A stretch of DNA of 64,000 nt, from NCBI GenBank assembly GCA_029260935.1, contig JAJDCJ010000008.1:3905-67904 (forward strand), given 5' to 3'. The translations under genes were made by a program, and so were the position numbers. The notes under the pieces were generated by a model. That model had not been told where the DNA came from. It saw only the letters and a list, made by a program, of their open reading frames with translations, and ran no database searches. The stretch is from Patescibacteria group bacterium. GTDB taxonomy: Bacteria > Patescibacteriota > Minisyncoccia > Phycocordibacterales > Phycocordibacteraceae. Position 1 is the stretch's first letter, and the number at the start of each line of letters is the position of its first letter. Of this stretch, positions 1-64,000 are shown one piece after another.

Positions 1-2
1 CT

Positions 3-3000
3 GGAGGAAACGATTGGGATATTGTTGCGGGATTACCTGGAGCAAATAATACCAACTTCAGCATTTACGATGTTACTGATGCTGCAACTCGTTTGACTAT
101 AGACACTACTGGCAACGTCGGCATTGGCACTACCAGCCCCGGCACGCTCTTTGCCCTTGGCGACACCGGCGCAAACACCATCAACATTTCCCCAACTGCC
201 ACCTCTACGTTCGGAAGCGGTCTCAACATCCGCACTGGCTGTTTTGCGGTAAATGGAACCTGTGTTGGCGGTGGGGGAGGTAGTGGCACCCCAGGGGGCA
301 CAGACGGACAGGTGCAGTACAACAATGGCAGTGCCTTCGGCGGCGCGTCTGCACTTTTCTATGACGACATAAACAATCTCGTTGGCATTGGTACGACGAG
401 TCCTGGATATAAACTTGAAGTGTATGGCACTGGAACCACAGGTGGCATTTTGATTGACGATAGTAGCACCTCGTCTGCCGCTCCACTACTCGAGGTAAAA
501 GGACGACGTTCGGACGCGAATGTTTCGCAATCATTTTCTGCAGGACTGGCACTGGCAGGTTTACGCACTGACGCAACAGTCGGTAGCGCCAAACATCTCG
601 GAACAGTTTATTTCGGCGGTAACCACACCGATGGTGCCGATACAAATCTTCTCTATAGCGCCTCAATTTCCGGTATTTCTGAAGGGACTTTCAGTAACGG
701 AACAACAATGCCAACAGGGCTCGCGTTTTACACTGGCTCAACCGGCACGGCGCTCGGCACCGCAAACCAAACTTTTGGCACAGAACGTCTCCGTATTACT
801 AACGCCGGCAACGTCGGCATCGGGACGACGAGTCCATTGGATACGTTTGATGTTGCAGGAAACATTGGTCTTACCGGTGCGGTAACGCGCCAGATACTAT
901 TGCGTGGTGGAGCAGCGAGTTCTGTGCTTTCTATTGATTTTCCTGAAACGACAGCAACAGAGACAAACCAATTCCGATTGTTTCGTAGCACCACCCAAGC
1001 CGCCGCTTCTGCTCTCCAAATTTACAAAGGTGACAATACCACAAGTGTTCAGACAAACCTCTCTTCATTTGGAAACTCGTACATCAATGCATTAGCAGGC
1101 AACGTCGGCATCGGGACAACAAGTCCGGCAAATAGTTCAAAACTTGGCGTTGAGGGCAGTTTATATTTCACTCAAGGGTTTAAGTACCACGACACAGGAG
1201 TTGTTTCAGCAAGTATCGGCTCTGCGGCTTCAACGGATATCGGGCTTACATTTGACCACCCTACAACTGATTGGAACATTGGTATTGATAACAGTGATAG
1301 TCAGGCATTCAAAATTGCAAATGGTGCCATTGGGGTTGCCGATAAAGTAACTATCACCACCTCCGGCAACGTCGGCATCGGGACAACAAGTCCGTATAAA
1401 AAGCTCTCGGTTGATGGCGATGGAGTGTTTGCGTCTACCGGACCGGTTGAGCTTATACTCCATGCAGATACAGACAATGTTACGGAAACTGACAACCCGC
1501 GCATTATATTCAAACAAGACGGTACGGCTGTTGTTGGTCGGGTCGGGTACAAATCCGGCACAAACTCTTTGGAAATAATAAATGAATTTACTGACAAGCT
1601 TAGTTTAGGAACAAACAATGTCGACCGCCTTACCATAGACTCCGCCGGCAACGTCGGCATCGGTGATACAACTCCTGGAGTTACATTGGATGTAGAAGGA
1701 AATATACGTTCTCAAGGATCACTAGCAGGTCTTATATTCAACGATAGGTCGGCAGGCGCTGCATGGCAGTGGTATGCCTCAGGTGGTACCGCTAGGTTGT
1801 ACAACGGGTCCGATAAGTTTGCTATCGATTCCTCAGGCAACGTCGGGGTCGGCAATACAGCGCCTAATGCTCTTTTGCATATCGGAGCGAATATCAGCAG
1901 TGAGTTAGGTGTATTGGTAGCAAACCAGCAGACAGCACTCGCCACCACGCTCAATGCCAACCAGCCCGTGGCAACATTTTCAGCCGGTAACACCTTGAAT
2001 GATTTCAAAAATACGCTCTATGTTGTTCGGGATACTGCGGCGGGAACAGATTGGACAACGACCAGGTGGCACGATGCAATAAATGTAGACAACTCCTTCC
2101 TTACGCCGAGGACCGACACAAAAGTATGGTGGGAACGCGACCCGAACAACAACATCCAATCATGGGGCAATGCGGCAAGCACCTACCTCACCATCAACGC
2201 AGGCAAAGTCGGGATTGGCACGGTAAGTCCTTCACAAGCACTCATGGTGTCTGGCATCGCATACGCAACTAGTGGGTTTCGCGGTCCGAGTAATGTGACT
2301 GGTGCAACAGTTAGTGATGTCGTCGCATCAGGTTGTGATTTTGAAGGAAGCATGATAACCAGTGGTGGTATTGTTACTACATTCACCTCTGCTTCCAGCT
2401 GTGCAAGCGGGTTTTCAGACGAGCGACTGAAAACAAACATCACGTCGACAGAAGACGGGTACGGCCTTGATGAAATTCTCCAGTTGCAACCGATAACGTA
2501 CAACTGGCTTGGTTCCAGCTTTAGCACAACAACACAGCTCGGGTTTATTGCCCAGGACATTGAGTTAGTGTTCCCTGAACTTATAACGGATTTCGGTACA
2601 ACCACTATTACGCTTCCTGACGGCGCAACCACTACAATTTCACACACGCTCGGGTTGAAGTATGGTGTGTTGACCGTGCCATTAGTGAAAGCAGTACAGG
2701 AACTGTACGCGATGATGGTTGACGTGAAAGAGCAGGTGCTCGCGCTCGTTGACCGCGTTACTGGTGTTGAAAGCAGGGTGGCGAGCTTGGAAGCCGAGAA
2801 CGCACAGCTTACCGCGCGCCTCTCTTTGATCGAATCCGCCCTCGCTTCCGGTACTCTCACTCCAAATATCTTGACGTCCGACGTCAAGATATCGGACGCT
2901 GACACCGAAGCTCCCGTCATTACCATGAACGGCAACAACCCAGCAACCATTGCAGTGGGCGACACCTACGCCGACCTCGGCGCAAGCGTCACCGACAACA

Positions 3001-3401
3001 TTGATCAAAACATCGGCATCCACACCTTTATTAATGACGGGGAAGTGACCACCGTGACGCTCGACACCAGCACCTCTACCACCTACACCATTACCTACCG
3101 CGCCACCGACCAAGCAGGGAACATTGGAGAGGCAACCCGCACCGTGGTTGTTGGTAGAGAAGAAGCACCACTTCCTGAGACAGTCACAGAACCCACCGCA
3201 ACCACGACACCGTCTATCGTAGAGGAAGCGTCAGCACCCACCACACCACCTGTAGTTGTAGAAACGAGTGAAGAAACACCACATGCGTCATCCACACCTG
3301 AGGCACTACCTGCCCCTGTAACTGCCGTTGAAACACCACCTGTTGTAGAGGAAGAGTCAGCACCCACGACACCGCCTTTGGGGGAGGAAGCAGTTAATTA
3401 G
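3..3401 (+). CDS. Giant repeat-containing surface/tail-fibre-like protein, 5'-partial. The reading frame is open from window position 3; the track shows a TTG at 93. It carries about 9 GNVGIGTTSP repeats, then an S74 intramolecular chaperone autoprocessing domain (SDERLKTNI...YNW...GFIAQDIELVFPEL), a coiled coil, an Ig-like (DUF5011-like) module and a Pro/Thr-rich tail.
   Basis: Long ORF with no stop back to the window start in the same frame. Periodic 'xRLTIDxxGNVGIGTTSP' repeats. The motif S-D-E-R-L-K-T-N-I followed by 'LQPITYNW' and 'GFIAQDIELVFPELI' matches the Peptidase_S74/CIMCD consensus from memory. The C-terminal 'APVITMNGNNPATIAVGDTYADLGASVTD' resembles bacterial Ig-like DUF5011. 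Confidence 0.8.
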   Translation, partial: GGNDWDIVAGLPGANNTNFSIYDVTDAATRLTIDTTGNVGIGTTSPGTLFALGDTGANTINISPTATSTFGSGLNIRTGCFAVNGTCVGGGGGSGTPGGTDGQVQYNNGSAFGGASALFYDDINNLVGIGTTSPGYKLEVYGTGTTGGILIDDSSTSSAAPLLEVKGRRSDANVSQSFSAGLALAGLRTDATVGSAKHLGTVYFGGNHTDGADTNLLYSASISGISEGTFSNGTTMPTGLAFYTGSTGTALGTANQTFGTERLRITNAGNVGIGTTSPLDTFDVAGNIGLTGAVTRQILLRGGAASSVLSIDFPETTATETNQFRLFRSTTQAAASALQIYKGDNTTSVQTNLSSFGNSYINALAGNVGIGTTSPANSSKLGVEGSLYFTQGFKYHDTGVVSASIGSAASTDIGLTFDHPTTDWNIGIDNSDSQAFKIANGAIGVADKVTITTSGNVGIGTTSPYKKLSVDGDGVFASTGPVELILHADTDNVTETDNPRIIFKQDGTAVVGRVGYKSGTNSLEIINEFTDKLSLGTNNVDRLTIDSAGNVGIGDTTPGVTLDVEGNIRSQGSLAGLIFNDRSAGAAWQWYASGGTARLYNGSDKFAIDSSGNVGVGNTAPNALLHIGANISSELGVLVANQQTALATTLNANQPVATFSAGNTLNDFKNTLYVVRDTAAGTDWTTTRWHDAINVDNSFLTPRTDTKVWWERDPNNNIQSWGNAASTYLTINAGKVGIGTVSPSQALMVSGIAYATSGFRGPSNVTGATVSDVVASGCDFEGSMITSGGIVTTFTSASSCASGFSDERLKTNITSTEDGYGLDEILQLQPITYNWLGSSFSTTTQLGFIAQDIELVFPELITDFGTTTITLPDGATTTISHTLGLKYGVLTVPLVKAVQELYAMMVDVKEQVLALVDRVTGVESRVASLEAENAQLTARLSLIESALASGTLTPNILTSDVKISDADTEAPVITMNGNNPATIAVGDTYADLGASVTDNIDQNIGIHTFINDGEVTTVTLDTSTSTTYTITYRATDQAGNIGEATRTVVVGREEAPLPETVTEPTATTTPSIVEEASAPTTPPVVVETSEETPHASSTPEALPAPVTAVETPPVVEEESAPTTPPLGEEAVN
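2865..2891. repeat. REP-A palindromic element (atatcttGACGTCCGACGTCaagatat), in-frame inside ORF1 (encodes ...NILTSDVKISD...)
   Basis: Perfect 27-nt palindrome sharing the 13-nt core GACGTC-S-GACGTC with at least 7 other copies in the window. Confidence 0.8.
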
Positions 3402-3821
3402 CATACAGAACCTGCAGAAAAAACACTGAAAGGTATCAACTAAGAAATCCTCAACGAAAAAACTGTGGAAAACAATTGGGTGTTTAATGATCCTTATTCT
3501 ATCCATTGGTAGATTAAAAATAGTTACTAAAAAACATAAAAACCACTTCGTTTGTTTTTTAGTTGCTCTTTTTAAATTATCTCGGCAAGACGAGATATGT
3601 TTATTCTATTAGGTGTGTCGGTAATATTTTTCTAATAAACTACAGCACCAATGTTTTTTACTTCAGGTGGACAGTGTGCTAATTAGCTTACTCCCAGTAG
3701 GTTTTTTTGAAACTATCAGACTACATTAACTGAAATGAAGTGGAAAAAAGGCAGATAAGACTTTTTAAAAAACCACAAACCTCCGACAAACCTAGTTAAA
3801 ATAAGGGTATGTCGGAGGTTT

Positions 3822-6800
3822 ATGGATTATATATCTGAAAAAAATAAAGAACTAAAAAATGAAGGCACCGACGTTCTTGTCTCATCGTCTGACGCTGCAA
3901 AAGTGCTCGGGTGCACACCAGACCATATTGCCAGACTTTGCCGGAAAGGAGAGTTGCGGTGTGTTCGTATTGAAAAACGATGGAAAGTATACAGAGCTTC
4001 CTTAGATCACTACTCATTATTTGCTCAAGAGCGAGCTGAAGAACTCCAAAGAAAACTTTCTGAAGAAAGAAAACAAGAATACCAACAAAAGAATGGACAT
4101 AGAAAACACAGCACATATCGTCCGACATCACCTTCTTTTTCTTCACATCCATACCATACCAACAAAATTTATTTTATTAGTTTATACACAGTGTTTGTTT
4201 TTACAGCGCTTCCTCTTTCTTTGCTCGCCGCGCAAATTTTTAACTATGAAAGAATAAAAGAATTAGTGCAGGGGAACCCTGCACCACTTTTTGAAGAAAT
4301 AAAAACAGTTACTCACTCGGTACAACAAACTATTGCTTCAGCTACTCGCGCACCACTTGGAAGCGGACAGTATGATTCCTCTTCATATGTTGCACTCGCA
4401 CTCCAACCACAAGCACTATTCAGTGCATTCAGTGATTGGTTGTGGGGCGAACCACAACTATATACACCGCCTGCGCTTGGTGTACCGCGCCGGCAAGAAA
4501 CATCAAATAACACTACGACCAGCATTGAAAGAACCCCCACCACCGTCATCCGCAACGTCACCGAACAGGTCACGGTAACTGGTGTCAGCAACGACACACT
4601 CATCACCAGACTGCAGGAACTTGAAAACAAACTTCGCTCTGAGATTCTGGTGTACTCTGCTCGTTCAGACCGCGGGAGCTCTGGAAACTATCGTGCCATT
4701 TCTCTCACCAATGCCATTCATCAGCTCACCAACACCACTATTACAACCCCAACTGTTTCAGGTGGTTCTTTCACTGACGGATCTTTTTCAGGCACATTCA
4801 GCGGACCTATCTCAGGAGGAACAGGAAGCTTCTCAACACTCACTGCATCAGGTGCAACGACACTTGACTCAACCTTGAGCGCCGCAACCACTACCCTTTC
4901 AGGCGCACTCACGGTTTCCGGTACCGCAACATCCTCTATCGCCGGACAGTTAGGACTTTCGTTTGCCCCAACTGAAGCCCACACGTTTGGCGCATGGGCA
5001 ACGGGTGTGGCAAGCAGTAGTGCGGCAAACGCCTCCCTCTACATCAACCCAAGCACCGCCACCGCAGACAGCAACCTCTTCGGTGTGGCAGTGAATGGCG
5101 CAGTCAAGTTTCTTGTTGATGCCGAGGGTGACATATTCGCAAACTCACTTACCGCATCCGGCGGCGTCACTCTCGCAACCACCACGGCTTCCACCTTTAC
5201 CGTGGAAGGCGACACCACTCTTGGCGATGCTGCCACCGACAATCTCACCATCACCGCCCGTCTCATCTCCGACCTCATTCCCAAGACGGCAAATACGTAC
5301 GACCTCGGTACCACCACCCTCGGCTTCCGCAGTGGTTTCTTCAACACCTCGCTTCTCATTGGCAACACCGCAACCACAACCATTCGTGGTGACCAAGCGA
5401 CCTCAACCTTTGCAAGCGGTATTGAAGCATCTAGGCAAATCACCGCGCCATTCTTTCAGGCAACGAGTACCTCCGCCACCTCAACCTTTGCGGGTGATGT
5501 CACCGTCTCTGGAAAAACCACCCTCGGCACTGCCTCCACTACACAAATCAGTGCCACATACGCCTCATCAACAAATGCATTCTTTGGTTCACTCTCGGTT
5601 GGCTCTCTCACCGGATTCCTCAAAGCAACCGCGGGATCAGTCGCCACCTCACTCATTGACCTGACGTCTGACGTCTCTGGTATACTCGGCACCACCTTCG
5701 GCGGCACCGGCTGGGGCACCATCACCGCAAACACACTCCTTGTGGGAAACGGCACTAACAAATTGGCGACCACCACTGCCGGCACCAACGGACAGGTACT
5801 CGCACTCGTTGGGGGCACGCCAAGCTGGGTGGCAACCACCACGTTCTCAAGCGGGCTCACATACACGGGAGGGAATGTGACAGCGGACCTCGGCACCAGC
5901 GTTGACTTAACGAGTGAAGTCACGGGAACACTCCCGGTGAGCAATGGCGGAACGGGGGCGACGACGTTTACCAACAATCGCCTTCTCACAGGTAACAGCA
6001 CCAGCGCACTCGTTGACGAAGCAAACCTCACCTTTGACGGTTCACTTCTTACTGTTACAGGCAACGCATCCACCACCCAACTTGGCTCAACAGGTTCTTC
6101 ATACTTTGCAACGAGCGGCGGCAACGTCGGTATTGGCACCACAACGCCAAATGCAAAATTGGCCATAAATACCGGTGTTTCCGGACAGCTCGTGCTGTGG
6201 AAGGGTTCGGGTGCACAATCCGGTATCGCATCAGGGCAGGTTGGTGGAGCAAATACGCTGGAATTTACTACAGATGACGCCGCCGGTGGTCAGGCAACGA
6301 GGTTATTACTGAGAGGGACCACCGCCGATGCCGATACTGAATTTTATAGAGGGGCACGAGGTGCGGAAATTCTTACTTTGTTTATAGAGGGGTCAAACGG
6401 GAATGTCGGTATTGGCAGTACCACTCCATTTGCAACGCTTGCAGTCAATCCTATTGCCGGCGACACCAACCAGTTTGTGGTGGGGAGTTCAACCGCAACC
6501 AGTTTTATTATTAACAGTGCCGGCAACGTGGGAGTTGGAGTGACAGACCCGGACAAGACACTTGAAGTGTTTGAAACGGTTGCCGATAGTCAGCTGAAAC
6601 TCTCCTACGACGCCACGCGCTACACCACCTTCCAAGTTACTTCCGTGGGCGACCTGGTGATAGACGCGCAGGGAGGCGATGCGTCGCTTTTGGATGAAAA
6701 CCTCTTTGTGTGTGCCGGCGGTTCCTGCCCTGCCGGCACACCAACGGGCACAGGAAACTTTATAGTTGAGCGTGGTATCGGTGTGGCGTCAGCCACACCG

Positions 6801-7157
6801 ATAACCGGTATTTCGGTGGGTGCCGACAGTGCCATTGTAACGACTGAAAAAAATGTTGCCGACGCCGCTCCTATTACCATTGACTGGGACAACGGCAACC
6901 AACAGCTCATCCGCCTTGCGGCAAGCCGCACCGTGAACTTCTCTAACGTTAAAGCGGGGCAGACACTCCGCTTAACGGTGTGCACGACAGCAAGTTCCCG
7001 ATTGGTCACCTGGGGTTCTACTATTCGCTGGTCGGGTGGCACGGCGCCCACGCAAACGGCAACCGCCAACAAGTGCGATGTGTTCTCGTTCCTTGGTACC
7101 CTTGGTCACACGGGAAGTGCAGTGCTAATTTTCGGCGCGTCAACGCTTAATTTTTAG
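3822..7157 (+). CDS. Giant Thr/Ser/Gly-rich surface protein with an N-terminal HTH (excisionase/HTH_17-like) domain and one TM helix, then about 1000 aa of repetitive extracellular sequence including GNVGIGTTTP-type repeats
   Basis: 1111-aa ORF. The N-terminus 'AAKVLGCTPDHIARLCRKGELRCVRIEKRWKVY' is HTH_17-like. A hydrophobic segment 'IYFISLYTVFVFTALPLSLLAAQIF' follows. Low-complexity T/S/G/A repeats and 'SGGNVGIGTTTPNAKLAIN', 'NGNVGIGSTTPFATLAVN' and 'AGNVGVGVTDPDKTLEV' motifs are shared with ORF1. Confidence 0.75.
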   Translation: MDYISEKNKELKNEGTDVLVSSSDAAKVLGCTPDHIARLCRKGELRCVRIEKRWKVYRASLDHYSLFAQERAEELQRKLSEERKQEYQQKNGHRKHSTYRPTSPSFSSHPYHTNKIYFISLYTVFVFTALPLSLLAAQIFNYERIKELVQGNPAPLFEEIKTVTHSVQQTIASATRAPLGSGQYDSSSYVALALQPQALFSAFSDWLWGEPQLYTPPALGVPRRQETSNNTTTSIERTPTTVIRNVTEQVTVTGVSNDTLITRLQELENKLRSEILVYSARSDRGSSGNYRAISLTNAIHQLTNTTITTPTVSGGSFTDGSFSGTFSGPISGGTGSFSTLTASGATTLDSTLSAATTTLSGALTVSGTATSSIAGQLGLSFAPTEAHTFGAWATGVASSSAANASLYINPSTATADSNLFGVAVNGAVKFLVDAEGDIFANSLTASGGVTLATTTASTFTVEGDTTLGDAATDNLTITARLISDLIPKTANTYDLGTTTLGFRSGFFNTSLLIGNTATTTIRGDQATSTFASGIEASRQITAPFFQATSTSATSTFAGDVTVSGKTTLGTASTTQISATYASSTNAFFGSLSVGSLTGFLKATAGSVATSLIDLTSDVSGILGTTFGGTGWGTITANTLLVGNGTNKLATTTAGTNGQVLALVGGTPSWVATTTFSSGLTYTGGNVTADLGTSVDLTSEVTGTLPVSNGGTGATTFTNNRLLTGNSTSALVDEANLTFDGSLLTVTGNASTTQLGSTGSSYFATSGGNVGIGTTTPNAKLAINTGVSGQLVLWKGSGAQSGIASGQVGGANTLEFTTDDAAGGQATRLLLRGTTADADTEFYRGARGAEILTLFIEGSNGNVGIGSTTPFATLAVNPIAGDTNQFVVGSSTATSFIINSAGNVGVGVTDPDKTLEVFETVADSQLKLSYDATRYTTFQVTSVGDLVIDAQGGDASLLDENLFVCAGGSCPAGTPTGTGNFIVERGIGVASATPITGISVGADSAIVTTEKNVADAAPITIDWDNGNQQLIRLAASRTVNFSNVKAGQTLRLTVCTTASSRLVTWGSTIRWSGGTAPTQTATANKCDVFSFLGTLGHTGSAVLIFGASTLNF

Positions 7158-7209
7158 AGTATGGAATATAGAATATGGAGTATGGAAAGGAGTATAGAAA
7201 ATAAAACAT

Positions 7210-7569
7210 ATGTCAGACACCTATAAACACCTCACCGTTTGGAAAGATTCTGTAACTTTCGCAACTGAAATATATTCAGCTACACGGGAATTTCCACAAA
7301 GCGAGCTTTTTGGACTGACCTCGCAACTGCGGCGTGCAGCCGTTTCAGTTGCTGCAAACCTTGCAGAAGGAGCCGGGAGGAATTCCAAGAAGGATTTTGC
7401 ACGTTTTGTAGATATCGCACTCGGTTCGTTAAATGAAGTGGAAACCCTGCTAAAAATTGCAGAAAACATCGGTTACTTGTCGTCCTCGGTCTATAGTGGG
7501 CTTTTTGATTCAACGCAATCAATCGGGAAGGCTCTTGGTGGTCTTCGTAAATATCTTAAGCACACATAA
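7210..7569 (+). CDS. Four-helix-bundle protein of the 23S rRNA intervening-sequence / Avd-like family
   Basis: 119 aa. 'WKDSVTFATEIYSATREFPQSELFGLTSQLRRAAVSVAANLAEG...FVDIALGSLNEVETLL' matches the TIGR02436/PF05635 pattern from memory. Confidence 0.75.
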   Translation: MSDTYKHLTVWKDSVTFATEIYSATREFPQSELFGLTSQLRRAAVSVAANLAEGAGRNSKKDFARFVDIALGSLNEVETLLKIAENIGYLSSSVYSGLFDSTQSIGKALGGLRKYLKHT

Positions 7570-7573
7570 TTTT

Positions 7574-8761
7574 ATGCCTAAACCACATTCCACATTCCAC
7601 ATTCCGTACTCTCTTCTCCTCATACTCTCCATTCCTCTTTTCTTTGTTGGAGCCGAATTCGCGTGGCAGTGGTACCACGCGAATTCGGCGGGGAACGACC
7701 CACTCCTAAAAGAGCGCATGGTGGTTTCCAGTGAAATTATTGGTAGTGAAGTGCGTTATACATATCTGGGGGAGAAACTACCCGAACTCCTTGTTGAAGG
7801 AGAGGTCGTGCGCTTACGCACAGAAACTTCGTTCAGCAGGGAGGTACACCGCACGAAAGAAGAGGTAACGCGCGAACAGGTTTCCTACCCGCGCCAAGCG
7901 TTCGCCCGCGACGTGCTTGGCGCGTGGTATTACGCGGAACACGCCACCACCACGCGCGAAGCATTTTTGAAAAAAAGCGCTTTCAGATACACCACCACTC
8001 TAGCTAAGTCAGTGTTCTTCTCTGTTGCCTATGCAGTAACCGACACCGTTTTTTCGCACGCCGGTGACGGATATATATCCGGCCTCGGCTTACAGTTTGG
8101 CACGGGGCCTATTAAACAGGCGGCGGCGTGGGGTGCAGCGCATAGTGCGACCAGTGGTGTTGTGAAATCCACTGCCACCACCTTATCAGCTCTTTCTCAA
8201 ATTTCCGATGACCTGGACGTCGTTCAGGCAGATATTGACAGGGTATTCGTTCCGTTTAACACCTCAACAATTTCTTCTTCGGCAGTTATTAGCTCAGCGT
8301 CCTTAAACCTCTATGTTGTTTCAAAGAACAATCAAGATAATGATGGCACTGATTTTGTTACCGTTATTCGGACTGACAACGCCGACTACACCACACTCGT
8401 CAGCGCCGACTACAACAATGCGGGGGCCACATCCAACCCTACTGAAGGCGTTGATACCGGGCAGAGGAAAGACATCACTTCTATTACTACGGGTGCGTAC
8501 TTGGTGTTTACACTGAATACAACGGGAATAGGGTGGATTGCCTTAAGTGGGCAGGCAAGCAACTGTTCCACCGCAACCGGCATTAGCTGTTTTGGGGTGC
8601 GTGAAGGACATGATGTGATTAATAGCCAGGTAGTTGAGAATACCACCAGCTCCGTCACCTTCAGTAGTGCGGAAGCAACTGGCACGTCCCAAGATCCGTT
8701 TCTTTCCGTGACCTACACCGTGCCAAACTTATTCGCGCCGTGGATGTTTGAGCCGTTTTAA
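7574..8761 (+). CDS. Hypothetical secreted/membrane-anchored protein. The track ORF starts at 7457; the likely start is the ATG at 7574, after the upstream gene's stop.
   Basis: Long ORF with an N-terminal hydrophobic segment 'YSLLLILSIPLFFVGA'. No recognisable catalytic motifs. Confidence 0.5.
   Translation: MPKPHSTFHIPYSLLLILSIPLFFVGAEFAWQWYHANSAGNDPLLKERMVVSSEIIGSEVRYTYLGEKLPELLVEGEVVRLRTETSFSREVHRTKEEVTREQVSYPRQAFARDVLGAWYYAEHATTTREAFLKKSAFRYTTTLAKSVFFSVAYAVTDTVFSHAGDGYISGLGLQFGTGPIKQAAAWGAAHSATSGVVKSTATTLSALSQISDDLDVVQADIDRVFVPFNTSTISSSAVISSASLNLYVVSKNNQDNDGTDFVTVIRTDNADYTTLVSADYNNAGATSNPTEGVDTGQRKDITSITTGAYLVFTLNTTGIGWIALSGQASNCSTATGISCFGVREGHDVINSQVVENTTSSVTFSSAEATGTSQDPFLSVTYTVPNLFAPWMFEPF
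7652..7689. repeat. Perfect 15-bp inverted repeat (GCCGAATTCGCGTGG / CCACGCGAATTCGGC) with an 8-nt loop, inside the CDS
   Basis: Seen directly in the sequence. In-frame, encoding 'AEFAWQWYHANSA'. Confidence 0.7.
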
Positions 8762-8887
8762 CTCATGAGAGATTATGTACCATTACGTCTACATCTTACA
8801 AAGTTCAAAAGACCACAAGTGGTATACCGGTGCCACTAAATCGCTTCTTATCTCTAACGGGCTGAAGTCTGTATAATCAACATATAT

Positions 8888-10090
8888 ATGCTCAAAAAAT
8901 TCGCCTCATTCTTTCTCTACAACAACCTTGTGCCGATTATCTTCGGGGTTCTCTTTCTTGGCGCAGGCGCAACATTTGCCGCCTCACCCGAAGCGCGCGA
9001 CGTGGTGTTTAGCGCGCAGGCGGTGGTAGCTTCGGTTGATAATGCATACATCATTTCCGCTGACATCGACGCCTATCCGTTTGACATTCAAATTACAGAC
9101 ATTGCCGAAAGTGACACACACTATTTCATCACCTACACACTGGCAACTATTGATCTTGCAGAAGGGGTATGGCGCGACGTAGTAAAGGCGCGCACGCTTG
9201 AAGTTGAAAAAGCGGTGTTGGCGGGGCGCGACTTGGGTGTGTATGCGGCGCGCCAGCTTTCCGAAACAAGAGATGCCGAACATGCGCGCCTCGTAGAAAC
9301 GCAGAAGATAGAAAAGGACCTAGGCAAGCAACAAAAAATAGTGGCAACGGTGTACGGCGGATTGGTAGGGAGGATGCTTGAACCCAGCGAGGAGGTGTTT
9401 ACAGGATACACACCGGTTGTTTCAGAACCAATTCCTACAGGGGTGGTTGCAGGTGATGGTGGGGGGAGTACAGGTGCGGGCACTGCAGTACCCGCACCTG
9501 ACCCGCGCGCCGCGGAAGCGGCGCGCCTTGCCGCGCTTGAAGCACGCATTTCTTCGCTTGAATCCGCCCTCGCTTCCGGCAGCACCTCTGCCACCCCCAC
9601 TGATGGACGTCGGACGTCCATCAGTGGGGGTGGGGACACCGAAGCTCCCGTCATTACCGTGAACGGCAATAACCCAGCGACCATCAATGTGGGCGACACC
9701 TACGCCGACCTCGGCGCAAGCGTCACCGACAACATTGATCAAAACATCGGCATCCACACCTTTGTTGACGGCAACGAAGTAACTACCGTAGCTTTGGATA
9801 CCAGCACCTCAACCACATACACTATTGTATATAAAGCAACTGACACTTCAGGAAATGTGGGAGAGGCAACACGCACCGTCGTTGTGGGAGGAGCTCAACC
9901 AGGAGCGGAACCACCAACCGTGGTACCTGAAACGCCACCGGCTTCACCTACTGCAACTTCAACACCCGCAACCCCTCCTCCTGAACCTGCCGCAACGTCC
10001 ACCCCTCCGACGAGCCCTCTTCCAGCTGTAGAAACAACTCCACCACCACCCGCAACCATAACCGGCACCACCACGCCAGAATCAATCTAA
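8888..10090 (+). CDS. Secreted protein with a signal peptide, a coiled coil, an Ig-like (DUF5011-like) module and a Pro/Thr-rich tail. The C-terminal cassette is near-identical to that of ORF1.
   Basis: 400 aa. N-terminal hydrophobic 'LVPIIFGVLFLGAGATFA'. The segment 'SLESALASG...DTEAPVITVNGNNPATINVGDTYADLGASVTDNIDQNIGIHTF...EATRTVVVG' shares roughly 90% nucleotide identity with 2830-3160. Confidence 0.75.
   Translation: MLKKFASFFLYNNLVPIIFGVLFLGAGATFAASPEARDVVFSAQAVVASVDNAYIISADIDAYPFDIQITDIAESDTHYFITYTLATIDLAEGVWRDVVKARTLEVEKAVLAGRDLGVYAARQLSETRDAEHARLVETQKIEKDLGKQQKIVATVYGGLVGRMLEPSEEVFTGYTPVVSEPIPTGVVAGDGGGSTGAGTAVPAPDPRAAEAARLAALEARISSLESALASGSTSATPTDGRRTSISGGGDTEAPVITVNGNNPATINVGDTYADLGASVTDNIDQNIGIHTFVDGNEVTTVALDTSTSTTYTIVYKATDTSGNVGEATRTVVVGGAQPGAEPPTVVPETPPASPTATSTPATPPPEPAATSTPPTSPLPAVETTPPPPATITGTTTPESI
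9595..9629. repeat. REP-A palindromic element (ccccactgatgGACGTCGGACGTCcatcagtgggg), in-frame inside CDS 8888-10090
   Basis: Perfect 35-nt palindrome. Same core as the other REP-A copies. Confidence 0.8.
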
Positions 10091-10104
10091 CCAAACTCCT
10101 CCCA

Positions 10105-10129
10105 TTTGCGGACGTCGGACGTCCGCAAA
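10105..10129. repeat. REP-A palindromic element (tttgcgGACGTCGGACGTCcgcaaa)
   Basis: Perfect palindrome. Intergenic, 3' of RAYT1. Confidence 0.8.
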
Positions 10130-10159
10130 CCTCGCATTTCCGCCCTTCTTCACCCCTCA

Positions 10160-10204
10160 CACCCAAATAATTATGGACGTCGGACGTCCATAATTATTTG
10201 GGTG
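10160..10204. repeat. REP-A palindromic element with long arms (cacccaaataattatgGACGTCGGACGTCcataattatttgggtg)
   Basis: Perfect 45-nt palindrome immediately 3' of the RAYT1 stop. Confidence 0.8.
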
Positions 10205-10215
10205 TCTGTTGTTAT

Positions 10216-10899
10216 TTATTCTAAAGTAACTCCCGCAACCTCATCAACACTAAACTCTTTTAATGTCTTTGAAACTGATTTTTTATACCCTCCTTCACCA
10301 CCAAAAAACTCAAGAAAAAACTTTCGGTCAGTTACCAACGGAAAGTTTTTCTCTCCTAAATAATCAAGGTGACTGCTCCAGCGATACGTGTTCAGAAAAT
10401 CCAACGCCTTTTTCGGGTGTGCGATGCACTGTTTTCGCCATTCCGGCACTTTTAAATCAAGCGGATTAAAGTGAATGTAGTAGGGGATATAAAGGAAGTG
10501 CGCATCACGCTCAATCAGCACCTTCTTATATTTGCCTTGCCACAATGCCCCACTCCGGTCATATTTCTCATTAAAATACTTTGAGTAGCCCCCATTGAGT
10601 TTTTTCATAAAAAGCGAAATACCATTTTCTACAACCGGCGATAACAGCAGGTGATAGTGGTTCGGCATCAAACAGAAAAAATGCACCTGCACCAACCTCT
10701 CCCGGCTCCTCTCATGATAAGTCTGCGGACGTCGGACGTCCGCAGACGGCTCTGTTGCGCGCCGTAATTGATAATAGGGAAGTACATTGCGGGTATCATT
10801 GAATTCATATATATCGTGAATGAACCGCAAATAATCTCTCTCATCAAGAAAAGTAGTGCGTTTATCAACACCTCTGTTGAGTACATGAAAGAAATCCAT
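10216..10899 (-). CDS. REP-associated tyrosine transposase (RAYT; IS200/IS605 TnpA-like HuH Y1 transposase). The track ORF extends to 10995 by reading through the 5' REP; the likely start is the ATG at 10899.
   Basis: HuH motif 'LMPNHYHLLLSP'. C-terminal Y...Q region 'YSKYFNEKYDRSGALWQGKY'. Length about 228 aa. Flanked by palindromes. Confidence 0.8.
   Translation of the reverse strand: MDFFHVLNRGVDKRTTFLDERDYLRFIHDIYEFNDTRNVLPYYQLRRATEPSADVRRPQTYHERSRERLVQVHFFCLMPNHYHLLLSPVVENGISLFMKKLNGGYSKYFNEKYDRSGALWQGKYKKVLIERDAHFLYIPYYIHFNPLDLKVPEWRKQCIAHPKKALDFLNTYRWSSHLDYLGEKNFPLVTDRKFFLEFFGGEGGYKKSVSKTLKEFSVDEVAGVTLE
10721..10747. repeat. REP-A palindromic element (gtctgcgGACGTCGGACGTCcgcagac) inserted in-frame inside the RAYT1 coding sequence (encodes ..PSADVRRPQT..)
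   Basis: 27-nt perfect palindrome. Its length is a multiple of 3 and the ORF continues through it. Confidence 0.8.
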
Positions 10900-10925
10900 A
10901 CGGCAAGTATATCTCTCTCTTACAG

Positions 10926-10952
10926 ATCTGCGGACGTCGGACGTCCGCAGAT
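10926..10952. repeat. REP-A palindromic element (atctgcgGACGTCGGACGTCcgcagat), 5' of RAYT1
   Basis: Perfect palindrome. Confidence 0.8.
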
Positions 10953-10994
10953 GGGGATAGTAAATAATAAAGGCAGGCAGGAGAGGGAATTTCA

Positions 10995-12047
10995 ATGCGT
11001 TACAATAAAGGTATGAAAAAGATTAACGTTGCCATAAATGGCTTAGGCAGAATTGGGCGTGCGTTTGTGCGCGCCACACAAAAAAGTGACGCGATTAACA
11101 TTGTCGCTATTAATGATTTATCAGACACGGAAAACCTTGCCTACTTACTACGGCGTGACACGGTATATGGCATGGCGCCTTTTGAGGTGTCGCATACAGA
11201 AAACACACTTCTCATTGCGGGAAAAGAAATTCCTGTGTATGCAGAAAAAGATCCAGCTCAATTGCCGTGGAAACAGCATGATGTTGATGTTGTGGTTGAG
11301 GCAACAGGAAAGTTTACAAAATATGCTACCTCAAAAGCGCACCTTACCGCAGGGGCAAAACGAGTGGTTATCACCGCTCCGGTTAAAGACACTCCGGAAG
11401 ACGCCGGCGTCATTGGTGCAACAGTTTTGATGGGTATAAATCACCACGAACTTAAAACGTGTGATATCAGTTCCAACGCTTCGTGCACTACAAACGCAGG
11501 TGGTCCACTCATTGCGGTTTTAGATGAGGGAATTGGTATTGAAAAGGCACTCCTTAATACTATTCATGGATACACGTCGTCGCAGTCACTGGTTGATGGT
11601 CCATCATCGCGAAAAAATGATCCACGCCGTGGACGAGCTGCCGCACAAAACATTGTGCCTTCAACCACGGGCGCGGCGACTGCAACCACGAAAGCTCTCA
11701 CTCAACTTGATGGACTCTTTGATGGCGTTGCCGTCCGTGTACCTGTGCCTGTCGGCTCACTCATTGACATTACATTTGTTGCCAAACGCGAAACGTCGGT
11801 TGAAGAAGTCAACGCCATTCTCACTAAAGCATCAAAAGACAAACGGTGGGAAGGTATCTTTACCGCAACTGACGAGCCATTAGTTTCAAGTGATATCATC
11901 GGAAACATACACGCTTCTATTGCAGACCTCTCCTACACGCGTGTGGTGGGTGGTACCTTAGTAAAAGTGTTTGCGTGGTACGACAACGAAACAGGATACA
12001 CTAATGCACTTCTTAAGCAGGTGATTGAAACAGGGGGGTATGTCTAA
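10995..12047 (+). CDS. gap: Glyceraldehyde-3-phosphate dehydrogenase (an alternative start ATG at 11013 gives MKKINVAINGLGRIGR)
   Basis: 'INGLGRIGR' NAD-binding motif. Active site 'SNASCTTN'. 'WYDNETGY' C-terminal motif. Confidence 0.9.
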   Translation: MRYNKGMKKINVAINGLGRIGRAFVRATQKSDAINIVAINDLSDTENLAYLLRRDTVYGMAPFEVSHTENTLLIAGKEIPVYAEKDPAQLPWKQHDVDVVVEATGKFTKYATSKAHLTAGAKRVVITAPVKDTPEDAGVIGATVLMGINHHELKTCDISSNASCTTNAGGPLIAVLDEGIGIEKALLNTIHGYTSSQSLVDGPSSRKNDPRRGRAAAQNIVPSTTGAATATTKALTQLDGLFDGVAVRVPVPVGSLIDITFVAKRETSVEEVNAILTKASKDKRWEGIFTATDEPLVSSDIIGNIHASIADLSYTRVVGGTLVKVFAWYDNETGYTNALLKQVIETGGYV

Positions 12048-12489
12048 TCGTATATATCTTGCAAGTGATCATGCAGGTTTTGAACTTAAAGAGTTTATAA
12101 AAGCAAAACTCACCGAAGCAGGGTACCAAGTTGAAGACTGTGGCGCCACGACTTTTGAAAAAACAGATGACTATCCCGATTTTATACAGCACGCCGCAAA
12201 AGGAGTGCAGAAAACTGAAAACAGTCGCGCTATTATTTTCGGACACTCAGGTCAGGGAGAGGCACTTTCCGCCAACCGTTTCAAAGGTGTACGCGCTACC
12301 GTCTACTATGGAGGTTCTGATGAAGCCATTACATTATCCCGTGAACATAACGACGCTAACATCCTTTCCCTTGGCGCCCACTTCCTCACACAAGAAGACG
12401 CATGGAGCGCAGTTTCCCTCTGGCTCAACACACCGTTTTCAAAGGATGAACGCCACATACGACGCATACACAAAATAGATGCGCTATAA
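12040..12489 (+). CDS. rpiB: Ribose-5-phosphate isomerase B
   Basis: 'IYLASDHAGFELKEFIKAKL...CG' is RpiB/LacAB family. Overlaps the gap stop by 8 nt. Confidence 0.85.
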   Translation: MSNRIYLASDHAGFELKEFIKAKLTEAGYQVEDCGATTFEKTDDYPDFIQHAAKGVQKTENSRAIIFGHSGQGEALSANRFKGVRATVYYGGSDEAITLSREHNDANILSLGAHFLTQEDAWSAVSLWLNTPFSKDERHIRRIHKIDAL

Positions 12490-12501
12490 AAATGTAAAAA
12501 C

Positions 12502-13170
12502 ATGACTGAAGCAATTCCTGCAATTATTCCCGAGTCACTTGATGACTTACGCGCAAAACTCACCACACTGAAGCCGTTTGCCTCGTCAGTGCAAATTGAT
12601 ATCACCGACGGTTTGTTTGTGCTCTCACAATCATGGCCAATGCGCACCACTGATAAAAAACCATTTGAAACTTTTGTGCGCGGAAAGGGCCCACTTCCTT
12701 TCTCTGAGGACTTTTCTTTTGAAGCTGATCTGATGGTTCACGCTCCTGAAACTGTTCTCAAAGACTGGGTAAGACTTGGCATCACTCGCGCAGTTTTTCA
12801 TCTGAGGAGCAAACACAATTTTTCTGAAGTTCAAAGTGCAGTGGGGGATACAGTAGAGTTGGGTGTTGCCATTGACCTCAGCGCTCCGTATGAGCGCCTT
12901 GCTTCGTATATTCCCGACATTGATTACGTACAAGTAATGGGAATTAAAACATTGGGCAGACAAGGGGAGCCGTTTGATCCGCGTGCAATTGATTTGGTTA
13001 AAAAAGTACGGCACGATTTTCCTGATGTTATAATTCAAATAGACGGCGGAGTACATATTCACTCCGCCCAGGTCCTCGTTGAATCTGGAGCGAATCGTTT
13101 GGTTGCCGGTTCGTTTATTTTGAAGGCAGAGAAACCACAGGAAGCATTTACATTTTTAGAGGAACTCTAA
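12502..13170 (+). CDS. rpe: Ribulose-phosphate 3-epimerase family protein
   Basis: 'DITDGLFV', 'DLMVHAPE' and 'VMGIKTLGRQGEPFDPRAIDLVKKVR...IQIDGGV' follow the Rpe pattern. Confidence 0.7.
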   Translation: MTEAIPAIIPESLDDLRAKLTTLKPFASSVQIDITDGLFVLSQSWPMRTTDKKPFETFVRGKGPLPFSEDFSFEADLMVHAPETVLKDWVRLGITRAVFHLRSKHNFSEVQSAVGDTVELGVAIDLSAPYERLASYIPDIDYVQVMGIKTLGRQGEPFDPRAIDLVKKVRHDFPDVIIQIDGGVHIHSAQVLVESGANRLVAGSFILKAEKPQEAFTFLEEL

Positions 13171-13173
13171 TAT

Positions 13174-14040
13174 ATGCACACAAGTCTAACCGAAGACACA
13201 CTTACTCTTCTTGAAAAAAAAGCGCGCGACGTGCGCGAGACCCTTATTCGTATGCTGACTGAAGCGGGTAGTGGACACACAGCGGGTTCTTTGGGAATGG
13301 CAGATATTTTTGTGGCGTTGTATTTTCATGTACTTAACCATAATCCGCAAGACCCAGAATGGGAAGACAGGGACCGTTTAGTGCTTTCAAATGGTCATAT
13401 TGTGCCGGTTAGATACGCCACCATGGCGCACGCGGGGTATTTCCCTGTTGAAGAAACAATGACGCTAAGAAAACTTGGCTCACGCCTGCAAGGACACCCT
13501 GAACGCACCAAACTGCCCGGACTTGAAACAACGTCAGGCCCTCTCGGCACAGGTCTTTCACAGGCCTCCGGTATGGCGCTTGCCGCTAAAATGGATAAAA
13601 AGAAGTACCGCGTGTACTGCGCCATGAGTGATGGCGAACACCAGGCAGGTAATGTATGGGAGGCGGCCATGTTTGCAGGCGCCAACAAACTCGGCAACTT
13701 AGTAGGTATTATTGACCGTAACAATATCCAAATTAACGGTATGACCGAAGAGGTGATGCCACTTGAACCACTGCAAGAAAAATACAAATCATTTGGTTGG
13801 CACGTGCTTGAAGTGGATGGCCATAATATAGAAGACATTGTGGACGCCTACGACAAAGCGCGTGCCATTTATGAAAAACCAACACTCATAGTTGCTCACA
13901 CTATTCCCGGAAAAGGCATCCCCGATATTGAGTTTGACTATACCTGGCACGGCAAGTCGCCAACCACAGAGGAGGCAAAGAAGTTTATTGAAGAAGTACG
14001 CAGTATGTGCGGAAAAGTAACCTGTGGCGATAAAGACTAG
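13174..14040 (+). CDS. tkt: Transketolase, N-terminal (TPP-binding) subunit
   Basis: 'GSGHTAGSLGMADIFVALYF', 'GPLGTGLSQASGMALA' and 'SDGEHQAGNVWEA' motifs. Confidence 0.9.
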   Translation: MHTSLTEDTLTLLEKKARDVRETLIRMLTEAGSGHTAGSLGMADIFVALYFHVLNHNPQDPEWEDRDRLVLSNGHIVPVRYATMAHAGYFPVEETMTLRKLGSRLQGHPERTKLPGLETTSGPLGTGLSQASGMALAAKMDKKKYRVYCAMSDGEHQAGNVWEAAMFAGANKLGNLVGIIDRNNIQINGMTEEVMPLEPLQEKYKSFGWHVLEVDGHNIEDIVDAYDKARAIYEKPTLIVAHTIPGKGIPDIEFDYTWHGKSPTTEEAKKFIEEVRSMCGKVTCGDKD

Positions 14041-14045
14041 GAAAT

Positions 14046-15035
14046 ATGTTAAACAAAAACATAAAACTAAATACAAAAATTTTTGATACAGACGTGGAGC
14101 GTGCACCAACACGTGACGGGTTTGGTAATGGTGCAATTGAAGCAGGAGAAAAAGATACCAATGTTGTGGTGCTGTGTGCCGACCTTGCCGACTCAACGCG
14201 CGCGCAGTGGTTTCGGGACAAGTTTCCCGACCGCTACATTGAACTTGGTGTTGCCGAACAAAATATGGCGGCGGTTGCTTCCGGCATGGCTTCAGTTGGG
14301 AAAATCCCTTTCATCACATCCTACGCGGCATTTAACCCAGGGCGCAACTATGAGCAAATTAGAACCACCGTTGCCCTCAATGAAATGCCGGTGAAAGTCT
14401 GTGGAATGCATGCGGGAGTGTCTGTGGGTCCTGACGGCGCGACACATCAAATGTTAGAGGACATTGGCCTCATGCGTATGTTACCGAACATGACTGTGGT
14501 ATATCCGGCTGACGCCGAAGAGGCGCGCAAGGCAACGTATGATTCGGCCTTTAACAAAAAACCAACGTACCTACGGTTTGCTCGAGAAAAAACTCCACTT
14601 ATGACAACGAAAGACACACCATTTACCATAGGAAAGGCATACACCATGTGGGAAGGAAAGGACCCGGAGGTCACAATTATCGGCGTGGGCCCACTACTTC
14701 ACGAGGCGCTAAAAGCAGCGGTCGCTCTTGAAAAAGAAGGTATTGCAGTGAGTGTTATAAACAGTCACACCATTAAACCGCTTGATGAGGAAACTATTTT
14801 GAATGCCATAAAAAAATCGGGTGCCGTGGTGACCGTTGAGGAACACCAAAAAGCAGGTGGTTTTGGGAGCGCGGTTGCTGAACTTCTCTCTCAAAATTAC
14901 CCAGTGCCACAAGAATATATTGCAGTTGACGACCGGTTTGGACAGTCAGGAACACCGAGCGAATTAATTGCCCATTATAAACTTGATGCCACAGCAATTA
15001 TTGACGCGGTAAAAAAAGTAAAAAAAAGAAAATAG
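14046..15035 (+). CDS. tkt: Transketolase, C-terminal (pyrimidine-binding) subunit
   Basis: 'LGVAEQNMAAVASGMA' and 'GPDGATHQMLEDIGLMRMLPNMTVVYPAD'. Confidence 0.9.
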   Translation: MLNKNIKLNTKIFDTDVERAPTRDGFGNGAIEAGEKDTNVVVLCADLADSTRAQWFRDKFPDRYIELGVAEQNMAAVASGMASVGKIPFITSYAAFNPGRNYEQIRTTVALNEMPVKVCGMHAGVSVGPDGATHQMLEDIGLMRMLPNMTVVYPADAEEARKATYDSAFNKKPTYLRFAREKTPLMTTKDTPFTIGKAYTMWEGKDPEVTIIGVGPLLHEALKAAVALEKEGIAVSVINSHTIKPLDEETILNAIKKSGAVVTVEEHQKAGGFGSAVAELLSQNYPVPQEYIAVDDRFGQSGTPSELIAHYKLDATAIIDAVKKVKKRK

Positions 15036-15132
15036 AAAGAGTAATGAACTGTATGACACCAACAGTCTTAACAAACACCATAAAAAATGAAGCAGTTTTG
15101 TTAACTAAAAAAATCTATATTAAAAATTAATC

Positions 15133-16248
15133 ATGAAGGCAAAAGAAAAAATTGAATACATAGCGTCCCTCGCTGGGGTTACTATAAACGGAAAAAATCC
15201 TTGGGACCTGCACGTACAGGATGAGCGTTTTTATGACCGTATTTTAGGAGGTGGAACGCTCGCGCTCGGTGAATCGTATATGGACGGTTGGTGGAGTGTG
15301 GACGATCTCGCAGAATTTTTTAATAAAATCCTTAGTGCGAAGCTAGATGAAAAAATTAGACCATTTTCAATAGCGCTCCACATAGCACGCGCTAAGTTTA
15401 TGAACTTACAATCTCGGTCACGTGCAACACAGGTGGCAGAAGAACATTACGATATCGGCAATGACCTCTATGAGCGTATGCTTGATACAAGAACGATGTC
15501 ATACACATGCGGCGGCTACTATAAAGATGCACATACCCTTGATGATGCTCAAGAAGCAAAAATTGATTTACTCTGTAAAAAAATTGGACTCAAAAAAGGA
15601 GATCATGTGCTTGACATAGGGTGTGGTTTTGGAGGGTTTGCAAAATATGCAGCAGAGAAATATGGTGCACAGGTTACCGGTATTAGTCTTTCTAAAGAAC
15701 AGATTAAGATTGCAAAAGAAAGAACAAAAGATTTACCTGTTGAAATACGTTTTGAAGATTACCGCAATACAAAAGGACTGTTTGATCACGTGGTTTCAAT
15801 TGAGATGATTGAAGCCGTGGGGTATAAGAACTTTCGTGCCTATTTTGAAAAAGCGCATTCAGTTCTTAAAGAGGGAGGTTTTTTTGGTCTGCAGGCGATT
15901 GTTGGTAACAAGAGTGAGGTTACCACTGATCCATGGATTGATAAATATATTTTTCCAAACGGGATGCTCCCGTCAATAAAACAACTTGGAGACTCTATTG
16001 AAGGATTGTTCGTTGCTGAAGATTGGCATAACTTTGGAGTTGACTATGACACAACTCTTCACGCGTGGTTTGATAACTTCAACAAGGGATGGCCGGATAT
16101 AAAAGATAAATACGGAGAACGTTTTTATCGGATGTGGAAGTACTATCTTTTAATGAGCGCCGGGTCATTTCGTTCTCGCAAGAACCAGCTATGGCAGATT
16201 GTGCTCTCAAAAGGTGGTGTGCTTGGGGGCTACCAAAGCGTGCGTTAA
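15133..16248 (+). CDS. cfa: Cyclopropane-fatty-acyl-phospholipid synthase family SAM-dependent methyltransferase
   Basis: 'VLDIGCGFGGFAKYAAEKYGAQVTGISLSKEQ' SAM-binding motif, with CFA-type N- and C-terminal regions. Confidence 0.85.
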   Translation: MKAKEKIEYIASLAGVTINGKNPWDLHVQDERFYDRILGGGTLALGESYMDGWWSVDDLAEFFNKILSAKLDEKIRPFSIALHIARAKFMNLQSRSRATQVAEEHYDIGNDLYERMLDTRTMSYTCGGYYKDAHTLDDAQEAKIDLLCKKIGLKKGDHVLDIGCGFGGFAKYAAEKYGAQVTGISLSKEQIKIAKERTKDLPVEIRFEDYRNTKGLFDHVVSIEMIEAVGYKNFRAYFEKAHSVLKEGGFFGLQAIVGNKSEVTTDPWIDKYIFPNGMLPSIKQLGDSIEGLFVAEDWHNFGVDYDTTLHAWFDNFNKGWPDIKDKYGERFYRMWKYYLLMSAGSFRSRKNQLWQIVLSKGGVLGGYQSVR

Positions 16249-16252
16249 AAAT

Positions 16253-16276
16253 ACCGAGGGCATCCTCGGTTTTGCG
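16253..16276 (+). terminator. Rho-independent terminator after cfa (accgaggGCATcctcggt + TTTG)
   Basis: 7-bp GC-rich stem with a 4-nt loop followed by a T-run, 5 nt after the stop. Confidence 0.55.
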
Positions 16277-16724
16277 AACGGCTATGGATTGGCTATACCA
16301 TGCAAATATGCGGCAGATGAACCTACCACTATTGCTACGAATATAGTAACCGCCATTGATGGAATCAAATGATGCCAACTGCCCACCACATTCTCGGCTT
16401 GGAGTTCTTCTTTTTTGTACCACTGGCGAACATACGGATGAACCACTTCTCCCCATATAACTTTCTCCATCATAGACCCTACCCTATACCAACTGAGGGC
16501 GTCTTGTCAAAAAGGTCTTGTATAAGCTTGAGTTAAAAAGGGTTAACCTGATCAGCCCAAAGTATTCCTCCTACAGATAAAATGGCAACTAACGTCGCTA
16601 AGATTAATACTGTGTTTTGGAATGAGTTATCAATTGCTCTGTCGACGACTCGTGCTCGTTCATTTCCTGTAAAAAGTGATTTTGTCATATTGTGTTTTAT
16701 TTTATGTTTAGGATAGTAAAGACT

Positions 16725-17684
16725 TTACATGAGTTTTGACTCCAGCTCCTCTTTCGTCAAAAGACCCGCCTGCGCGCCGATTTTCTGCACTACATAGGCG
16801 CTGTTGACGGTGCCTCGGAGCATCGCGTCCTTGATGTTCATACCACCTACCACATAGGCAGTGGTTGTGGAAGAGAACGCATCGCCTGCACCGGTGCGCT
16901 CCACCGGTGGCGCCGGGTCGGGGAACATATCGACGTGCACCATCGCTCCATCATCAAGCGCATACGCACCATCGCGCCCGTCAGTGAGTATCGGCATGTT
17001 GGGTCCGAGCGCGTGCATTTCTTTTAACAGTGTCTCTACGTCAGTGCTCTTGGAACCCAAAATGCGCTGATATTCTTCCTTATTGGCAAAAAAGATATTG
17101 GTGTGTTTGTAGATGCGCGCCAGTTTTTCAACGCCGAGTTTCATTTGGAAAGTGCCCGGCTGGAACGCAAGGAAAGTGTCGGGGTGTTTTTCAATGAAGT
17201 CTGCAATTTCATTGTGGTAGTCTTCGGTACCGTCGCCGAGCGAGGAGAGGTAGAGTGCTTTTGTTTTTTCACATCCGAGGGGAAGTGTGTATGGATACTT
17301 TTGATGCTTTACCAGAATAGTGCGCTCGGCATTGTACGAGAGTACAAAGTGGTAGTTGGTAGGAATGCCGTCGTGCATGCGCACGTGGGTTACGTCCAAG
17401 CCCTCTTTGTTAAAGTGATCTATTATTTCTTTTCCAAACCTATCATTGCCAATGTCAGTGACAAGGCCCGTTTTCAACCCAAGACGAAGCGCCGCAACCG
17501 CAGCGTTTGCGCTATTACCCACGCCGGGAATGACCGTGAGGTCTTTGTAGGGAATTTTGTCGCCCCACCGCATTGAAATACTGCAGTTTTTATTATTATC
17601 ATCACAATTCACTGTGGCATCTTGAAGGGTAATAAAGGCATCGGTTACGGTGTCACCGAGCGCTAAAAAGTCTATGTTGTTCAT
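16725..17684 (-). CDS. PfkB-family carbohydrate kinase (ribokinase-like)
   Basis: N-terminal 'LGDTVTDAF'. C-terminal 'DRTGAGDAFSS' PfkB signature. Confidence 0.8.
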   Translation of the reverse strand: MNNIDFLALGDTVTDAFITLQDATVNCDDNNKNCSISMRWGDKIPYKDLTVIPGVGNSANAAVAALRLGLKTGLVTDIGNDRFGKEIIDHFNKEGLDVTHVRMHDGIPTNYHFVLSYNAERTILVKHQKYPYTLPLGCEKTKALYLSSLGDGTEDYHNEIADFIEKHPDTFLAFQPGTFQMKLGVEKLARIYKHTNIFFANKEEYQRILGSKSTDVETLLKEMHALGPNMPILTDGRDGAYALDDGAMVHVDMFPDPAPPVERTGAGDAFSSTTTAYVVGGMNIKDAMLRGTVNSAYVVQKIGAQAGLLTKEELESKLM

Positions 17685-17774
17685 ATATATAAGTAGTGTA
17701 CCACTACAGTTTTAGGTGATACGTAAAGGCGAGTTGATGTGGGCTCAATAGCCCGCAGTGTATACTAGGAGGTA

Positions 17775-19460
17775 ATGAGTTTAGCCGAAGACTTAAAAAA
17801 AGTAGTAAAAGGAGACGTGGTAAATGACGACGCAACACTTGAAACGTATAGCCGTGACGCCAGTTTACTTTTCATGCGACCTGAGATAGTGGTGCGTCCC
17901 ACGGGTGTTGAGGATCTTCAAGCCCTCGTTCGTTTTGTTGCAAAAGAAAAGAAGAAGGGGAGCGATATTTCACTCACGCCGCGCTCGGCGGGAACTGACA
18001 TGGGCGGTGGCCCACTCACCACATCAATTGTGGTTGATATGCTGCCACATTTCAACAGTATTATTGACGTGTCTGAAAAAGAGGATAGGGAACATAACAG
18101 GGCAGGATACGCCGTGGTTGAACCAGGTGTGTTTTATAGAGACTTTGACGCAGAAACGCAAAAAAAAGGTCTTGAACTTCCTTCCTACACCGCCTCACGT
18201 GACCTCAATACTGTGGGTGGTATGGCAAGCAACGACTCGGGGGGTGAGAAAAGTTTGAAATACGGAAAGACATCACAGTACGTTGAAGAGCTTGAAATGG
18301 TGCTCTCGGACGGGGAAGTACACACATTCAAAGCACTCTCAGGGAGCGAACTACAAATAAAACTACAAGAAGATTCTTTTGAAGGGGAAATCTACCGCGC
18401 TATTTCTACTATTGTTGCCGAAAACCGTGACACTATAGAGCATGCAAAACCGCATGTGCAGAAAAACTCATCTGGCTATGCACTGTGGGATATTGGCGAC
18501 GGCGTGTCGGCACTTAATATAGCGCGCCTTGTAGTGGGCTCGCAAGGTACGTTCGGCATCATCACAAAAATAAAATTTTCACTCGTGCGTCCAAAGAAAT
18601 TCTCTTCAATGGCAGTTGTGTTTGTAAACTCTATTGAGGAGTTAGGCGCCCTCATTCCCCGTATACTTTCCCATAAACCTGACAGTTTTGAATCCTATGA
18701 CGACAACACCTTTAAACTGGCGGCACGGTATTTTCCAGAGTTTGCTTTACAAATGAAAACAAATTTGCTCGGTCTTGGACTCGCTTTCCTCCCTGAAGTA
18801 TGGCGGCTCGTAACTTCAGGTGTGCCAAAAATTGTCCTCCTTGTTGAGTTTCAGGAAAATAAACAAGAGGAGTCTTTCAAGAAAGCTCGTGCACTTATTG
18901 AAGATCTTAAACAAAATGAAAGTTCACGTGACATAGGGCTTTTCTTGGCAAAAAATGAAAAAGAAGGAAGGAAATACTGGACTATACGACATGAGAGTTT
19001 TAATTTACTGAGGAAAAAAGTAAGAGGTAAAAGAACAGCACCATTTATTGAAGACTTTGTTGTGGTGCCCGCCGTACTCCCTGAGTTTCTGCCAAAATTA
19101 AATGCAATTCTAAATGAGTATGACCTGACCTATACTATCGCCGGCCATGTGGGCGACGGGAATTTCCATATTATTCCGCTTATTGACCCCATGCGCCCTG
19201 ACGGCGTACAGTTGGTCCGGGAGCTTTCAGAGCGTGTCTATGATCTTATTCTAAAATATGATGGCTCTATTACAGGAGAGCATAATGATGGTTTTATCCG
19301 CACTCCATACATTGAGCGCATGTTTGGAAAAGACATGACCGCACTGTTTGAACAGGCAGAAGCGTCCTTTGATCCGTTGGATATTTTTAACCCAAACAAA
19401 AAAGTTATTCGCGGTGATATTGATCCTCTTGATTATTTAGATCTCAATCCACAAAAATAA
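17775..19460 (+). CDS. FAD-linked oxidase (GlcD/D-lactate dehydrogenase-like FAD-binding oxidoreductase)
   Basis: PCMH-type FAD-binding N-terminal domain 'VRPTGVEDLQALVRFV...RSAGTDMGGGPL', with an FAD-oxidase C-terminal domain. Confidence 0.75.
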   Translation: MSLAEDLKKVVKGDVVNDDATLETYSRDASLLFMRPEIVVRPTGVEDLQALVRFVAKEKKKGSDISLTPRSAGTDMGGGPLTTSIVVDMLPHFNSIIDVSEKEDREHNRAGYAVVEPGVFYRDFDAETQKKGLELPSYTASRDLNTVGGMASNDSGGEKSLKYGKTSQYVEELEMVLSDGEVHTFKALSGSELQIKLQEDSFEGEIYRAISTIVAENRDTIEHAKPHVQKNSSGYALWDIGDGVSALNIARLVVGSQGTFGIITKIKFSLVRPKKFSSMAVVFVNSIEELGALIPRILSHKPDSFESYDDNTFKLAARYFPEFALQMKTNLLGLGLAFLPEVWRLVTSGVPKIVLLVEFQENKQEESFKKARALIEDLKQNESSRDIGLFLAKNEKEGRKYWTIRHESFNLLRKKVRGKRTAPFIEDFVVVPAVLPEFLPKLNAILNEYDLTYTIAGHVGDGNFHIIPLIDPMRPDGVQLVRELSERVYDLILKYDGSITGEHNDGFIRTPYIERMFGKDMTALFEQAEASFDPLDIFNPNKKVIRGDIDPLDYLDLNPQK

Positions 19461-19523
19461 ATTTTATGAAAAAATCGCTGAACCGTTGATTTTCTAGCGA
19501 TCTTCTTATATACTCCTGTGACT

Positions 19524-20201
19524 ATGGAATTATCAGCACAAAAACGCAGTGTGACCGGCAAAGGTGTGCGTGCGCTCAGGCAGGAGGGTAAAATGCCTGC
19601 TGTTATATATGGTACAAAAGAGGAAACCCTCTCAATTCAGGTTGACTCTAAAGATTTTACCAAGGTGCTCAAAGAGGCAGGAGAGTCGTCAGTGATTACA
19701 CTTTCAATTGAGGGCACCAATAAAGATGTCCTTATTCACGACGTTGACCGTGACCCCGTGACCGACATTCCTCGCCATGCTGATTTTTATGCAGTCCAGA
19801 AAGGTCAGAAAGTTGAGGTGTCTGTTCCACTTGAGTTTGTGGGTGAGGCACCTGCAGTTAAAGAACTCGGCGCAAACCTTATAAAGGTGGTGCATGAAAT
19901 TGAGATAGAAGCAGAGGCGGTACACCTCCCTCATCAGCTTGAAGTTGACGTGTCCACGCTGGTCGCACTTGATAGTCACATTACCGCAAAAGAGATTACT
20001 CTCCCTGTTGGTGTTACATTAATTACCGACCCGGAAGAGACCATCGTAAACATTGCAATGCCTGAGGAAGAGAAAGAAGAAGAGGTACCAGAGGGGCCTG
20101 ATATGGAAGCGATTGGAATTTCCGAAGACCGAGGCAAAAAAGATGGTGACACTCCCCTTGAAGGGGAAGCAAAACCTGAGGGGGACACAGACAAAAACTA
20201 A
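19524..20201 (+). CDS. rplY: 50S ribosomal protein L25 / general stress protein Ctc. The track ORF starts at the GTG at 19518; the ATG at 19524 is the likely start.
   Basis: 'SAQKRSVTGKGVRALRQEGKMPAVIYG' L25 N-terminus, with an acidic C-terminal extension. Confidence 0.85.
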   Translation: MELSAQKRSVTGKGVRALRQEGKMPAVIYGTKEETLSIQVDSKDFTKVLKEAGESSVITLSIEGTNKDVLIHDVDRDPVTDIPRHADFYAVQKGQKVEVSVPLEFVGEAPAVKELGANLIKVVHEIEIEAEAVHLPHQLEVDVSTLVALDSHITAKEITLPVGVTLITDPEETIVNIAMPEEEKEEEVPEGPDMEAIGISEDRGKKDGDTPLEGEAKPEGDTDKN

Positions 20202-20361
20202 CAATACCCCCGCCACTGTCCTAGGACTTCCTAGGACACCTACACATTACAGTGTGAAAAAACCGCGCCATGAGGCGCGTTTTTCTGTTTATACACCTCT
20301 CATGTTTTATGCAAGGCGCCCGTTGATATAATGGAGCTGTTACCAAATAACCATATATACT

Positions 20362-20751
20362 ATGGACCTTACTATATTCTTAGCACAATTGTTCGGTATC
20401 TATTCAATTATCGGTGGTCTGGCAGTCATTGCACGCCGTCGCTACTTTATACCAGTGATTGGTGGATTTGCAGAAGAGCGTCTTACGCGTCTGTTTGTTG
20501 CAATTTTAGAACTCCTCGCGGGTCTTGCAATAGTTCTTTCTCATAACGTATGGAGCACCCTTCCTGAAAGTATTATTTCGCTTTTTGGATGGGGGCTCGC
20601 GCTTGAGGGAACCTTCTATCTACTTGCCTCAGATGAGCTGGTTGAGAGTCTGTTCAGGAAACTCAACACGCAACTCTGGTACACCGCAGGGGGGTTACTC
20701 TCCATCATCATTGGTCTTTATCTAACGGCGGTTGGTTTTAGTTTTATTTAA
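20362..20751 (+). CDS. Small multi-pass membrane protein, paralogous to 53795-54181
   Basis: 129 aa, four hydrophobic segments. Clear similarity across its full length to the 128-aa ORF at 53795. Confidence 0.6.
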   Translation: MDLTIFLAQLFGIYSIIGGLAVIARRRYFIPVIGGFAEERLTRLFVAILELLAGLAIVLSHNVWSTLPESIISLFGWGLALEGTFYLLASDELVESLFRKLNTQLWYTAGGLLSIIIGLYLTAVGFSFI

Positions 20752-20788
20752 AACCTCTCGGCTGTTTCAATTGGTATACTACTAAGGC

Positions 20789-22162
20789 ATGAAGCTTTTT
20801 GTAGTAGCTATTCTTTCATTCATATTTTTCGCACCGAACGTTACCTTTGCGGTAGGTGAGGGTGATGTTGCTGCGCGAAGAGCACAGCTTGAGCGCGACT
20901 TAGCAACACTTGAAAGCGAAATCGCAAACCAGAGCGTTTTTCTTGATGAAAAACGAACGGAGCGTGTTTCCTTAGAACGTGATATTGCTATTTTAGACGC
21001 TCAAATTGAGCGCGCGCGCCTTTCAATTCGCGCGCGTGATTTAGGTATTCAAGGCCTCACTTCCGACATTGGTAATAAGTCAAAAACTATTACGTCGCTT
21101 GACGAAAAACTTGCTCGTGAAAAAAACTCTCTTGCTAACATTTTGCGAAAAACAAATGAAATAGATGGCCACACATTCGTTGAATTTATTCTTGCCTCAA
21201 AGGACATTTCTGACTTTTTTTCCGATATTGATGCGTTTACCGCAATTAAAGTATCCCTTCGTAAATCATTTATAGAAATAGATGACACCAAAGCTACGAC
21301 TGCAGACGAGCGAGGTGCACTTGAAGTGAGGCGTACGGACCAGCGAGAACTGCGCACGTTACAAGTTTTGGAAAAACAACAGATTGAAGTGCAGGAGAGA
21401 AAACGTGCAGAAATTTTACGAGTTACTAAGGGGCAAGAAGACGTCTACCAGGAAATTATCAATACTATAGAAAAAAGTGCCGCTGAAATTCGCTCGGAAC
21501 TCTTTACTCTGCGCGACAGTGCCGCCATACCTTTTGGTGAAGCGTTGGCGCTTGCCAACCAGGCTTCCCAAGAAACGGGCGTGCGCCCTGCGCTTATTTT
21601 AGGAGTCCTCAAGCAGGAGACACGTCTTGGTGAGTTTTTGGGTACGGGAACGTATATAAATGACATGCACCCAACACGTGACGTCCCGGTCTTTTTAAAG
21701 ATTACCAAAGTGCTCGGACTTGATCCACGCCAGATGCCTGTTTCAAGACAGCCCAGTTATGGATGGGGCGGCGCCATGGGTCCGGCACAATTTATTCCCT
21801 CAACGTGGGCGTGTTTTGGTGGTTTTGTAAATGCAAGTACGGGGAAATGTGGAAAGGGAACTGACGGCACCTATGCAGGTCCATGGGAGTATGAACCAAA
21901 AAAAGATAGGATTCGCCAGTTGCTCGGCAAGAGTACTCCGGGTAATCCATGGGAAAATCAGGATGCCTTCATGGCGAGCGCTCTTCTGCTTAAAGATAAC
22001 GGCGCTGGCCGTGGCACATTTGCCTCAGAACGTTTGGCGGCACTCCGCTATTTTGCCGGATGGGGCAATGCCAGCAAACCTGCGTTTGCCTTCTATGGTG
22101 ACGGTGTTATGGAACATGCCACATTCTTCCAGAAACAAATTAATATCCTCGGCGGATCGTAA
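20789..22162 (+). CDS. Secreted lytic murein transglycosylase (MltB/Slt-like) with an N-terminal coiled-coil region
   Basis: Signal peptide, long coiled coil, C-terminal 'GAMGPAQFIPSTW' lytic transglycosylase motif. Confidence 0.7.
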   Translation: MKLFVVAILSFIFFAPNVTFAVGEGDVAARRAQLERDLATLESEIANQSVFLDEKRTERVSLERDIAILDAQIERARLSIRARDLGIQGLTSDIGNKSKTITSLDEKLAREKNSLANILRKTNEIDGHTFVEFILASKDISDFFSDIDAFTAIKVSLRKSFIEIDDTKATTADERGALEVRRTDQRELRTLQVLEKQQIEVQERKRAEILRVTKGQEDVYQEIINTIEKSAAEIRSELFTLRDSAAIPFGEALALANQASQETGVRPALILGVLKQETRLGEFLGTGTYINDMHPTRDVPVFLKITKVLGLDPRQMPVSRQPSYGWGGAMGPAQFIPSTWACFGGFVNASTGKCGKGTDGTYAGPWEYEPKKDRIRQLLGKSTPGNPWENQDAFMASALLLKDNGAGRGTFASERLAALRYFAGWGNASKPAFAFYGDGVMEHATFFQKQINILGGS

Positions 22163-22368
22163 TCGCTCACATGAACGAATCAGAACCGCGTATCCAGTCG
22201 TTGGCAAAAGAAAAGAAACGGCATTTCTGTAATGAATGTGATTCACACTGCAACTGGGTTATATGCAAGTGCCTCACACGTAATATTAATCGACACAAAA
22301 TACAAGATTTTTATAAATGCCCATGCCGCGGGTGCGAGAGGCACTAAGAGACACCCCACCTTCTGCCC

Positions 22369-22403
22369 CCCCCATTACGGAAGTCTGACTTCCGTAATGG
22401 GGG
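22369..22403. repeat. REP2 palindromic element (cccccATTACGGAAGTCtGACTTCCGTAATggggg)
   Basis: Perfect 35-nt palindrome, one of 4 copies in the window. Confidence 0.8.
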
Positions 22404-22414
22404 CAAGAACCAAT

Positions 22415-22437
22415 ATATGGACGTCCGACGTCCATAT
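22415..22437. repeat. REP-A palindromic element (atatgGACGTCCGACGTCcatat), 12 nt downstream of a REP2 copy
   Basis: Perfect palindrome with the same core. Confidence 0.8.
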
Positions 22438-22601
22438 TAATCACTATTCGTCATTTGACACCTCACCAAAACATCCCATAGCGACTTCGTAAGTCACTAT
22501 ACACAAGAAAAGAGGAGATGGATGGTAGTAAATGATAGAGAAATGGTTTTAACTCAGCTCAAGATTGCATTTTTTGTTGATTTTGTTATAGTGCTCTTTA
22601 T

Positions 22602-22856
22602 ATGAAAAAAGGGATTCATCCGGACAATTACCGACAGGTGATTTTTGAAGACCAGGGCTCTGGTACGCGCTTTCTCATTGGCTCAACAGTGGTAACCGAA
22701 AAAACAGCGAAGTGGGATGACGGCACAGAGTATCCACTCTACGTGGTTGAAATTAGCTCAGCGTCACACCCTTTCTATACGGGTGTAAAGACCACTATTG
22801 ATAGGGCTGGTCGCGTTGAGAAATTTAAAAACCGCGCTTTAAAAGCAAAAAAATAA
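22602..22856 (+). CDS. rpmE: 50S ribosomal protein L31
   Basis: '[24 protein letters not shown]...HPFYTGV'. Confidence 0.9.
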
Positions 22857-23211
22857 AGCTATGACACAAGAAAACGGAGACGAAAACACATCACTAAAAT
22901 CTCCTGAAGAACTACATCCAGCCCGTGTCCTTTTAATTGCAATTTTGGCAGTCAGCACACTCGGACTTGGTCTTGACACCATCGGCGAAGTGGATTTTGA
23001 GCCAGACCTCTTCGGTCTGTTGAAATAATATGTCTGACTGGCATTCTTTTAAAGAAGAAACTGACTGGGTAGATGATGTTCTAGACACCTTTATAGCTCG
23101 CATCCCTGCCTTTCTTGCAATCACCATTGCATATATCGGTGGTGGTTTCGCTCTTTTGTGTTTCACCCAAGAAGTTATCACTCAGAAATAAAAGAGTTAC
23201 AATAAAAAGCA

Positions 23212-24189
23212 GTGGTTACACTGCTTTTTCTAATGGAGTATATGGAAGAAAAACAACTACAGGAATATAAAGACAATCCAAAGACGGCATTTTTTGCGAG
23301 CGAATACGTACGGGTGCAAAAAGAGCTTGTACGTATTGACGCAATGATTGACAACGACGAGTCTATGCGTGAATTGGCAGAGGAAGAAAGAGACGTGCTT
23401 CAAGTTCAGTTGGACGGGCTCACAGAAAATATGACCGCAATCGTCAAGGAAACAGCTGTTGAAGAGTCAGTCCCCATTGCCGTTATTATGGAAATACGCG
23501 CTGGTGCAGGAGGGGACGAGGCACACATCTTTGCCCATGACCTCCTGACCATGTATGAACGGTTTGCAGAAAAAAATAAATGGGAAGTAAAGCCCATTAA
23601 TGATCTTTCAGTTGAAATAAAAGGAAAGGATGTCTATCAGTCACTTGCATACGAAACTGGTGTTCACAGAGTACAGCGTATTCCAGAAACTGAAAAATCA
23701 GGACGCGTACACACGTCAACCGCCTCCGTTGCCATACTCCCTATTCGCAAGAAAGCAACCATTGAACTCAAGTCCGACGATATCCAAATGGAATTTTCCC
23801 GCTCAGGTGGTGCCGGTGGCCAAAACGTTAATAAGGTGGAAACTGCGGTGCGTGTGGTGCACCTTCCTACCGGTATTGAAGTGCGTAGTGAAGCGGCTCG
23901 AAGTCAGCAAGCAAACCGTGAAAAAGCTCTGCAAATTTTGGAGGCAAAAGTAGAAGCGTTTGTTGAAGAGGAGGCAGCTAAAAAACACGCAGAGGTAAGG
24001 CGGAATCAGATTGGCACAGGGGATAGGAGTGAGAAAATACGTACTTACAACTTCCTCCAGGACAGGGTCACTGATCATCGTATAAAAAAGAACTGGCACA
24101 ATATAGAGGGTATTATGGCAGGTGAAATAGACACCATGCTTAGTGATCTTCACAATGAGGCACAGGCGCTCAAGATGGACAATACTTAA
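23212..24189 (+). CDS. prfA: Peptide chain release factor 1. The start may be one of the downstream in-frame ATGs at 23233 or 23242.
   Basis: GGQ motif '[28 protein letters not shown]'. '[20 protein letters not shown]' C-terminal motif. Confidence 0.85.
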
Positions 24190-24198
24190 TGACCCTCT

Positions 24199-24270
24199 AA
24201 CCCTCAATCTAACCCTCAATCTTTATTATCAGGGTATTTATCTCTACTGAAGGTACCCAACCCTCAATCT
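24199..24270. repeat. Three copies of the 12-mer AACCCTCAATCT, two tandem and one 37 nt downstream, between prfA and RAYT2
   Basis: Direct repeats at 24199-24210, 24211-24222 and 24259-24270. Confidence 0.6.
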
Positions 24271-24287
24271 CTACCTCAGTACTCTAT

Positions 24288-24335
24288 TTGTGCAACACTC
24301 GGTGTTGCACAAACCGAGTGTTGCACAAATTTGTT
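24288..24335. repeat. REP-B palindromic cluster 3' of RAYT2 (ttgtGCAACACTCGGTGTTGCacaa, then a second nested copy GTGTTGCACAAA + ccgagtg stem)
   Basis: 25-nt perfect palindrome followed by a direct repeat of GTGTTGCACAAA and a nested 7-bp stem. Confidence 0.7.
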
Positions 24336-24353
24336 GGCGTCAGTCTTAGAATT

Positions 24354-25007
24354 TTAGTCAATGACAAACGATTCCTTTGCAGGATTTGTTTGTACATATT
24401 CCTTATATGCTTTGGTGTCTTTAAATTGATCCAAGAGTATAGATGTGTCTATGAGCGGGTGAAGTCGAGTGTCTCCCAGGTAGTCGCGATAGCTGGACCA
24501 TGTAAAGGAGTGTTCTTTCCCTCGAACACCTGCAATTTCTCGAGGGTTTTTATGAATGTAGGCCGAGACATGTAGCAACTGCTCATTATTTTCTATATGC
24601 ACAGCTTTAAATGGCCCCTGAAAAAGATGGCCGACATGTTTGTATTTAGTGTTGAAGTACTTAGTATAAGCATTTAAAATACGTTGCATGTAACGCGAGA
24701 TGCCCCCATCTTCCCTCTCACCTACAAGCCAATGTATGTGATTAGGCATAAGTGCAAAGGTAAGTAGTGAAATATATCTTTTTTCTGTAATGACTTTGTA
24801 CGTGTCATCAATAACATTCCAATGTTTGTTAATTCTGAACGAAGTGGCGTGGCGAGAAATATTTTTAAAATCAATTGGAGAAACAAGATGTGTCATCAAA
24901 AATAGGAAGCGGAAGCGATCACTGTCGTCATAGAAAATATCCTGTTTGTTGTTGCCGCGAACCATCAGGTGGTAGTACTCTCCTGGTGCAAAATCAATAT
25001 TCCTCAT
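24354..25007 (-). CDS. Second REP-associated tyrosine transposase (RAYT; IS200/IS605 TnpA-like). The track ORF extends to 25055 through the 5' palindrome; the likely start is the ATG at 25007.
   Basis: HuH motif 'LMPNHIHWLVGE'. 'YYHLMVRGNNKQDIF' N-terminal block. C-terminal 'YIHKNP...WSSYRDY'. Flanked by REP-B palindromes on both sides. Confidence 0.75.
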   Translation of the reverse strand: MRNIDFAPGEYYHLMVRGNNKQDIFYDDSDRFRFLFLMTHLVSPIDFKNISRHATSFRINKHWNVIDDTYKVITEKRYISLLTFALMPNHIHWLVGEREDGGISRYMQRILNAYTKYFNTKYKHVGHLFQGPFKAVHIENNEQLLHVSAYIHKNPREIAGVRGKEHSFTWSSYRDYLGDTRLHPLIDTSILLDQFKDTKAYKEYVQTNPAKESFVID

Positions 25008-25026
25008 ATGTTTAATCCTACCATCG

Positions 25027-25059
25027 TAAAGTGTGCAACACTCGGTGTTGCACACTTTA
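25027..25059. repeat. REP-B palindromic element 5' of RAYT2 (taaagtGTGCAACACTCGGTGTTGCACacttta)
   Basis: Perfect 33-nt palindrome with the same core as 24288-24312. Confidence 0.8.
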
Positions 25060-25113
25060 CCTATATACAGTTGAGGTTTTGATTATGAGGGACGTTGCTT
25101 AAAACGGCTTGCT

Positions 25114-25860
25114 ATGGTACATTTTTCGGACATGTTGGATCAAAAGACAGACGAGAAAAAAAACGGCTTTGTGTCAGCTTTGTTTGAAGTGGGGGCGCAT
25201 TTTGGTTACTCACGCGCACGTCGCCATGCTTCAATGAAAGACGTCATTTTCGGCTCAAAAGGAAAGACCGATATTATTGACCTCAACCAGACGTCTCTCA
25301 TGCTTGAGGAGGCGTTGACATTTGTACGCGCACTTGGCGCATCTAAAAAGAAAATTCTTTTTGTTGGCGGTAAGCCTGAGATCCGCGACCTCGTGCGAGA
25401 AAATGCAGAAACACTCAATATGCACTATGTTGCCGGTCGCTGGATCGGAGGCACTCTCACTAATTTTTCTGAAATTAAAAAGCGTGTTGATCGTCACGCT
25501 GAACTTACTGTAGACCGTGAAGCAGGAACGCTGGCTAAAAAATATACAAAAAAGGAACGAGTATTACTGAACCGCGAAATTGCAAAATTAGAAACATTTT
25601 TCGGTGGGCTCTCAGGTATTGAACGTCTCCCTGATGCGCTCGTTGTCATTGATACACGCGCTGAAAATATTGCAGTGAGTGAGGCAAACAACCTCGGTAT
25701 TCCTGTAATCGGTTTACTCAACTCAGACGGTGACCGCTCACAAATATCACACCCGATAGTTGCAAACGATGCTTCCAGAAAGAGTGTGCTATTTTTCCTT
25801 ACGTCAATTGTTGGTGCATACCGCGAAGGTGCCGAAGGAGCTGTTGAGGCAACTACGTAG
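25114..25860 (+). CDS. rpsB: 30S ribosomal protein S2
   Basis: 'LFEVGAHFGYSRARRHASMKDVIFG' and 'LFVGGKPE' S2 motifs. Confidence 0.9.
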   Translation: MVHFSDMLDQKTDEKKNGFVSALFEVGAHFGYSRARRHASMKDVIFGSKGKTDIIDLNQTSLMLEEALTFVRALGASKKKILFVGGKPEIRDLVRENAETLNMHYVAGRWIGGTLTNFSEIKKRVDRHAELTVDREAGTLAKKYTKKERVLLNREIAKLETFFGGLSGIERLPDALVVIDTRAENIAVSEANNLGIPVIGLLNSDGDRSQISHPIVANDASRKSVLFFLTSIVGAYREGAEGAVEATT

Positions 25861-25874
25861 TGTAATAAAAAAAT

Positions 25875-26456
25875 ATGAGTTCAACTGATGATGTAAAACA
25901 ACTTCGTGATGCTACTGGTATTTCTGTAATGCAGTGTAAAAACGCCCTTGAAGAGGCAGGTGGTGATATTGATAAGGCGCTCCTTATCTTAAAAAAGAAG
26001 GGGAGTGCCATTGCCGAAAAGAAGTCAGGCAGGGACCTCAACGCAGGCACGGTGGCGTCTTACATTCACTCAACCAAAGAAATTGCTTCAATGGTTCTTC
26101 TGCAGTCAGAAACTGACTTTGTCTCAAAAAATGAAGAGTTCATGGGTCTTGCCTACGACATTGCTATGCATGTTGCTGCCACCAACCCTGAGTATATAAG
26201 ACGTGAAGATATTGACGAGGCAAAAATGAATGACATCAAGGGTCTTTTTGAAAAAGAAGTTGCAGATAAACCTGAAAACCTTAGAGACAAAATTCTTTCA
26301 GGTAAAGTTGATGCGTATCTAAAAAATATTGTCCTTCTTGAGCAGGATTTTATCAAAGATCCTGAAAAGAAAATTAAAGATCTTCTTGATGGAGCTGCGC
26401 AGAAGTTTGGTGAACGCGTTGAAGTTGGTCGTTTTACGCGCTTTTCGGTACGCTAG
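25875..26456 (+). CDS. tsf: Elongation factor Ts (short form)
   Basis: 'VKQLRDATGISVMQCKNALEEAGGDIDKALLILKKKG' UBA-like N-terminus. 'ASYIHSTKEIASMVLLQSETDFVSKNEEF'. Confidence 0.9.
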   Translation: MSSTDDVKQLRDATGISVMQCKNALEEAGGDIDKALLILKKKGSAIAEKKSGRDLNAGTVASYIHSTKEIASMVLLQSETDFVSKNEEFMGLAYDIAMHVAATNPEYIRREDIDEAKMNDIKGLFEKEVADKPENLRDKILSGKVDAYLKNIVLLEQDFIKDPEKKIKDLLDGAAQKFGERVEVGRFTRFSVR

Positions 26457-26459
26457 ATT

Positions 26460-26882
26460 ATGGCACTGGGTTTTATACCGTTTGTGGTGGGACTCCTAGG
26501 GCTCGTAGCATACCTCGTGTTTCGTTATATTGAAATACAAAAAGAGATACGTCTGTTTGAAAAAGAACGTACTCGTTTAGACAGTTTTTCAAACCACCTC
26601 TATCGTCTTTTTGTTTTCGGAGACATACCGGTTTCATATCGCATAGCGCTCATTGAGCGAGGAAGGAAGTTTCTTCATGGAATTATTGTAGTGCTCGTGT
26701 CGCGTGTTCGCTCACTGGAACGTATACTTTCTCGCATCAATCACCGTATGCGTGTCACCCATAAAAAAGAGACAGAACTTCGCGACCCTTCGGTTTTTCT
26801 TAAAACAATATCCGAGAGTAAAGAGAAAGAAAAAGTGGAAGGTGAAAAAGGGGATGGCAAAAACACCCCAAGTTCGGTATAG
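26460..26882 (+). CDS. Hypothetical membrane protein
   Basis: 140-aa ORF with an N-terminal TM helix. No recognised domain. Confidence 0.45.
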   Translation: MALGFIPFVVGLLGLVAYLVFRYIEIQKEIRLFEKERTRLDSFSNHLYRLFVFGDIPVSYRIALIERGRKFLHGIIVVLVSRVRSLERILSRINHRMRVTHKKETELRDPSVFLKTISESKEKEKVEGEKGDGKNTPSSV

Positions 26883-26905
26883 TCCATAGTATTCGTCCTT
26901 TGAGA

Positions 26906-26978
26906 GCCGTCTTAGCTCAGTTGGTAGAGCAACGGTTTTGTAAACCGTAGGTCCCCGGTTCAAGCCCGGGAGACGGCT
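26906..26978 (+). tRNA. tRNA-Thr (anticodon UGU); CCA not encoded
   Basis: Cloverleaf folded by hand: acceptor GCCGTCT/AGACGGC, D-arm GCTC/GAGC, anticodon stem ACGGT/ACCGT with loop TTTGTAA, T-arm CCCGG-TTCAAGC-CCGGG. Confidence 0.85.
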
Positions 26979-27003
26979 CTCACAGGAGGAAAACACCCAC
27001 TCT

Positions 27004-28578
27004 ATGAAATCTCCCACAGATATATCTTCTCAGTATCTACATATTGGACGCGCCGGAGACCTTACTGGTGGAGACCGTTTTTTATATCGATTTTTAGAAA
27101 CACTCCCTGCTTTTCTGTCAGTAGGCACGCTTGTCATTTTTATATTACTTTCGTTTATAAAACCGGCGCTCGTTGCCTACTTCACTATTGGCTTTTCTGC
27201 CTACTGGTTGTTTAAGACTGTTTTTCTTACCATCCATTTACGATATAATTTCAAACGGCTTCGGCACAACATGCACGTCAACTGGGGTGAGCGTCTTATA
27301 AATGTACGTCACAAGGAAGTGGTGCACGTGGTAGTGTTTCCTTTCTATAAAGAACCCTATGAGGTACTCCACGCCAGTGTTGAAGCACTTAAACACAGCA
27401 ACTTTAATAAAAAACAAATTGCAGTGGTGCTTGCTTCAGAAGAACGCGCAGGACAAGATGCACAAGACGTTGCTCGGCGTATTGAAAATGAATTTTCAGG
27501 TGTGTTCCTTGACATTATTACCACAGTGCACAGTGCTGACGTTGTTGGTGAAATTGCTGGCAAGGGATCCAACATTGCGTATGCTACAAAGGAGGCAACG
27601 CGTCTGATTGTAGACACGCGCTCACTCCCGTATGAAAAAGTGTTAGTCTCTGCGTTTGACTCAGACACCGTGGCGTACCCTGACTACTTTGCAAGTCTGA
27701 CGTGGCACTTCCTTACCGTTGAGGATCCACTTCATGCATCGTTTCAGCCAGTTCCGCTCTACAACAACAATATTTGGCAATCGCCGACACTTTCGCGTGT
27801 GTTGGCATACTCGTCTACGTTTTGGCAGATGATCCAACAAGAGCGCCCAGAGAGACTCTCTACGTTCTCCTCACACGCCATTCCGCTGTCAGCGCTCGTT
27901 GAGGTAGGGTACTGGCAACGCAATATGGTAAACGAAGATTCTCGTATTTTCTTTAACCTGTTTATGTACTACAACGGCAACTATAAAGTGGTGCCTATTT
28001 CGTATCCGGTTTCAATGGATGCAAACGCCACACCAACATTTCTAGGAACTGTTAAGAACCTTTACCGACAGCACCTTAGGTGGATGTATGGGAGTGCTGA
28101 AAATATTCCCTACCTTCTTTTTCACTTTATAAAAAACCCCAACATCGCACTGATGAAAAAAGTACGTATGGCGTTTGTACATATTGAGGGAGCGTGGTCG
28201 CTTGTTGTGCAGCCAATTATTCTTTTCGCTGTCGGCTGGCTCCCACTTTTAATTGGTGGTGCAGTATTTAATTCAACGGTTCTCAGTTACAATCTTCCCA
28301 TTGTTTCGTCGTGGTTTCTAACATCAGCAATGTTTGGGCTCGTATTCCTTGCTGTGTACGCAACACGCCTTGTTCCTGGAAGGCCAAAAGAGCGCGGACT
28401 GTTCGCCTCTATCCGCATGGTGTTGCAGTGGTTTTTAGTGCCCATCACCATGATTATCTTTAGTTCAATTCCTGGCATTGATGGTCAGCTACGGCTCGCG
28501 TTTAAAAAGTATTTAGGTTTTTGGGTGACACCAAAACAAAGAGAAGCGGAAACACACACTGCGCCTGCGGTACAATAA
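27004..28578 (+). CDS. Membrane-embedded processive family-2 glycosyltransferase (cellulose/chitin-synthase-like)
   Basis: Multiple TM segments. 'FDSDTVAYPDYF' DxD-like motif. 'QHLRW' (QxxRW) motif. Confidence 0.7.
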   Translation: MKSPTDISSQYLHIGRAGDLTGGDRFLYRFLETLPAFLSVGTLVIFILLSFIKPALVAYFTIGFSAYWLFKTVFLTIHLRYNFKRLRHNMHVNWGERLINVRHKEVVHVVVFPFYKEPYEVLHASVEALKHSNFNKKQIAVVLASEERAGQDAQDVARRIENEFSGVFLDIITTVHSADVVGEIAGKGSNIAYATKEATRLIVDTRSLPYEKVLVSAFDSDTVAYPDYFASLTWHFLTVEDPLHASFQPVPLYNNNIWQSPTLSRVLAYSSTFWQMIQQERPERLSTFSSHAIPLSALVEVGYWQRNMVNEDSRIFFNLFMYYNGNYKVVPISYPVSMDANATPTFLGTVKNLYRQHLRWMYGSAENIPYLLFHFIKNPNIALMKKVRMAFVHIEGAWSLVVQPIILFAVGWLPLLIGGAVFNSTVLSYNLPIVSSWFLTSAMFGLVFLAVYATRLVPGRPKERGLFASIRMVLQWFLVPITMIIFSSIPGIDGQLRLAFKKYLGFWVTPKQREAETHTAPAVQ

Positions 28579-28586
28579 TACTATCT

Positions 28587-29474
28587 ATGGAGCCACTTTC
28601 CCTTAAAACGCGCCGTGTGTATGCCACAACATTCTTCGTTTTGTTTTTAATTGTTCTTCCTATTGTTGGTTTGTATGCTTCCGGATATCGTCTCAGTGGA
28701 TTTTCTCTTGTTTCAACAGGGGGTATTTATGTCACCGTCCCCACCTCAGGAGTAACGCTGTCACTGAATGGACAGGAACTAGAGCGCTCTAATATATTTT
28801 CTAAAGCTTTTTTCTTTAACAACTTAACCCCAGGGTCATATGTGATTCAGGCAACGTCCGATGAGTATTATCCATGGTCAAAAAACCTCTTCGTAGAGTC
28901 GGGTTTTGTTTCCGATGTTCCCGTGCCCGCTATTGCTCAGCCATTAGTAGTTCGTGAGCTTGTAGTTGCAACCACCACTGCACAAATAGTACAGGCCAGT
29001 ATAGCAACATCAACCACTCGCGCAATAGAAGAGGAGAGATTTGAGAGTATTGTTGAGATATTTTTGGCAACCACCACCGCACTCGTTAAAGAAAGCGCTG
29101 TTGAAAACAATATACTCTCACTCACTCCCATTGATAAAGCGGGAGGAGTCGCGCTCTTTATTGAAGAAGGAAACCTACTGGTGAGGTGGACACGCAACTC
29201 ACCACCTCCAAGCTTTTTTTGCACCCGTCCTTCGTCATGTAGTCCTTTGTTTGCACTCGCGCGTAGTCGCAGTGAAGTGACCTCTGCTCAATTTTTTGCA
29301 GGAGGTGTGTTGTATCGCATGCTCGGCTCAGGTGTGTATTTTTCTGAAGTTGATATTCGCATACCACGACTCACTATCCCAGTGTTTACCGCCCCTGACG
29401 CCCAATTTAAAGTAATTGATAACTCGCTCATTGTACGTTCACAAGAGAAATACTACGAGATCATCGGGTTTTAA
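28587..29474 (+). CDS. Membrane-anchored hypothetical protein with a PEGA-like domain. The track ORF starts at 28521; the ATG at 28587 is likely.
   Basis: TM 'TTFFVLFLIVLPIVGLYA'. 'GVTLSLNGQELERSN...LTPGSYVIQATSDEYYPWSKNLFVESG' resembles a PEGA domain. Confidence 0.5.
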   Translation: MEPLSLKTRRVYATTFFVLFLIVLPIVGLYASGYRLSGFSLVSTGGIYVTVPTSGVTLSLNGQELERSNIFSKAFFFNNLTPGSYVIQATSDEYYPWSKNLFVESGFVSDVPVPAIAQPLVVRELVVATTTAQIVQASIATSTTRAIEEERFESIVEIFLATTTALVKESAVENNILSLTPIDKAGGVALFIEEGNLLVRWTRNSPPPSFFCTRPSSCSPLFALARSRSEVTSAQFFAGGVLYRMLGSGVYFSEVDIRIPRLTIPVFTAPDAQFKVIDNSLIVRSQEKYYEIIGF

Positions 29475-29483
29475 AAACGGAAA

Positions 29484-30620
29484 CTATCGTATTGTTCCTG
29501 AATAGACGTCCTCGGTAGTTTTTTCCAGTTTTTTGTGGAGTGCATCAACTTCCTCGTTGGTCAGTGTTTTATGTAAGTTTCTATAGGTCACACGAAAGGC
29601 ATAGCTAATCTTGTCTTCCCCGAACCGTTCATCGTTTTCATACTTATCAATAAGCGCAACTTCTTCAACAACATCATCTCCTATGACCTCTCGTGTCGTG
29701 TCAAAATAATCATTTGGAATAAAGTCTTTTTTTACGATAAAAGAAATATCGCGCACAACAGCGGGGTATTTGCTCACTTCTTCGTAGTGGTTACCGAGCA
29801 CCAACTGCTTTTTTACGCGCTCATCCTCTGACCATAGGAGACGAATATCAGGAAGATTCATACTCGCCATAGCCCCACGGTCTAAACCGGAGCCCCATGC
29901 CCAACCGTTGTAGACGTCTGAGTCAACGCCGAGCTTCTCTAGTACGGATGGCTTGACTACACCACTACCTAAAATTTCAAGCCAGTCATCGTCTTTCTTG
30001 ATTTCAATTTCAGTTGAGGGGTGCGTATAGGGAAATGTTTCTTTCACAAACCTAAACTCTACATCGCCGAAAATTGCCTTCACGATTTTTGACTCAACGT
30101 CTTTGAGCGTATCAAGGTCTATTTTTTTAATATCTTTTGGAGCAATGTAGAGCGCATCAATCTGATGAAAGACGTTCATATGCTCTCGGTCTACCTCGTC
30201 CTTACGGTATACCTTACCGTAACTAAAGACGCCCATCGCTTCTTTACGTGCAAGTTTTTCTTTGATAGCTTCCTGTTGGAAATAGTAGTACCACATAGAG
30301 GTGGTCTGTGGGCGCAAAATGTGAGTATCGTCAACGAAGTATGTATCCGATTTCTGACGGGCAGGGTGGTCTTCCTCAAAATCAAAGAAATCAAAAGCGA
30401 TTTCGGTGGATATAATTTCGGGCACATGGATGATGTCAAACGTCTTGAAATCTGGAATTGAAATAATTCGCTCAACCATGTCATACAAAGGACTCTCAGG
30501 TGTTCGCGACAGGTCAGGCATATGGAGGTAGCGTTTAATGCGGACTGCCTCAGTGTCAGTGCGCGCTTCAATTTTTTTGAGCAGTGTGTGCTCTTCTTCC
30601 AGTGGAATTCTAATATCCAT
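29484..30620 (-). CDS. pheS: Single-chain (mitochondrial-type) phenylalanine--tRNA ligase: a PheS-like class II catalytic core fused to a C-terminal FDX-ACB anticodon-binding domain. The track ORF extends to 30704.
   Basis: 'HPARQKSDTYFV...ILRPQTTSMW', motif 2 'YRKDEVDREHMNVFHQID', motif 3 'GWAWGSGLDRGAM'. C-terminal 'SKYPAVVRDISFIVKKD...YAFRVTYRN..TLTNEEVDALHKKLE' matches FDX-ACB. Confidence 0.65.
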   Translation of the reverse strand: MDIRIPLEEEHTLLKKIEARTDTEAVRIKRYLHMPDLSRTPESPLYDMVERIISIPDFKTFDIIHVPEIISTEIAFDFFDFEEDHPARQKSDTYFVDDTHILRPQTTSMWYYYFQQEAIKEKLARKEAMGVFSYGKVYRKDEVDREHMNVFHQIDALYIAPKDIKKIDLDTLKDVESKIVKAIFGDVEFRFVKETFPYTHPSTEIEIKKDDDWLEILGSGVVKPSVLEKLGVDSDVYNGWAWGSGLDRGAMASMNLPDIRLLWSEDERVKKQLVLGNHYEEVSKYPAVVRDISFIVKKDFIPNDYFDTTREVIGDDVVEEVALIDKYENDERFGEDKISYAFRVTYRNLHKTLTNEEVDALHKKLEKTTEDVYSGTIR

Positions 30621-30729
30621 ATTTTTACAGTTTAAGGAAAAACCCCCAGAAACACAAGGTGTTCTCCAATCCACCCACCCAACAATACTATCCAACCTAT
30701 CCACTTATGATCATAGTCAGTGGGAGGGA

Positions 30730-30756
30730 GAAATATGGACACGGCGTGTCCATATT
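30730..30756. repeat. REP-like palindrome, variant core (aaatatGGACACGgCGTGTCCatattt)
   Basis: Perfect 27-nt palindrome, intergenic between pheS-like and gyrB. Same ATATGGAC...GTCCATAT arm style as the REP-A copy at 22415. Confidence 0.7.
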
Positions 30757-30887
30757 TTATCAAAGGGGAAAAGTGAAGGAAAAAGAAGAAACATACCACT
30801 AAAAATTACTGAAAAACCACTGTAGAAAACAGAGATTTTTGCTCTATAGAGTGATATAATAAAGGGGCGCACAGAGCGTTATTTTTT

Positions 30888-33800
30888 ATGCCAAAGAAAA
30901 CCCCTACAAAAGCAGTAAAACCTAATAAAACAGCCACCAAAGCGAAAAAAGGCCCCTCATATGGAGCCGAACAAATTACCGTTCTTGAGGGTCTTGAGCC
31001 GGTACGTAAGCGCCCTGGAATGTACATAGGTACCACAGGTCCTGATGGTCTCCATCACCTCATTTGGGAGGTGTTTGATAACTCGCGTGACGAGGCAATG
31101 GGTGGCTTTGCCGACACTATTGAAGTGGCACTGCTTCCAGGAAATAAAATTCGCATCGTTGATAATGGGCGAGGTATTCCTGTTGATATACATAAACAAA
31201 CAAAAGTTTCAGCACTTGAAACCATCATGACCACACTGCACGCCGGCGGTAAGTTTGGTGGAGACGAGAGTGGATACAAAGTATCCGGAGGACTTCATGG
31301 TGTTGGTGTGTCGGTTGTAAATGCACTTTCAGTGTATACAAAAGTTGAAGTCCACAAAGACGGCGGTCACTACATACAGGAATACAGTCGTGGAAAACCA
31401 AAAGCAAAAGTAAAAAAAATCGGTAGCACAAACTTTGAAGGTACTGTTGTGGTGTTTGAAGCAGACCAGGAGATTTTCAAAGAGATTGTTTTTGACTGGA
31501 ATAAAATAGTTGCCCACCTACGCCAGCAGGCATACTTAGTGAAAGGCACACGTATTGGCATCTATGATGCCCGTGAATACGCTGGAAAAACTGACCTTGA
31601 AGACGGTGTCTATATAAGAGATATGGAGGTAGCAATCCCTTCGCAGACATTTTATTTTGAACAAGGGCTTCGCTCTCTTGTTGCGTTCAATAACCGTTTC
31701 CAAAAACCGATTCATAAAAATATCTTCTATGTTGAAAAAGAAGAAGATGGCGTTACCGTTGAAGTCGCACTTCAATATGCTGACGATATTTCTCCGCGTC
31801 TGATTGGTTTTGCAAACAATATCTATAACTCAGAGGGCGGAACTCATATCACTGGTTTTAAAACAGCACTCACCAGAACCATAAACACCTATGCGCGTAA
31901 AAATAACGTAGTAAAAGAAAGTGATGAAAACTTTACCGGAGACGATGTTCTTGAGGGTATTACTGCAGTTGTGTCGGTGAAAATGCCAGAGGTTCAGTTT
32001 GAGGGGCAGACCAAGGGAAAGTTGGGAAGTGTGGAGGCGCGTGGTGCAGTGGAAACCGTATTCGGCGAGGCATTTTCCGACTTTCTTGAAACACATCCTG
32101 ACGAGGCAAAATCAATTGCATCAAAAACTCTTTTGGCGCTCAAAGCACGCAAAGCAGCAAAGGCCGCTAAAGATTCAGTACTGAGAAAAGGTGCACTTGA
32201 CGGTATGACTCTGCCGGGTAAATTGGCCGACTGCCAAAGCAAAAGCGCTGAAGAGTCCGAGTTGTTTATCGTAGAGGGAGACTCAGCTGGCGGGTGTTTT
32301 GATGGGAACACTAAAGTGGCACTTACAGACGGACGCAACCTCACTTTTAAAGAACTTGTTGTAGAAGATAAAGATGGAAAACAAAATTACTGCTATACCA
32401 TTGATGATGGTGATGTTGGTGTTGCACCAATTCTCAATCCACGTATTACGAAACATAATGCTGAAGTGTTAAAAGTTACACTTGATTCAGGAGAAGAAAT
32501 AATTTGTACTCCCGATCATCGTTTTATGCTTCGTGACCAATCGTATCAACAAGCGCAACAGTTGACCTCGGAAGATTCTCTTATGCCACTTCGTCGTCAA
32601 CTTTCACGACTCGGAAGACGTATCACCATCAAAGGGTATGAATTAGTTTATACACCCGGAGCTCACCAATGGATTTTTACACATCTTCTCGGTGACCGTT
32701 TTAATATGAAACATAATATCTATACAAAAACGGACAATACCGCAGTACACCATAAAGATTTCAATAAACTCAACAATAATCCGGATAACTTGGTGCGCCT
32801 TGATAAACAAGAGCATATACTCCTTCATACACAATCATTACATCGAACACTTCACAGTGAAGCTTCAAAAGAGGCGGCGCGTCGTACACACAAGACACGG
32901 GAGTATCGAGAAAAGATTCGAACCATTATGAGTACGTCACGCATGCGTACACTACTCAGTCTGCGAGCAAAAAAACAATGGGAAAACCTGGAGTATAAAG
33001 AGTTTATGAAGCAGAAATTTTCTGAATTCTATAACACACACCCAGAATATAGGACTGAGAACAATGCAAATTTAAACGCAGCGCAGAAGTTGCATTGGTC
33101 CAAAGCGGAAAACCGCAAAGCTCAGTCAAAACGAGTAACTGAATTTTTCGTCCAAAATCCAGAGGTTCGTAGTGCGCTTTGTGCCGAAGCGCGTACACAG
33201 TGGGATAACGCTGATTTGCGAGCATGGCGCGCTGAAACCACCAAAAAACAATGGACATCAGAATTTCGTGCAAACCGAAAAGTCGCATACAATAAAACAT
33301 ATCTCACCAAAGCACTCAAAGCATTTAACGATATATGGAAAAAAACGAAGAACATCGATGTCGCCGCATACAATCGTATTCGAAAAGAGACTAATGATCG
33401 CTCACTCATTCGTCATGACACTATTTTGAAACGGTTCTTTAACAACGACACTAAGCGCTTTGAAGAAGCAGTTGTTAATTTCAATCACCGAATTAAACAT
33501 ATAGAGAAGGTACATGAGCGAATGGACGTATATGACTTGCAGGTAGCAGGTACTCACAACTTCGCACTTGCCAGTGGCATCTTTGTACACAACTCATCAA
33601 AACAGGGACGTGATCGCCGTACGCAAGCAATTTTACCGCTCCGTGGAAAGATTTTAAACGTAGAGCGTGCACGCCTTGACCGTATGCTTGCGTCAAATGA
33701 AATTAAAGCGCTTGTGGTAGCACTGGGGACTGCAATAGGGGATTTATTTAATCTAGAAAAGCTACGCTACCACAAAGTAATTATCGCGACTGACGCCGAC

Positions 33801-34298
33801 GTTGATGGTGCTCATATCCGTACGCTTCTGCTCACACTCTTTTACCGATACTTTAAAGAAATGATTGAAGGTGGATTTGTATACATTGCGCAACCTCCTC
33901 TATACAAAATTAAAAAAGGGAAAGATGTGACGTACGCGTATACTGATGATGAAAAAGCAGATCTTATCGGCACAGACATTGAAATTACAGAAGAAAACGA
34001 CGACACTGTTTTAGATGAAGATGAGGACGAAAACGATAGAGAAGAAGATGTACAGTCAAAGAAATCAAAACCGAAAACAAAAAAAGTCACGATTCAACGG
34101 TACAAAGGTCTTGGTGAAATGAACCCAGACGAGCTGTGGGAAACCACCATGGACCCAGCACGGCGGATTTTAAAACAAGTAACTATTGAGGACGCACAAG
34201 ACGCCGACCGTGTATTTGATATTTTAATGGGTACCGACGTTCCCGCTCGTAAATCGTTTATTCAAAGTAACGCCAAAACTGCAAAACTAGACATTTAG
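30888..34298 (+). CDS. gyrB: DNA gyrase subunit B, interrupted by a 433-aa intein
   Basis: GHKL ATPase N-terminus, TOPRIM 'EGDSAGG|C...' interrupted by the intein, C-terminal 'QRYKGLGEMNP'. Total 1136 aa versus about 650-700 for a typical GyrB. Confidence 0.9.
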   Translation: MPKKTPTKAVKPNKTATKAKKGPSYGAEQITVLEGLEPVRKRPGMYIGTTGPDGLHHLIWEVFDNSRDEAMGGFADTIEVALLPGNKIRIVDNGRGIPVDIHKQTKVSALETIMTTLHAGGKFGGDESGYKVSGGLHGVGVSVVNALSVYTKVEVHKDGGHYIQEYSRGKPKAKVKKIGSTNFEGTVVVFEADQEIFKEIVFDWNKIVAHLRQQAYLVKGTRIGIYDAREYAGKTDLEDGVYIRDMEVAIPSQTFYFEQGLRSLVAFNNRFQKPIHKNIFYVEKEEDGVTVEVALQYADDISPRLIGFANNIYNSEGGTHITGFKTALTRTINTYARKNNVVKESDENFTGDDVLEGITAVVSVKMPEVQFEGQTKGKLGSVEARGAVETVFGEAFSDFLETHPDEAKSIASKTLLALKARKAAKAAKDSVLRKGALDGMTLPGKLADCQSKSAEESELFIVEGDSAGGCFDGNTKVALTDGRNLTFKELVVEDKDGKQNYCYTIDDGDVGVAPILNPRITKHNAEVLKVTLDSGEEIICTPDHRFMLRDQSYQQAQQLTSEDSLMPLRRQLSRLGRRITIKGYELVYTPGAHQWIFTHLLGDRFNMKHNIYTKTDNTAVHHKDFNKLNNNPDNLVRLDKQEHILLHTQSLHRTLHSEASKEAARRTHKTREYREKIRTIMSTSRMRTLLSLRAKKQWENLEYKEFMKQKFSEFYNTHPEYRTENNANLNAAQKLHWSKAENRKAQSKRVTEFFVQNPEVRSALCAEARTQWDNADLRAWRAETTKKQWTSEFRANRKVAYNKTYLTKALKAFNDIWKKTKNIDVAAYNRIRKETNDRSLIRHDTILKRFFNNDTKRFEEAVVNFNHRIKHIEKVHERMDVYDLQVAGTHNFALASGIFVHNSSKQGRDRRTQAILPLRGKILNVERARLDRMLASNEIKALVVALGTAIGDLFNLEKLRYHKVIIATDADVDGAHIRTLLLTLFYRYFKEMIEGGFVYIAQPPLYKIKKGKDVTYAYTDDEKADLIGTDIEITEENDDTVLDEDEDENDREEDVQSKKSKPKTKKVTIQRYKGLGEMNPDELWETTMDPARRILKQVTIEDAQDADRVFDILMGTDVPARKSFIQSNAKTAKLDI
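32295..33593 (+). mobile_element. GyrB intein with an HNH-type homing endonuclease domain, inserted in the TOPRIM EGDSAGG^S site
   Basis: Block A 'CFDGNTKVAL' directly after GDSAGG. Block B 'ICTPDHRF'. HNH-like 'HHKDFNKLNNNPDNLVRLDKQEHILLH'. Blocks F/G 'VYDLQVAGTHNFALASGIFVHN' followed by +1 Ser and the resumed extein 'SKQGRDRRTQAILPLRGKILNV'. Confidence 0.85.
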
Positions 34299-34322
34299 CA
34301 TCTCAGCGCTTTTCAGCCTTCT

Positions 34323-34802
34323 CTAAAGTCTTCCTTTAAAAATCAGTGTCGCAACAGAAATTATTGTTACAAGTATCGCTGAAAAGAAAAATGCAGGAAG
34401 CGTTGCAATTATACCGAGCGCTATTTTTAAAAAAATACTACCGGGGACTAATACCCCCACAGTTAATGCTCCTAATGCTGTCAGTACATTGGTTGTATTA
34501 AACATCGCACTTAACCCCTCCAGTCCTATTTCTTTTCTAAACACCTCTTCAGCTGTTCGTTTGTCTTCTTCTGTATATGATATACGTGGCGCAGGAGCTT
34601 TCTCTGTTACCGGATAGGGCAACTCCTTTTCAATGGAGAGAGGGTTGATACTCTCAGGAGAAGGTGTATCTTCGCGCTCAGTAGTTACTTGAGCAGCACG
34701 CTCTACGTGTTCATGGCTTGCGGTATTTTCTATAGTTTCTTTTGTATATAGCATAAGATCTTTTTGGAGTCTTGAGGTTGTTTTATCACTGCATAGTAAC
34801 AA
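34323..34802 (-). CDS. Hypothetical membrane protein with C-terminal TM helices
   Basis: 159-aa ORF. The C-terminus is hydrophobic: 'LTALGALTVGVLVPGSIFLKIALGIIATLPAFFFSAILVTII'. Confidence 0.45.
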   Translation of the reverse strand: MLLCSDKTTSRLQKDLMLYTKETIENTASHEHVERAAQVTTEREDTPSPESINPLSIEKELPYPVTEKAPAPRISYTEEDKRTAEEVFRKEIGLEGLSAMFNTTNVLTALGALTVGVLVPGSIFLKIALGIIATLPAFFFSAILVTIISVATLIFKGRL

Positions 34803-34829
34803 AATTGGAGCTCTGTGCCCCGTCGGAGT

Positions 34830-35237
34830 TTAATAGCTATTTTCGCGAATTTTATTTTTTACCCAGCCAACTATGTGTATCAAAGCAAGTGCACCAAGAC
34901 CAACACCTGCGCCTATTATTCCTGTAGTAAAGTACCCAACAAGAAATCCAAGCGCGGCTGTATATGTTATTTCTCTTCCGAATTCAGAACCAATGACTGC
35001 TGCAATAGTTACAAGGAGAAAGTTTTCTCTGGATGGTCCTGCGCTTGCAGTCAAACCTTCAATAGAAAGAGCTTCGCCATCGTTTGTATAGTTTTTAACA
35101 GGGTGGTTGCTTAGTGCCGGGGACTTAAAGGTGTTTTCTATTGGTAGAGATACTGTTTCTGGTGAGTTATGTAGAGTCTCAGCGTGCTGTGCTCTAACGT
35201 TCTCTCCTGTCTCAGGGGTGTATTTTTCTGTACTCAT
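34830..35237 (-). CDS. Hypothetical membrane protein with C-terminal TM helices
   Basis: 135-aa ORF. Same architecture as its neighbour. Confidence 0.45.
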   Translation of the reverse strand: MSTEKYTPETGENVRAQHAETLHNSPETVSLPIENTFKSPALSNHPVKNYTNDGEALSIEGLTASAGPSRENFLLVTIAAVIGSEFGREITYTAALGFLVGYFTTGIIGAGVGLGALALIHIVGWVKNKIRENSY

Positions 35238-35239
35238 AT

Positions 35240-36307
35240 TTATTTAATAGTTTTAATTGTGTAGCGAACAATGTTGTTGTCTTTGTTTAACTCATTGATA
35301 CGACTTGCCGGGTCAATATTGATAACAAACACACCCTCGTCTTCATCTACAAAACTATCAAAGCCAAGAGTGAACTCAATACGATCACCGGGGCCAAGGT
35401 TTTGCTGTGTGGGAGACGAAAAGATATGTGAGGGGAATGTAGGAAGTACCGCGTTAAAGGTAAACTGACCTGAGTTTTTCGTTCCAATGTTTTCAACTGC
35501 AAATCGTATTGCAACTCGGTTTGTGCTGATTGATCTGTTTGGTGTTGAACTTGCCGTAAACACTCCCGTGCTTTTACTCACTACGCCAATCTCAATCACT
35601 CGTGCTGTAAGGTCAACGCGACCATTGGGGTCAGACACACTACCTCCTCCGGGCAGTGTAAAGACTTCAGTTGTTTGAGTGCCCGGTTTTCTCTCAACAG
35701 GGGTCGTGGGAGTGCCGCCACCTGTGACGGGAGTCTCGGGGTCAACAGAAATATCTTCGTTTATAATAGTGAGTGTCATTGAGCCGGAAACGGCTACCTC
35801 TGATGCTCCCTCTGGTATAAAGTCAATAAAGAGCAACGCGTTGGTAGACCTGTTTTCATCTGAAAGAGCAGTCAGGGTAATTGAATTGTCTGCATTAAGG
35901 AAGTTAAACGGTACAGTACAAAATACAGTAGTTTCAGATCCGGACTGGGTAGGGGAGGTAAAAGAAACACCATTCTCACAACTGTAACGGAATGTATAGG
36001 TACCCTCGTCTCTATTTCCTAAGTGCTCCCATGACAATACGAAAGGAGTGCCTGTCTTTACAGTGAGAGAAGGTACTGAGAGCGTAATTGCCTCGCTTAC
36101 AGCGGGAACGAAAATTGAAGTGAGTGATACTACCGCTGCTGCAAGTGAGTTAAATGCCCCGGGAACGCCTCGTGCAAGTGATAGTGAACCCCATATACCA
36201 GCTCCGATTATTGCTACAAAGCCAACGATAGCAAGAGCGCGGGTTGCCACGCGTATGAGTAATTCATTTCTATCGTTATTTTTCATATATAGAACTATAA
36301 TTATCAC
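35240..36307 (-). CDS. Secreted/anchored hypothetical protein with a C-terminal CARDB-like domain
   Basis: N-terminal TM. C-terminal 'DPASRINELNKDNNIVRYT' matches the CARDB consensus end. Confidence 0.5.
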   Translation of the reverse strand: MIIIVLYMKNNDRNELLIRVATRALAIVGFVAIIGAGIWGSLSLARGVPGAFNSLAAAVVSLTSIFVPAVSEAITLSVPSLTVKTGTPFVLSWEHLGNRDEGTYTFRYSCENGVSFTSPTQSGSETTVFCTVPFNFLNADNSITLTALSDENRSTNALLFIDFIPEGASEVAVSGSMTLTIINEDISVDPETPVTGGGTPTTPVERKPGTQTTEVFTLPGGGSVSDPNGRVDLTARVIEIGVVSKSTGVFTASSTPNRSISTNRVAIRFAVENIGTKNSGQFTFNAVLPTFPSHIFSSPTQQNLGPGDRIEFTLGFDSFVDEDEGVFVINIDPASRINELNKDNNIVRYTIKTIK

Positions 36308-36469
36308 ATAATAATTACTTTGTCAAGCCCCTTACGAAACGTTATTTTCTACAAAAAATACAACAAAAGGAGCTCTTGACAAATAGCATTTTGTTGTATA
36401 GAATAATTTCAAATCTCTCGATGCGTCATTCAGTATGTCGCACGCACTCGGATGAGTTTTTAACTAACT

Positions 36470-37108
36470 ATGAATTCCAATACGCATACGCGACACATAA
36501 GTCACGAGTATGTACGATTTTTCGGGTTTTTCTTCCTGATATTTTTTGCAACGGCAGTACTGCTCTATGTTGTTGACTTTGTTCCAGAAGCGCCGAATGA
36601 AGAAGTAGAGAGCACTGCGCAATCTCTTAATGCTTCTTTGGAAGGATCTGTTGCAAGCATTGAAAACCCGACTCGTGTTTCTATCCCTTCAATTGGCGTT
36701 AATACAGTTATTGGTAACCCAGCATCATCTGACATTAACGACCTGGATAACGCTCTTTTGGGTGGCGCTGTGCGATACCCAGGTTCTGCACAACTTGGAG
36801 AAGACGCCCCAATCTTCCTGTTCGGACACCAAAGTTATTTACCTGTGGTGAGGAACAAAGCGTTTAAGGCATTTAACGGGCTACAAAACTTGACTGAAGG
36901 GGACACCATAGATATATTTTCTGACACTACCAAGCACCAATACCGCGTACAAAAAGTTTCTTTGGTTGAAGCTAACGAGGCACTTATCCCGCTTGACGCA
37001 GGAAGCAAGACACTCGTTCTTTCAACGTGTAACTCATTTGGTGACCCCGGTGAGCGGTACCTGGTGACTGCAGAATATGTTGGCCATAAAGAAGGTCATT
37101 CACTATAA
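36470..37108 (+). CDS. Sortase family transpeptidase
   Basis: N-terminal TM. 'PIFLFGH' and the catalytic Cys in a 'TLVLSTC' (TLxTC) motif. Confidence 0.75.
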   Translation: MNSNTHTRHISHEYVRFFGFFFLIFFATAVLLYVVDFVPEAPNEEVESTAQSLNASLEGSVASIENPTRVSIPSIGVNTVIGNPASSDINDLDNALLGGAVRYPGSAQLGEDAPIFLFGHQSYLPVVRNKAFKAFNGLQNLTEGDTIDIFSDTTKHQYRVQKVSLVEANEALIPLDAGSKTLVLSTCNSFGDPGERYLVTAEYVGHKEGHSL

Positions 37109-37116
37109 AATTACAT

Positions 37117-39555
37117 ATGATACACACTAAACAAAAACTGATAGCATTTCTCATTCCTGTCCTACTCTTTTTCGGTGCGTGGATTTCTTTTGATATAGGA
37201 AATATATTTTTTGACTCACATTCCTTTGTGGCGGAGGCAGCAGGTAGTTTTGAAGATGGTACTGGTGGATTTTTTGAACGCATTGATGGCGGAGGAGGAG
37301 GCGGTGGTTTTGGTGGTGGCTGTGGTGGCTGTGGTGGCGGAGGTTTCTTTGGCGGAGGAGGAGGCGGAGGTGGAGGTGGTTTCACTCCCACAGACCCCAT
37401 CCTCCCTCTCTGTTCACTCAACCTGTACAGAAATACAATTTCGTGGACAACACACGACACCGTGAGCGTAACCATTAGTCCGCTCACTAACTCACCATCG
37501 CTTGGTGTTACATTCGCACCTAATGGCTCTCAGACATTTGTACCACCGCTTGGTGTCGGTACCCACTCATACAAATTGTTTGCATTTGGTATACAGGGGT
37601 CCGTAACTTGTCAGGAAACAATTGTGGTTCCTCCACTTCCACCACCTCCACCACCACCTCCAGTTGACGGGCCAACGTGTACATTAGATCTTTCAAAACA
37701 AAACATTGTATGGACTACCACGAATGCGGCAGGTCTTACCTTGGCACCAACCACGGCGTCACCGCTTGTGGGGAATAACCTTACCTTGAGTGGTTCAAAA
37801 GTATTTAATCCAAACCTAGGAACAGGTACCCACACCTATCGTTTGGCAGTGTTGGGACTTAACGGTGATCAGGTAACGTGTGAGGAATCACTCACCGTAC
37901 CGCCCCCACCTCCACCTAACGCACCGTTCTGTGAGTTGAGTGCCACCCCGTCTCTTGTTGATTCAGGAGATACCACAACCCTTCTATGGAATACACAAAA
38001 CGTAACATCTTTGGAGATTGACCAAGATATTGGTTTAGTAGTACCAACCAGTGGAGGGTCAAAAGTAACACCCACTATCACCACCACTACTACCTACACC
38101 GGTACTGCCCTTGCCTCAAACGGAGATACGGCAACGTGTAGTGCGACAGTTACTGTCACACCACCACCTCCGCCCTCGGGACCATCTTGTACACTTTCAG
38201 TAAATAAGGCACACATTAATCCAGGTGAGAGTATAGAAGTTTCGTGGACGTCCAGTAATGTAACGAGTGGTTTTGTTGATCATAATGTCGGTACCACATC
38301 TCCAGTTTCCTCAGGGTTCATAACTATCTTCCCATCGGACGACACAGAGTACACAGGAACATTCACTGGTCCCAATGGCGACGCTGTATGTTCTGCAACG
38401 GTTACCATTCAAAAAAGTGTCTGTACAGGAAACTGTGGCGGCGGTATCAATCCTCCAACAGTTGTATTGTTTGACACTCCTAATGAACAGCCACTTGCCT
38501 TTGTCTCACTTTCGCAAATTCCCTACACAGGTTTTGAGGCAGGAGTATTACTCACGTTTGCATTCTGGTTCGCCGTTGTGCTGTGGAGTATTGCAATGAC
38601 CTATATCTTTGTTGGGAAAACGAGCATTCGTTACTTAGCGAGTCATATACTTGGTCTTGATACACTCATCCACACGCGTTTTAACGCCCGGAGAAACACT
38701 CTGTCTTCAGACAATGGCCAGCACAAGCATCTTGAGTTAGGTTTGGAAGGATACGAAGAAAATGACGAGGCGCATGCATCAGTTGAGAGTGAGTATTTGT
38801 CCTCTGTCGCTCCAGCGCCTACTCAACCTATAGAACATATTTCTGCAGTAGACGAACTGGTTTCTAGTTTGTCTACCTCTACGGCACCAGCGCCACTACA
38901 CACTGAAGAGTCAGTAAGTAGCAGGCAAGCGCACGACGGCATCCCTGACCTTATGGACGTGCTTGAGTCTCGCGCAAACGCAGCAGGAGTACTTGTCTCA
39001 GGTGACACGTTCCATACGGTCGCAGAACTTTCAAACGAGCGTTCAGAGGTATTAAAATTGTTTGGGGATATTCTAAATGAGGCAGTTAAAACCCTTCCTC
39101 GCCAAGACGGGTGGATACACCTTTCTTTACCTACGCTAGAAACAATAGTGTCCAGTCTTACATTGTCAATAGGCACTGCGACACCAAAACCACTTACCCC
39201 ATTCACATCAAAATCTAGAATTATTACTGATTCGGCTGCAGAGAGAATTGTTCAAGCGATAGTAACCGGCAGTCGTGACGAGGCATTTTCTTTGGTAAAG
39301 CAACTTGAGGAAAGTAATGTCAGCGCAACGAAAGTGATTGCCGACATCGCAACGCTATGCGACCAACTTTACAAAGCACGAAAAGACAACACATCGCTTG
39401 AAAATGTTCTCCTTTTGGAGAAGGCAGGCGAAGTGCCTCTTGAGCGCCTCCATGCAGTTGCAGTCTTCTTCTCAGAAGCACTCAGCACTACCTATGCACT
39501 TCCATACACAGGGGTAAAGATAGCACTCGCCCAGGCGTTTGATAACCACACATAA
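37117..39555 (+). CDS. Cell-surface protein with a Gly-rich segment and four or more Ig-like Cys-containing repeats separated by poly-Pro linkers. It carries an internal IPYTG + TM + basic sorting-signal-like segment (aa 468-505), about 300 further residues, and a LPYTG near the C-terminus.
   Basis: 812 aa. Signal peptide. 'GGGGGGFGGGCGGCGGGGFFGGGGGGGGGG'. Repeats 'PPPPPP..C.L...W.T.N......G..Y.......G....C...TV'. 'IPYTGFEAGVLLTFAFWFAVVLWSIAMTYIFVGK'. It immediately follows the sortase gene. Confidence 0.65.
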   Translation: MIHTKQKLIAFLIPVLLFFGAWISFDIGNIFFDSHSFVAEAAGSFEDGTGGFFERIDGGGGGGGFGGGCGGCGGGGFFGGGGGGGGGGFTPTDPILPLCSLNLYRNTISWTTHDTVSVTISPLTNSPSLGVTFAPNGSQTFVPPLGVGTHSYKLFAFGIQGSVTCQETIVVPPLPPPPPPPPVDGPTCTLDLSKQNIVWTTTNAAGLTLAPTTASPLVGNNLTLSGSKVFNPNLGTGTHTYRLAVLGLNGDQVTCEESLTVPPPPPPNAPFCELSATPSLVDSGDTTTLLWNTQNVTSLEIDQDIGLVVPTSGGSKVTPTITTTTTYTGTALASNGDTATCSATVTVTPPPPPSGPSCTLSVNKAHINPGESIEVSWTSSNVTSGFVDHNVGTTSPVSSGFITIFPSDDTEYTGTFTGPNGDAVCSATVTIQKSVCTGNCGGGINPPTVVLFDTPNEQPLAFVSLSQIPYTGFEAGVLLTFAFWFAVVLWSIAMTYIFVGKTSIRYLASHILGLDTLIHTRFNARRNTLSSDNGQHKHLELGLEGYEENDEAHASVESEYLSSVAPAPTQPIEHISAVDELVSSLSTSTAPAPLHTEESVSSRQAHDGIPDLMDVLESRANAAGVLVSGDTFHTVAELSNERSEVLKLFGDILNEAVKTLPRQDGWIHLSLPTLETIVSSLTLSIGTATPKPLTPFTSKSRIITDSAAERIVQAIVTGSRDEAFSLVKQLEESNVSATKVIADIATLCDQLYKARKDNTSLENVLLLEKAGEVPLERLHAVAVFFSEALSTTYALPYTGVKIALAQAFDNHT

Positions 39556-39565
39556 TTAAAAATAT

Positions 39566-39931
39566 ATGTCACTAGAAAAAAGAAATACACCAGAAAGAAA
39601 TCTACGTACAGGAGTTGAAACGTCTCCTAAGCGCGAGCAGATCACACTCCCCAGATTAGATGCGTCTCCTGTCCACACTACCGCCTTACATGAACCAACC
39701 ACTTCACTTGCAACACACTGGAGAACTCAGCGCCGTAATCCTAAAGCTGGCGAAACCCCATTTAGCAAATCTCCTTTTACTCCAGGTTGGAAAGTAATAG
39801 GAGCTTCGCTCATGACCATTAGTGCTTTCTTGTTAGTGTTTACTTCAGGCCCTGCAGGCCCTGCCGCTTTAGGTTTTATTGTGGGACTCAGTGTAATTTT
39901 TGCAGACCTGTTTGGATGGACTCCAAAATAA
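39566..39931 (+). CDS. Hypothetical small membrane protein
   Basis: 121-aa ORF with a C-terminal TM 'ISAFLLVFTSGPAGPAALGFIVGLSVIF'. Confidence 0.45.
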   Translation: MSLEKRNTPERNLRTGVETSPKREQITLPRLDASPVHTTALHEPTTSLATHWRTQRRNPKAGETPFSKSPFTPGWKVIGASLMTISAFLLVFTSGPAGPAALGFIVGLSVIFADLFGWTPK

Positions 39932-39955
39932 TAAAAACAAAATAATAAAAACTTA

Positions 39956-39994
39956 CCCCCCCATTACGGAAGTCTGACTTCCGTAATGGGGGGG
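39956..39994. repeat. REP2 palindromic element (7-C/G arms), followed at 40009-40022 by a REP-A core
   Basis: Perfect palindrome ccccccc-ATTACGGAAGTCtGACTTCCGTAAT-ggggggg. Confidence 0.8.
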
Positions 39995-40008
39995 GTTGGG
40001 TCAATGAA

Positions 40009-40022
40009 GGACGTCCGACGTC
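40009..40022. repeat. REP-A core (GGACGTCCGACGTC) with imperfect arms
   Basis: Exact core match; arms tgaag...cttca with a bulge. Confidence 0.6.
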
Positions 40023-40114
40023 GCTATTTACTTCATATACCCTGCTTCAAACAGAGCCCTTGACAAAATACAGTATAGGAGTATACTAGTAGAGTAATAA
40101 TTAAATATAAATAT

Positions 40115-40402
40115 ATGTCACAACCATTTACACGAGAGAATTATTCTGACCGAGGAGTCAACGCATTTTTTGTCCGAACAGCAGTAGGCGCCGTAGTTCC
40201 AGCTGTCGTAGGAGGAGCAGTGGTAGCCGAGAATACGTTTGATTTTTTTGATGAGTTAGATTTTTCAGCAGGAGAGATCTTTGGATTGTCGGTTATTGCA
40301 GCAGTAGTGGGTATGTTTGTAGGAAGTCTCTTAGGCCTTAAACGACAAGATAAGATATATGATGCGGCAGGCACGTATCCTAGTGAAAGTGAGTCTAACT
40401 AG
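40115..40402 (+). CDS. Hypothetical small membrane protein
   Basis: 95-aa ORF with two hydrophobic segments. Confidence 0.45.
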   Translation: MSQPFTRENYSDRGVNAFFVRTAVGAVVPAVVGGAVVAENTFDFFDELDFSAGEIFGLSVIAAVVGMFVGSLLGLKRQDKIYDAAGTYPSESESN

Positions 40403-40420
40403 AGAGTCTCGTTGCTCAAC

Positions 40421-40450
40421 AAAAAAACCACCCTCTCGGTGGTTTTTTTG
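40421..40450. terminator. Bidirectional rho-independent terminator (aaaaaaaCCACCctctcGGTGGttttttt) between convergent genes
   Basis: GC-rich stem flanked by an A-run and a T-run. Confidence 0.7.
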
Positions 40451-40469
40451 TTTTAAGTAAGAAGCGCAC

Positions 40470-42221
40470 CTAATCAAGAGCTCTCTCTTTTATCTTTTTA
40501 AGAAGGGTTTCAAGTATCTTCTCTAGCTTTTGAGCGCCTTCGCTACCCCCACGCCCCTCAACAGTCACCGTGTTTGACTCAACTTCTTTGTCGCCAATGA
40601 CAAAGAAGTAGGGAACTTTTTCAAGCTTTGCTTGGCGTATGCGTTTGCCAAGTGATTCGTCGCTGGCATCAAGTTCAACGCGAATTTTTTCGTCTTTAAG
40701 TTTTTGGGCAACTTCTTTAGCATATTCAACGTGTTTTTCAGAAACTGGTAATACTTTGACTTGAATAGGCGAAAGCCAGAGAGGATAGGCCCCGTTAAAA
40801 TGTTCAATTAAAAGTGCCAAAAACCGCTCATACGAGCCGAGGATAGCGCGGTGAATCATAACTGGTGTTTTCTTTGATCCGTCGCTGTCGGTGTACTCAA
40901 GTTCAAATCGTGCCGGCATAGCAAAGTCTATTTGAACAGTTGCAAGTTGTCGTTCACGACCAAGCGCATCGGTAAACATAAAGTCAAGTTTTGGTCCATA
41001 CAGTGCCGCTTCGCCCTCCATGCGTCGTGCGTCAAGTTTCATGTCGTCTGATACTTGCTTCAGCAAAACTTCTGCCTTTTCCCAGTCTTCATCAGTTCCT
41101 ATATATTTTTCAGGAGTATGAGGGTCTCGCACAGAAAGCGACACCCAGTGGTTTCCCCACATACCAAGCGCAGAATAGAACTCTTTTATAATATTCACGA
41201 TGTTTTTTGCTTCATCCGCTACTTGATTGATGCGGCAGAAGACGTGGCCATCGTCAACGGTAATGGCACGTACGCGGGTAAGACCTCCAATTTCTCCCGG
41301 CTGTTCGTCCCGATACTGCATCGTACTTTCCATAAAGCGAATGGGGAGGTCGCGGTAGCTTCTCGGTTCGCTTGCATAAATTTGCGTATGATGCGGGCAA
41401 TTCACTGGTTTTAGAACGAACTCATCATATTTACTTTGTACCGTGAGTAGCTCGTCACCGAATTTTTCAGCGTGCCCAGATATTTCATAGAGTCGGCGTT
41501 TTGCCATGTGGGGTATGGTGACAGGTTGCATGCCATAACGCTTGCTAATCTCGAGTAGTGCTTCATATAGGGCGCCTCTGAGCGCTGTGCCCTTTGGTGT
41601 AAAGAGTGGCAGGCCGGCGCCAACAAGTTCTGAAAATGTCCACAGTCCCTGTTCTTTACCTATTTTTCTATGGTCGCGTTCTTTCATTTCTTCGCGCATA
41701 TGCTCGTACTCCTCTAACTCTTCTTTAGTATCAAACGCGAGTCCGTAAATACGGGTGAGCATGGTGTTGTGCTCATCGCCACGCCAATAGGCGCCAGCTA
41801 TACGGTCAAGTTTGAATGAGTCAGGAGCAATGTCTTTTGCAGGGCTTTCACTATGTCCACCACGACACAGGTCGGTGAAGGTTCCTGCCGTATAGAGTGT
41901 GGTATCTTCACCACGCTCGTTGATTTCATCAATTAACTCAATCTTATATTCATTTCCTTTAAACGCTTCTTTTGCTTCCTCCAGAGTTACTTTTGTGCCC
42001 TCCATCGCGTGCCAGCTTTTTAGCATTGAACGCATCTCTTTTTGAATTTTTTTCAAATCCTCCTCAGTTGGTTTCTCGCCTCCTCCAAAATCAAAATCAT
42101 AATAAAAGCCATTTTCAACAGCCGGACCAATAGTCGTCTTGGCGTGAGGGAAATACTTTAAAACAGCGGCTGCCAGCAGGTGGGCAAGAGTATGGCGTTT
42201 TTGATCAACTGAATGTTCCAT
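40470..42221 (-). CDS. thrS: Threonine--tRNA ligase, N-terminally truncated form lacking the TGS domain
   Basis: 'HTLAHLLAAAV' editing-domain HxxxH. Class II motifs 'FRNEDIDATH...', 'RVRAITVDDGHVFC' and 'GPKLDFMFTDALGRERQLATVQIDFAMPARF'. Anticodon-binding C-terminus. 583 aa. Confidence 0.9.
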   Translation of the reverse strand: MEHSVDQKRHTLAHLLAAAVLKYFPHAKTTIGPAVENGFYYDFDFGGGEKPTEEDLKKIQKEMRSMLKSWHAMEGTKVTLEEAKEAFKGNEYKIELIDEINERGEDTTLYTAGTFTDLCRGGHSESPAKDIAPDSFKLDRIAGAYWRGDEHNTMLTRIYGLAFDTKEELEEYEHMREEMKERDHRKIGKEQGLWTFSELVGAGLPLFTPKGTALRGALYEALLEISKRYGMQPVTIPHMAKRRLYEISGHAEKFGDELLTVQSKYDEFVLKPVNCPHHTQIYASEPRSYRDLPIRFMESTMQYRDEQPGEIGGLTRVRAITVDDGHVFCRINQVADEAKNIVNIIKEFYSALGMWGNHWVSLSVRDPHTPEKYIGTDEDWEKAEVLLKQVSDDMKLDARRMEGEAALYGPKLDFMFTDALGRERQLATVQIDFAMPARFELEYTDSDGSKKTPVMIHRAILGSYERFLALLIEHFNGAYPLWLSPIQVKVLPVSEKHVEYAKEVAQKLKDEKIRVELDASDESLGKRIRQAKLEKVPYFFVIGDKEVESNTVTVEGRGGSEGAQKLEKILETLLKKIKERALD

Positions 42222-42279
42222 AATATATAAAATAATAGCACAACCACCTTATATAGTGATATCTTCTCAGTACCCGACC

Positions 42280-42316
42280 CCCCCCATTACGGAAGTCTGA
42301 CTTCCGTAATGGGGGG
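42280..42316. repeat. REP2 palindromic element, followed at 42331-42344 by a degenerate REP-A core (GGACGCCCAACGTC)
   Basis: Perfect palindrome with 6-C/G arms. The downstream 29 nt match the sequence following the 39956 copy. Confidence 0.8.
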
Positions 42317-42664
42317 TAAGAGTCAATGAAGGACGCCCAACGTCACTATGTTTGGAATAACAAGAAATACTGAAAACAGTGTTGGGTTAAAAAACACTCA
42401 GGATTATTCAGGATATGATATAGAGAAGATATGATTATTCCTTCTTTTAGGGAAAAGAGGGCTGGGAAAGAGTCTGATAAAAATTATACTGACCTTACGG
42501 TACTCTCAGCTCTTTCTATTTCGCTCATAACTTCATATGAAGATTTTGAAGACTGGGAAATTGAACGAAGGAACATCTGTTCTGATCAATGTGACAACGC
42601 TGGTTTTCGGACATTCAGTATGGATTGGCTCTTATGTGTCATTCGCTGTATGAGGGGGAATTAA

Positions 42665-45600
42665 TTACAACTTCTTAACTTTGTCAATAAGTATAGACTG
42701 TTCATCATTTCGTTTTGATACTTTCCCTTTAATTAAAACACAGGTACCTGCAACCAGTGCATCTTTTGAGTCTTGGTAGACTTTCGGGAATGCCACGGTT
42801 TCAATTGCATCATTCCTGTCACAAATAGTGAAAAATCCCATACGGTCTCCTTTTTTGGTAATAATAGTTTTTGCCTGCTCAACCACCCCGCCGATAATTA
42901 CAGGGAAACCATTGCGGTCCTCGTCAAGCGCCGCTCGTATAGAATCTTTGTATTTCTCAAATGTCTCAGGGTGTTGGTCAATTGGGTGACCGGACACGTA
43001 AATGCCTAACAGTTCTTTTTCCCACGCGAGTTTATCGCTCAGCGGGGTCGTATCTTCTTGCGAAATATCAAGCTGTGGCGTGTGTGCCTCAAGGGTAAAC
43101 AATGCATTTTGGTTTTCAGGCACGTCACTTTTTCTTGTTTGTAATGCAAGTATTTCGTCAATGCGCTCAAACATTTCTTTTCTGTCGCCAAACGAGTCAA
43201 GAGCTCCTGCTTTTATGAGTGCTTCAATTCCTCTTCGGTTAAGCACCTGCGCTGGCACACGTGAAGCCAAGTCTCCAATACCACTAAAAATATTTTCCTT
43301 CCTTTTTTCAATAATTGAATGTGCGCCACCTTCACCAAAGTTTTTAATTGAATTGAGCCCAAAGCGAATAGTATTGTCGTCAATAACAGTAAACGTCCAC
43401 TCAGATTGATTGACATCAGGAGGAAGCACGGTAATACCTAATCGGACACATTCGGCAACGTGAATGGCTATTTTATCAACATTGCCGGCGTCGGCCGTCA
43501 TTAAAGATGCCATGTAGTCGGCGGGGAAGTGTGTTTTCATATAGGCAGTCTGATATGCCACTTTTCCATAACTTGCCGCGTGCGCCTTATTAAAACCGTA
43601 CGCAGCAAACGGCTCAATCAACGCCCAAATATTTTTTGCCCGTTCTTCGGAAATGTTTCCGTGCTCAACACATCCGGAAATAAACTTCTCTTTCTGCGCC
43701 TCCATTTCAGCAGGGATTTTCTTACCCATGGCCTTCCTTAGATTGTCCGCCTCAAGCCATGAGTAGCCTGCAATTTCAATGGCAATCAATAGCACGTCGT
43801 CCTGGTACGTGATGATACCGTATGAACGCTCTAAAATTTTCTCCATGCGCGGGTCAAGATACGTAACCAACTCAGGATTTTTTTTCCGTGCAATGTAAGC
43901 AGGGATTGATTCCATAGGTCCCGGCCGATACAGCGCTACCATAGCGTTAATATCATCAATTGAAGATGGTTCAAGCTCTTTCAAATAGCGTGTCATTCCA
44001 CCACCACTCAGCTGGAACACTCCTTCGGTATCACCATGCCCAAGCGCTTCAAATACTTTTTTATCATCAAAGGAAATGGTATCTATATCAACCTCAATAT
44101 TTTTTCGTGCGCGTACCCGTGTGACAACACCTTCAAGAATTGAAAGAATAGTAAGCCCCAAGAAATCAAATTTCAAAAGCCCGGCATCTTCAACGGCGTG
44201 CATATTGTACTGCGTAATAACTGCCTCTCCGTGTGGGTCGTACTGCACGGGTACAAAGTCGGTAACAGGCGACGGTGCGATAACAATACCGGCGGCATGA
44301 ACTGAAATATGGCGTGCATTTCCCTCAACGCGTTTGGCGGTGTTTATAATAGTTTCAACATCCTCATCTTCTTGATAGAGCACACGGAGCTCCTCCTCCA
44401 TTTCAAGTGCCTTGTCAATAGTCATGGGGAAGCCTTGGCTGCCAAAAGGAATAAGCTTGGCAATGCGGTCGCCCACGCCATATCCATAGCCAAGACTGCG
44501 CGCAACATCGCGCACGGCAGCACGCGCCATCATGGTGCCGAAGGTTCCAATTTGTGCTACTTGTTCTGTGCCGTATTTTTTCTTTGCATACTCCAATACT
44601 TCTTCGCGACGTATGTCAGCAAAGTCCATGTCAATATCAGGTGCTTTTGGTCGCTCCGGGTTAAGAAAACGCTCAAAGGGTAGTTTGTACGCAATCGGGT
44701 CTATGCTGGTAATACCGACAAGAAAGGACACGAGGGAGCCGGCCGCGCTTCCTCGTGTTGTTGCCACAATCCCACTTTCTTTTGCAAACCGCAGTAAGTC
44801 AGACACTACGAGAAAGTACGGCGCAAATCCTTTGTCGTTAATAATTGAAAGTTCATACTTGATACGTGTCTCTACTTCTTTTGTTTTCTTCATCCCATGC
44901 GCACTCAAACCTTCCTCGGTTATTTTGCTGAGCTCTTGCTCGTAGGTAGTGCCTGCAGGAATAGGAAGATTAGGGAACAACCACGAGCCAAGTGACAAGG
45001 TAATTGAAATACGAGAAACAATAGCGTCTATGTTTTGGAGTGCGTCAGGGTATTCTCGGTAGCGCTCTTCAAACTGTTGCGGGCTTATAAATGTGCGGTC
45101 ATTACCGTCTCTGTGTGCGCTCGGGTCTGCAATTTTTCGCACCACATCACGCGCGTCGCAGTCTTCTTCTTTTAAATAGTACACACCGTCGCCGGCGACC
45201 AAAGGTAATCCCATCTCGCGCGCGCGTGTGGCGTGTGTATGTATATCGTCCCGCGTGCCATTCCACCCAAGGCGTGCAAACACCTGATCTTTGCCGAAAA
45301 TTGAAACCAGTGTTTTTGCCAGTGAGGCACCACCTGAGACAATAGCGCTTTCAGGAACAAGGACAATGAGGTTTTCTTTGTAGGCGCTCAGATGTTCCTC
45401 AGTTGCTCGCACATTTCCTTTTTCTTCAAGCTGTGCAGCTGACACTAGTTTTATAAGGTTGTGATACCCGTTCGTGTTTTCGGCAAGTACAATAATATGT
45501 GCACGCGTATCGGCAACCATGACATCAAGGTCAACACCAAGTAGTGGTTTTATTTCAGCCTTCTCACACGCCTTGTAAAATTCAATGGCGCCGTACATGT

Positions 45601-45736
45601 TATTGCGGTCAGTAACGGCAAGCGCCTCCATGCCATAGTTTTTTGCTTTACTAATCAGGTCGCCAATCTGAGGGAGGCCGTCAAGTAAGCTATAGTGTGA
45701 GTGAATAGAGAGATGAACAACAGACATACTAGCCAT
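42665..45736 (-). CDS. dnaE: DNA polymerase III alpha subunit
   Basis: PHP domain N-terminus 'VHLSIHSHYSLLDG'. Pol III alpha core motifs. 1023 aa. Confidence 0.9.
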   Translation of the reverse strand: MASMSVVHLSIHSHYSLLDGLPQIGDLISKAKNYGMEALAVTDRNNMYGAIEFYKACEKAEIKPLLGVDLDVMVADTRAHIIVLAENTNGYHNLIKLVSAAQLEEKGNVRATEEHLSAYKENLIVLVPESAIVSGGASLAKTLVSIFGKDQVFARLGWNGTRDDIHTHATRAREMGLPLVAGDGVYYLKEEDCDARDVVRKIADPSAHRDGNDRTFISPQQFEERYREYPDALQNIDAIVSRISITLSLGSWLFPNLPIPAGTTYEQELSKITEEGLSAHGMKKTKEVETRIKYELSIINDKGFAPYFLVVSDLLRFAKESGIVATTRGSAAGSLVSFLVGITSIDPIAYKLPFERFLNPERPKAPDIDMDFADIRREEVLEYAKKKYGTEQVAQIGTFGTMMARAAVRDVARSLGYGYGVGDRIAKLIPFGSQGFPMTIDKALEMEEELRVLYQEDEDVETIINTAKRVEGNARHISVHAAGIVIAPSPVTDFVPVQYDPHGEAVITQYNMHAVEDAGLLKFDFLGLTILSILEGVVTRVRARKNIEVDIDTISFDDKKVFEALGHGDTEGVFQLSGGGMTRYLKELEPSSIDDINAMVALYRPGPMESIPAYIARKKNPELVTYLDPRMEKILERSYGIITYQDDVLLIAIEIAGYSWLEADNLRKAMGKKIPAEMEAQKEKFISGCVEHGNISEERAKNIWALIEPFAAYGFNKAHAASYGKVAYQTAYMKTHFPADYMASLMTADAGNVDKIAIHVAECVRLGITVLPPDVNQSEWTFTVIDDNTIRFGLNSIKNFGEGGAHSIIEKRKENIFSGIGDLASRVPAQVLNRRGIEALIKAGALDSFGDRKEMFERIDEILALQTRKSDVPENQNALFTLEAHTPQLDISQEDTTPLSDKLAWEKELLGIYVSGHPIDQHPETFEKYKDSIRAALDEDRNGFPVIIGGVVEQAKTIITKKGDRMGFFTICDRNDAIETVAFPKVYQDSKDALVAGTCVLIKGKVSKRNDEQSILIDKVKKL

Positions 45737-46324
45737 TATATAGTAGGAGTGGATGAAGCGGGAAGGGGACCACTTGCGGGCCCCGTTACAGTTGCTGCCG
45801 TTGCCTTTCTTGTTCCCTTTGAGTACGCCCTTTTTAAGGATGTGCGCGACTCAAAAAAACTCAGCGCAAAAAAACGTGAATACTTTGAGGGGCTCGTACG
45901 GGAGTTAGAAAAACAAGGTATGGTGCGTGCCTGTATGCACTCTTCTCCTGAAGGGTATATTGACCAACATGGTATTGTCCGTGCCACCCAATCCGCACTT
46001 GAAAAAGCACTTGTACGTTTGAATCTCCCTCCCGAACAGTGCCATGTGTATCTGGACGGTTCCCTCAAGGCACCTGCAGTGTTTGAAAAACAAGAGACTA
46101 TTATAAAAGGGGATGAAACTGTACTTCCTATTACACTAGCCGGTATCATGGCAAAGACAACTCGCGACGCCTATATGCATACAGTATCAAAGCAGTATCC
46201 CGCATATAGTTTTGAAACTCACAAAGGGTACGGGACAAAGAAACACTACGAGGCACTTGAACAACACGGAATGTGCCCACTCCACCGCAGGACTTTTATA
46301 GACTTGACAAAGCATATAAAGTAG
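45701..46324 (+). CDS. rnhB: Ribonuclease HII
   Basis: 'IVGVDEAGRGPLAGPVTVAAV' and 'DSKKLS'. The start overlaps the dnaE start on the opposite strand. Confidence 0.85.
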   Translation: MNREMNNRHTSHYIVGVDEAGRGPLAGPVTVAAVAFLVPFEYALFKDVRDSKKLSAKKREYFEGLVRELEKQGMVRACMHSSPEGYIDQHGIVRATQSALEKALVRLNLPPEQCHVYLDGSLKAPAVFEKQETIIKGDETVLPITLAGIMAKTTRDAYMHTVSKQYPAYSFETHKGYGTKKHYEALEQHGMCPLHRRTFIDLTKHIK

Positions 46325-46573
46325 TTTAAGATATTTTTCATATGGTACAAAAACCCGGAAATGAATCCTGTAATCGCTTTTATTCAGATAATAAATATGC
46401 ACTGAATGCTTCTCTCGTTTTCTCTGTAGCTCTCGCAGTCATAGCTCTTTTATCAGGCGACCTCAACATGGAGCGTATTGACCCTACGTGGCTTGACCGC
46501 AACTAAGGTACGATTTTATTTATTTAAAAATACGGTACTATAGACAAACGAACAGTATTTTAACTCTAACTAT

Positions 46574-46948
46574 ATGAATGATATACAACAGACAGATGGA
46601 GGTTCAGTTGACCCAAACATGGCGGCAAAAGTGATGGCGCTCTTTGGAAAAATAGACGGAACCCTTAATGAACTTAATATAGACACGCGTGACAAAAAGC
46701 AGGTTCAGCAGAATCTTATGGAGGCAATAGCCGCTGATTTATTGGTACGCTTGGGCAGTAAAATGGATGACGAAGGCAAGGAGAAACTTGCTGAATTGAG
46801 TAAAAACAAGGGTGAACCCAACCTTGCAGAAATCTCTGGCTTCTTCCGTGAGTCATTTTCACAAGAAGAACTTCTTGAAGATTTATCCCTTGCAATTGAG
46901 AGCGTTCTCTCTGATTTTGTCGCCGAAATGACTACGGGAGCGTCATAA
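46574..46948 (+). CDS. Hypothetical protein
   Basis: 124-aa ORF, helical/acidic. No recognised domain. Confidence 0.4.
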   Translation: MNDIQQTDGGSVDPNMAAKVMALFGKIDGTLNELNIDTRDKKQVQQNLMEAIAADLLVRLGSKMDDEGKEKLAELSKNKGEPNLAEISGFFRESFSQEELLEDLSLAIESVLSDFVAEMTTGAS

Positions 46949-46987
46949 ACTTGCAATGTAGCCGTTTTAATGTAAGATTTCTTTCAT

Positions 46988-47284
46988 ATGGTAGTTAGAA
47001 TGCGCCACACGCGATCGCATACAAAAAATCGCCGAAGTCACCACGCTTTGGATGGTGAGCGCGTGTCAGTATCAAAAGATAGTAATACTGTGCATCCTCG
47101 CCACAAGGCACTCCTTGACGGCACCCCGTACCGCGGCCGCTCGGTTATGGACAAAACAGCGCGCACCAAAAAAGGACATGTAGAGAAAACCGAAGCCAAG
47201 GCAGATGCAAAAGTCATAAAAAAAACAAAAGACGACGTGAAGGCGGAAAAAGACACAACTATAGACGAGCAAAAGAAAACATAG
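46988..47284 (+). CDS. rpmF: 50S ribosomal protein L32 with a Lys-rich C-terminal extension
   Basis: 'RHTRSHTKNRRSHHALDGERVSVSKDSNTVHPRHKALLDGTPYRGRSV' fits the L32 pattern. Confidence 0.7.
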   Translation: MVVRMRHTRSHTKNRRSHHALDGERVSVSKDSNTVHPRHKALLDGTPYRGRSVMDKTARTKKGHVEKTEAKADAKVIKKTKDDVKAEKDTTIDEQKKT

Positions 47285-47498
47285 CATGAGCGAGAAGCCC
47301 CCAAAGAAAGAATGGAATGTGGGGCACGCGGTTCTGGCAATTGTTTTTTATCTCTGTTTGGCAGCCACCCTTCTTTTCGGTAAAAACGACAAAACAAAAG
47401 AAAGTTAAAACACTCAGCCGAAGGGTCGGGTGTTTTTTTCTGTGGACTGCGAGGTGGCTCCCTTTATTCTTCGCGGTATACTAGGCACAGTTCTTTAT

Positions 47499-48377
47499 AT
47501 GGCATCACGACATCTTTCACGTATGAGTGCGCTTCAAGCGCTTTTCGCAGCCGATGTGTTTGGCGACCTATCGCTCAAGCACACGCTTTTAATGCTAGAG
47601 AACAACAGCTCGTCTCTTGAAAAACAAGATGAAGACACCTCATTTACCGTAGTACTCCTTAAGGGAATTATTGCAAAACGTGACGAGTTGGATGCTGTTA
47701 TAAAAAAAGCCGCACCTCAATGGCCACTTGAAAAGATCGCCACCATTGATAGAAACATTCTCCGCATCGGACTCTACGAGCTTTTATTCGGGGGCGAACT
47801 AGCAGTACCTCCAAAAGTTGCACTCAATGAATCAATTGAACTTGCCAAATCTTTCGGTGGCGACTCCAGCTCGCGTTTTGTAAACGGTGTGTTGGGTGGC
47901 GTGTATCGCGACCTCGGAAGTCCACGAAAAGACGAAGCACCCAAAAAAGAAGAAAAAGAATACTTAGCGGGAATTATGGTGTGTGCCTCTTACGGGGGCG
48001 AGCTTTATGTTGCTCTCGTTAAAGATCCATTTGATACATGGACACTCCCGAAAACTCACTATACGGAAGGTGAATTGTCAGACACAGCCGCCATGCGTGT
48101 CGCACGCGAGGAATTGGGGCTTGAAGATGTAGTACTCCAGGCGCCATTGTCAGAGCATGAATATGATGCCCATGAACCAAAAGCTGGAGTAGTAAGAAAA
48201 AAAGTCGGCTACTTCCTTGCATGCTCAAAAAAGACCCCACTCTCCAAACAAAAAGGGAAACATGTGCTTGATGCACAGTGGTTTAACGTTGATGCGTTGG
48301 ATGAAATTACCATGTATGACGACTTGCGCAATAGCGTGCAATCAGGTATTCTCGTGGCACAAAGTACGTGTATATGA
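47499..48377 (+). CDS. nusB: NusB-NUDIX fusion protein: an antitermination factor NusB domain plus a C-terminal NUDIX hydrolase domain. The track ORF starts at 47430; the ATG at 47499 gives MASRHLSRMSALQALF.
   Basis: NusB 'RNILRIGLYELLFG...PKVALNESIELAKSFGGDSSSRFVNGVLGGVYRD'. Nudix box 'GELSDTAAMRVAREELGLE'. Confidence 0.7.
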   Translation: MASRHLSRMSALQALFAADVFGDLSLKHTLLMLENNSSSLEKQDEDTSFTVVLLKGIIAKRDELDAVIKKAAPQWPLEKIATIDRNILRIGLYELLFGGELAVPPKVALNESIELAKSFGGDSSSRFVNGVLGGVYRDLGSPRKDEAPKKEEKEYLAGIMVCASYGGELYVALVKDPFDTWTLPKTHYTEGELSDTAAMRVAREELGLEDVVLQAPLSEHEYDAHEPKAGVVRKKVGYFLACSKKTPLSKQKGKHVLDAQWFNVDALDEITMYDDLRNSVQSGILVAQSTCI

Positions 48378-49072
48378 CCCATGATAAAAAACCAGCATTC
48401 AGGGCTTTTTTAAAGCGAGCAGGGATTTCGTTTACTGACGAGACCCTTTTGAAGACAGCGTTTACCCACCGCTCATACCTGAACGAATCACACATTGAAG
48501 GTGAGCATAACGAGCGTCTTGAATTCTTGGGGGATGCGGTGCTAGAGCTTGTGGTAACTGATTACTTATTTAGAACATACCCAGACATTCCGGAGGGACA
48601 GTTGACTGCATATCGCGCGGCCCTCGTTAACTCAACAATGCTCGGGGATATTGCAGAAGAGCTTGGTATGAACGAATGTCTTTTTCTCTCAAAAGGTGAA
48701 GCAAAAGACACGGGGCGCGCGCGCTCGTCAATTTTGGCCGATACATTTGAAGCAGTCGTCGGTGCGCTGTACATGGATCAAGGGTACGAAGCATCCGATA
48801 GGTTTATTACACAGTATGTTTTGTCCCGCACAGAGAACATGATTGAAAGTGGTGCGTGGAGGGATGCAAAAAGTGCATTTCAAGAATATGCACAAGCAAC
48901 ACATGGTTTCACCCCACGATATGAAGTAGTGCGTGCCGAAGGACCCGACCACGACAAGCATTTTGTAGTTTCAGTGTTGGTGGGCGAGGAAGTAATGGGC
49001 GAAGGTGAGGGAAGCTCAAAACAACACGCAGAGCAAAACGCCGCCGAAATCGCCCTCGCCGCCAAAAAATAA
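48368..49072 (+). CDS. rnc: Ribonuclease III
   Basis: 'HRSYLNESHIEGEHNERLEFLGDAVLELVVTDYLF' RNase III signature, with a dsRBD C-terminus. Confidence 0.9.
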   Translation: MYMTHDKKPAFRAFLKRAGISFTDETLLKTAFTHRSYLNESHIEGEHNERLEFLGDAVLELVVTDYLFRTYPDIPEGQLTAYRAALVNSTMLGDIAEELGMNECLFLSKGEAKDTGRARSSILADTFEAVVGALYMDQGYEASDRFITQYVLSRTENMIESGAWRDAKSAFQEYAQATHGFTPRYEVVRAEGPDHDKHFVVSVLVGEEVMGEGEGSSKQHAEQNAAEIALAAKK

Positions 49073-49132
49073 GCAGTCGCTGTGCGGTATCCTCCCTAAA
49101 TAGGGCTGTTTTTCTGTTACACTAAAAAGACA

Positions 49133-49399
49133 ATGCCGAATTCAGTTATTTTTAATGAAGAAGAACCGTTGGGCACACTGGTTGCACCTACACCACAAAA
49201 AGCCGGGCTGACACGCTCTATAATGCGTGCTGGTTTTGCAGGATCAATGGGGGATGCCAGTATATTACTTGCCGTGGGGGCAGCCGTCATGATAGGCATT
49301 AGTTTTTTTATTCTTGCCTCTGCCATACAGGAGCCACCACAGCTAGGAAACGACGTCCTTCGTAGTGATGAAGTAGTTCCTGACTACGTCCCACGGTAA
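49133..49399 (+). CDS. Hypothetical small membrane protein
   Basis: 88-aa ORF with TM 'ILLAVGAAVMIGISFFILASAI'. Confidence 0.35.
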   Translation: MPNSVIFNEEEPLGTLVAPTPQKAGLTRSIMRAGFAGSMGDASILLAVGAAVMIGISFFILASAIQEPPQLGNDVLRSDEVVPDYVPR

Positions 49400-49411
49400 T
49401 ATATCGTTGCT

Positions 49412-49927
49412 ATGCCTCACGTAAAAACACAGTATACAATACGCGGGTTTACACTCATTGAACTCATCGTGGTCATTGCAATTATTGGCATGCTTTCAAG
49501 TGTGGTACTCGCACTTCTTTCAAGTGCCCAAAAAGACGCAAAAGACAAACGAAGAATTTCGGACATGAAGCAATTACAGAATGCGCTTGAGTTGTACCAC
49601 GTTGACCGCAGAGAGTATCCAAAAGAATCAGAAGGTGCAAATGGCAACATTACAACGAATGCAACGTTTAAAGCACTCCTCAAACCCTACCTTCGCGGAA
49701 CCCCAACCGACCCAATAGACAGTGGTGCATTTTCCTATTATTACGACGGTGCGCACCTGTGTGGTGGAAAGTTGTACGTGGTTATTTTCGCACGCCAAAT
49801 GGAAGACCCAAGTAATGCCAACTACGATCAGTTTCTTAACAGTACGTGCCTCGGTGCAGTAGACGGTGAAGGGCGTGGTGGCGGAGTGGAGTCGTATAAT
49901 ATTCGGGTGGGCCCGAGTAGTGGATAG
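49412..49927 (+). CDS. Type IV pilin / pseudopilin (prepilin-type N-terminal cleavage/methylation domain)
   Basis: 'RGFTLIELIVVIAIIGMLSSVVLALL' class III signal peptide. Confidence 0.8.
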   Translation: MPHVKTQYTIRGFTLIELIVVIAIIGMLSSVVLALLSSAQKDAKDKRRISDMKQLQNALELYHVDRREYPKESEGANGNITTNATFKALLKPYLRGTPTDPIDSGAFSYYYDGAHLCGGKLYVVIFARQMEDPSNANYDQFLNSTCLGAVDGEGRGGGVESYNIRVGPSSG

Positions 49928-49957
49928 TCAATTTTCGTATCGTACAATACAAGCACT

Positions 49958-52129
49958 ATGCATCTTAGTAAATTAGAAGTTTCTGGGTTCAAATCATTTG
50001 CCAAAAAAACGGCATTTTATTTTGGAGCGCCGGTGGTCGGTATTGTGGGTCCGAACGGGTCGGGAAAATCAAACGTAGCAGAGGCAATTCGGTTTGTTTT
50101 GGGTGAGCAGTCAATGAAATCAATGCGTGGCAAACGTGGTGAGGACCTCATCTGGAACGGATCAAACACTGTGCCACGCGCAAACAGAGCGAGCGCTATA
50201 CTGACCTTTAACAACACATCACGTTTTTTAGATGTTGATTTTGATGAGGTAAGTATAGAACGTGTCGTTAATCGCGATGGCACGAATGAGTACCGCCTCA
50301 ATGGGAGCATAGTGCGCCTTAAAGATATTGTGGCGCTTCTTGCAGGCGCCAACATTGGTCAAACCGGACACCATATTATCTCCCAAGGTGAAGCTGATAA
50401 AATCCTATCGGCATCTCCTCGGGAGCGCCGTGAAATGCTAGAAGATGCACTAGGGCTTAAAGTATTTCAATACAAAAAAGATGAAAGCGTACGTAAGCTT
50501 GAAAAGACAGAAGAGAACATGCGCCACGTTGAGGCGTTGAGAAAAGAAGTACAACCACATCTACGTTTTTTAAAACGACAAGTAGATAAGATACAAAAAA
50601 CAGAAACACTGCGGAATGAAGCACAATCTCGTTTTCAAACGTATTTTCAAAAAGAAGATGCCTATATTCGCCACACAAAAGAAACGCTGACACGTAAAAA
50701 AGAAACCCTTGACGCTCAGATACAGGAAGTGAGTGTGAGTATCAAAGATGCACGGGCAACACTGTCGCAGTCAAGTAATTCGTCTGATACTGAGCGTATC
50801 GTCTCTTTGTCCGAGAATGTAGAGCAGGTGCGTGAGCAAAGAAGGGTAGCACTTCAGGAAGGTGCACGCATTGAAGGACAGTTGGAGGCGCTTGAACATA
50901 TAGCTCCGGAGGAAACACTCCCGCGTGCAGAGTTAGAGCGCTTTCTTCAAGAACAGGAACGTGCGTTTGGTGAAAACCACACCTCACTTGAAAGTGCAGT
51001 GCAATTTACCAAAACACTCTTTACTTCATTGAGGCAACTCCTGCGTGGACCCAGTGCCGACACCTCAAAAATAAACGAGCTTAAAAAACTCAAACAAGAA
51101 AAAGACGAAAAGGAAAAACAGTTGGCACTTAAAGAGCGTGAGCACACTGAACAACTAGATGCCATTAGAGGAGAGTTGGAGGAGAGTAGGACCACTGAGC
51201 GTGAAAAAGAGCGCGCACTGTTTGGACTCACCGCCAAAGAGCGCGAACTGAGGCATGCGCTTGATTTAATTCAAACTCACGTGCGTACTCTTCTTCTTGA
51301 GGAAGAAGAGTATACACGCGAACTTAGTGAGGTTGGCACACTTATCGGACACGCGGCAATTTCTTTTGGGAAAAGCGAATACACAGAAACACCACGCGAC
51401 GGTCAACGCTCAGAAAAAAACGACCTCCAGAAAATTAAAATACGTTTAGAGGAAGCAGGTGCTTCAGGAGGGGCTGAGGTGCTCACGGAATATAAAGAGG
51501 TGAGTGAAAGAGAGACATTTCTTGAAAAAGAAATACACGACCTCACTCTTTCCTCGGAGAGTCTACGCTCACTCACGGCCGACCTTGATTCGGAATTAAG
51601 CTCGCGTTTTAAAGTAGGTATGCTCTCAATCAATAAAGCATTTTCAGAGTTCTTTTCAATTATGTTTGACGGTGGCTCCGCTTCCTTGGTGTTTGTAAAA
51701 GAGCCACCACGCAGAATAAGAAACGTACTGGACGAAGATGACAACGGTGTGCCGGACGATAGGGAGCGTATGGTTGAGGGCATTGACGTGTCACTTTCAA
51801 TACCACGCAAGCGCATCAAAAGTTTAGTGATGCTCTCAGGAGGGGAACGCGCACTTACGTCAATTGCGCTTATTTTTGCAATGAGCTCAGTAAACCCGCC
51901 GCCATTTCTCGTGCTTGATGAAACTGATGCCGCACTTGACGAGGCAAACAGTAGGCGCTACGGCGATATGATTAAGTCACTTTCTGAAAAATCACAACTT
52001 GTATTGATTACACATAACCGCGAAACTATGAGTCGCGCACACATTCTCTATGGCGTCACCATGGGGGGCGATGGAGTATCCAAAACACTTTCAATAAAAC
52101 TTGAAGACGCAGTCCAAGTAGCCAAGTAA
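49958..52129 (+). CDS. smc: SMC-family chromosome segregation ATPase (short, 723 aa)
   Basis: Walker A 'GPNGSGKSNVAEAIRFVLGEQS', long coiled coils, signature 'LSGGERALTSIALIFAM', Walker B 'FLVLDETDAALD'. Confidence 0.8.
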   Translation: MHLSKLEVSGFKSFAKKTAFYFGAPVVGIVGPNGSGKSNVAEAIRFVLGEQSMKSMRGKRGEDLIWNGSNTVPRANRASAILTFNNTSRFLDVDFDEVSIERVVNRDGTNEYRLNGSIVRLKDIVALLAGANIGQTGHHIISQGEADKILSASPRERREMLEDALGLKVFQYKKDESVRKLEKTEENMRHVEALRKEVQPHLRFLKRQVDKIQKTETLRNEAQSRFQTYFQKEDAYIRHTKETLTRKKETLDAQIQEVSVSIKDARATLSQSSNSSDTERIVSLSENVEQVREQRRVALQEGARIEGQLEALEHIAPEETLPRAELERFLQEQERAFGENHTSLESAVQFTKTLFTSLRQLLRGPSADTSKINELKKLKQEKDEKEKQLALKEREHTEQLDAIRGELEESRTTEREKERALFGLTAKERELRHALDLIQTHVRTLLLEEEEYTRELSEVGTLIGHAAISFGKSEYTETPRDGQRSEKNDLQKIKIRLEEAGASGGAEVLTEYKEVSERETFLEKEIHDLTLSSESLRSLTADLDSELSSRFKVGMLSINKAFSEFFSIMFDGGSASLVFVKEPPRRIRNVLDEDDNGVPDDRERMVEGIDVSLSIPRKRIKSLVMLSGGERALTSIALIFAMSSVNPPPFLVLDETDAALDEANSRRYGDMIKSLSEKSQLVLITHNRETMSRAHILYGVTMGGDGVSKTLSIKLEDAVQVAK

Positions 52130-52170
52130 GGCATGAGGGAATAAGGTGCCCGGTACTAAGGAATAAGGTG

Positions 52171-52310
52171 CGAGGCGCTAGGTGACAGAAAAATTAGGAC
52201 ATCCGATGTCCTAATATGACAAGGCGAGGCGCTAGGTAACAGGTGACACACATAAGAAAAATTAGGACATCCGATGTCCTAATATACCAGAGGCCCGGGC
52301 CTCTGGTATA
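52171..52310. repeat. Intergenic repeat block: a two-unit tandem repeat (gcgaggcgctaggtRacag...aaaaATTAGGACATCcGATGTCCTAATat), each unit with a 23-nt palindrome, followed by a 28-nt perfect palindrome TATACCAGAGGCCCGGGCCTCTGGTATA
   Basis: Palindromes at 52193-52215, 52261-52283 and 52283-52310. Direct repeats at about 52171-52190 and 52223-52243. Confidence 0.75.
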
Positions 52311-52377
52311 TTGCTATTAAAACTAAACCCTCAACTCTAAAACAAACCTCAAAAAAAGAGTCTGTATAATAGGGTGT

Positions 52378-53670
52378 ATGAACGACGAAAACAAGCATCC
52401 ATTTAAAGAGTTTCTTGCATACGTGGCACGCGCCCAAGCACTATTAGGTCTTTCAGACGCCGATGTAGGCTCCCTGCTTGAAGCAAATGCCATCATTAGA
52501 AAAGACCTTTCTGTGTCGCGTGGCGGTAAGCCGACAAAACTGCCGGCATACCGTATTCAATTTTCAAATGCTCGTGGCCCCTACAAAGGCGGTATTCGTT
52601 TTCATCCGGACGTTGATGAAGAGGAAATAAAGGCGCTTGCCGCAATGATGGCAGTGAAAAGCGCTGTAATTAAGATTCCATTCGGTGGGGCAAAGGGTGG
52701 GGTCCAGTTTAATCCCAAGGACTATTCAAAAGATGAAGTGCATATGGTGGCACGCGAGTTTGTGCAGGCGTTTTATGAGTACATGGGTCCTAACAAAGAC
52801 ATACCTGCTCCTGACATTTCAACTGACGCAAAAATTATGGGAGTTATGGTGGATGCATATGAAGGTGTGGCGCAGGAAAGCGCTCCAGCTTCTTTTACCG
52901 GTAAGCCAATTTCGCTTGGCGGTATTGATGGGCGTGATACTGCAACGGCGCTTGGTGGCATTATGGTGTTGGAATCCTATGTGAAAGAGGTCGGTTTAAA
53001 ATCAGAGAACCTAAGAGTTGCAATTCATGGTTTTGGTAATGTAGGCGCCCACGCCGCGGTTTTGTTGCACGACCGCGGCTACCTCGTGGTGGGGCTTGCC
53101 GACACAAAGGGCTCGGTTATGGCAAGCCATGGACACAGCCTTGATCCAAATGAGTTTGTGCGTGTCAAAAAAGAAACCGGCTCTATCGGAAAAATGTATT
53201 GCACTGAAAAGGGGTGTGATGAGAAAAAAATGCACGAAGACCATGTGACAGTGGGAGAATCAACTGATGTACTCACCATGCGGGCTGACATTATAGTGCC
53301 GGCAGCTGTCGGAGGCGTTATCACCACATCAGTTGCCAAGAAAATGAAAGCAAAAATTGTTCTTGAACTGGCAAACGGCCCTACCGTGGCCTCGGCTGAT
53401 GAAATTCTTGAAAGTAACAACGTAACGGTTATTCCTGATGTTTTGGCAAACGCTGGCGGAGTGTCGGTGTCATACTTTGAATGGCTCTCAGGAAGAACAG
53501 GGGAGCAGTTTACCCGTGCTATGGTAGCTGACCGTCTTTCCACATTGATGGAGTCAGCGTGGAAAGACATCTCTCGTTTTTCAATGCAGAAAAAGGTATC
53601 TTTACGTACCGCTGCCTACGCACTTGGTATGGAGCGTATTTTACAAGCGGAACGTGACCGTGGGCGTTAA
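52378..53670 (+). CDS. gdhA: Glu/Leu/Phe/Val-family (glutamate) dehydrogenase
   Basis: 'GPYKGGIRFHPDVDEEEIKALAAMMAVKSAVIKIPFGGAKGG' and the Rossmann motif 'AIHGFGNVGAHAA'. Confidence 0.9.
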   Translation: MNDENKHPFKEFLAYVARAQALLGLSDADVGSLLEANAIIRKDLSVSRGGKPTKLPAYRIQFSNARGPYKGGIRFHPDVDEEEIKALAAMMAVKSAVIKIPFGGAKGGVQFNPKDYSKDEVHMVAREFVQAFYEYMGPNKDIPAPDISTDAKIMGVMVDAYEGVAQESAPASFTGKPISLGGIDGRDTATALGGIMVLESYVKEVGLKSENLRVAIHGFGNVGAHAAVLLHDRGYLVVGLADTKGSVMASHGHSLDPNEFVRVKKETGSIGKMYCTEKGCDEKKMHEDHVTVGESTDVLTMRADIIVPAAVGGVITTSVAKKMKAKIVLELANGPTVASADEILESNNVTVIPDVLANAGGVSVSYFEWLSGRTGEQFTRAMVADRLSTLMESAWKDISRFSMQKKVSLRTAAYALGMERILQAERDRGR

Positions 53671-53794
53671 AATACCCCCCCTCGTAGAGGGGTTTCTAGA
53701 TATATGTTGCTAATCCCCATACTGTCTACACCAGACGTTGATGTTGTGTTTAAAGGGGTACACTAAAAGTGGTTACTAATAATTAATAGATTAT

Positions 53795-54181
53795 ATGGAT
53801 ATTTCATTGTTCCTCGCTCAAGCATTCGGAATATATTTCGTCGTGATGGGTCTCGTCATGTTCAGACGCAATACCATTAGTATGATAATTTCTTCTTTCG
53901 CCGAAAATCGTGCACTGAAGTTTTTCGCAGGTGTTTTTATACTCATACTTGGTATTATTCTCGTGCTTGTGCATAACATCTGGGAAGGACCAGCGTGGCA
54001 GGTGGTTATCACAGTGTTTGCATGGCTTACGTTCATTAAAGGTATTTTCTATCTTCTTGTGCCACAAAATATCTACATGGGGTTGGTTCGCGCACTCAAC
54101 AAATCAAATGTATTCCTTGTAGGAGGTATTGTTGCTGTAGTAATAGGAGTATGGCTTGCCTCAATCGGCTTTGGCTACTAG
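53795..54181 (+). CDS. Small multi-pass membrane protein, paralog of 20362-20751
   Basis: 128 aa. Alignable over its whole length with the 20362 ORF. Confidence 0.6.
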   Translation: MDISLFLAQAFGIYFVVMGLVMFRRNTISMIISSFAENRALKFFAGVFILILGIILVLVHNIWEGPAWQVVITVFAWLTFIKGIFYLLVPQNIYMGLVRALNKSNVFLVGGIVAVVIGVWLASIGFGY

Positions 54182-54210
54182 TTCCGTTTCCCTCAACATG
54201 TTTCTGAAAA

Positions 54211-54242
54211 CACCGGCGCGTCTAAAGAGCGCCGGTGTTTTC
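54211..54242 (+). terminator. Rho-independent terminator (ACACCGGCGC-gtctaaaga-GCGCCGGTGT + TTTT)
   Basis: 10-bp GC-rich stem with a T-run, 30 nt after the stop. Confidence 0.7.
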
Positions 54243-54331
54243 TATCCTTTCTCCAAAATGTTTTCTATTCTTTTCTTCTCACAAAACTGCCAACTCTAAA
54301 AACTATCAAGAGCAGTCTTGTGAATGTGAAA

Positions 54332-54380
54332 GAAACCCCTCCCATTACGGAAGTCTGACTTCCGTAATGGGAGGGGTTTC
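54332..54380. repeat. REP2 palindromic element with extended arms (gaaacccctccc-ATTACGGAAGTCtGACTTCCGTAAT-gggaggggtttc)
   Basis: Perfect 49-nt palindrome between convergent genes. Confidence 0.8.
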
Positions 54381-54555
54381 TCAGCGTTTTATTTCACTGT
54401 GATTTCCACAGTTTTTTCGCTAGGAGTGTCACGCCTTCTCTTTCTTTGTAGCAAAACTTGATATATCAAGTTTTGCTTTAATGTTATTTACTGGAGGCAC
54501 TGGTCGTGAATAAACAAGGTTAAGTTAGAGTAAAAAACATCTATACAAGTAGTTT

Positions 54556-56478
54556 TTATTTAATAAGTCGAAAATCAATAGTTCGCTCGTCTAGATTCAC
54601 TTTCTCAACGGTAAAAGACACGGGGTCGCCAAGACGAATAGTCGCGCCAGTGCGACTACCCACTGCCGCAAACTTTTTTCTATCGTGTACGTATGTGTCG
54701 TCAGTTAAGGTTGCAAGGCGCACCATGCCGTCAGCGTCGCTTTCTGTGTCTCGGATAAAAATACCCCAATCGGTAATGCCGGACACCACACCTTCTCGTT
54801 TCTCTCCGATGTGTTTTGCAAAATACTCAACTTGTTTGAACTTAACGCTAGCGCGCTCCGCCTCAACCGCAAGTGCTTCGCGTGCGCTTGCGTGGAGCGA
54901 GCGCTGTTCCTGTTCCTCAGGCGTTACTTCAAGTTCCTCTCCAAGCAAAAGTTTGCATATGGTGCGGTGCACAATTAAATCCGGGTAGCGTCGTATTGGG
55001 GACGTGAAGTGGGTATAGAAGGGAAACGCCAGCCCGAAATGCCCGATATTTTTTGTCGTGTAAATGGCCTTTGCCATAGTGCGAATAGTTGCCGTACGAA
55101 TCAGGTTCTCCTCAGGGGTGTCTTTTATGGTGTCAAACAACTCGTTTAAATCCTTCACCGAAACACCTTGTTTATTAAGCGAGAGCGAATGGCCAATAGC
55201 GCGCAAAAACGAAATAAGCTCGTCCAAACGCTCTTCTTTTGGTTTATCGTGGACACGGTATACAAACAGCTGACTTTTTTTGCCCAGTTTTTGCGAGCCA
55301 TAGGTGGCAACTTCTCGGTTTGCCAAAAGCATCAACTCCTCAATCAATTGATGGCTCTCCGTATGTATAATTTTTTCAAATCCAACCACCTGCTTGTGTG
55401 CATCAAGAGTTGGACGTATCTCGTCAACGTCAAACATAATAGCGCCGTTCTTTTTTCTCCCCGTGCGTAAGGTAGATGCCAGTTTCCACAAAAACGATAA
55501 TTCGTCATTAAACTGTTCCTTAGGATCTTTGAGTATACGGTCAGCATCCTCGTAGGTGAGGCGTTTGTCTGAGTTAATGACTCCACGTGTAAAGCGTCTA
55601 TCCGCCACTTCGTTTTTCTCGTTTATAGTAAATACCGCAGAAAAGGTAAGGCGGTCTTCATTTGGGCGCAAACTACAGAGGTCTTCTGAAAGTTGCGGTG
55701 GCAACATAGGAATAGTGCGGTCAACCAAGTACACGCTTGTTGCCCGCTTATACGCCTCGTCGTCAAGTGCGGTGTTAGGACGCACAAAAAAAGAAACATC
55801 TGCAATATGTACACCAACTTCATATGTACCCTCCTCAGTTTTTTTCAAAGAAATAGCGTCATCAAAATCCTTTGCGTCCTTCGGGTCAATAGTCAGCGTG
55901 AGTGTGTCTCTGAAATCTTCCCGGCTTTTCAAGTCTTCATTAGTCCACCTACTCTCATACAAAGACTGTGCTTCATCAATAACTACTTTAGGGAAGTCGC
56001 TGTCAAACCCACGAGCAACCACAATTGCCTTCATTTCAGTTTCATGCTTGCCGGCCACGCCCAGCACACTATCAACTTCCACAGTCTCTTTCAAATGCTC
56101 CCACGAAGTTACTTTGGCGACCACCTTATCGCCCACTACGCCTCCTAAGGCCCCTTCAACACGGAAGTCAAAATACACACGCGTATCATCAGGTTTAAGG
56201 TAGGTGCCGTCTCTTTTTTTCACCAACTCACCTACAAATTGTTCCGTTTTTCGCTCAAGGACCTTAACCACACGCCCCATTTTTTTGCCATATTTTCTCT
56301 CGCGTGTAATTTCAATAAGGTCGCCTGAAAGCGCTCCACCAAGCCATTCTGCAGGTATTTCAATATCGTCAGTGTTTTCCTGAAGTAAAAATCCCTTTCC
56401 ACTTTTGGTCACTGAAACAATACCCGATAGCTTACCCTGCAACACCTGATGTGATTTTTTCCTATGCCCTTTCTCCAT
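54556..56478 (-). CDS. rnr: Ribonuclease R / VacB-family 3'-5' exoribonuclease
   Basis: Cold-shock N-terminal domains, RNB domain motifs 'DFDDAIS...' and 'HFGLAFPFYTHFTSPIRRYPDLIVHR', C-terminal S1 domain. Confidence 0.9.
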   Translation of the reverse strand: MEKGHRKKSHQVLQGKLSGIVSVTKSGKGFLLQENTDDIEIPAEWLGGALSGDLIEITRERKYGKKMGRVVKVLERKTEQFVGELVKKRDGTYLKPDDTRVYFDFRVEGALGGVVGDKVVAKVTSWEHLKETVEVDSVLGVAGKHETEMKAIVVARGFDSDFPKVVIDEAQSLYESRWTNEDLKSREDFRDTLTLTIDPKDAKDFDDAISLKKTEEGTYEVGVHIADVSFFVRPNTALDDEAYKRATSVYLVDRTIPMLPPQLSEDLCSLRPNEDRLTFSAVFTINEKNEVADRRFTRGVINSDKRLTYEDADRILKDPKEQFNDELSFLWKLASTLRTGRKKNGAIMFDVDEIRPTLDAHKQVVGFEKIIHTESHQLIEELMLLANREVATYGSQKLGKKSQLFVYRVHDKPKEERLDELISFLRAIGHSLSLNKQGVSVKDLNELFDTIKDTPEENLIRTATIRTMAKAIYTTKNIGHFGLAFPFYTHFTSPIRRYPDLIVHRTICKLLLGEELEVTPEEQEQRSLHASAREALAVEAERASVKFKQVEYFAKHIGEKREGVVSGITDWGIFIRDTESDADGMVRLATLTDDTYVHDRKKFAAVGSRTGATIRLGDPVSFTVEKVNLDERTIDFRLIK

Positions 56479-56577
56479 GGGGGCACTATATCATCTATCG
56501 TCAATAAAGAGAGTTATGTCCTTGTCACAGCCCTTCTGCAATTGACCTTTCCCCCTTTGTTTGCTACAGTTTCCCAC

Positions 56578-57024
56578 ATGTTAAAGATTCGTTTCCAAAG
56601 AACCGGTCGCAAAAATGACCCTGCCTACAAGATAGTAGTTACTGAACACACCAGTGCCCCTCAGGCGGGTAAAAATGTTGCCGTAGTTGGCTCATACCAT
56701 CCTAAAACAAAACACACCGTTATTGACGCAGAGGTGGTTAAAAAGTGGCTTGGTCATGGAGCACAGGCTTCGGGAACGGTCCATAATCTCCTGGTTTCAA
56801 AGGGTATTGTTGAAGGGAAAAAAGTGAATGTTCTCTCAAAGAAAACTCCAATCGTACAAGAAGAAAAAACGGAAGAGGTAGCTGAACAAAAGGAAGAAGA
56901 AGTGCCTGTAGAAGCTCCGTCTGAAGCGGAAAAACCAGCACAAGAACCAGAACCAGTCCCTGAGGCAGACACAGCAGGAGAGTCTGCAGAAACAGAGCCC
57001 GCACCGGAAAAAACTGACGCATAA
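56578..57024 (+). CDS. rpsP: 30S ribosomal protein S16 with an acidic/Pro-rich C-terminal extension. The track ORF starts at 56464.
   Basis: 'MLKIRFQRTGRKNDPAYKIVVTEHTSAPQAGKNVAVVGSYHPK'. Confidence 0.85.
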   Translation: MLKIRFQRTGRKNDPAYKIVVTEHTSAPQAGKNVAVVGSYHPKTKHTVIDAEVVKKWLGHGAQASGTVHNLLVSKGIVEGKKVNVLSKKTPIVQEEKTEEVAEQKEEEVPVEAPSEAEKPAQEPEPVPEADTAGESAETEPAPEKTDA

Positions 57025-57146
57025 CCCACGCCAACACTCTTGGCTTTTGTTTTATATAAACGTATTGAAAATTATTACAGTACGGTGCATACTGAAAGAG
57101 AGCCGCAACGACGGCACTCCTTAAAAAGTAAAACAGAAAGTCAGTT

Positions 57147-57473
57147 ATGAATGATCAAGAATTTTTAGAATACGTAGTAAAAGGACTAGTAGATAACCCG
57201 GATGACGTACAGGTACATCGTCAGGTAGATGAAATGGGTGTACTTCTTACATTGGATGTAAGTCCAAATGATATGGGGAAGGTAATTGGTCGCTCAGGAA
57301 ACACTGCAAAAGCAATTCGCATTCTTCTTCGTGTCGTTGGTATGAAAAATAACGCTCGCGTTAACTTGAAGATCAATGAACCCGAGGGAAGTCAAATGGG
57401 TGGCGCGGTGGATGCTCCACAGCAATCAGCATCAAGAAGCGTTGATGAAGCTCTTGAGGACCTAAAACTCTAA
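57147..57473 (+). CDS. KH-domain RNA-binding protein (YlqC/KhpA-like)
   Basis: 'VIGRSGNTAKAIRILLRVVG' KH GXXG motif. Conserved position between rpsP and trmD. Confidence 0.8.
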   Translation: MNDQEFLEYVVKGLVDNPDDVQVHRQVDEMGVLLTLDVSPNDMGKVIGRSGNTAKAIRILLRVVGMKNNARVNLKINEPEGSQMGGAVDAPQQSASRSVDEALEDLKL

Positions 57474-57495
57474 TCAAACAAAGAAATTCAGAATT

Positions 57496-57536
57496 AAAAC
57501 GTCAAAACCCCCTACCTAAGGGGGTTTTGACGTTTT
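57496..57536. terminator. Very stable hairpin (AAAACGTCAAAACCCCCT-acct-AAGGGGGTTTTGACGTTTT): bidirectional terminator/attenuator between the KH gene and trmD
   Basis: About 18-bp perfect stem with A/T-run arms. It overlaps the start of the upstream-extended trmD ORF. Confidence 0.55.
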
Positions 57537-57553
57537 ACTGTATATACTGCATT

Positions 57554-58204
57554 ATGAACATCATGCACTTTCACGTTATAACACTCTTTCCAGAAGCGTT
57601 TGAATCCTACATCCACGCGTCAATTGTTGGACGCGCTATTCGTGATAAAAAAATAAAAATATCGTTTTATAACCCTCGCGATTTTGCAAAAAACAAACAC
57701 CGCCGTGTTGACCAAAAACCCTATGGTGGTGGCCCCGGCATGGTGATGGAGGCAGAAAGCGTGTTGCGCGCCACCGAAAAGGCAATCGGGAAAAAGAAAG
57801 ATGTTGAGGTTATTTTCTTTGATACCGGAGGCACAGAGTTTACCAACACTTCTGCACGTAAGATTGTCAAAAAAAATAAACACGTCGTGTTTATATGTGG
57901 CCATTATGAAGGTATAGATGCACGGGTACAGAAAATACTCAAAGCTAAAAAAGTTTCAATAGGAAATTACACGCTCACCGGTGGCGAACTTCCGGCGTTG
58001 GTAGTGATTGACGCAGTATCAAGACAAATAAAAGGCGTGCTTGGAAATTATGATTCACTTGAAGACGACCGCATTTCAAGCTCTGAAGTCTATACCCGAC
58101 CCGAAACACTGGTATGGAAAGGGAAGAGGCATACCGTGCCAAAAGTGCTCTTGTCTGGCAACCACGCCGAAATAGAAAAGTGGAAACAAAACAAAGCCCC
58201 CTAA
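57554..58204 (+). CDS. trmD: tRNA (guanine37-N1)-methyltransferase
   Basis: 'MHFHVITLFPEAFESY...KPYGGGPGMVM' and 'ICGHYEGIDARV'. Confidence 0.9.
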   Translation: MNIMHFHVITLFPEAFESYIHASIVGRAIRDKKIKISFYNPRDFAKNKHRRVDQKPYGGGPGMVMEAESVLRATEKAIGKKKDVEVIFFDTGGTEFTNTSARKIVKKNKHVVFICGHYEGIDARVQKILKAKKVSIGNYTLTGGELPALVVIDAVSRQIKGVLGNYDSLEDDRISSSEVYTRPETLVWKGKRHTVPKVLLSGNHAEIEKWKQNKAP

Positions 58205-58306
58205 CATGTGTGTGAATCTCGAGATTCGCACACAGTGGTCCCTCTACCACCCCTTCCGGAGCGAAGCCACTATCCACAGGGTTGGGTTGACAGACCCACA
58301 AAAAGC

Positions 58307-58335
58307 TTGACGCTCAAACGTCAATAGCGTAGTAT
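58307..58335 (+). promoter_or_regulatory. Candidate sigma70-type promoter upstream of rpoB (TTGACG-17 nt-TAGTAT); the -35 sits within a TTGACG...CGTCAA inverted repeat
   Basis: Hexamer spacing match only; about 135 nt upstream of the rpoB ATG. Confidence 0.3.
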
Positions 58336-58470
58336 GGTCCGTACACACTGTTTTGATTGAGTTTTGGCTGATACCCCGCTTTGAATACATTATTCGCTCA
58401 TACGTTAGGTAAATAATCTAAGGGACGCAAAAGCCCAGGAGAAGGGGTTGTCTGCGTTTTATATTGCATT

Positions 58471-61400
58471 ATGGGACACACCCTCAAACAAAAGCGCTTT
58501 AAACGCTATCGGGACGCTCGCGTTTCGATGCCTGACCTTGTCGGGCCGCAAGTTGCCAGTTTTAAAACTTTCCTGACTGAAGGTTTTCCAGAGCTCCTCA
58601 AGGAGTTTTCTCCGGTCACTGATTATTCAAAGAAAAAATTTGAACTTGAGTTTGTCGGGTTTGAAATAGGTGAACCGAAAGTAGACGAGTATCAGGCAAA
58701 GGAAAATAAAATGTCCTACGACGCGCCTATTAAGGCTACCGTCAAGTTGGTTAACAAGCAGTTAGGTACTAAAAAGGAACAGTCAGTCTTCCTTGCCGAT
58801 ATGCCCATGATGACCAACCACGGCACCTTTATCATAAATGGTGTTGAGCGAATTATCGTACCCCAACTGGCACGAAGTTTCGGCGTCTTTTTCACTTTAA
58901 ACGAGGTAAAAGGGAAGCCACGTTTTGGTGCAAAGATAATCCCTGCGCGTGGCGCGTGGATTGAGCTTGAGTCAGACATTGACGGGGCTATTTATGTAAA
59001 AATTGACAGAAAAAGAAAATTTCCAATCACCACACTTCTCCGTGTCCTCGGAGCAACCTTTGACCGTGACATGCTTACGTTGTTTGAGCGTATCGGGCAC
59101 GGCAAAGCAGCAATACAGGCGACTCTTGAAAAAGACCCAGCAACAACTCCTGAGGAGGCATTTATTGAAATATACAAACGTCTTCGTGATGGTGACTTGG
59201 CAACAAAAGACACCGCACGCGATTACGTGATGGGACTTCTCTCACCTGAGCGCTATGACCTTTCGCATCCTGGACGACACCGCTTTAACCAGCGTTTCTC
59301 AATGCCGATGGACGACAAGACTCTAGAGCGTCGCACACTGTCGCTTGATGATATGGTCGCCATCGTGGGCCATATTATTGAACTGAATAATACTCCAGAC
59401 GCCGAAGCTGATGACATTGACAACCTCGGTTTTCGCCGCGTACGTCAGGTAGGTGAACTGCTTGAAACTCGTGTCCGTGTTGGTCTCTCTCGCATGAAGC
59501 GAAATATCCAAGACCGCATGTCAACAATTGATGCTGAAACATCACTGCCAATGCAAATCGTAAACCCACGACCACTGGCAGCTGCTATTAAAGAATTCTT
59601 TACCGCAAACTCACTTTCGCAACTTGCAAAACAACAGAATATTCTTGAAGAACTTGAAGAGCTCCGTACTGTCTCAGCACTTGGCCCCGGTGGTCTCACC
59701 CGAGAGCGTGCTGGTTTTGAAGTGCGCGACGTGCACACCAGCCACTACGGAAGACTCTGTCCTATCCAGACACCCGAAGGTCCAAATATTGGGTTGATTT
59801 TACGTTTGAGTGCGTACGCCCGCATTAACAGCTTCGGTATTATTGAAACGCCCTATGCAAAAGTTGTAGACGGTGTCGTCACCGATGACATTGTGTACCT
59901 TAATGCATTTGAAGAAGAGGATGTACCTATCGCCCACGCCGCAATTCCCGTGAGTGAAAAAGGCACACTAAAAGACGAGCTTATTGAAGTGCGTTTTAAA
60001 GGCGAGCCAGTGCTCTTGCCGAGAAATGAAGTGAAATATATAGACATCGCCACTAACCAAATGTTTTCAATTGCAACGTCAATGATCCCGTTTGTTGAAA
60101 GTGATGACGCCAACCGAGCACTCATGGGCTCAAACATGCAGAAGCAAGCAACACCCTGCATCGTTCCTGAAGTACCTCTCGTTGCAACTGGTATTGAGGA
60201 AATTGCTGCGCGCGACACCGGACGGCTTATCTATGCCAATGAGTCAGGCGAAGTGGTCTCAGTTGATGCAAAACACATCACTGTAAAAAACACAAAAGGA
60301 AAATCTGAAAATTATACACTCCAGCCATTTACCATGACCAATGAGTTTTCTGCGTTCTACCATCGCCCCGCAGTGGCGCTCGGACAGAAAGTAAAGAAAG
60401 GAGATCTGCTTGCCGACTCATCTTCAACTGACAACGGGCAGTTAGCAATCGGGCAGAATGTACGTGTAGCGTTTATGAGTTGGGCAGGTGCCAACTTTGA
60501 AGATGCCATCATTATTTCAGAACGTCTTGTGCGTAACAGTAAGTTCTCAACCATCCACATGGACGAGTTTGAAGTTGCCGTACGTGACACCAAACTTGGC
60601 CCGGAAATGACCACTCCTGATATTCCAAACGTGTCTGAGATGCGACTCCGCAACTTAGACGAAGAGGGTGTCGTGCGCATCGGTGCTGAGGTACGACCAG
60701 GTGATATTCTTGTCGGAAAAGTTACTCCAAAAGGCGAAACACAGCTGACTCCTGAGGAACGTCTCCTCCGTTCAATTTTTGGCGACAAAGCGAAAGATGT
60801 AAAAGATACCTCGCTCCGTATGGAAGGAGGAAAACGCGGTCGTGTCGTAGGAGTAAAAGTATTCTCACGAGAGAATGGCGACTCGCTTGAGTCAGGAACT
60901 ATTAAGAAAATTTATATTACGGTAGCTCAAGTACGTAATGTCTCAGTTGGTGACAAACTTGCCGGACGCCACGGAAACAAAGGAGTTATCTCCCGCGTTC
61001 TTCCAATTGAAGATATGCCGTATACAGAAGACGGTGAGCCAATTGACGTTATTCTTACTCCACTCGGAGTGCCAAGTCGTATGAACCTCGGTCAGATTCT
61101 TGAGGTTCACTTAGGGCTTGCCGCACATACCCTTGGATACCAGGCAATTGTGCCGCCATTTGCGAGCGCTACTGAAGAGGAAATTAGGGCAGAATTAACT
61201 GAAGCAAACCTTAACCCGGACGGCACTATGGAGCTCTACGATGGTAGAACAGGAGAAAAATTTGATCAAAAAGTCACCGTTGGGTACATGTACGTATTGA
61301 AATTGCACCACATGGTGGAAGATAAGATCCACATGCGCTCTATTGGTCCGTACTCACTTATTACTCAGCAACCGCTCGGTGGTAAAGCACAAAACGGAGG

Positions 61401-61680
61401 ACAGCGTTTTGGAGAAATGGAAGTATGGGCGCTCTTGGGCTATGGCGCGGCATACACACTGCGAGAAATGCTCACTATTAAATCAGACGATATTCAAGGT
61501 CGGTCGGCTGCATTTGACGCGATAGTAAAGGGGAGAGACATTGAACACTCAAACACTCCAGCGTCGTTCAACGTGCTAGTAAATCAGTTGCGCGGACTTT
61601 GTCTGGATGTCGTTTTGGGCAAAGAAGAGGGGAGCGATGACAACTCTACATCACACATCACGCGAAAAAGTACTCGGTAG
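58471..61680 (+). CDS. rpoB: DNA-directed RNA polymerase beta subunit
   Basis: 'GPGGLTRERAGFEVRDVHTSHYGRLCPIQTPEGPNIGLI' and 'RHGNKGVISRVLP'; 1069 aa. Confidence 0.95.
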   Translation: MGHTLKQKRFKRYRDARVSMPDLVGPQVASFKTFLTEGFPELLKEFSPVTDYSKKKFELEFVGFEIGEPKVDEYQAKENKMSYDAPIKATVKLVNKQLGTKKEQSVFLADMPMMTNHGTFIINGVERIIVPQLARSFGVFFTLNEVKGKPRFGAKIIPARGAWIELESDIDGAIYVKIDRKRKFPITTLLRVLGATFDRDMLTLFERIGHGKAAIQATLEKDPATTPEEAFIEIYKRLRDGDLATKDTARDYVMGLLSPERYDLSHPGRHRFNQRFSMPMDDKTLERRTLSLDDMVAIVGHIIELNNTPDAEADDIDNLGFRRVRQVGELLETRVRVGLSRMKRNIQDRMSTIDAETSLPMQIVNPRPLAAAIKEFFTANSLSQLAKQQNILEELEELRTVSALGPGGLTRERAGFEVRDVHTSHYGRLCPIQTPEGPNIGLILRLSAYARINSFGIIETPYAKVVDGVVTDDIVYLNAFEEEDVPIAHAAIPVSEKGTLKDELIEVRFKGEPVLLPRNEVKYIDIATNQMFSIATSMIPFVESDDANRALMGSNMQKQATPCIVPEVPLVATGIEEIAARDTGRLIYANESGEVVSVDAKHITVKNTKGKSENYTLQPFTMTNEFSAFYHRPAVALGQKVKKGDLLADSSSTDNGQLAIGQNVRVAFMSWAGANFEDAIIISERLVRNSKFSTIHMDEFEVAVRDTKLGPEMTTPDIPNVSEMRLRNLDEEGVVRIGAEVRPGDILVGKVTPKGETQLTPEERLLRSIFGDKAKDVKDTSLRMEGGKRGRVVGVKVFSRENGDSLESGTIKKIYITVAQVRNVSVGDKLAGRHGNKGVISRVLPIEDMPYTEDGEPIDVILTPLGVPSRMNLGQILEVHLGLAAHTLGYQAIVPPFASATEEEIRAELTEANLNPDGTMELYDGRTGEKFDQKVTVGYMYVLKLHHMVEDKIHMRSIGPYSLITQQPLGGKAQNGGQRFGEMEVWALLGYGAAYTLREMLTIKSDDIQGRSAAFDAIVKGRDIEHSNTPASFNVLVNQLRGLCLDVVLGKEEGSDDNSTSHITRKSTR

Positions 61681-61709
61681 TTTATTACAGTAATAATTAA
61701 AAGGGATAT

Positions 61710-64000
61710 ATGGAACAAAAAAGAGGAACAACACCAAACACAGCAGACTTTGACTTCATGCTACTGAAGCTTGCGAGTCCTGAGAGTATTTTGGAGTGGT
61801 CATGGGGTGAGGTGAGAAAACCCGAAACAATAAACTACCGTACACAACGTTCAGAAAAAGACGGACTCTTTGACGAGCGTATCTTTGGTCCTGAAAAAGA
61901 CTTTGAGTGTTACTGTGGTAAATACAAAGGTATTCGCTTCCGTGGCATTTTATGTGAAAAATGTGGAGTTGAAGTAACACGCGCAATCGTACGACGTGAG
62001 CGCATGGCGCACATTGAATTGGTCAGCCCTGTTGCTCACATTTGGTTCTTGCGCAGTGTCCCTAGTCGCATCGCCATGATGCTTGGTGTTACCGCAACTG
62101 ACGCAGAAAAAGTCGTCTACTTTGCCGGGTACATTGTAACGAAAGTGAACGAAACCGAACGTGCGCGCCTCATTGGTGAGCTTGAAAGTGAATACAAATC
62201 AAAACTCAAAACAATCACGAATGAAAAAGCTCAGACTGAACTCAAAAGTCTCATGCTTGCGGCAAAAAGTGATATTGAAAGCGTACACGAAGGGAAGGTG
62301 TTGGATGAAATAGACTACCATCGTTTCTCGGTAAAATACGGGAGCTTCTTTGAAGCAGGTATCGGCGCTGAGGCAATTTATAATATCTTTAAGAAACTTA
62401 ACCTTGAGACACTTATTAAAAAACTTGAGGAACGTCTTGAGACAGCCGGAGCCGCCGAGCGTGAAAAAGTGAACAAGCGTCTTGCGCTCGCCCGATCAAT
62501 GAATACTGCAAACATTCGCCCTGAGTGGATGTTCTTGACGCGCATTCCCGTTATTCCACCGGCGTTGCGCCCTATGGTGGCCCTTGAAAGTGGACGTCAT
62601 GCAACATCGGACGTTAACGATCTCTACCGAAGAGTAATCAACCGAAACAATCGTCTCTTGAAACTACGCGACATTTTCGCCCCTGAAGTTATTTTGAGGA
62701 ACGAGAAGCGTATTTTACAGGAAGCCGTTGATGCACTTTTGGACAATTCTATTCGTCGCGGAGGAAGCGCCTACTCACCAGGAAGCGCCGCACAAAAACG
62801 TCCTCTTAAATCACTCGCCGACTACCTTAAAGGAAAGCAGGGTTACTTCCGTTCAAACCTTCTGGGTAAGCGTGTTGACTACTCTGGTCGTTCAGTGATT
62901 GTGGTTGGCCCAAGTCTTGCACTGGACCAGTGTGGACTACCAAAACACATGGCACTTGAACTCTTCCGTCCTTTTGTCCTTTCAAAACTTATTGATCGCG
63001 AACTCGCGCATAACATTCGTGGTGCAGGTCGTCTTATTGAAGAAAGCATCCCTGAAGTGTGGGCAATTCTTGAAGAGGTTATCAAAGGTCGCTACGTGTT
63101 ACTCAACCGTGCACCAACGCTTCACCGACAGGGTATCCAGGCGTTCCGCCCGGTTCTGATTGAAGGAAATGCTATTCAACTACACCCATTAGTAACACCA
63201 GCGTTCAACGCCGACTTTGACGGAGACCAGATGGCCGTTCATGTGCCACTTTCAGACGAAGCACAGCTTGAAGCAAAAACTATTATTTCAGCACACCGCA
63301 ATATCCTGAAGCCAGGTAGTGGTGACCCTGTTGTTGCAACCAGTCACGACATCGCGCTCGGTGTATATTGGATGACGCGAGAAATTGAAGGGGCACAAGG
63401 AGAAGGAAAGTACTTCCACTCACCAAACGCCGCTGGTCTTGCATACGACTTCGCAGACGTATCACTTCAGGCAAAGGTATGGATACAAGCGTCTGCTGAC
63501 TCACCACGCTACGCTGCATTTAATGGTGAGCGTTTTGAAACAACTGTTGGACGTATCCTCTTTAACTCAATTCTGCCAAAGGATTACCCGTACATTAATA
63601 AAGAAATTAAAAAAGGAACACTGGCAAAAGTCATTGACGACCTCATCAAGAAATATGGCATTGATGATATGCCGAGCATTCTTGATAAAATAAAAAACTT
63701 TGGATTTGATTTTGCTACAAAGTCAGGAATTAGCTGGAGTATTGCAGACCTCGTTATTCCTAAAGAAAAAACAAGCATTGTTGAAAAGGCCAGTGGCGAA
63801 GTACGACACATTCAAGAACAGTATCAGCAAGGACTCCTCACTAAAGAAGAAAGAACACGTCTCTCAATTGAGCTTTGGCTTAAAGCCAAAGGAGACCTTG
63901 AAGACCTTGTTATGCCGTCAATTGATCCGCTGTCGTCCGTTGCCACTATGGTCAATTCAGGAGCTCGTGGTTCAACAGGAAACCTTGTGCAGATGACCGG
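61710..64000 (+). CDS. rpoC: DNA-directed RNA polymerase beta' subunit, 3'-partial (runs off the window end; absent from the ORF track because there is no stop)
   Basis: Zn-finger 'CYCGKYKGIRFRGILCEKCGVEV', 'NADFDGDQMAVHVPLS' catalytic loop. Confidence 0.95.
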   Translation, partial: MEQKRGTTPNTADFDFMLLKLASPESILEWSWGEVRKPETINYRTQRSEKDGLFDERIFGPEKDFECYCGKYKGIRFRGILCEKCGVEVTRAIVRRERMAHIELVSPVAHIWFLRSVPSRIAMMLGVTATDAEKVVYFAGYIVTKVNETERARLIGELESEYKSKLKTITNEKAQTELKSLMLAAKSDIESVHEGKVLDEIDYHRFSVKYGSFFEAGIGAEAIYNIFKKLNLETLIKKLEERLETAGAAEREKVNKRLALARSMNTANIRPEWMFLTRIPVIPPALRPMVALESGRHATSDVNDLYRRVINRNNRLLKLRDIFAPEVILRNEKRILQEAVDALLDNSIRRGGSAYSPGSAAQKRPLKSLADYLKGKQGYFRSNLLGKRVDYSGRSVIVVGPSLALDQCGLPKHMALELFRPFVLSKLIDRELAHNIRGAGRLIEESIPEVWAILEEVIKGRYVLLNRAPTLHRQGIQAFRPVLIEGNAIQLHPLVTPAFNADFDGDQMAVHVPLSDEAQLEAKTIISAHRNILKPGSGDPVVATSHDIALGVYWMTREIEGAQGEGKYFHSPNAAGLAYDFADVSLQAKVWIQASADSPRYAAFNGERFETTVGRILFNSILPKDYPYINKEIKKGTLAKVIDDLIKKYGIDDMPSILDKIKNFGFDFATKSGISWSIADLVIPKEKTSIVEKASGEVRHIQEQYQQGLLTKEERTRLSIELWLKAKGDLEDLVMPSIDPLSSVATMVNSGARGSTGNLVQMT

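Follow-up and report, generated by a model that had tools for sequence, protein, structure and literature searches.

Most descriptions of REP/RAYT systems come from Proteobacteria, with a few from other phyla, and it is debated whether the systems are long-lived genomic replicators passed on by vertical inheritance. In the arrangement called a REPtron, reportedly described by Nunvar in 2010, Bertels and Rainey in 2011 and Ton-Hoang in 2012, a TnpA(REP)/RAYT gene is flanked by its own REPs; E. coli yafM (subclass 2.2) and the Pseudomonas systems (subclass 2.5) are of this type. REP and REPIN populations are said by Bertels and Rainey to reach tens to hundreds of copies per genome and to be mostly extragenic. 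Intragenic REPs in coding genes were reportedly described by Di Nocera in 2013, and the Rickettsia palindromic elements (RPE) are in-frame palindromic elements in coding genes.

Class-2 TnpA(REP)/RAYT proteins are recognised by a Y---NP rather than a Y---Q tyrosine motif and by W[QE] or FQ (PMC6006769). The same source admits REPs of atypical form in subclasses 2.6 and 3, and gives in-frame REPs within tnpA(REP) and 'double foot' REPs for subclass 2.4 (Bertels group 4; Cyanobacteria and Bacteroidetes). In subclass 2.1 (Bertels group 1; 'TIRYT') no REP-like hairpins were found, only terminal inverted repeats GGGG[AT][CG]A[CG] (PMC6006769).

The stretch of 64 kb that was analysed, referred to below as the window, was assigned to a Patescibacteria/Paceibacterota genome from the names on RAYT homologues and loci and from its best GyrB matches, as the original prediction had supposed from gene content. 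Patescibacteria genomes are tightly packed at about 1 Mb, and the organisms live attached to hosts. Full-text literature searches gave no paper describing REP/RAYT in Patescibacteria, in line with the prediction of an undescribed family there. The analysis shows that much of the Patescibacteria has a REP/RAYT-type partnership of distinct form. The ORF at 30888-34298 was considered as rpoB and rejected; by its best matches it is an intein-containing GyrB.

The RAYT-like gene and its product

The gene and its NHYHLL motif had been correctly located on the minus strand by the original prediction, which gave a length of 228 aa; this was corrected to 227 aa plus the stop codon (Table 1). The HuH motif is H81-Y82-H83, the putative catalytic tyrosine is Y141 in YIHFNP, and further motif residues are W120-Q121 and S175-S176. 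These residues place the product in the Y1 HUH superfamily, with the HuH motif and a single putative catalytic tyrosine on a C-terminal helix. Among 22 homologues compared, HYH, Y-I-H-x-N (Y141, I142, H143, N145) and S-S are invariant; the WQ motif is FQ in some of them. The tyrosine motif is Y---NP, not Y---Q, which is the class-2 form (PMC6006769).

In profile searches, Pfam Y1_Tnp (PF01797) matched residues 60-143 with 40.5 bits (cut-off 23), and the RAYT model REP_Tyr_transpos (NF047646) was the best NCBIfam match. The score with NF047646 lay below its equivalog cut-off (43 bits vs 80). The IS200 model NF033573 gave 13 bits and did not reach its cut-off of 55. The protein family has more than 3500 members, already annotated 'transposase'.

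An AF2 model of the protein was obtained with core pLDDT values of 70-89, the whole-model mean being only 62. The best 30 Foldseek matches of this model were all Y1 transposases (target-normalised TM 0.5-0.63), with ISDra2 and IS608 TnpA at the top and, at rank 25, 4ER8, the TnpA(REP)/RAYT structure reportedly described by Messing in 2012. An IS608/ISDra2 TnpA fold is predicted for the product by the model; identity to 4ER8 in the structural alignment was 16%. When the family profile was searched against PDB sequences, ISDra2 TnpA alone was matched, weakly, and 4ER8 was not. The protein bears an 80-aa C-terminal extension, and residues 46-62, a linker, were modelled with pLDDT below 50.

Palindromes in the window

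The palindromes associated with the gene have the core GGACGTC-S-GACGTCC; since the centre base (G or C) is unpaired, the core is not strictly a perfect palindrome and a single strand folds into a triloop hairpin. As predicted, they bracket the gene, with perfect arms around an odd centre (Table 1). As single-stranded DNA, the upstream copy forms a 12-bp triloop hairpin of -14.3 kcal/mol (z = -7.2), and the first downstream copy a hairpin of -23.9 kcal/mol (z = -10.8). The latter also stands beyond the 3' end of the convergent gene 8888-10090; a T-rich run comes after it, and its score on the + strand is terminator-like. A sigma-70 promoter scan around the ORF gave nothing above shuffled expectation.

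The internal copy encodes ADVRRPQ (S-A-D-V-R-R-P-Q with the adjoining bases) and corresponds to residues 53-60, before the HuH motif and within the low-confidence linker. This in-frame copy had been overlooked, as had three more palindrome families and a second Y1 gene. Neither GTAG nor GTGG was found at the feet of palindromes in the window, which thus lack the canonical REP tag GT[AG]G, and REPIN-type inverted doublets with a spacer were not found; the units are single perfect palindromes with a centre of 1-3 nt.

Table 1. Genes, palindromes and hairpins located in the window.
Feature	Position	Strand	Remarks
RAYT-like HUH/Y1 nuclease gene	10216-10899	-	227 aa + stop
Upstream cognate palindrome, ATCTGCGGACGTC-S-GACGTCCGCAGAT	10926-10952		13-nt arms; ends 26 nt before ATG
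Internal in-frame cognate palindrome	10721-10747		13-nt arms; inside ORF 10216-10899
First downstream cognate palindrome	10159-10205		23-nt arms; 10 nt past stop codon
Second downstream cognate palindrome	10105-10129		12-nt arms
Dispersed copy	9591-9633		21-nt arms; in frame in surface-protein gene 8888-10090
Dispersed copy, core GACGTC-C-GACGTC	2866-2892		13-nt arms; in frame in gene 93-3401
Dispersed intergenic copy	22415-22437		11-nt arms
Dispersed intergenic copy	40009-40023		only 6-nt perfect arms; same composite with GGAAGTC-T-GACTTCC family
Degenerate copy, GACGCCCAACGTC	about 42332-42344		same composite with GGAAGTC-T-GACTTCC family
Second family, CCCCCATTACGGAAGTC-T-GACTTCCGTAATGGGGG	22369-22403		further copies 39956-39994, 42280-42316, 54331-54381
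Third family, ATTAGGACATC-C-GATGTCCTAAT	52193-52215		twin copy 52261-52283
Fourth family, AAATATGGACACG-G-CGTGTCCATATTT	30731-30757		upstream of gyrB
Second RAYT-like Y1 ORF	24354-25055	-	motifs NHIH, YIHKNP, WSS
Upstream hairpin of second gene, GTAAAGTGTGCAACAC-TCG-GTGTTGCACACTTTAC	25026-25060		ends 19 nt before ATG 25006
Downstream hairpin of second gene	24287-24313		core common to 25026-25060

The dispersed copies of the core that had been predicted were all located. The copy at 9591-9633 sits in the linker preceding an Ig-like domain; that at 2866-2892 occupies the homologous position in another surface-protein gene, but with other arms and a flipped centre base. The copy at 22415-22437 forms a composite with a GGAAGTC-T-GACTTCC palindrome 12 nt upstream. 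Over-representation was confirmed within the window: the 15-mer core with at most 2 mismatches gave 17 strand-matches against 0.11 expected, a number reached in 0 of 100 dinucleotide shuffles, and there were 18 perfect palindromes with arms of at least 8 nt, against 0-5 in Markov shuffles. In metagenomes, the variant TGCGGACGTCSGACGTCCGCA specific to the window was found in only 7 stretches, none from the same genome.

Besides this GACGTC family, the window contains three palindrome families of like build, with the cores GGAAGTC-T-GACTTCC (4 copies), GGACATC-C-GATGTCC (2 copies) and GGACACG-G-CGTGTCC (1 copy). A cognate gene for the first of these is not present within the window; in locus L039 its core was found 2.5 kb from a RAYT homologue, which is itself flanked by the GGACACG-G-CGTGTCC core. 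The GGACATC-C-GATGTCC core is cognate to RAYT homologues encoding DIGCP, and it occurs around or in the RAYT gene of three loci (L001, L016, L020).

The second RAYT-like gene is 29% identical to the first and has different hairpins; it scored 44.8 bits with Y1_Tnp and 48.9 bits with NF047646 (cut-off 80). Its ORF opens at GTG 25055 inside the upstream hairpin, with an overlap of 30 nt, and ATG 25006 is the likelier start of the gene (about 24354-25006). The downstream hairpin is preceded by a truncated flipped half-copy. The 64 kb thus hold one Y1 gene and one 29% identical paralogue, and a few other genomes have two divergent copies.

Homologous loci and alternative explanations

Homologous loci with both flanks available (78, mostly from Paceibacterota) were surveyed, other genomes being read as 20-kb pieces. 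Flanking hairpins were found in 68 of the 78, and the inner arm was identical upstream and downstream in 42, which is the arrangement of a REPtron. An internal copy matching a flank was present in 35 loci, and 24 combined the flanking hairpin, equal inner arms and a flank-matching internal copy; a hairpin on one side only, or none at the thresholds used, was seen in 16. Across the 78 loci the hairpins stood a median of 40 nt ahead of the ATG and 4 nt beyond the stop codon, and a nested palindrome arrangement was seen in L062. The ORF at 10216-10899 and its palindromes are a genuine REPtron-like system.

Internal copies precede the HuH motif in 34 of 37 cases (codons 44-64) and lie between HuH and Y in the other 3 (codons 146-158). 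The linker spans 66-150 nt in homologues; some homologues are without an internal copy, and decayed hairpin remnants were found in many linkers. A simple insertion of the hairpin into a linker of fixed length was considered and rejected, since linker and hairpin lengths are only weakly correlated (r = 0.38, slope 0.46) and insertion of this kind does not explain everything.

Copies are concentrated at the gene, with 3.1 per kb within 300 nt and about 0.03 per kb beyond 1 kb. Distant copies were found in 14 loci and in the window, and L081 also carries one in frame in the linker of a large protein. The observed density (0.03-0.06 per kb) suggests tens of copies per Mb, not hundreds, and since copies are so sparse outside the surroundings of the gene, the evidence for dispersal comes from a small number in each locus. 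It is hardly credible that the palindromes are unrelated to the Y1 gene, having arisen by restriction-modification or repair bias or by template switching and lying near it by chance. Density is about 100 times higher beside the gene, and the same lineage-specific core brackets it in 42 of the 78 loci, in different lineages; the two GACGTC hexamers of the core (a 6-bp palindromic site) do recall highly iterated palindromes, but cores differ widely and most are without GACGTC. Template switching without a dedicated enzyme can, however, account for outward growth of the arms.

Cores vary by lineage and agree within a locus, and in genomes with two RAYT genes each gene has its own core (L038/L041, L052/L069). 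In the DIGCP variant, pairing is retained through changes on both sides. A position profile gave the family-wide scaffold GAnGTC-S-GACnTC with an AT-rich, symmetric foot; the conserved part is the loop side of the hairpin, whereas the outer arms, though perfectly paired, are unique. Internal copies have a mean of 10.8 nt of arm in common with a flank copy of the same locus, against 6.5 nt for copies with the same core at different loci, and in four close relatives with one core, genome-specific arms are common to the upstream and internal copies. Concerted evolution is indicated, since copies within a genome share arms though cores differ by lineage. In L082 the right arm extends into conserved L-V-K codons. 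Insertion of the core into loops of pre-existing hairpins was rejected as a general account because this arm consists of conserved codons; the proposed copying of a flank during arm growth leans mainly on this one clear case. On inspection of the loci, the centre base showed no apparent consistency in how it is oriented with respect to the gene, and an RNA-strand-specific model was therefore dropped.

The palindromes might be mainly regulatory elements of the host or of the gene itself, with the Y1 protein a domesticated binder, which we consider unlikely. In that case the gene would be autoregulated jointly by three copies: one before the ATG serving as operator or 5'-UTR hairpin, an internal one serving as roadblock or RNA-cleavage site, and one after the stop codon serving as terminator or 3' stabiliser. 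Dispersed copies would be terminators or stabilisers of other genes. The very regular spacing of the hairpins fits regulation equally well, and a chromosomal position conserved in very small genomes also speaks for it; REPs are reported to work as 3'-UTR elements in E. coli. The copy at 10159-10205 is terminator-like and lies between convergent genes, but T runs do not follow most hairpins. Copies in frame within unrelated genes, the inconsistent orientation of the centre base and the absence of the internal copy from several homologues argue against this explanation, as do the invariant HuH and tyrosine, which a pure binder does not need, and regulation alone leaves the homogenisation of arms within a genome unexplained. 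Regulation is compatible with, and not exclusive of, the REPtron-like explanation.

The gene adjoins gap-rpiB-rpe in the window and in L081, L084, L016 and L045, and the synteny beside gap is kept among relatives with 70% identical proteins. That the gene and its two flanking hairpins are an autonomous IS200-like insertion sequence moving as a unit, with the solitary palindromes as remnants or miniature derivatives, is improbable, more so than a mainly regulatory role, and this conserved position is one argument against it. The same hairpin stands on both sides, as do the subterminal hairpins of IS200/IS605, but the tyrosine motif is Y---NP instead of Y---Q and the IS200 NCBIfam score stays far below its cut-off. 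Some genomes carry two copies (L017/L018, L013/L023), whereas no near-identical duplicate was found in the window, the second gene being a divergent one with other hairpins. Relatives in Nitrospirota/Thermodesulfovibrionia (L048, L053, L054) suggest horizontal transfer; searches of plasmids and phages returned only 24-30% identical relatives, a point against an insertion sequence. tnpB was not called among the genes beside close relatives, and the neighbours in the window are gap and the surface-protein gene.

Proposed mechanism and comparison with described systems

The system is probably a REPtron-like unit in which a single-copy, vertically kept Y1 HUH nuclease gene is accompanied by palindromes matched to its enzyme. 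The missing GT[AG]G tag, the missed NCBIfam RAYT cut-off and a likeness in motifs and length to subclass 2.1, where no REPs are reported (PMC6006769), speak against it. The mechanism proposed for the enzyme, including catalysis, the single-stranded substrate, a preference for cis action, the direction of transfer and the way in which arms grow, is drawn from the chemistry of IS200/IS608 TnpA and E. coli TnpA(REP). In single-stranded DNA each palindrome would form a hairpin with a 3-nt loop, the loop-proximal 6-7 bp of which would be recognised, and the enzyme would cut and rejoin DNA at the hairpin through a tyrosine-DNA intermediate. Cutting and rejoining would bring copies to new sites and replace older ones by whichever variant is dominant at the time. 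Action is probably mostly in cis, which would make copies accumulate at the enzyme's own gene: some 40 nt ahead of the ATG, a few nt beyond the stop codon and at one tolerant place inside the gene, presumably the disordered loop that joins helix A to the strand before the HuH strand. Away from the gene, copies would persist between genes and where surface proteins have flexible linkers. Outward growth of the hairpins would result if one flank were copied as the complement of the other.

We suggest, more tentatively, that the reading frame of the nuclease contains the enzyme's own substrate, and that hairpin and enzyme form a partnership across Paceibacterota which maintains itself and is inherited vertically. 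The three hairpins at the gene would be repeatedly overwritten with the current master variant; a nick at the hairpin foot, followed by fill-in, would copy one flank as the other's complement, so that palindromes might grow into unique, even coding, sequence and write new peptide linkers into surface proteins as a side effect. If true, repeats would be propagated in a manner unlike the guide-tetranucleotide mechanism of known REP/RAYT systems.

Thousands of relatives of the gene, its conserved position and genome-uniform, lineage-specific hairpins provide a large data set on the co-evolution of nuclease and hairpin, which is useful since the scaffold is conserved while the positions that give specificity vary. 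The system is a case of an enzyme's substrate within its own reading frame, and surface proteins of host-attached organisms may owe some of the variation in their linkers to it. For annotators, such 'transposase' calls in CPR genomes should not be equated with ordinary insertion sequences.

The TnpA proteins of IS200/IS605 elements (IS608, ISDra2) have the same fold, being the best structural matches, and hairpins at both gene ends; single-strand cut-and-rejoin chemistry is probably common to both. Y---Q, near-identical copies within the window and tnpB beside the gene or its close relatives, by which these insertion sequences are recognised, are not found for the window gene, which differs in its Y---NP motif, 80-aa C-terminal extension, apparently single copy and conserved synteny, in having the same hairpin on both sides, and in solitary hairpins that outnumber genes.

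Subclass 2.1 as tabulated in PMC6006769 is similar in motifs and size (NH[YF]H, W[EQ] or FQ, a Y[IV]HLNP-like motif, an S-S tail and about 230-240 aa), whereas hairpins flank most genes of the window family. Subclass 2.4 shares cognate, symmetric repeats inside the nuclease gene, in a peripheral variable region and with the frame unbroken. An in-gene REP insertion of the subclass 2.4 type is nevertheless not what ORF 10216-10899 contains: the internal copies of the present family lie nearly all before HuH, the motifs are NHYH and YIHFNP here and NH[IFV]H and YIxNNP there, and the REPs of subclass 2.4 bear GT[AG]G feet. Intragenic REPs and RPE resemble the copies at 2866-2892, at 9591-9633 and in L081, which keep the reading frame within linkers of large proteins; RPE are longer and intragenic REPs bear GTAG/CGTC tags, whereas the ones in the window are perfect palindromes of 23-47 nt cognate to a RAYT-like gene. 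Two copies of the window core are in frame in other genes and one in the RAYT gene.

From REPtrons the system differs in the absence of a GT[AG]G tag and of an obvious REPIN doublet with spacer, in its distance from 4ER8 and the missed NCBIfam RAYT cut-off, in its far lower repeat density, in its Patescibacteria host, and in repeats that are perfect palindromes with 1-3 nt of unpaired centre, a conserved part at the loop and an AT-rich, symmetric foot. It resembles them in a Y1 HUH protein with Y---NP encoded by what is probably about one gene copy per genome, in a hairpin-forming repeat that stands on either side of the gene and recurs elsewhere in the genome, and in a repeat family of its own for each gene, gene and repeat co-evolving.

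The Y1 protein and its host

The ORF at 10216-10899 (-), the first RAYT-like gene, had been described in the original prediction as a 228-aa HuH protein; the coordinates and the NHYHLL motif stand, and the length is corrected to 227 aa. The anticipated profile match was obtained with Pfam Y1_Tnp (40.5 bits; cut-off 23), and REP_Tyr_transpos was the best NCBIfam model, though below its cut-off (43 bits; cut-off 80); the IS200 NCBIfam model gave 13 bits only. A database search yielded 3531 relatives, the best 120 of which are 56-72% identical, the named ones being Parcubacteria, Patescibacteria or Paceibacterota. Twenty-two aligned homologues share H81-Y82-H83, Y141-I142-H143-x-N145 and S175-S176 without exception and also have W/F-Q, a set of motifs that Quentin et al. 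2018 (PMC6006769) list as signatures of class-2 TnpA(REP). The AlphaFold model (mean pLDDT 62; core 70-89; residues 46-62 below 50) has the element order strand-helix-[loop]-strand-strand(HuH)-helix-strand; every one of its top 30 PDB hits is a Y1 transposase, among them ISDra2, IS608, IS200 and, in 25th place, the E. coli RAYT 4ER8.

The suspected CPR-type origin was upheld by ORF 30888-34298 (+), an intein-containing GyrB (precomputed Pfam domains include PF14890): the DNA is assigned to a CPR bacterium because the named relatives of this GyrB are Paceibacterota lineages, e.g. Taylorbacteria, Kaiserbacteria and Nomurabacteria. Relatives without the intein are ~700 aa long and 80-85% identical across the matching part.

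Palindromes in the window

The palindromes expected on both sides of the first gene are present and perfect, with a common build around an unpaired G or C (S), and the dispersed copies of the core were recovered at 2866-2892, 9591-9633, 22415-22437 and 40009-40023, plus a degenerate copy at about 42332-42344. The core is over-represented, as proposed: the 15-mer, at up to two mismatches, gave 17 strand-matches in the window (0.11 expected), a number reached by 0 of 100 dinucleotide shuffles. As single-stranded DNA each palindrome forms a hairpin with a 3-nt loop (z = -5 to -11 versus shuffles).

Selected features of the window
Feature	Position	Strand	Remarks
Probable surface proteins	93-3401, 3822-7157, 8888-10090	(+)	large, Thr/Ser/Pro-rich
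Flank palindromes	10105-10129, 10159-10205, 10926-10952		perfect, odd-centred, GGACGTC-S-GACGTCC build
Internal palindrome copy	10721-10747		inside ORF 10216-10899; with adjoining bases, in frame as S-A-D-V-R-R-P-Q; absent from the original prediction
Second RAYT-like Y1 gene	24354-25055	(-)	233-aa ORF; NHIH, YIHKNP, WSS; 29% identical to first
Composite repeat	22367-22437, 39956-40027, 42279-42349		intergenic; CCCCCCCATTACGGAAGTC-T-GACTTCCGTAATGGGGGGG palindrome (35-51 nt), ~12-21 nt, then GGACGTC-C-GACGTC copy
GGACACG-G-CGTGTCC palindrome	30731-30757		directly upstream of GyrB ORF
AGAAAAATTAGGACATC-C-GATGTCCTAATAT palindrome	52193-52215, 52261-52283		two identical 31-nt copies, 68 nt apart

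The copies at 2866-2892 and 9591-9633 lie in frame inside large surface-protein genes, in corresponding linkers of two paralogous genes (93-3401 and 8888-10090) and directly before their paralogous 3' domains (2901-3159 versus 9635-9893; 82% identity). Their arms differ and the centre base is flipped, but flank identity reaches 100%. Comparable in-frame copies occur in large surface-protein genes at L081, one of the homologous loci (L001-L085) of other genomes. Genes 93-3401 and 3822-7157 contain many repeats of a G-N-V-G-I-G-T-T-S-P motif; the latter also includes, at 5663-5675, GACGTC-T-GACGTC, whose centre is T and whose arms are just 6 nt long; this is the decayed remnant of a copy or else a coincidence.

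On either side of the second RAYT-like gene stands a hairpin particular to it, GTGCAACAC-TCG-GTGTTGCAC, at 24287-24313 and 25026-25060, the only two copies in the window; a truncated half-copy with flipped loop (TTTGTGCAACACTCGG) precedes the downstream one. The GTG-initiated 5' end of the ORF falls within the upstream hairpin, which ends 19 nt before an ATG at 25006, and this ATG is therefore the probable start of the gene. Three additional palindrome families have cores cognate to RAYT homologues of other genomes. The CCCCCCCATTACGGAAGTC-T-GACTTCCGTAATGGGGGGG palindrome also stands alone, without its partner, at 54331-54381, and the second AGAAAAATTAGGACATC-C-GATGTCCTAATAT copy overlaps a 32-nt even-centred perfect palindrome with the halves AATATACCAGAGGCCC and GGGCCTCTGGTATATT (52281-52312). 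Long perfect hairpins outside the GGAnnTC families were located at 57495-57537, 40418-40452, 54450-54477 and 6776-6803; among them are a 19-bp stem with loop ACCTA, a terminator-like 15-bp A/T-rich stem and a 28-nt even palindrome. ORF 37117-39555 contains a GGN/TGT codon run encoding Gly/Cys-rich imperfect tandem repeats (37287-37380).

Gene-hairpin arrangement and arm evolution

Scanning a single genome for each species gave eighty loci with a homologue (more than 555 such loci exist), and five were added from close relatives; arrangements were counted at the 78 loci having at least 150 nt on either side of the gene. A hairpin lies within 200 nt of the gene at 68 of these, the upstream and downstream inner arms are identical at 42, an internal copy matches a flank at 35, and flank hairpin, same inner arm on both sides and matching internal copy coincide at 24. 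Median distances are 40 nt from hairpin end to ATG and 4 nt from stop to hairpin start; internal copies are centred at codons 44-64 (34 cases) or 146-158 (three cases). Cores vary among lineages (GGACATC-S-GATGTCC, GGAGGTT-S-AACCTCC, TGACACC-G-GGTGTCA, CGAAGTC-S-GACTTCG, GAGGGAC-T-GTCCCTC) and are uniform inside any one locus; the paired RAYT genes of one genome, L038/L041 and likewise L052/L069, each have a separate core. This bracketing by lineage-specific cores excludes an origin of the palindromes unrelated to the Y1 gene. The arm scaffold AAWWTATnGAnGTC-S-GACnTCnATAWWTT, with variable positions within, is common across lineages. Homologues with DIGCP (versus DVGRP) carry GACATC-G-GATGTC, in which both sides are altered and pairing is preserved; therefore DNA, not peptide, is what is conserved.

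Nested or doubled palindromes were observed at L062 (244-302), L034 (1134-1162, 1849-1883) and L076 (483-512, 1242-1273), where a longer hairpin consists of two inverted cores enclosing either a short loop or a third core, resembling REPIN-like doublets. L048, L053 and L054, from Nitrospirota/Thermodesulfovibrionia bins, encode homologues 43-48% identical to the first protein, and their flank hairpins are built alike (CGAGGTT-S-AACCTCG, CGAAGTT-G-AACTTCG). These loci reflect horizontal transfer, or else CPR contigs that were binned wrongly.

From the loop outwards, arms of internal and flank copies of one locus match over a mean of 10.8 nt, compared with 6.5 nt between different loci of the same core. 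The closest relatives (70-74% protein identity) all keep GACGTC-S-GACGTC, with genome-specific arms common to upstream and internal copies: TCTGCG in the window, AAATGAGA at L081, ATGGTC at L082, ATATCTT at L084 and AATGAAG at L085. The copies at one gene have therefore been repeatedly homogenised. A purely regulatory role of the palindromes, with which the regular hairpin placement fits, leaves this homogenisation unexplained and is at odds with the invariant catalytic residues, but may well coexist with the REP/RAYT interpretation. The gap-rpiB-rpe neighbours of the first gene recur at L081 and L084; an autonomous IS made up of gene and hairpins is disfavoured, since the synteny is conserved, the window contains no near-identical duplicate of the gene, and the tyrosine motif is Y---NP.

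ATATCTT-GACGTC is found at non-orthologous sites in the window (2866-2892), L081 and L084, and ATCTGC-GGACGTC in several metagenome contigs; because arm variants recur at non-orthologous sites of different genomes, whole hairpins, arms included, act as propagating variants. Past the genome-shared part, arms continue for 2-14 nt as unique yet perfectly paired sequence, far above chance. In the L082 internal palindrome the right arm is the conserved L-V-K codons of the next strand, so the left arm must have been made its complement. Two processes would produce such growth: template switching at hairpins, and a foot nick with fill-in. Up to 300 nt from the gene there are 3.1 cognate hairpins per kb; at distances above 1 kb the density falls to ~0.03 per kb, which is far above chance, yet suggests tens, not hundreds, of copies per genome.

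Comparison with known REPtrons

The association of the RAYT with cognate palindromes is real, and its REP/RAYT interpretation is supported. Full-text literature searches found no paper linking REPs or RAYTs to CPR bacteria, except for a passing KEGG annotation, in agreement with the proposal that the family is undescribed in this lineage. Gene and palindromes constitute a REPtron, a TnpA(REP)/RAYT gene flanked by its own REPs, as the term is used by Ton-Hoang 2012 and Quentin 2018. Subclass 2.1 (PMC6006769) is nearest by motifs and length, and the composite repeat resembles a BIME mosaic, with two repeat types joined. In-frame REPs within tnpA(REP) are already known from subclass 2.4, where they lie between HuH and Y (PMC6006769), whereas here the internal copy precedes the HuH motif. 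Unlike known REPtrons, those described here are without a GT[AG]G tag, have perfect palindromes with the conserved part at the loop and a symmetric, AT-rich foot, and occur at low density in a different host phylum.

Follow-up and report, generated by a model that had tools for sequence, protein, structure and literature searches.

REP2, a very stable hairpin of ~41 nt that is present in four copies, belongs to a class that is already known, in which it is unusual, and does not represent a novel type of element. REPs are small hairpin repeats dispersed in bacterial genomes by tyrosine transposases, the RAYTs. REP2 is probably a REP of the RAYT class, which is widespread in Patescibacteria, and mobilised in trans, with a cognate that is probably a third RAYT, located outside the window or lost, and it forms a hybrid doublet with hairpins of a second family, REP-A. 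The window, i.e., the whole stretch of 64 kb that was analysed, is bacterial DNA from a Patescibacteria MAG with a small genome, with ~45% G+C and a coding fraction of ~0.89 (greedy ORF call), and its genes include those for DNA polymerase III alpha, ThrRS, RNase R, RF-1/2, L31, S2 and GAPDH. The four REP2 copies are spread over 32 kb of the window. Their palindromes were called by an inverted-repeat finder. The following copies were obtained:

Positions 22366 to 22403, + strand: REP2 copy 1, C8-ATTAC-GGAAGTC-T-GACTTCC-GTAAT-G5, with a perfect palindrome at 22369-22403 and arms of 17 nt.
Positions 39956 to 39995, + strand: REP2 copy 2, C7...G8, with a perfect palindrome at 39956-39994 and arms of 19 nt.
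Positions 42278 to 42316, + strand: REP2 copy 3, C8...G6, with a perfect palindrome at 42280-42316 and arms of 18 nt.
Positions 54331 to 54381, + strand: REP2 copy 4, solo, with perfect arms of 25 nt and a T/A pair in the clamp (CCCCTCCC/GGGAGGGG), extended by AGAAA/TTTCT.

A 31-nt core (CCCATTACGGAAGTCTGACTTCCGTAATGGG) was identical in all four copies and did not occur in shuffled sequence. The longer 33-mer CCCCATTACGGAAGTCTGACTTCCGTAATGGGG was found with 0 mismatches at 22370-22402, 39959-39991 and 42282-42314 and with 2 mismatches in copy 4 (54340-54372), and its count was 0 in 100 dinucleotide-preserving shuffles of the window. The mismatches of copy 4, C>T and G>A, form a compensatory pair (CCCCTCCC...GGGAGGGG). 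An earlier reading of the sequence alone had listed four perfect copies; this holds for the inner 31 nt, and at the length of the 33-mer three copies are perfect and copy 4 is a variant. The C/G arm lengths given in the sequence-only reading are correct as paired lengths (5, 7 and 6), but the runs themselves are not symmetric, with C-runs of 8, 7 and 8 and G-runs of 5, 8 and 6 in copies 1-3. The unequal runs mean that the clamp is eroded on one side rather than varying symmetrically. Palindrome-correcting template switching was considered for copies 1-3 and dropped, as the runs count 8/5, 7/8 and 8/6. The palindrome centre is a single nucleotide, T on the + strand in 4/4 copies, which gives all four the same orientation. 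Folding of the REP2 regions as single-stranded DNA gave energies between -24 and -34 kcal/mol (z-scores between -6 and -12). Identity with an integron attC site was rejected on anatomy, since the REP2 palindromes are perfect, lack bulges and are too long. At gathering thresholds, Rfam reported only tRNA-Thr in the window.

Two transposase homologues could be identified in the window by tblastn, using the transposase of a related locus as query. They and the hairpins around the first of them are located as follows:

Positions 10216 to 10896, - strand: RAYT#1, a Y1 HUH transposase (Pfam PF01797) with a likely start at the ATG at 10896.
Positions 10105 to 10952, no strand assigned: REP-A hairpins around RAYT#1, at 10926-10952 (5' flank), 10721-10747 (in the gene, in frame) and 10159-10205 plus 10105-10129 (3' flank).
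Positions 24354 to 24998, - strand: RAYT#2, a divergent Y1 transposase with TGTGCAACAC/GTGTTGCACA palindromes on either side (24281-24330 and 25026-25060).

The two proteins scored 40.5 and 45.1 bits against Pfam Y1_Tnp PF01797 (gathering threshold 23). Their scores against the NCBIfam RAYT equivalog NF047646 were 43-49 bits versus a cut-off of 80, a point of difference from the systems of Proteobacteria that also weighs against the preferred explanation given below. The HUH (H-x-H) histidines and one tyrosine are invariant in an alignment of 23 sequences, and both window proteins keep them. A search of the PDB with the profile of the RAYT alignment gave no match at E<=0.01. The 5'-flank REP-A hairpin lies 30-56 nt upstream of the likely start of RAYT#1. 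All five hairpins in the RAYT#1 neighbourhood are of the GGACGTC type and none is of the REP2 type. Judged from these flanking sequences, the putative cognate of RAYT#1 is REP-A and not REP2. The palindromes of RAYT#2 were found nowhere else in the window, and according to the REPtron criterion, applied over the 64 kb, neither RAYT#1 nor RAYT#2 is flanked by REP2. The statement that no cognate transposase is visible in the window is thereby borne out: it holds two RAYT-like genes, each with palindromes of its own, and REP2 at neither.

REP2 and REP-A are part of a larger set of hairpins. Odd palindromes with arms of at least 8 nt numbered 16 in the window versus 0-4 in base-composition shuffles, and most of the 16 share the centre GGA-N-N-T-C, N, G-A-N-N-TCC. 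The core types are GGACGTC (REP-A), GGAAGTC (REP2), GGACATC (52204, 52272) and GGACACG (30744). Next to two RAYTs, the window carries at least five hairpin families, with REP2 being without a partner in view.

REP2 copies 1-3 each carry a REP-A (GGACGTC-type) core downstream, with centre-to-centre distances of 40, 41 and 40 nt:

Positions 22415 to 22437, + strand: REP-A half of the copy 1 doublet, a palindrome of 23 nt without mismatches (ATATGGACGTCCGACGTCCATAT), its centre 40 nt from that of REP2.
Positions 39996 to 40027, + strand: spacer of copy 2 (TTGGGTCAATGAA), degenerate REP-A core GGACGTCCGACGTCG and tail CTAT.
Positions 42317 to 42349, + strand: spacer of copy 3 (TAAGAGTCAATGAA), decayed REP-A core GGACGCCCAACGTC and tail ACTAT.

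As had been noticed before, three of the four copies are followed by a REP-A-type core, at 22415, 40009 and 42331. The core behind copy 2 (40009-40023) has 1 mismatch, and the decayed one behind copy 3 occupies 42331-42344. The inner 21 nt of the REP-A partner of copy 1 are the same as in the hairpin centred at 10182 beside RAYT#1, except for the centre base, which on the + strand is C in the former and G in the latter. The composite of copy 3 is homologous to that of copy 2, with the spacer sequence GTCAATGAA and the tail CTAT in common, and the homology ends beyond the CTAT tail and upstream of the C-run. These borders point to a composite of ~72 nt that was copied as a unit. The spacer of copy 1 shares only CAAT with copies 2 and 3, and copy 4 is without a REP-A partner. 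Since the C/G clamp travels with the composite in copies 1-3, it is apparently part of the element. The proposed composite unit of the two palindromes is therefore real: copies 2 and 3 have spacer and tail in common, and the distance of 40-41 nt is kept in all three doublets. In 3/4 copies REP2 forms a dimer at fixed spacing, but with a partner from a different family. Such hybrid dimers are known from other REPs; head/tail orientation is undefinable for perfect palindromes. The chromosomal orientation of the doublet is constant regardless of gene direction, and at copy 3 it runs against the direction of transcription. When the 81-nt composite was searched against phage and plasmid collections, no match was obtained.

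The doublets bear on the question of which transposase handled REP2. REP2 and REP-A could together be a BIME/REPIN-like doublet mobilised by RAYT#1, with REP2 as a second subfamily of this gene and a third RAYT unneeded. In E. coli, Y and Z REPs are both served by a single RAYT. All three GGACGTC hairpins beyond the RAYT#1 neighbourhood are paired with REP2, the spacing is fixed, a spacer is in common, and the REP-A hairpin of copy 1 matches the one beside RAYT#1 as described above. The apical stems of REP2 and REP-A are furthermore one base pair apart (GGAAGTC versus GGACGTC), so that cross-recognition is possible, and it is this single base pair that keeps the reading alive. It is set against the absence of REP2-type hairpins among the five in the RAYT#1 neighbourhood and against copy 4, which is REP2 alone. 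In addition, copies 2 and 3 combine a decayed REP-A half with an intact REP2 half, whereas the reverse would be expected had REP-A served as the mobilisation handle. We consider mobilisation by RAYT#1 unlikely, and the comparison with other genomes adds points on both sides.

A hairpin of the form TTAC-GGAAGTC-S-GACTTCC-GTAA flanks RAYT homologues in other Patescibacteria contigs, which supports the initial assignment of REP2 to a REP/REPIN-like family of dispersed palindromes. The pattern TTACGGAAGTCNGACTTCCGTAA was present in eight metagenome contigs that otherwise have no similarity to the window. An exact-pattern scan for it gave 0 matches in the GTDB representative genomes, a set that excludes the source genome and its close relatives, and 0 matches in viral contigs. 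One metagenome contig (L006) contains TTACGGAAGTC[C/G]GACTTCCG hairpins, two upstream of, one inside and one downstream of its RAYT, a Y1 transposase of 212 aa that is 42% identical to RAYT#1. Relatives of the L006 transposase comprise 2102 proteins at E<=1e-10, nearly all of them PF01797; many carry the JGI name 'REP element-mobilizing transposase RayT', and the NCBI taxa are Patescibacteria, Moranbacteria or Parcubacteria. For the protein P0002 (loci L091/L092), a relative with 70% identity, CCGGAAGTC-S-GACTTCCGG hairpins lie on the flanks of the gene as well as inside it. RAYT relatives at 57-58% identity have other cores (CTGGTT, GGGTT). GGAAGTC hairpins were found at RAYT genes in L006, L091/L092, L034, L035, L040 and L028, and in L006, L091/L092, L034, L035 and L040 they flank and interrupt the gene as TTAC/CC-GGAAGTC-S-GACTTCC. 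The nearest relatives of RAYT#1 have the cores GGACATC, AGTCATC or AGACATC and not GGAAGTC.

A RAYT profile search of the GTDB representatives gave 578 confirmed stretches, and the best 80 loci (81 RAYT genes) were analysed. Seven MAGs contributed two RAYT loci each. Only perfect palindromes with a 1-nt centre that contain G+C were counted, so that imperfect copies are missed, and 'near' was defined as within 300 nt of, or inside, a RAYT gene. Perfect hairpins occurred at 1.28/kb near RAYTs versus 0.17/kb elsewhere in the same loci, a 7.5-fold enrichment, and 54 of the 81 genes from the best 80 of the 578 stretches had at least one. Their positions are the 5' flank, the gene at ~aa 50-60, the gene at ~aa 150 and the 3' flank. 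Over 126 hairpins the arm consensus is ...T-W-T-S-G(-6) A(-5) N G(-3) T(-2) Y(-1), with C or G as the centre in 89%. REP2 matches this consensus at all informative positions, and its T centre is rare (7/126). The centre base was also tried as a marker of orientation relative to RAYT genes and showed no consistent pattern.

Pairwise RAYT identity dropped with an increasing number of core mismatches (Spearman rho -0.39), a value that was reached in 0 of 500 permutations of the labels. Among the RAYT neighbourhoods with at least 2 hairpins, 41 of 50 have a single apical 6-mer. At the level of sequence comparison, hairpins with the REP2 core thus go together with RAYT genes in other genomes, and RAYT and core covary. 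This covariation and the uniform neighbourhoods, in which each RAYT has its own hairpin, suggest that REP2 belongs with a clade that is absent from the window. Both also count against mobilisation by RAYT#1, whose relatives use cores of the ACATC/TCATC type. That several REP subfamilies commonly flank one gene (PMC6006769) speaks for it, as does one locus (L074) with two core types at a single RAYT.

Relatives of the window itself are distant. Among the nearest ones ThrRS is 71-74% identical, too distant for an empty-site comparison, and the nearest named ThrRS relatives, at <=74% identity, are Patescibacteria, Paceibacterota or Kaiserbacteria MAGs. The contigs of one of them (P0123, ThrRS 71%; loci L089/L090) contained no REP hairpins and have a GC content of 58% versus 45%.

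No REP2 copy lies within a supported gene (0/4). Three copies are located between called ORFs and copy 1 overlaps only a mechanical ORF of 86 aa without a Pfam match, in agreement with the description of all copies as intergenic. By simple arithmetic, at ~89% coding, the chance of finding all four outside supported genes is ~1e-4. The position at gene ends was likewise confirmed, as every copy lies downstream of the 3' end of at least one gene. Copy 2 lies 24 nt past the stop of the ORF 39566-39931 and precedes a strong promoter-like site (40060-40087); its hairpin is the only one between the stop codon at 39931 and this site. Copy 3 sits between two genes of the minus strand, dnaE and thrS, and is upstream of the latter, 56 nt from its start. 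The convergent genes on either side of copy 4, 53795-54181 and RNase R, have T-tract hairpins of their own. The genes that adjoin the REP2 copies have unrelated functions.

This setting, the very stable stems, the position of copy 2 as sole hairpin ahead of a promoter-like site, the perfectly conserved core and the compensatory pair in copy 4 are all consistent with REP2 being mainly an RNA or DNA structure selected by the host, such as a terminator without T-tract, a stabiliser of mRNA 3' ends or an insulator, that was duplicated by recombination and is no transposase substrate. REPs elsewhere are reported to be active in 3' UTRs. An intrinsic terminator consists of a G+C-rich stem-loop directly before a T-tract, and REP2 does not have this form: the + strand carries no T-tract after any of the 4 copies. 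The only T-rich tails that a consensus scan flagged are weak and lie on the minus strand, at copies 2 and 4. The sequence-only reading, which described the copies as lacking T-tracts, is correct for the + strand. Ordinary T-tract terminators are present in the window, two of them immediately next to copy 4 (54206-54242 and 54396-54412) and others at 40418-40452 and 57495-57537. With no T-tract on the + strand, canonical terminators nearby and a doublet orientation that is independent of gene direction, a purely host-selected origin as a terminator is unlikely. Moreover, the same core is tied to RAYT genes phylum-wide, and a host role and mobility are mutually compatible. Host selection as the main explanation of REP2 is therefore regarded as quite improbable. 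A secondary effect of REP2 on transcripts may nevertheless exist, and at the level of the host it could, for example, protect mRNA 3' ends.

The perfect dyad symmetry and the promoters near some copies (40060-40087 after copy 2, and thrS with copy 3 upstream of its start) could also fit operators of a dimeric DNA-binding regulator. With 35-51 nt and G/C clamps, however, these perfect palindromes greatly exceed operators in length, the neighbouring genes are functionally unrelated and copy 4 sits between convergent genes. As the phylum-wide link to RAYT genes explains the motif, an operator function is highly improbable.

Mobilisation in trans by a RAYT, the preferred explanation, would proceed as follows. 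A Y1 (HUH) tyrosine transposase would recognise REP2 folded as single-stranded DNA, cut it and re-ligate it elsewhere, a mobility that is attributed to REP2 from its family. The copies that survived would be those in safe sites between genes. The transposase would most likely be a third RAYT of the L006/P0002-like clade, the users of GGAAGTC; both its existence and its location outside the window, or its loss, are predictions. A REP2 hairpin and a REP-A hairpin, the putative cognate of RAYT#1, would have become neighbours once, and the ~72-nt composite would then have been copied whole.

The elements resemble the REP/BIME/REPIN-RAYT systems of Proteobacteria (E. coli, Pseudomonas, Stenotrophomonas), which consist of short extragenic hairpins with a family for each Y1 gene that they flank (REPtron). 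Shared with Proteobacteria REPs are also the presence of several families per genome, dimers including hybrid ones, sites downstream of genes, and occasional in-frame copies within genes, the transposase gene included (PMC6006769, PMC3733652). As a rule each tnpAREP gene has one REP family (PMC6006769). Genomes with more than one REP type, and hybrid dimers that join two REP families, have been described (Di Nocera 2013, PMC3733652), as have REP copies inside tnpAREP genes with the frame kept and REPs inside other genes (PMC6006769, PMC3733652). Canonical REPs carry an unpaired tetranucleotide foot, GT[AG]G or CGTC (PMC6006769, PMC3733652). REP2 has no such foot, and the flanks of its four copies share no tetranucleotide; its stem starts with the C-run, followed by ATTAC. 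Whereas the stems of Proteobacteria REPs are imperfect, REP2 is a perfect palindrome with a 1-nt centre, and the Patescibacteria hairpins differ further in that they are conserved apically (G-A-N-G-T-Y, then S) and variable in the outer stem. RAYTs in other phyla are described as typically single-copy, and those of Proteobacteria also as vertically inherited and partnered with one REP family (PMC5581495). In contrast, there are several per Patescibacteria MAG and two in this 64-kb window.

Further parallels could be found among the atypical systems described by Quentin et al. 2018 (PMC6006769). Like the hairpins studied here, those of TnpA_Y1 subclasses 2.6 and 3 lie beside Y1 genes without GT[AG]G, the 'double-foot' REPs of subclass 2.4 are symmetric, and REP copies inside tnpA keep the frame; the Patescibacteria systems differ in that their in-gene copies are mostly located before the HUH motif (~aa 50-60) or at ~aa 150. 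REPs nested in target palindromes are documented as well (Di Nocera 2013, PMC3733652). As in GTAG-23 of T. roseum and GTAG-15 of A. variabilis (Di Nocera 2013), the core of copy 4 lies within an outer palindrome (AGAAACCCCTC...GAGGGGTTTCT), although here it is a single case. The right arm of this outer palindrome has an 11-mer in common with the native gdh terminator at 53675-53699. Finally, miniature elements derived from IS200/IS605 are similarly short and non-coding, have two distinct hairpins and presumably serve a Y1 HUH enzyme as a single-stranded DNA substrate. REP2 is distinguished from them by having no tnpA/tnpB partner and no conserved target tetranucleotide at its borders, and its hairpins match those that flank RAYTs.

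REP2 itself is a modest finding, i.e., one more REP family and a hybrid dimer of an already reported type. It is possible, and we propose this only tentatively, that the systems together form an undescribed, phylum-wide class of RAYTs and hairpins in Patescibacteria. Such a class would be characterised by foot-less perfect palindromes with apical G-A-N-G-T-Y (S), a hairpin copy within the gene and several pairs in genomes of ~1 Mb, and hairpins of two systems could fuse into a composite such as REP2 + REP-A, which one transposase would spread with the other hairpin as a passenger. A full-text literature search, although weak, gave no description of REP/RAYT systems in Patescibacteria. The only paper in which 'REP-associated tyrosine transposase' and 'candidate phyla radiation' occur together mentions a KEGG hit in an archaeon.

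Proteobacteria have been the subject of almost all work on REP/RAYT systems. The architecture described here is found again in hundreds of MAGs of Patescibacteria, as seen in the 578 GTDB stretches and the 2102 related proteins. If the class is confirmed, comparisons of how Y1 enzymes read hairpins could draw on a much larger and more diverse set of systems, through the covariation of apical stem and protein, and there would be practical markers for assembly breaks and strain typing in uncultured bacteria. It could then also be tested whether such repeats are tolerated or exploited by streamlined genomes.

The surroundings of two copies of REP2, the dispersed hairpin with a GGAAGTC core, contain the following elements:

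53675-53699, terminator-like hairpin CCCCCCCTC-GTA-GAGGGGTTTCT, 3' of the gdh gene
40060-40087, promoter-like site, near-consensus TTGACA-16 nt-TATACT (11/12), directly 3' of the copy 2 doublet
40115-40402, 95-aa ORF downstream of this promoter-like site
40418-40452, bidirectional terminator-like hairpin at the end of the 95-aa ORF

In REP2 copy 4 (54331-54381), the outer part of the right arm also contains the 11-mer GAGGGGTTTCT of the gdh terminator-like hairpin. Given this match, a former terminator hairpin may enclose the REP2 core at this site.

Two further orphan hairpin families, with GGACATC and GGACACG cores, were observed in the window, and a second, divergent RAYT (REP-associated Y1 tyrosine transposase), RAYT#2, is flanked by palindromes of its own:

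52193-52215 and 52261-52283, GGACATC hairpin ATTAGGACATCCGATGTCCTAAT, two copies with a spacing of 68 nt, 5' of the glutamate dehydrogenase gene
30731-30757, GGACACG hairpin AAATATGGACACGGCGTGTCCATATTT, single copy
24354-24998, minus strand, RAYT#2
24281-24330 and 25026-25060, nested TGTGCAACAC/GTGTTGCACA palindromes with loops of 3-9 nt, on both sides of RAYT#2

Both cores, GGACATC and GGACACG, flank RAYT genes of other MAGs (e.g., L012, L016, L017, L077 and L045). Dispersed copies of the TGTGCAACAC/GTGTTGCACA palindromes were not found within the 64-kb window.

Palindromes were also identified within coding sequences. In many Patescibacteria RAYT genes a copy of the cognate hairpin is built in frame into the CDS, and REP-A-like perfect palindromes (REP-A being the GGACGTC-core hairpin) are located in frame in two large surface-protein ORFs of the window:

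10721-10747 (window), 8610-8632 (metagenome contig L006) and 4158-4176 (L091, locus of a related RAYT), in-gene RAYT hairpins
9591-9633, 43-nt palindrome in ORF 8888-10090
2866-2892, 27-nt palindrome in ORF 93-3401

Besides these three RAYT genes, in-gene hairpins were identified in ∼25 loci, with two favoured sites, at ∼aa 50-60, N-terminal to the HUH motif, and at ∼aa 150. Their sequence differs gene by gene, each RAYT carrying its own hairpin. In both surface-protein ORFs, a Bact_surface_Ig-like domain starts 8-10 residues downstream of the palindrome.

At L078 (1299-2975) the whole RAYT gene is present as a tandem duplicate, including flanking and internal hairpins, with the two copies 925 nt apart. 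Among the best 80 of 578 confirmed RAYT stretches in GTDB representatives, seven MAGs contain two different RAYT loci each. Both the tandem duplication and the two-locus MAGs are at odds with the single-copy picture of RAYTs.

Elsewhere, the following genes next to GGAAGTC-type RAYTs and the following GGAAGTC hairpin dimers were identified:

L091 3604-3858 and 902-1147, L092 1773-2027 and 161-1312, small GIY-YIG nuclease genes directly upstream of the RAYT, with an RVT_1 reverse-transcriptase gene nearby
L002 5331-5404, GGAAGTC homodimer
L006 8329-8402, GGAAGTC homodimer

In L091/L092 the hairpin forms tandem arrays downstream, with a period of 39 nt. The homodimers of L002 and L006, which are different contigs of one metagenome, have an identical centre-to-centre spacing of 54 nt and similar spacers (GGCTT...ATAGGGCTTT). 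The GGAAGTC homodimer is a REPIN-like unit that is kept between organisms.

Follow-up and report, generated by a model that had tools for sequence, protein, structure and literature searches.

A RAYT-like HUH/Y1 gene bracketed by two matching hairpins in a Patescibacteria genome: a probable REPtron-type locus

The locus described here is likely to be of the REPtron type, namely a low-copy, probably domesticated, RAYT-like HUH/Y1 gene bracketed by two cognate hairpins. It was found within a 64-kb stretch of DNA from a Patescibacteria genome (the window), whose relevant features are listed below.

24354..25007, minus strand: Y1B gene, predicted HUH/Y1 single-strand DNA endonuclease, RAYT-like, class 2 (Pfam and fold match)
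25026..25060, no strand assigned: upstream (5'-side) hairpin, GTAAAGT-GTGCAACAC-TCG-GTGTTGCAC-ACTTTAC, 35 nt, perfect 16+3+16
24286..24330, no strand assigned: downstream (3'-side) composite element, a hairpin plus an extra right arm, folding at -20.9 kcal/mol (z = -6.8)
about 10216-10902, minus strand: second Y1 paralogue, 29% identical to Y1B over 215 aa (E = 1e-24)

The Y1B ORF extends from an ATG at 25005-25007 to a TAA at 24354-24356, for a product of 217 aa; an in-frame GTG extension through the upstream hairpin was discarded as spurious. The HUH motif MPNHIHWLV, described by the initial annotation, is present at aa 87-95, with HUH itself at aa 90-92, and the predicted catalytic Tyr is Y150, within YIHKNP (aa 150-155). 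This latter stretch forms the Y---NP signature (Y-x3-N-P around a single catalytic Tyr), which marks class 2 TnpA_Y1 (Quentin et al. 2018, PMC6006769). Residues H90, H92, Y150 and N154 are invariant across 36 homologues; conservation of the catalytic His and Tyr argues for a retained nuclease chemistry, rather than for mere binding.

The protein is matched by the Pfam Y1_Tnp profile with E = 1.4e-11 and 45 bits, above the cut-off of 23. The NCBIfam equivalog REP_Tyr_transpos (NF047646) gives 49.1 bits (E = 5.3e-13), under its 80-bit cut-off; the same profile is matched by all of the 36 aligned relatives, none of them with an E-value better than this sub-threshold one. The IS200 transposase profile, NF033573, did not match Y1B, and matched just 2 of the 36 relatives, weakly (E = 0.005). 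Searches of the PDB by sequence alone gave no matches, and those by profile nothing significant, the best being ISDra2 (E ~0.1). An AF2 model, predicted with confidence (pLDDT 91.9), was compared with the PDB by using Foldseek: the top match is 4ER8_A, E. coli TnpA_REP in complex with a REP hairpin (E = 1.9e-6, target TM 0.64), ahead of the ISDra2 and IS608 TnpA. Motifs and predicted fold support Y1B as a RAYT-like class-2 Y1 HUH enzyme. The RAYT identity previously proposed thus stands for the class-2 Y1 signature and for the match to the TnpA_REP fold, whereas strict RAYT membership is not supported, since the protein reaches 49 bits against the required 80, and its hairpin lacks the GT[AG]G tag.

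Perfect palindromes had been reported on both sides of the gene, and both were found, although the 5' one is 35 nt long instead of 33, and the 3' structure spans 24286-24330. Both are built on T-GTGCAACAC-TCG-GTGTTGCAC-A, indicated here as REP-B. In the upstream hairpin, a conserved 23-nt core is located at 25032-25054, 18 nt separate the stem from the Y1B ATG, and folding as single-stranded DNA is predicted at -17.2 kcal/mol (z = -8.45). The downstream element begins 24 nt past the stop codon. It contains an inner hairpin, TTT-GTGCAACAC-TCG-GTGTTGCAC-AAA, at 24287-24313 (12+3+12), and a third arm, GTGTTGCACAAA, at 24318-24329, included within ACCGA-GTGTTGCACAAA (inverted loop) at 24313-24330; two mutually exclusive folds are available, featuring either a 12-bp stem with a 3-nt loop or an 18-bp stem with a 9-nt loop. 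An extra half-site beside a full hairpin is also found at related loci L012, L014, L020, L022, L025, L030, L038 and L077. The whole hairpin-gene-hairpin unit measures 775 bp.

The REP-B 21-mer occurs in the window only at 24290 and 25033, with 0.00 copies expected from shuffles, and no further full or solo copy was found within the 64 kb, as already noticed. Three solo candidates, at 57879, 30651 and 30731, were not accepted, their stems being short or different; the first of them sits in a TrmD-like ORF, where it codes for KHVVF. The window gene has no internal hairpin (best score 6/10), only a 6+2+6 palindrome being present at the homologous position. Analysis of positions 23900-25300 against Rfam produced only sub-threshold, miRNA-like hairpin noise.

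The second paralogue carries its own palindromes, GGACGTC-G-GACGTCC. Comparison of the two proteins, and of their different palindromes, confirms that the window hosts two distinct Y1/palindrome pairs. Perfect palindromes whose stem reaches 9 bp or more number about 27 in the window, against about 2 in shuffled sequences; together with the two Y1 genes, they support the view, also expressed earlier, of a genome rich in Y1/palindrome elements.

Three copies of the 12-mer AACCCTCAATCT had also been described next to the locus. They are indeed present, at 24199, 24211 and 24259, and are the only ones in the window; 0.35 were expected, and a count of 3 was reached in 1 of 100 shuffles. Their proposed recurrence beside other REP-B copies was not observed: related loci totalling 1.2 Mb, among them 98 REP-B sites and the closest relative, do not contain the 12-mer, and the region containing the repeats is unstructured (z = -1.4). 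A role as part of the Y1B/REP-B system was therefore ruled out, and the repeats are, judging from the sequences compared, a local feature unrelated to REP-B.

A profile search identified 783 family representatives at E <= 1e-30. Architecture was analyzed in 93 homologous units, by assigning to each hairpin a score out of 10; totals for the upstream side refer to 90 loci, and those for both sides to 86. Upstream, the score was 10/10 in 46 loci and 9/10 in 24 (at least 9/10 in 70/90), while downstream the corresponding figures were 42 and 27; 56 of the 86 loci had 9/10 or more on both sides, a score found in 5 of 436 control windows (about 1%). These hairpins feature perfect stems of 10-20 bp and a 3-nt loop, and lie about 11-30 nt ahead of the ATG and 0-12 nt past the stop, at nearly fixed distances (mode 28 nt to the start codon and 3 nt to the stop codon). 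A third matching copy is found in-frame within the ORF in 56 of 92 relatives, the window gene not being one of them, at aa 57-65, ahead of the HUH motif. Throughout the Y1B family, as a rule, a putative cognate hairpin is present on either side of the gene.

Stem positions covary in a way that preserves pairing: this is seen in 94.9% of cells, compared with 74.6% after shuffling, and changes on both sides of the stem involve 189 cells against 53. Such a symmetric covariation would also be expected from a dimeric protein binding the palindrome as double-stranded DNA. Within a single locus, the upstream stem matches the downstream one at 8.8 of 10 positions, compared with 6.4 when loci are paired at random; for internal and flanking stems, the agreement is at 8.6-8.7 positions, against 6.7. 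The stem variants TGTTAAACAC and TGGCCAACAC belong to relatives with their own enzymes. The same 23-nt core is kept among proteins only 43-56% identical. The abundance of other perfect palindromes in the window could suggest that ORF and palindromes lie side by side by chance, with no functional link, in a palindrome-rich genome. The null expectation for the 21-mer, and the recurrence of the bracket, with covariation, in most of the 93 loci, effectively refute this explanation, to which we assign a negligible probability.

The core of the hairpin reads T-GTGCAACAC-N3-GTGTTGCAC-A. Exact cores number 96, distributed over 54 Patescibacteria assemblies with 1 to 8 sites each, and are mostly solo copies; the multi-copy genomes include JBASFO, CAIPHT, JBAYHD and PXPA. 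The loop type is genome-specific, being shared within the assembly by 82 of 98 pairs, where 29 are expected and the maximum over 5000 shuffles is 52. Assemblies JBAYHD, PXPA, CAYIMJ, MHQR, JAYEGE and JAJXUR contain both a bracketed gene and solo copies with the same loop. Dispersal of REP-B is thus documented in related genomes only. At 89 of 98 sites the stem is flanked just by T and A, the outer sequence being variable. The 5' GT[AG]G guide tetranucleotide is absent from the foot of the REP-B core, and neither BIME nor REPIN doublets were seen.

Solo copies are found in-frame inside several genes, including uvrA, an ABC-F gene, tsaD, lepA and rsmI; the core contains no stop codon in any frame. 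Others lie inside genes for DGR-type reverse transcriptases. A filled/empty pair, differing by 21 nt, was identified between the ABC-F orthologues of L004 and L037, where the difference corresponds to a clean in-frame insertion, and the UvrA copy lies within an insertion of roughly 23 aa. Several in-gene copies, such as those in LepA and RsmI, produce no net length change relative to orthologues, which indicates that simple insertion is not the whole story.

Taken together, the bracketing hairpins, their covariation, the internal copies and the solo copies in relatives point to a REPtron-like system, composed of a low-copy, divergent class-2 Y1 enzyme and its cognate hairpin. Size and layout of the unit also resemble those of IS200, and the locus could be a solitary, autonomous IS200-like mini IS, in which the whole 775-bp unit is mobile, with a hairpin at its left and another at its right end, and solo hairpins represent footprints, left for example by deletion of the gene through recombination between identical ends. 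This would agree with the lack of solo copies in the window, and with variable gene contexts: the closest relative (66% identity) has a Phe-tRNA-synthetase-like neighbour (Pfam tRNA-synt_2d) in place of prfA/rpsB, and release-factor genes adjoin the unit, in either orientation, in only about 12% of the loci. However, the window has a single such unit, and no sampled genome contains two similar ones, paralogues on the same contig being 45-47% identical, and those in the window 29%, with different hairpins. Almost all protein clusters at 90% identity are singletons, and units that are 88-93% identical sit at orthologous loci, not at different sites. Pairs that resembled the same unit within unrelated flanks, and so suggested recent transposition (L135, L139, L142 and L159), were megablast artefacts, as MAFFT alignments showed their flanks to be homologous. 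Profile and fold group Y1B with TnpA_REP rather than with IS200 TnpA, the ends are identical perfect palindromes, whereas in IS200/IS605 the LE and RE hairpins are distinct and imperfect, and a 775-bp intermediate would have been disruptive in tsaD, lepA and rsmI, where solo hairpins are in-frame. We regard this explanation as improbable.

It is likewise unlikely that the hairpins are mainly cis-regulatory or structural, the Y1 protein binding without mobilising them, and that their spread and conservation reflect a host function; possible roles include those of transcription insulator, terminator, mRNA stabiliser or autoregulatory operator. The nearly fixed distances to start and stop codons and the constancy of the core among divergent proteins would fit such roles, as would the A-run/T-run extensions of many solo copies, which resemble bidirectional terminators (e.g. 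L021, L037 and L107); moreover, a function as RNA elements is known for REPs (PMC3733652). On the other hand, a scan for promoters and terminators of positions 24100-25200 gave no signal above chance, including at the hairpins, and many copies are in-frame within ORFs, a position in which a terminator would do damage. The filled/empty 21-nt polymorphism and the invariance of the catalytic residues also speak against it.

For the favoured REPtron-type reading, a mechanism may be proposed by taking E. coli TnpA_REP, and the IS608 and ISDra2 TnpA, as analogues. The Y1B enzyme would bind the hairpin once this is extruded on single-stranded DNA, such as the lagging-strand template, nick beside it through a 5'-phosphotyrosine intermediate, and then rejoin the strands. 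By the same analogy, the short hairpin would be copied, or re-homogenised, at new sites in trans, while the gene would stay put and be passed on chiefly by vertical descent. Transcription around the gene is probably also insulated or terminated by the hairpins on either side. A bolder proposal, regarded as less likely than not, is that the mobile unit is the bare hairpin of 21-23 nt, copy-pasted or converted on single-stranded DNA by the resident Y1 enzyme. All copies in a genome (5' flank, 3' flank, in-ORF and solo) would in this way be kept identical down to the loop, and perfect palindromic arms would grow outwards through the same activity. If true, the hairpin would rank with the smallest known mobile DNAs, and its partnership with the enzyme would be ancient and vertically inherited across much of Patescibacteria, differently from the classical, species-specific REP.

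Among known systems, the E. coli REPtron, with its TnpA_REP (RAYT, YafM), shares with Y1B the single-domain HUH/Y1 enzyme, 4ER8 being the best structural match (PMC3479197, PMC3333891, PMC8266576), the low copy number with divergent paralogues, and a gene flanked by cognate palindromes which also occur elsewhere in the genome or, for Y1B, in related genomes. The two proteins are, however, only 16% identical, with no significant match by sequence alone and Y1B under the NCBIfam cut-off. The REP-B hairpin features neither the GTAG tag nor the bulge of E. coli REP, but a perfect stem of 10-16 bp with a 3-nt loop, and the 1-8 copies per assembly seen in related genomes contrast with hundreds for E. 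coli REP. Its core is common to very divergent Patescibacteria, whereas classical REPs are species-specific. REP groups made of perfect palindromes are already known (PMC8266576).

Y1B resembles class 2 TnpA_Y1 in its Y---NP motif, in the small number of copies per genome and in how little its paralogues resemble each other in sequence. Among the subclasses defined within class 2, 2.1 (TIRYT) is extended at its C-terminus and has a conserved Ser there, 2.4 carries the REP in-frame in its own gene, and 2.6 has atypical flanking structures (PMC6006769). In the Y1B alignment, a C-terminal extension is also seen, and contains a WSSY motif, resembling what has been described for class 2. Many Y1B relatives have the cognate hairpin in-frame inside the gene, as in subclass 2.4; unlike there, the internal copy precedes the HUH motif, instead of lying between HUH and Tyr. 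Y1B further shares with the IS200/IS605 TnpA (IS608 and ISDra2; PDB 2A6O and 2XM3) the HUH/Y1 fold, a compact unit of about 0.7 kb and, for Y1B by analogy, the presumable recognition of subterminal hairpins on single-stranded DNA; it differs in having no tnpB partner, no multiple identical copies, ends that are identical perfect palindromes, and an IS200 profile match that is essentially absent in the family. Intragenic REPs and Rickettsia palindromic elements (Di Nocera et al. 2013, PMC3733652) are likewise in-frame palindromes tolerated in conserved genes, including uvrA, whereas REP-B is just 21-24 nt long (7-8 codons), has no GTAG or CGTC unpaired tag, and is linked to a specific Y1 gene.

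Recurrence of the arrangement across Patescibacteria, often with an identical hairpin, suggests a new branch within an already known type of domesticated mobile element. Patescibacteria, Parcubacteria and Saccharibacteria are not mentioned in the survey of complete genomes by Quentin et al. (PMC6006769), and no earlier description of RAYT-like systems in the Candidate Phyla Radiation was found in the searchable literature; the present data indicate that such systems exist there, and are widespread. For the question of how REPs spread, the Y1B family provides a stripped-down case, with a perfect hairpin of 23 nt and an enzyme of 217 aa, in which every copy can be tracked, because genomes are of about 1 Mb and contain only a handful of copies. 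The natural covariation of stem variants with enzyme variants should expose the specificity code. Hairpins written in-frame into conserved genes also bear on annotation and on protein evolution in reduced genomes.

Y1B had been annotated as a RAYT-like ORF with the HUH motif MPNHIHWLV and perfect palindromes on both sides (its cognate hairpin, REP-B); gene and palindromes are present as claimed, together with a second motif, YIHKNP. The locus is organized as follows.

23212-24189, + strand: prfA (RF1-type), neighbour of Y1B, convergent
24199-24270: AACCCTCAATCT in three exact copies (a tandem pair and one more), in the prfA-Y1B spacer
24286-24330: 3'-side composite, a 12+3+12 hairpin plus a third arm
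24354-25007, - strand: Y1B, 217 aa; ATG at 25005-25007, TAA at 24354-24356
25026-25060: 5'-side perfect palindrome, 35 nt, 16+3+16
from 25114, + strand: rpsB/tsf, the other neighbour, divergent

The rpmE (L31) gene lies further left of prfA. A longer Y1B ORF with a GTG start, reading the upstream palindrome as 'VCNTECCT', was discarded because homologues begin with MR(N/K)I or MPLR instead. When folded as single-stranded DNA, the 5' element reaches -17.2 kcal/mol (z = -8.45) and the 3' composite, whose third arm allows another fold, an 18-bp stem closed by a 9-nt loop, -20.9 kcal/mol (z = -6.8). As initially annotated, the 64-kb window holds no further copy of the REP-B 21-mer (chance expectation 0.00 matches).

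The three AACCCTCAATCT repeats are real; the 12-mer is absent from 1.2 Mb of related loci, including 98 REP-B sites, and from the surroundings of the closest Y1B relative. The segment bearing it shows no significant fold. On these grounds it was not retained as part of the REP-B system, and we read the copies as a local tandem or dispersed duplication within the spacer.

Y1B is an HUH/Tyr enzyme of the TnpA_REP fold, with its residues intact and conserved. It passes the Pfam Y1_Tnp cut-off (45 bits versus 23) and matches the NCBIfam RAYT equivalog with 49 bits, under the 80-bit cut-off; all of 36 aligned homologues (48-66% identity to the window protein) likewise match below cut-off, and only 2 of them match the IS200 profile, weakly. 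Invariant in this alignment are Y12, H13, R17, G18, M87, N89, H90, H92, the GHLFQGP block, Y150, H152, N154 and W170/S171/S172 (WSS of WSSY); PMC6006769 gives Y-x3-NP as the signature of class 2 TnpA_Y1, i.e. TnpA_REP/RAYT. Sequence searches of the PDB gave no significant match. The AlphaFold model is confident (pLDDT 91.9, pTM 0.89), and Foldseek ranks 4ER8_A first for it (E = 1.9e-6), the structure of E. coli TnpA_REP in complex with a REP hairpin, followed by ISDra2 and IS608 TnpA (E ~4e-4). The family is large, with over 2000 word-index matches, nearly all singleton clusters named from Parcubacteria-group MAGs, and 783 representatives (50% identity) in a profile search at E <= 1e-30.

Bracketing by hairpins is a family property of Y1B-type genes. 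It was evaluated on 93 units (80 metagenome loci, genome loci, the related locus L193 and the window), by scoring the best 10+3+10 hairpin located up to 90 nt upstream and up to 70 nt downstream. Upstream, 46 units reached 10/10 and 24 reached 9/10; downstream, 42 reached 10/10 and 27 reached 9/10; and 5 of 436 random control windows from the same loci scored 9/10 or better. Scores of at least 9/10 were found on both sides in 56 of 86 loci, and on at least one side in 78. The upstream core mostly ends 28 nt (or 11-16 nt) ahead of the ATG; the downstream core starts 0-12 nt past the stop. The consensus is TGTnnAACAC-(CGA/TCG/CTG/CAG)-GTGTTnnACA, with stem variants including TGGCCAACAC, TGTCAAACAC, TGTTCAACAC, TGTTAAACAC, TGTTGGACAC and TGTCCAAAGC.

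The hairpins, found at both gene ends and often also inside the gene, are structure-conserving and co-evolving. Stem cells are paired in 94.9% of cases versus 74.6% in shuffles, in sites preselected for at least 8/10 pairs; 189 cells versus 53 are altered on both sides, with compensatory changes at all ten pairs, a pattern which a symmetric double-stranded binding site would also give. Upstream and downstream stems of one locus agree at 8.8/10 positions, compared with 6.4 for random locus pairing. Loop orientation is variable between flanks (24 same, 18 inverted), and upstream loops lean to CGA in gene orientation (21 versus 6). Distant Y1 paralogues (30-37% identity), including Y1A, the second one in the window, show the same bracketing, with perfect hairpins that are entirely different.

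In 56 of 92 units the gene's own hairpin variant recurs at about ORF nucleotide 170, encoding aa 57-65 (FVKHSVFNI, FVKNRAFNI, VQHSVLH and similar). Internal stems agree with their own flanks at 8.6-8.7/10 positions, against 6.7 for random pairing and a maximum of 7.3 in 2000 permutations. The window Y1B and its nearest subgroup have no internal copy (best score 6/10); at the homologous position, 24813-24826, Y1B holds a 6+2+6 palindrome, AACATT-CC-AATGTT, which could be a relic or due to chance. In-frame REPs inside RAYT genes are known in subclass 2.4, where their position is between HUH and Tyr (PMC6006769), whereas in Y1B relatives the copy lies in front of HUH.

A search for the core GTGCAACAC-N3-GTGTTGCAC, using one genome per species, retrieved 111 DNA stretches, versus a roughly estimated 9 sites expected. 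Of the core sites, about 96 belong to 54 assemblies that carry the labels Patescibacteria, Paceibacterota, Parcubacteria, Sung-, Vogel-, Taylor-, Kaiser-, Nealson-, Nomurabacteria or 'Saccharibacteria' (the last as given in TPA assemblies). A few matches come from Proteobacteria, Actinobacteria and similar groups; their loops are random, T/A flanks are absent, and they resemble chance occurrences or conserved coding sequence. In Patescibacteria the true core reads T-GTGCAACAC-N3-GTGTTGCAC-A; 89 of 98 sites have the T..A flanks, and loops are nearly always CTG/CAG, TCG/CGA or TTA/TAA. At 27 of the 98 sites (fewer than 2 expected) the palindrome is extended by 4-13 bp of site-specific sequence; these outer arms possibly result from insertion into the loop of existing hairpins such as terminators (AAAGCCCC..GGGGCTTT, locus L089), or possibly from template-switch 'palindromisation'. 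Hairpin copies are homogeneous and genome-specific: the loop type is shared in 82 of 98 within-assembly pairs, where 29 would be expected and 5000 shuffles never exceeded 52. In assembly JBASFO (8 copies), solo sites L012 and L061 have about 25 nt of upstream sequence in common (TAGCCCACATCTTACTTTTTACAGAT), a hint that the repeat unit there may be longer.

At the majority of exact-core sites the 8-kb locus contains no Y1 gene, and assemblies with a core-bracketed gene also hold solo copies of the same loop type.

Gene-flanking and solo hairpin copies in six assemblies
JBAYHD: 2 gene-flanking, 3 solo, loop CTG/CAG
PXPA: 2 gene-flanking, 3 solo, loop TTA/TAA
CAYIMJ: 2 gene-flanking, 2 solo, loop CTG/CAG
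MHQR: 1 gene-flanking, 2 solo, loop TCG/CGA
JAYEGE: 2 gene-flanking, 1 solo, loop TTA/TAA
JAJXUR: 2 gene-flanking, 1 solo, loop CTG/CAG

The core is free of stop codons in every frame, and numerous solo copies lie in-frame within long ORFs, encoding CATPGVAQ/H, VQH[RQLS]VLHx or VCNTxCCT; in L021, L046 and L061 a supposed in-ORF hairpin is really upstream of the gene. Solo hairpins are low-copy, and one is a clean insertion of 21 nt (7 aa), in an ABC-F gene (L004 versus L037, 66% identity). The UvrA hairpin (L045) lies inside an insertion of about 23 aa relative to solved UvrA. Compared with orthologues or solved structures, hairpin-bearing TsaD, DprA and a FemAB-like protein have 3-5 extra aa, and LepA and RsmI are unchanged in net length. 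Four orthologous RVT_1 reverse transcriptases (L006, L043, L073, L105; 69-77% identical) carry the hairpin at one shared position, with the loop flipped between species; CCA and CCT both encode Pro in frame. Their in-frame core (CATPGVAQ/H) directly precedes an (L/I)GxxxSQ-type motif, GLPLGNLTSQ, typical of diversity-generating retroelements.

No assembly or window among those examined holds two similar units, and units 88-93% identical at the nucleotide level are orthologous loci once their flanks are properly aligned. Genomic context varies among distant relatives; the L193 gene (66% identical to Y1B), with slightly degenerate hairpins, adjoins a Phe-tRNA-synthetase-like gene (Pfam tRNA-synt_2d). 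In 9 of the 80 metagenome loci the immediate neighbour is a release-factor gene; one also lies close by in L005, L042 and the window, and its orientation varies. The release-factor gene ends about 100 nt upstream on the same strand in L113, L114, L115, L118, L134 and L137; such neighbours also occur at L125, L141 and L174, and hairpin variants differ at what looks like one locus. This recurrence points to one of two things: a conserved position of long standing at which both hairpins changed in situ, or a preferred target. At L109, a neighbouring gene's 3' end (AAATTCGACGAAGC.GT.GCGGTTGCGAAATAAG, ...KFDEAVAVAK*) is found on both sides of the unit, as a direct duplication of about 34 nt with 2 mismatches (2650-2700 and 3440-3480; see also the L104 downstream flank), which might be the trace of an old insertion or rearrangement. 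Taken as a whole, the evidence on the unit agrees with a long-resident element that has occasionally been relocated or rearranged, and does not fit an active IS.

Counting stems of 9 bp or longer, about 27 distinct perfect palindromes occur in the window, versus about 2 in shuffles. REP-A, the family of Y1A (core GGACGTC-N-GACGTCC), is present in about 7 copies, whose perfect outer arms are specific to each site and reach up to 23 bp; its core contains CGTC in the stem, whereas the tag of Di Nocera et al. (PMC3733652) is unpaired.

Palindromes other than REP-B in the window
REP-A: 2866-2892; 9591-9633 (inside the long ORF 8888-10090); 10105-10129; 10159-10205; 10721-10747 (in-frame within Y1A, just ahead of its HUH motif); 10926-10952; 22415-22437
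CCCATTACGGAAGTC-T-GACTTCCGTAATGGG, third family, four copies, stems 17-25 bp: 22369-22403; 39956-39994; 42280-42316; 54331-54381
ATTAGGACATC-C-GATGTCCTAAT, perfect, twice, 68 nt apart: 52193-52215; 52261-52283
AATATACCAGAGGCC-CG-GGCCTCTGGTATATT, perfect: 52281-52312
AAATATGGACAC-GGC-GTGTCCATATTT, perfect: 30731-30757
TGTCCTAGGA-CT-TCCTAGGACA, perfect: 20217-20238

The third family has no Y1 gene of its own in the window; one of its copies adjoins a REP-A copy just upstream of rpmE.

Earlier work has described REPtrons, REPs that are perfect palindromes, intragenic REPs (uvrA being a notable case) and REPs within RAYT genes (PMC3733652, PMC6006769, PMC8266576); for the Candidate Phyla Radiation, full-text searches turned up no paper on RAYT/REP systems. 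The Y1B system differs from known ones in its very divergent protein family, under the curated RAYT cut-off, its untagged, perfect 23-nt hairpin, copy numbers of 1-8, a core common to very divergent lineages, and the co-evolving internal copy preceding the HUH motif. The window locus is an ordinary member of this system; it lacks the internal copy, and the window shows no solo copy. Y1B hairpins have no GTAG-type guide to mark a cut site. By analogy with TnpA_REP and IS608/ISDra2 TnpA (PMC3479197, PMC8266576), the enzyme would recognise the hairpin on single-stranded DNA, nick beside it via a phosphotyrosine intermediate and rejoin the strands, which would spread or homogenise the hairpin in trans.
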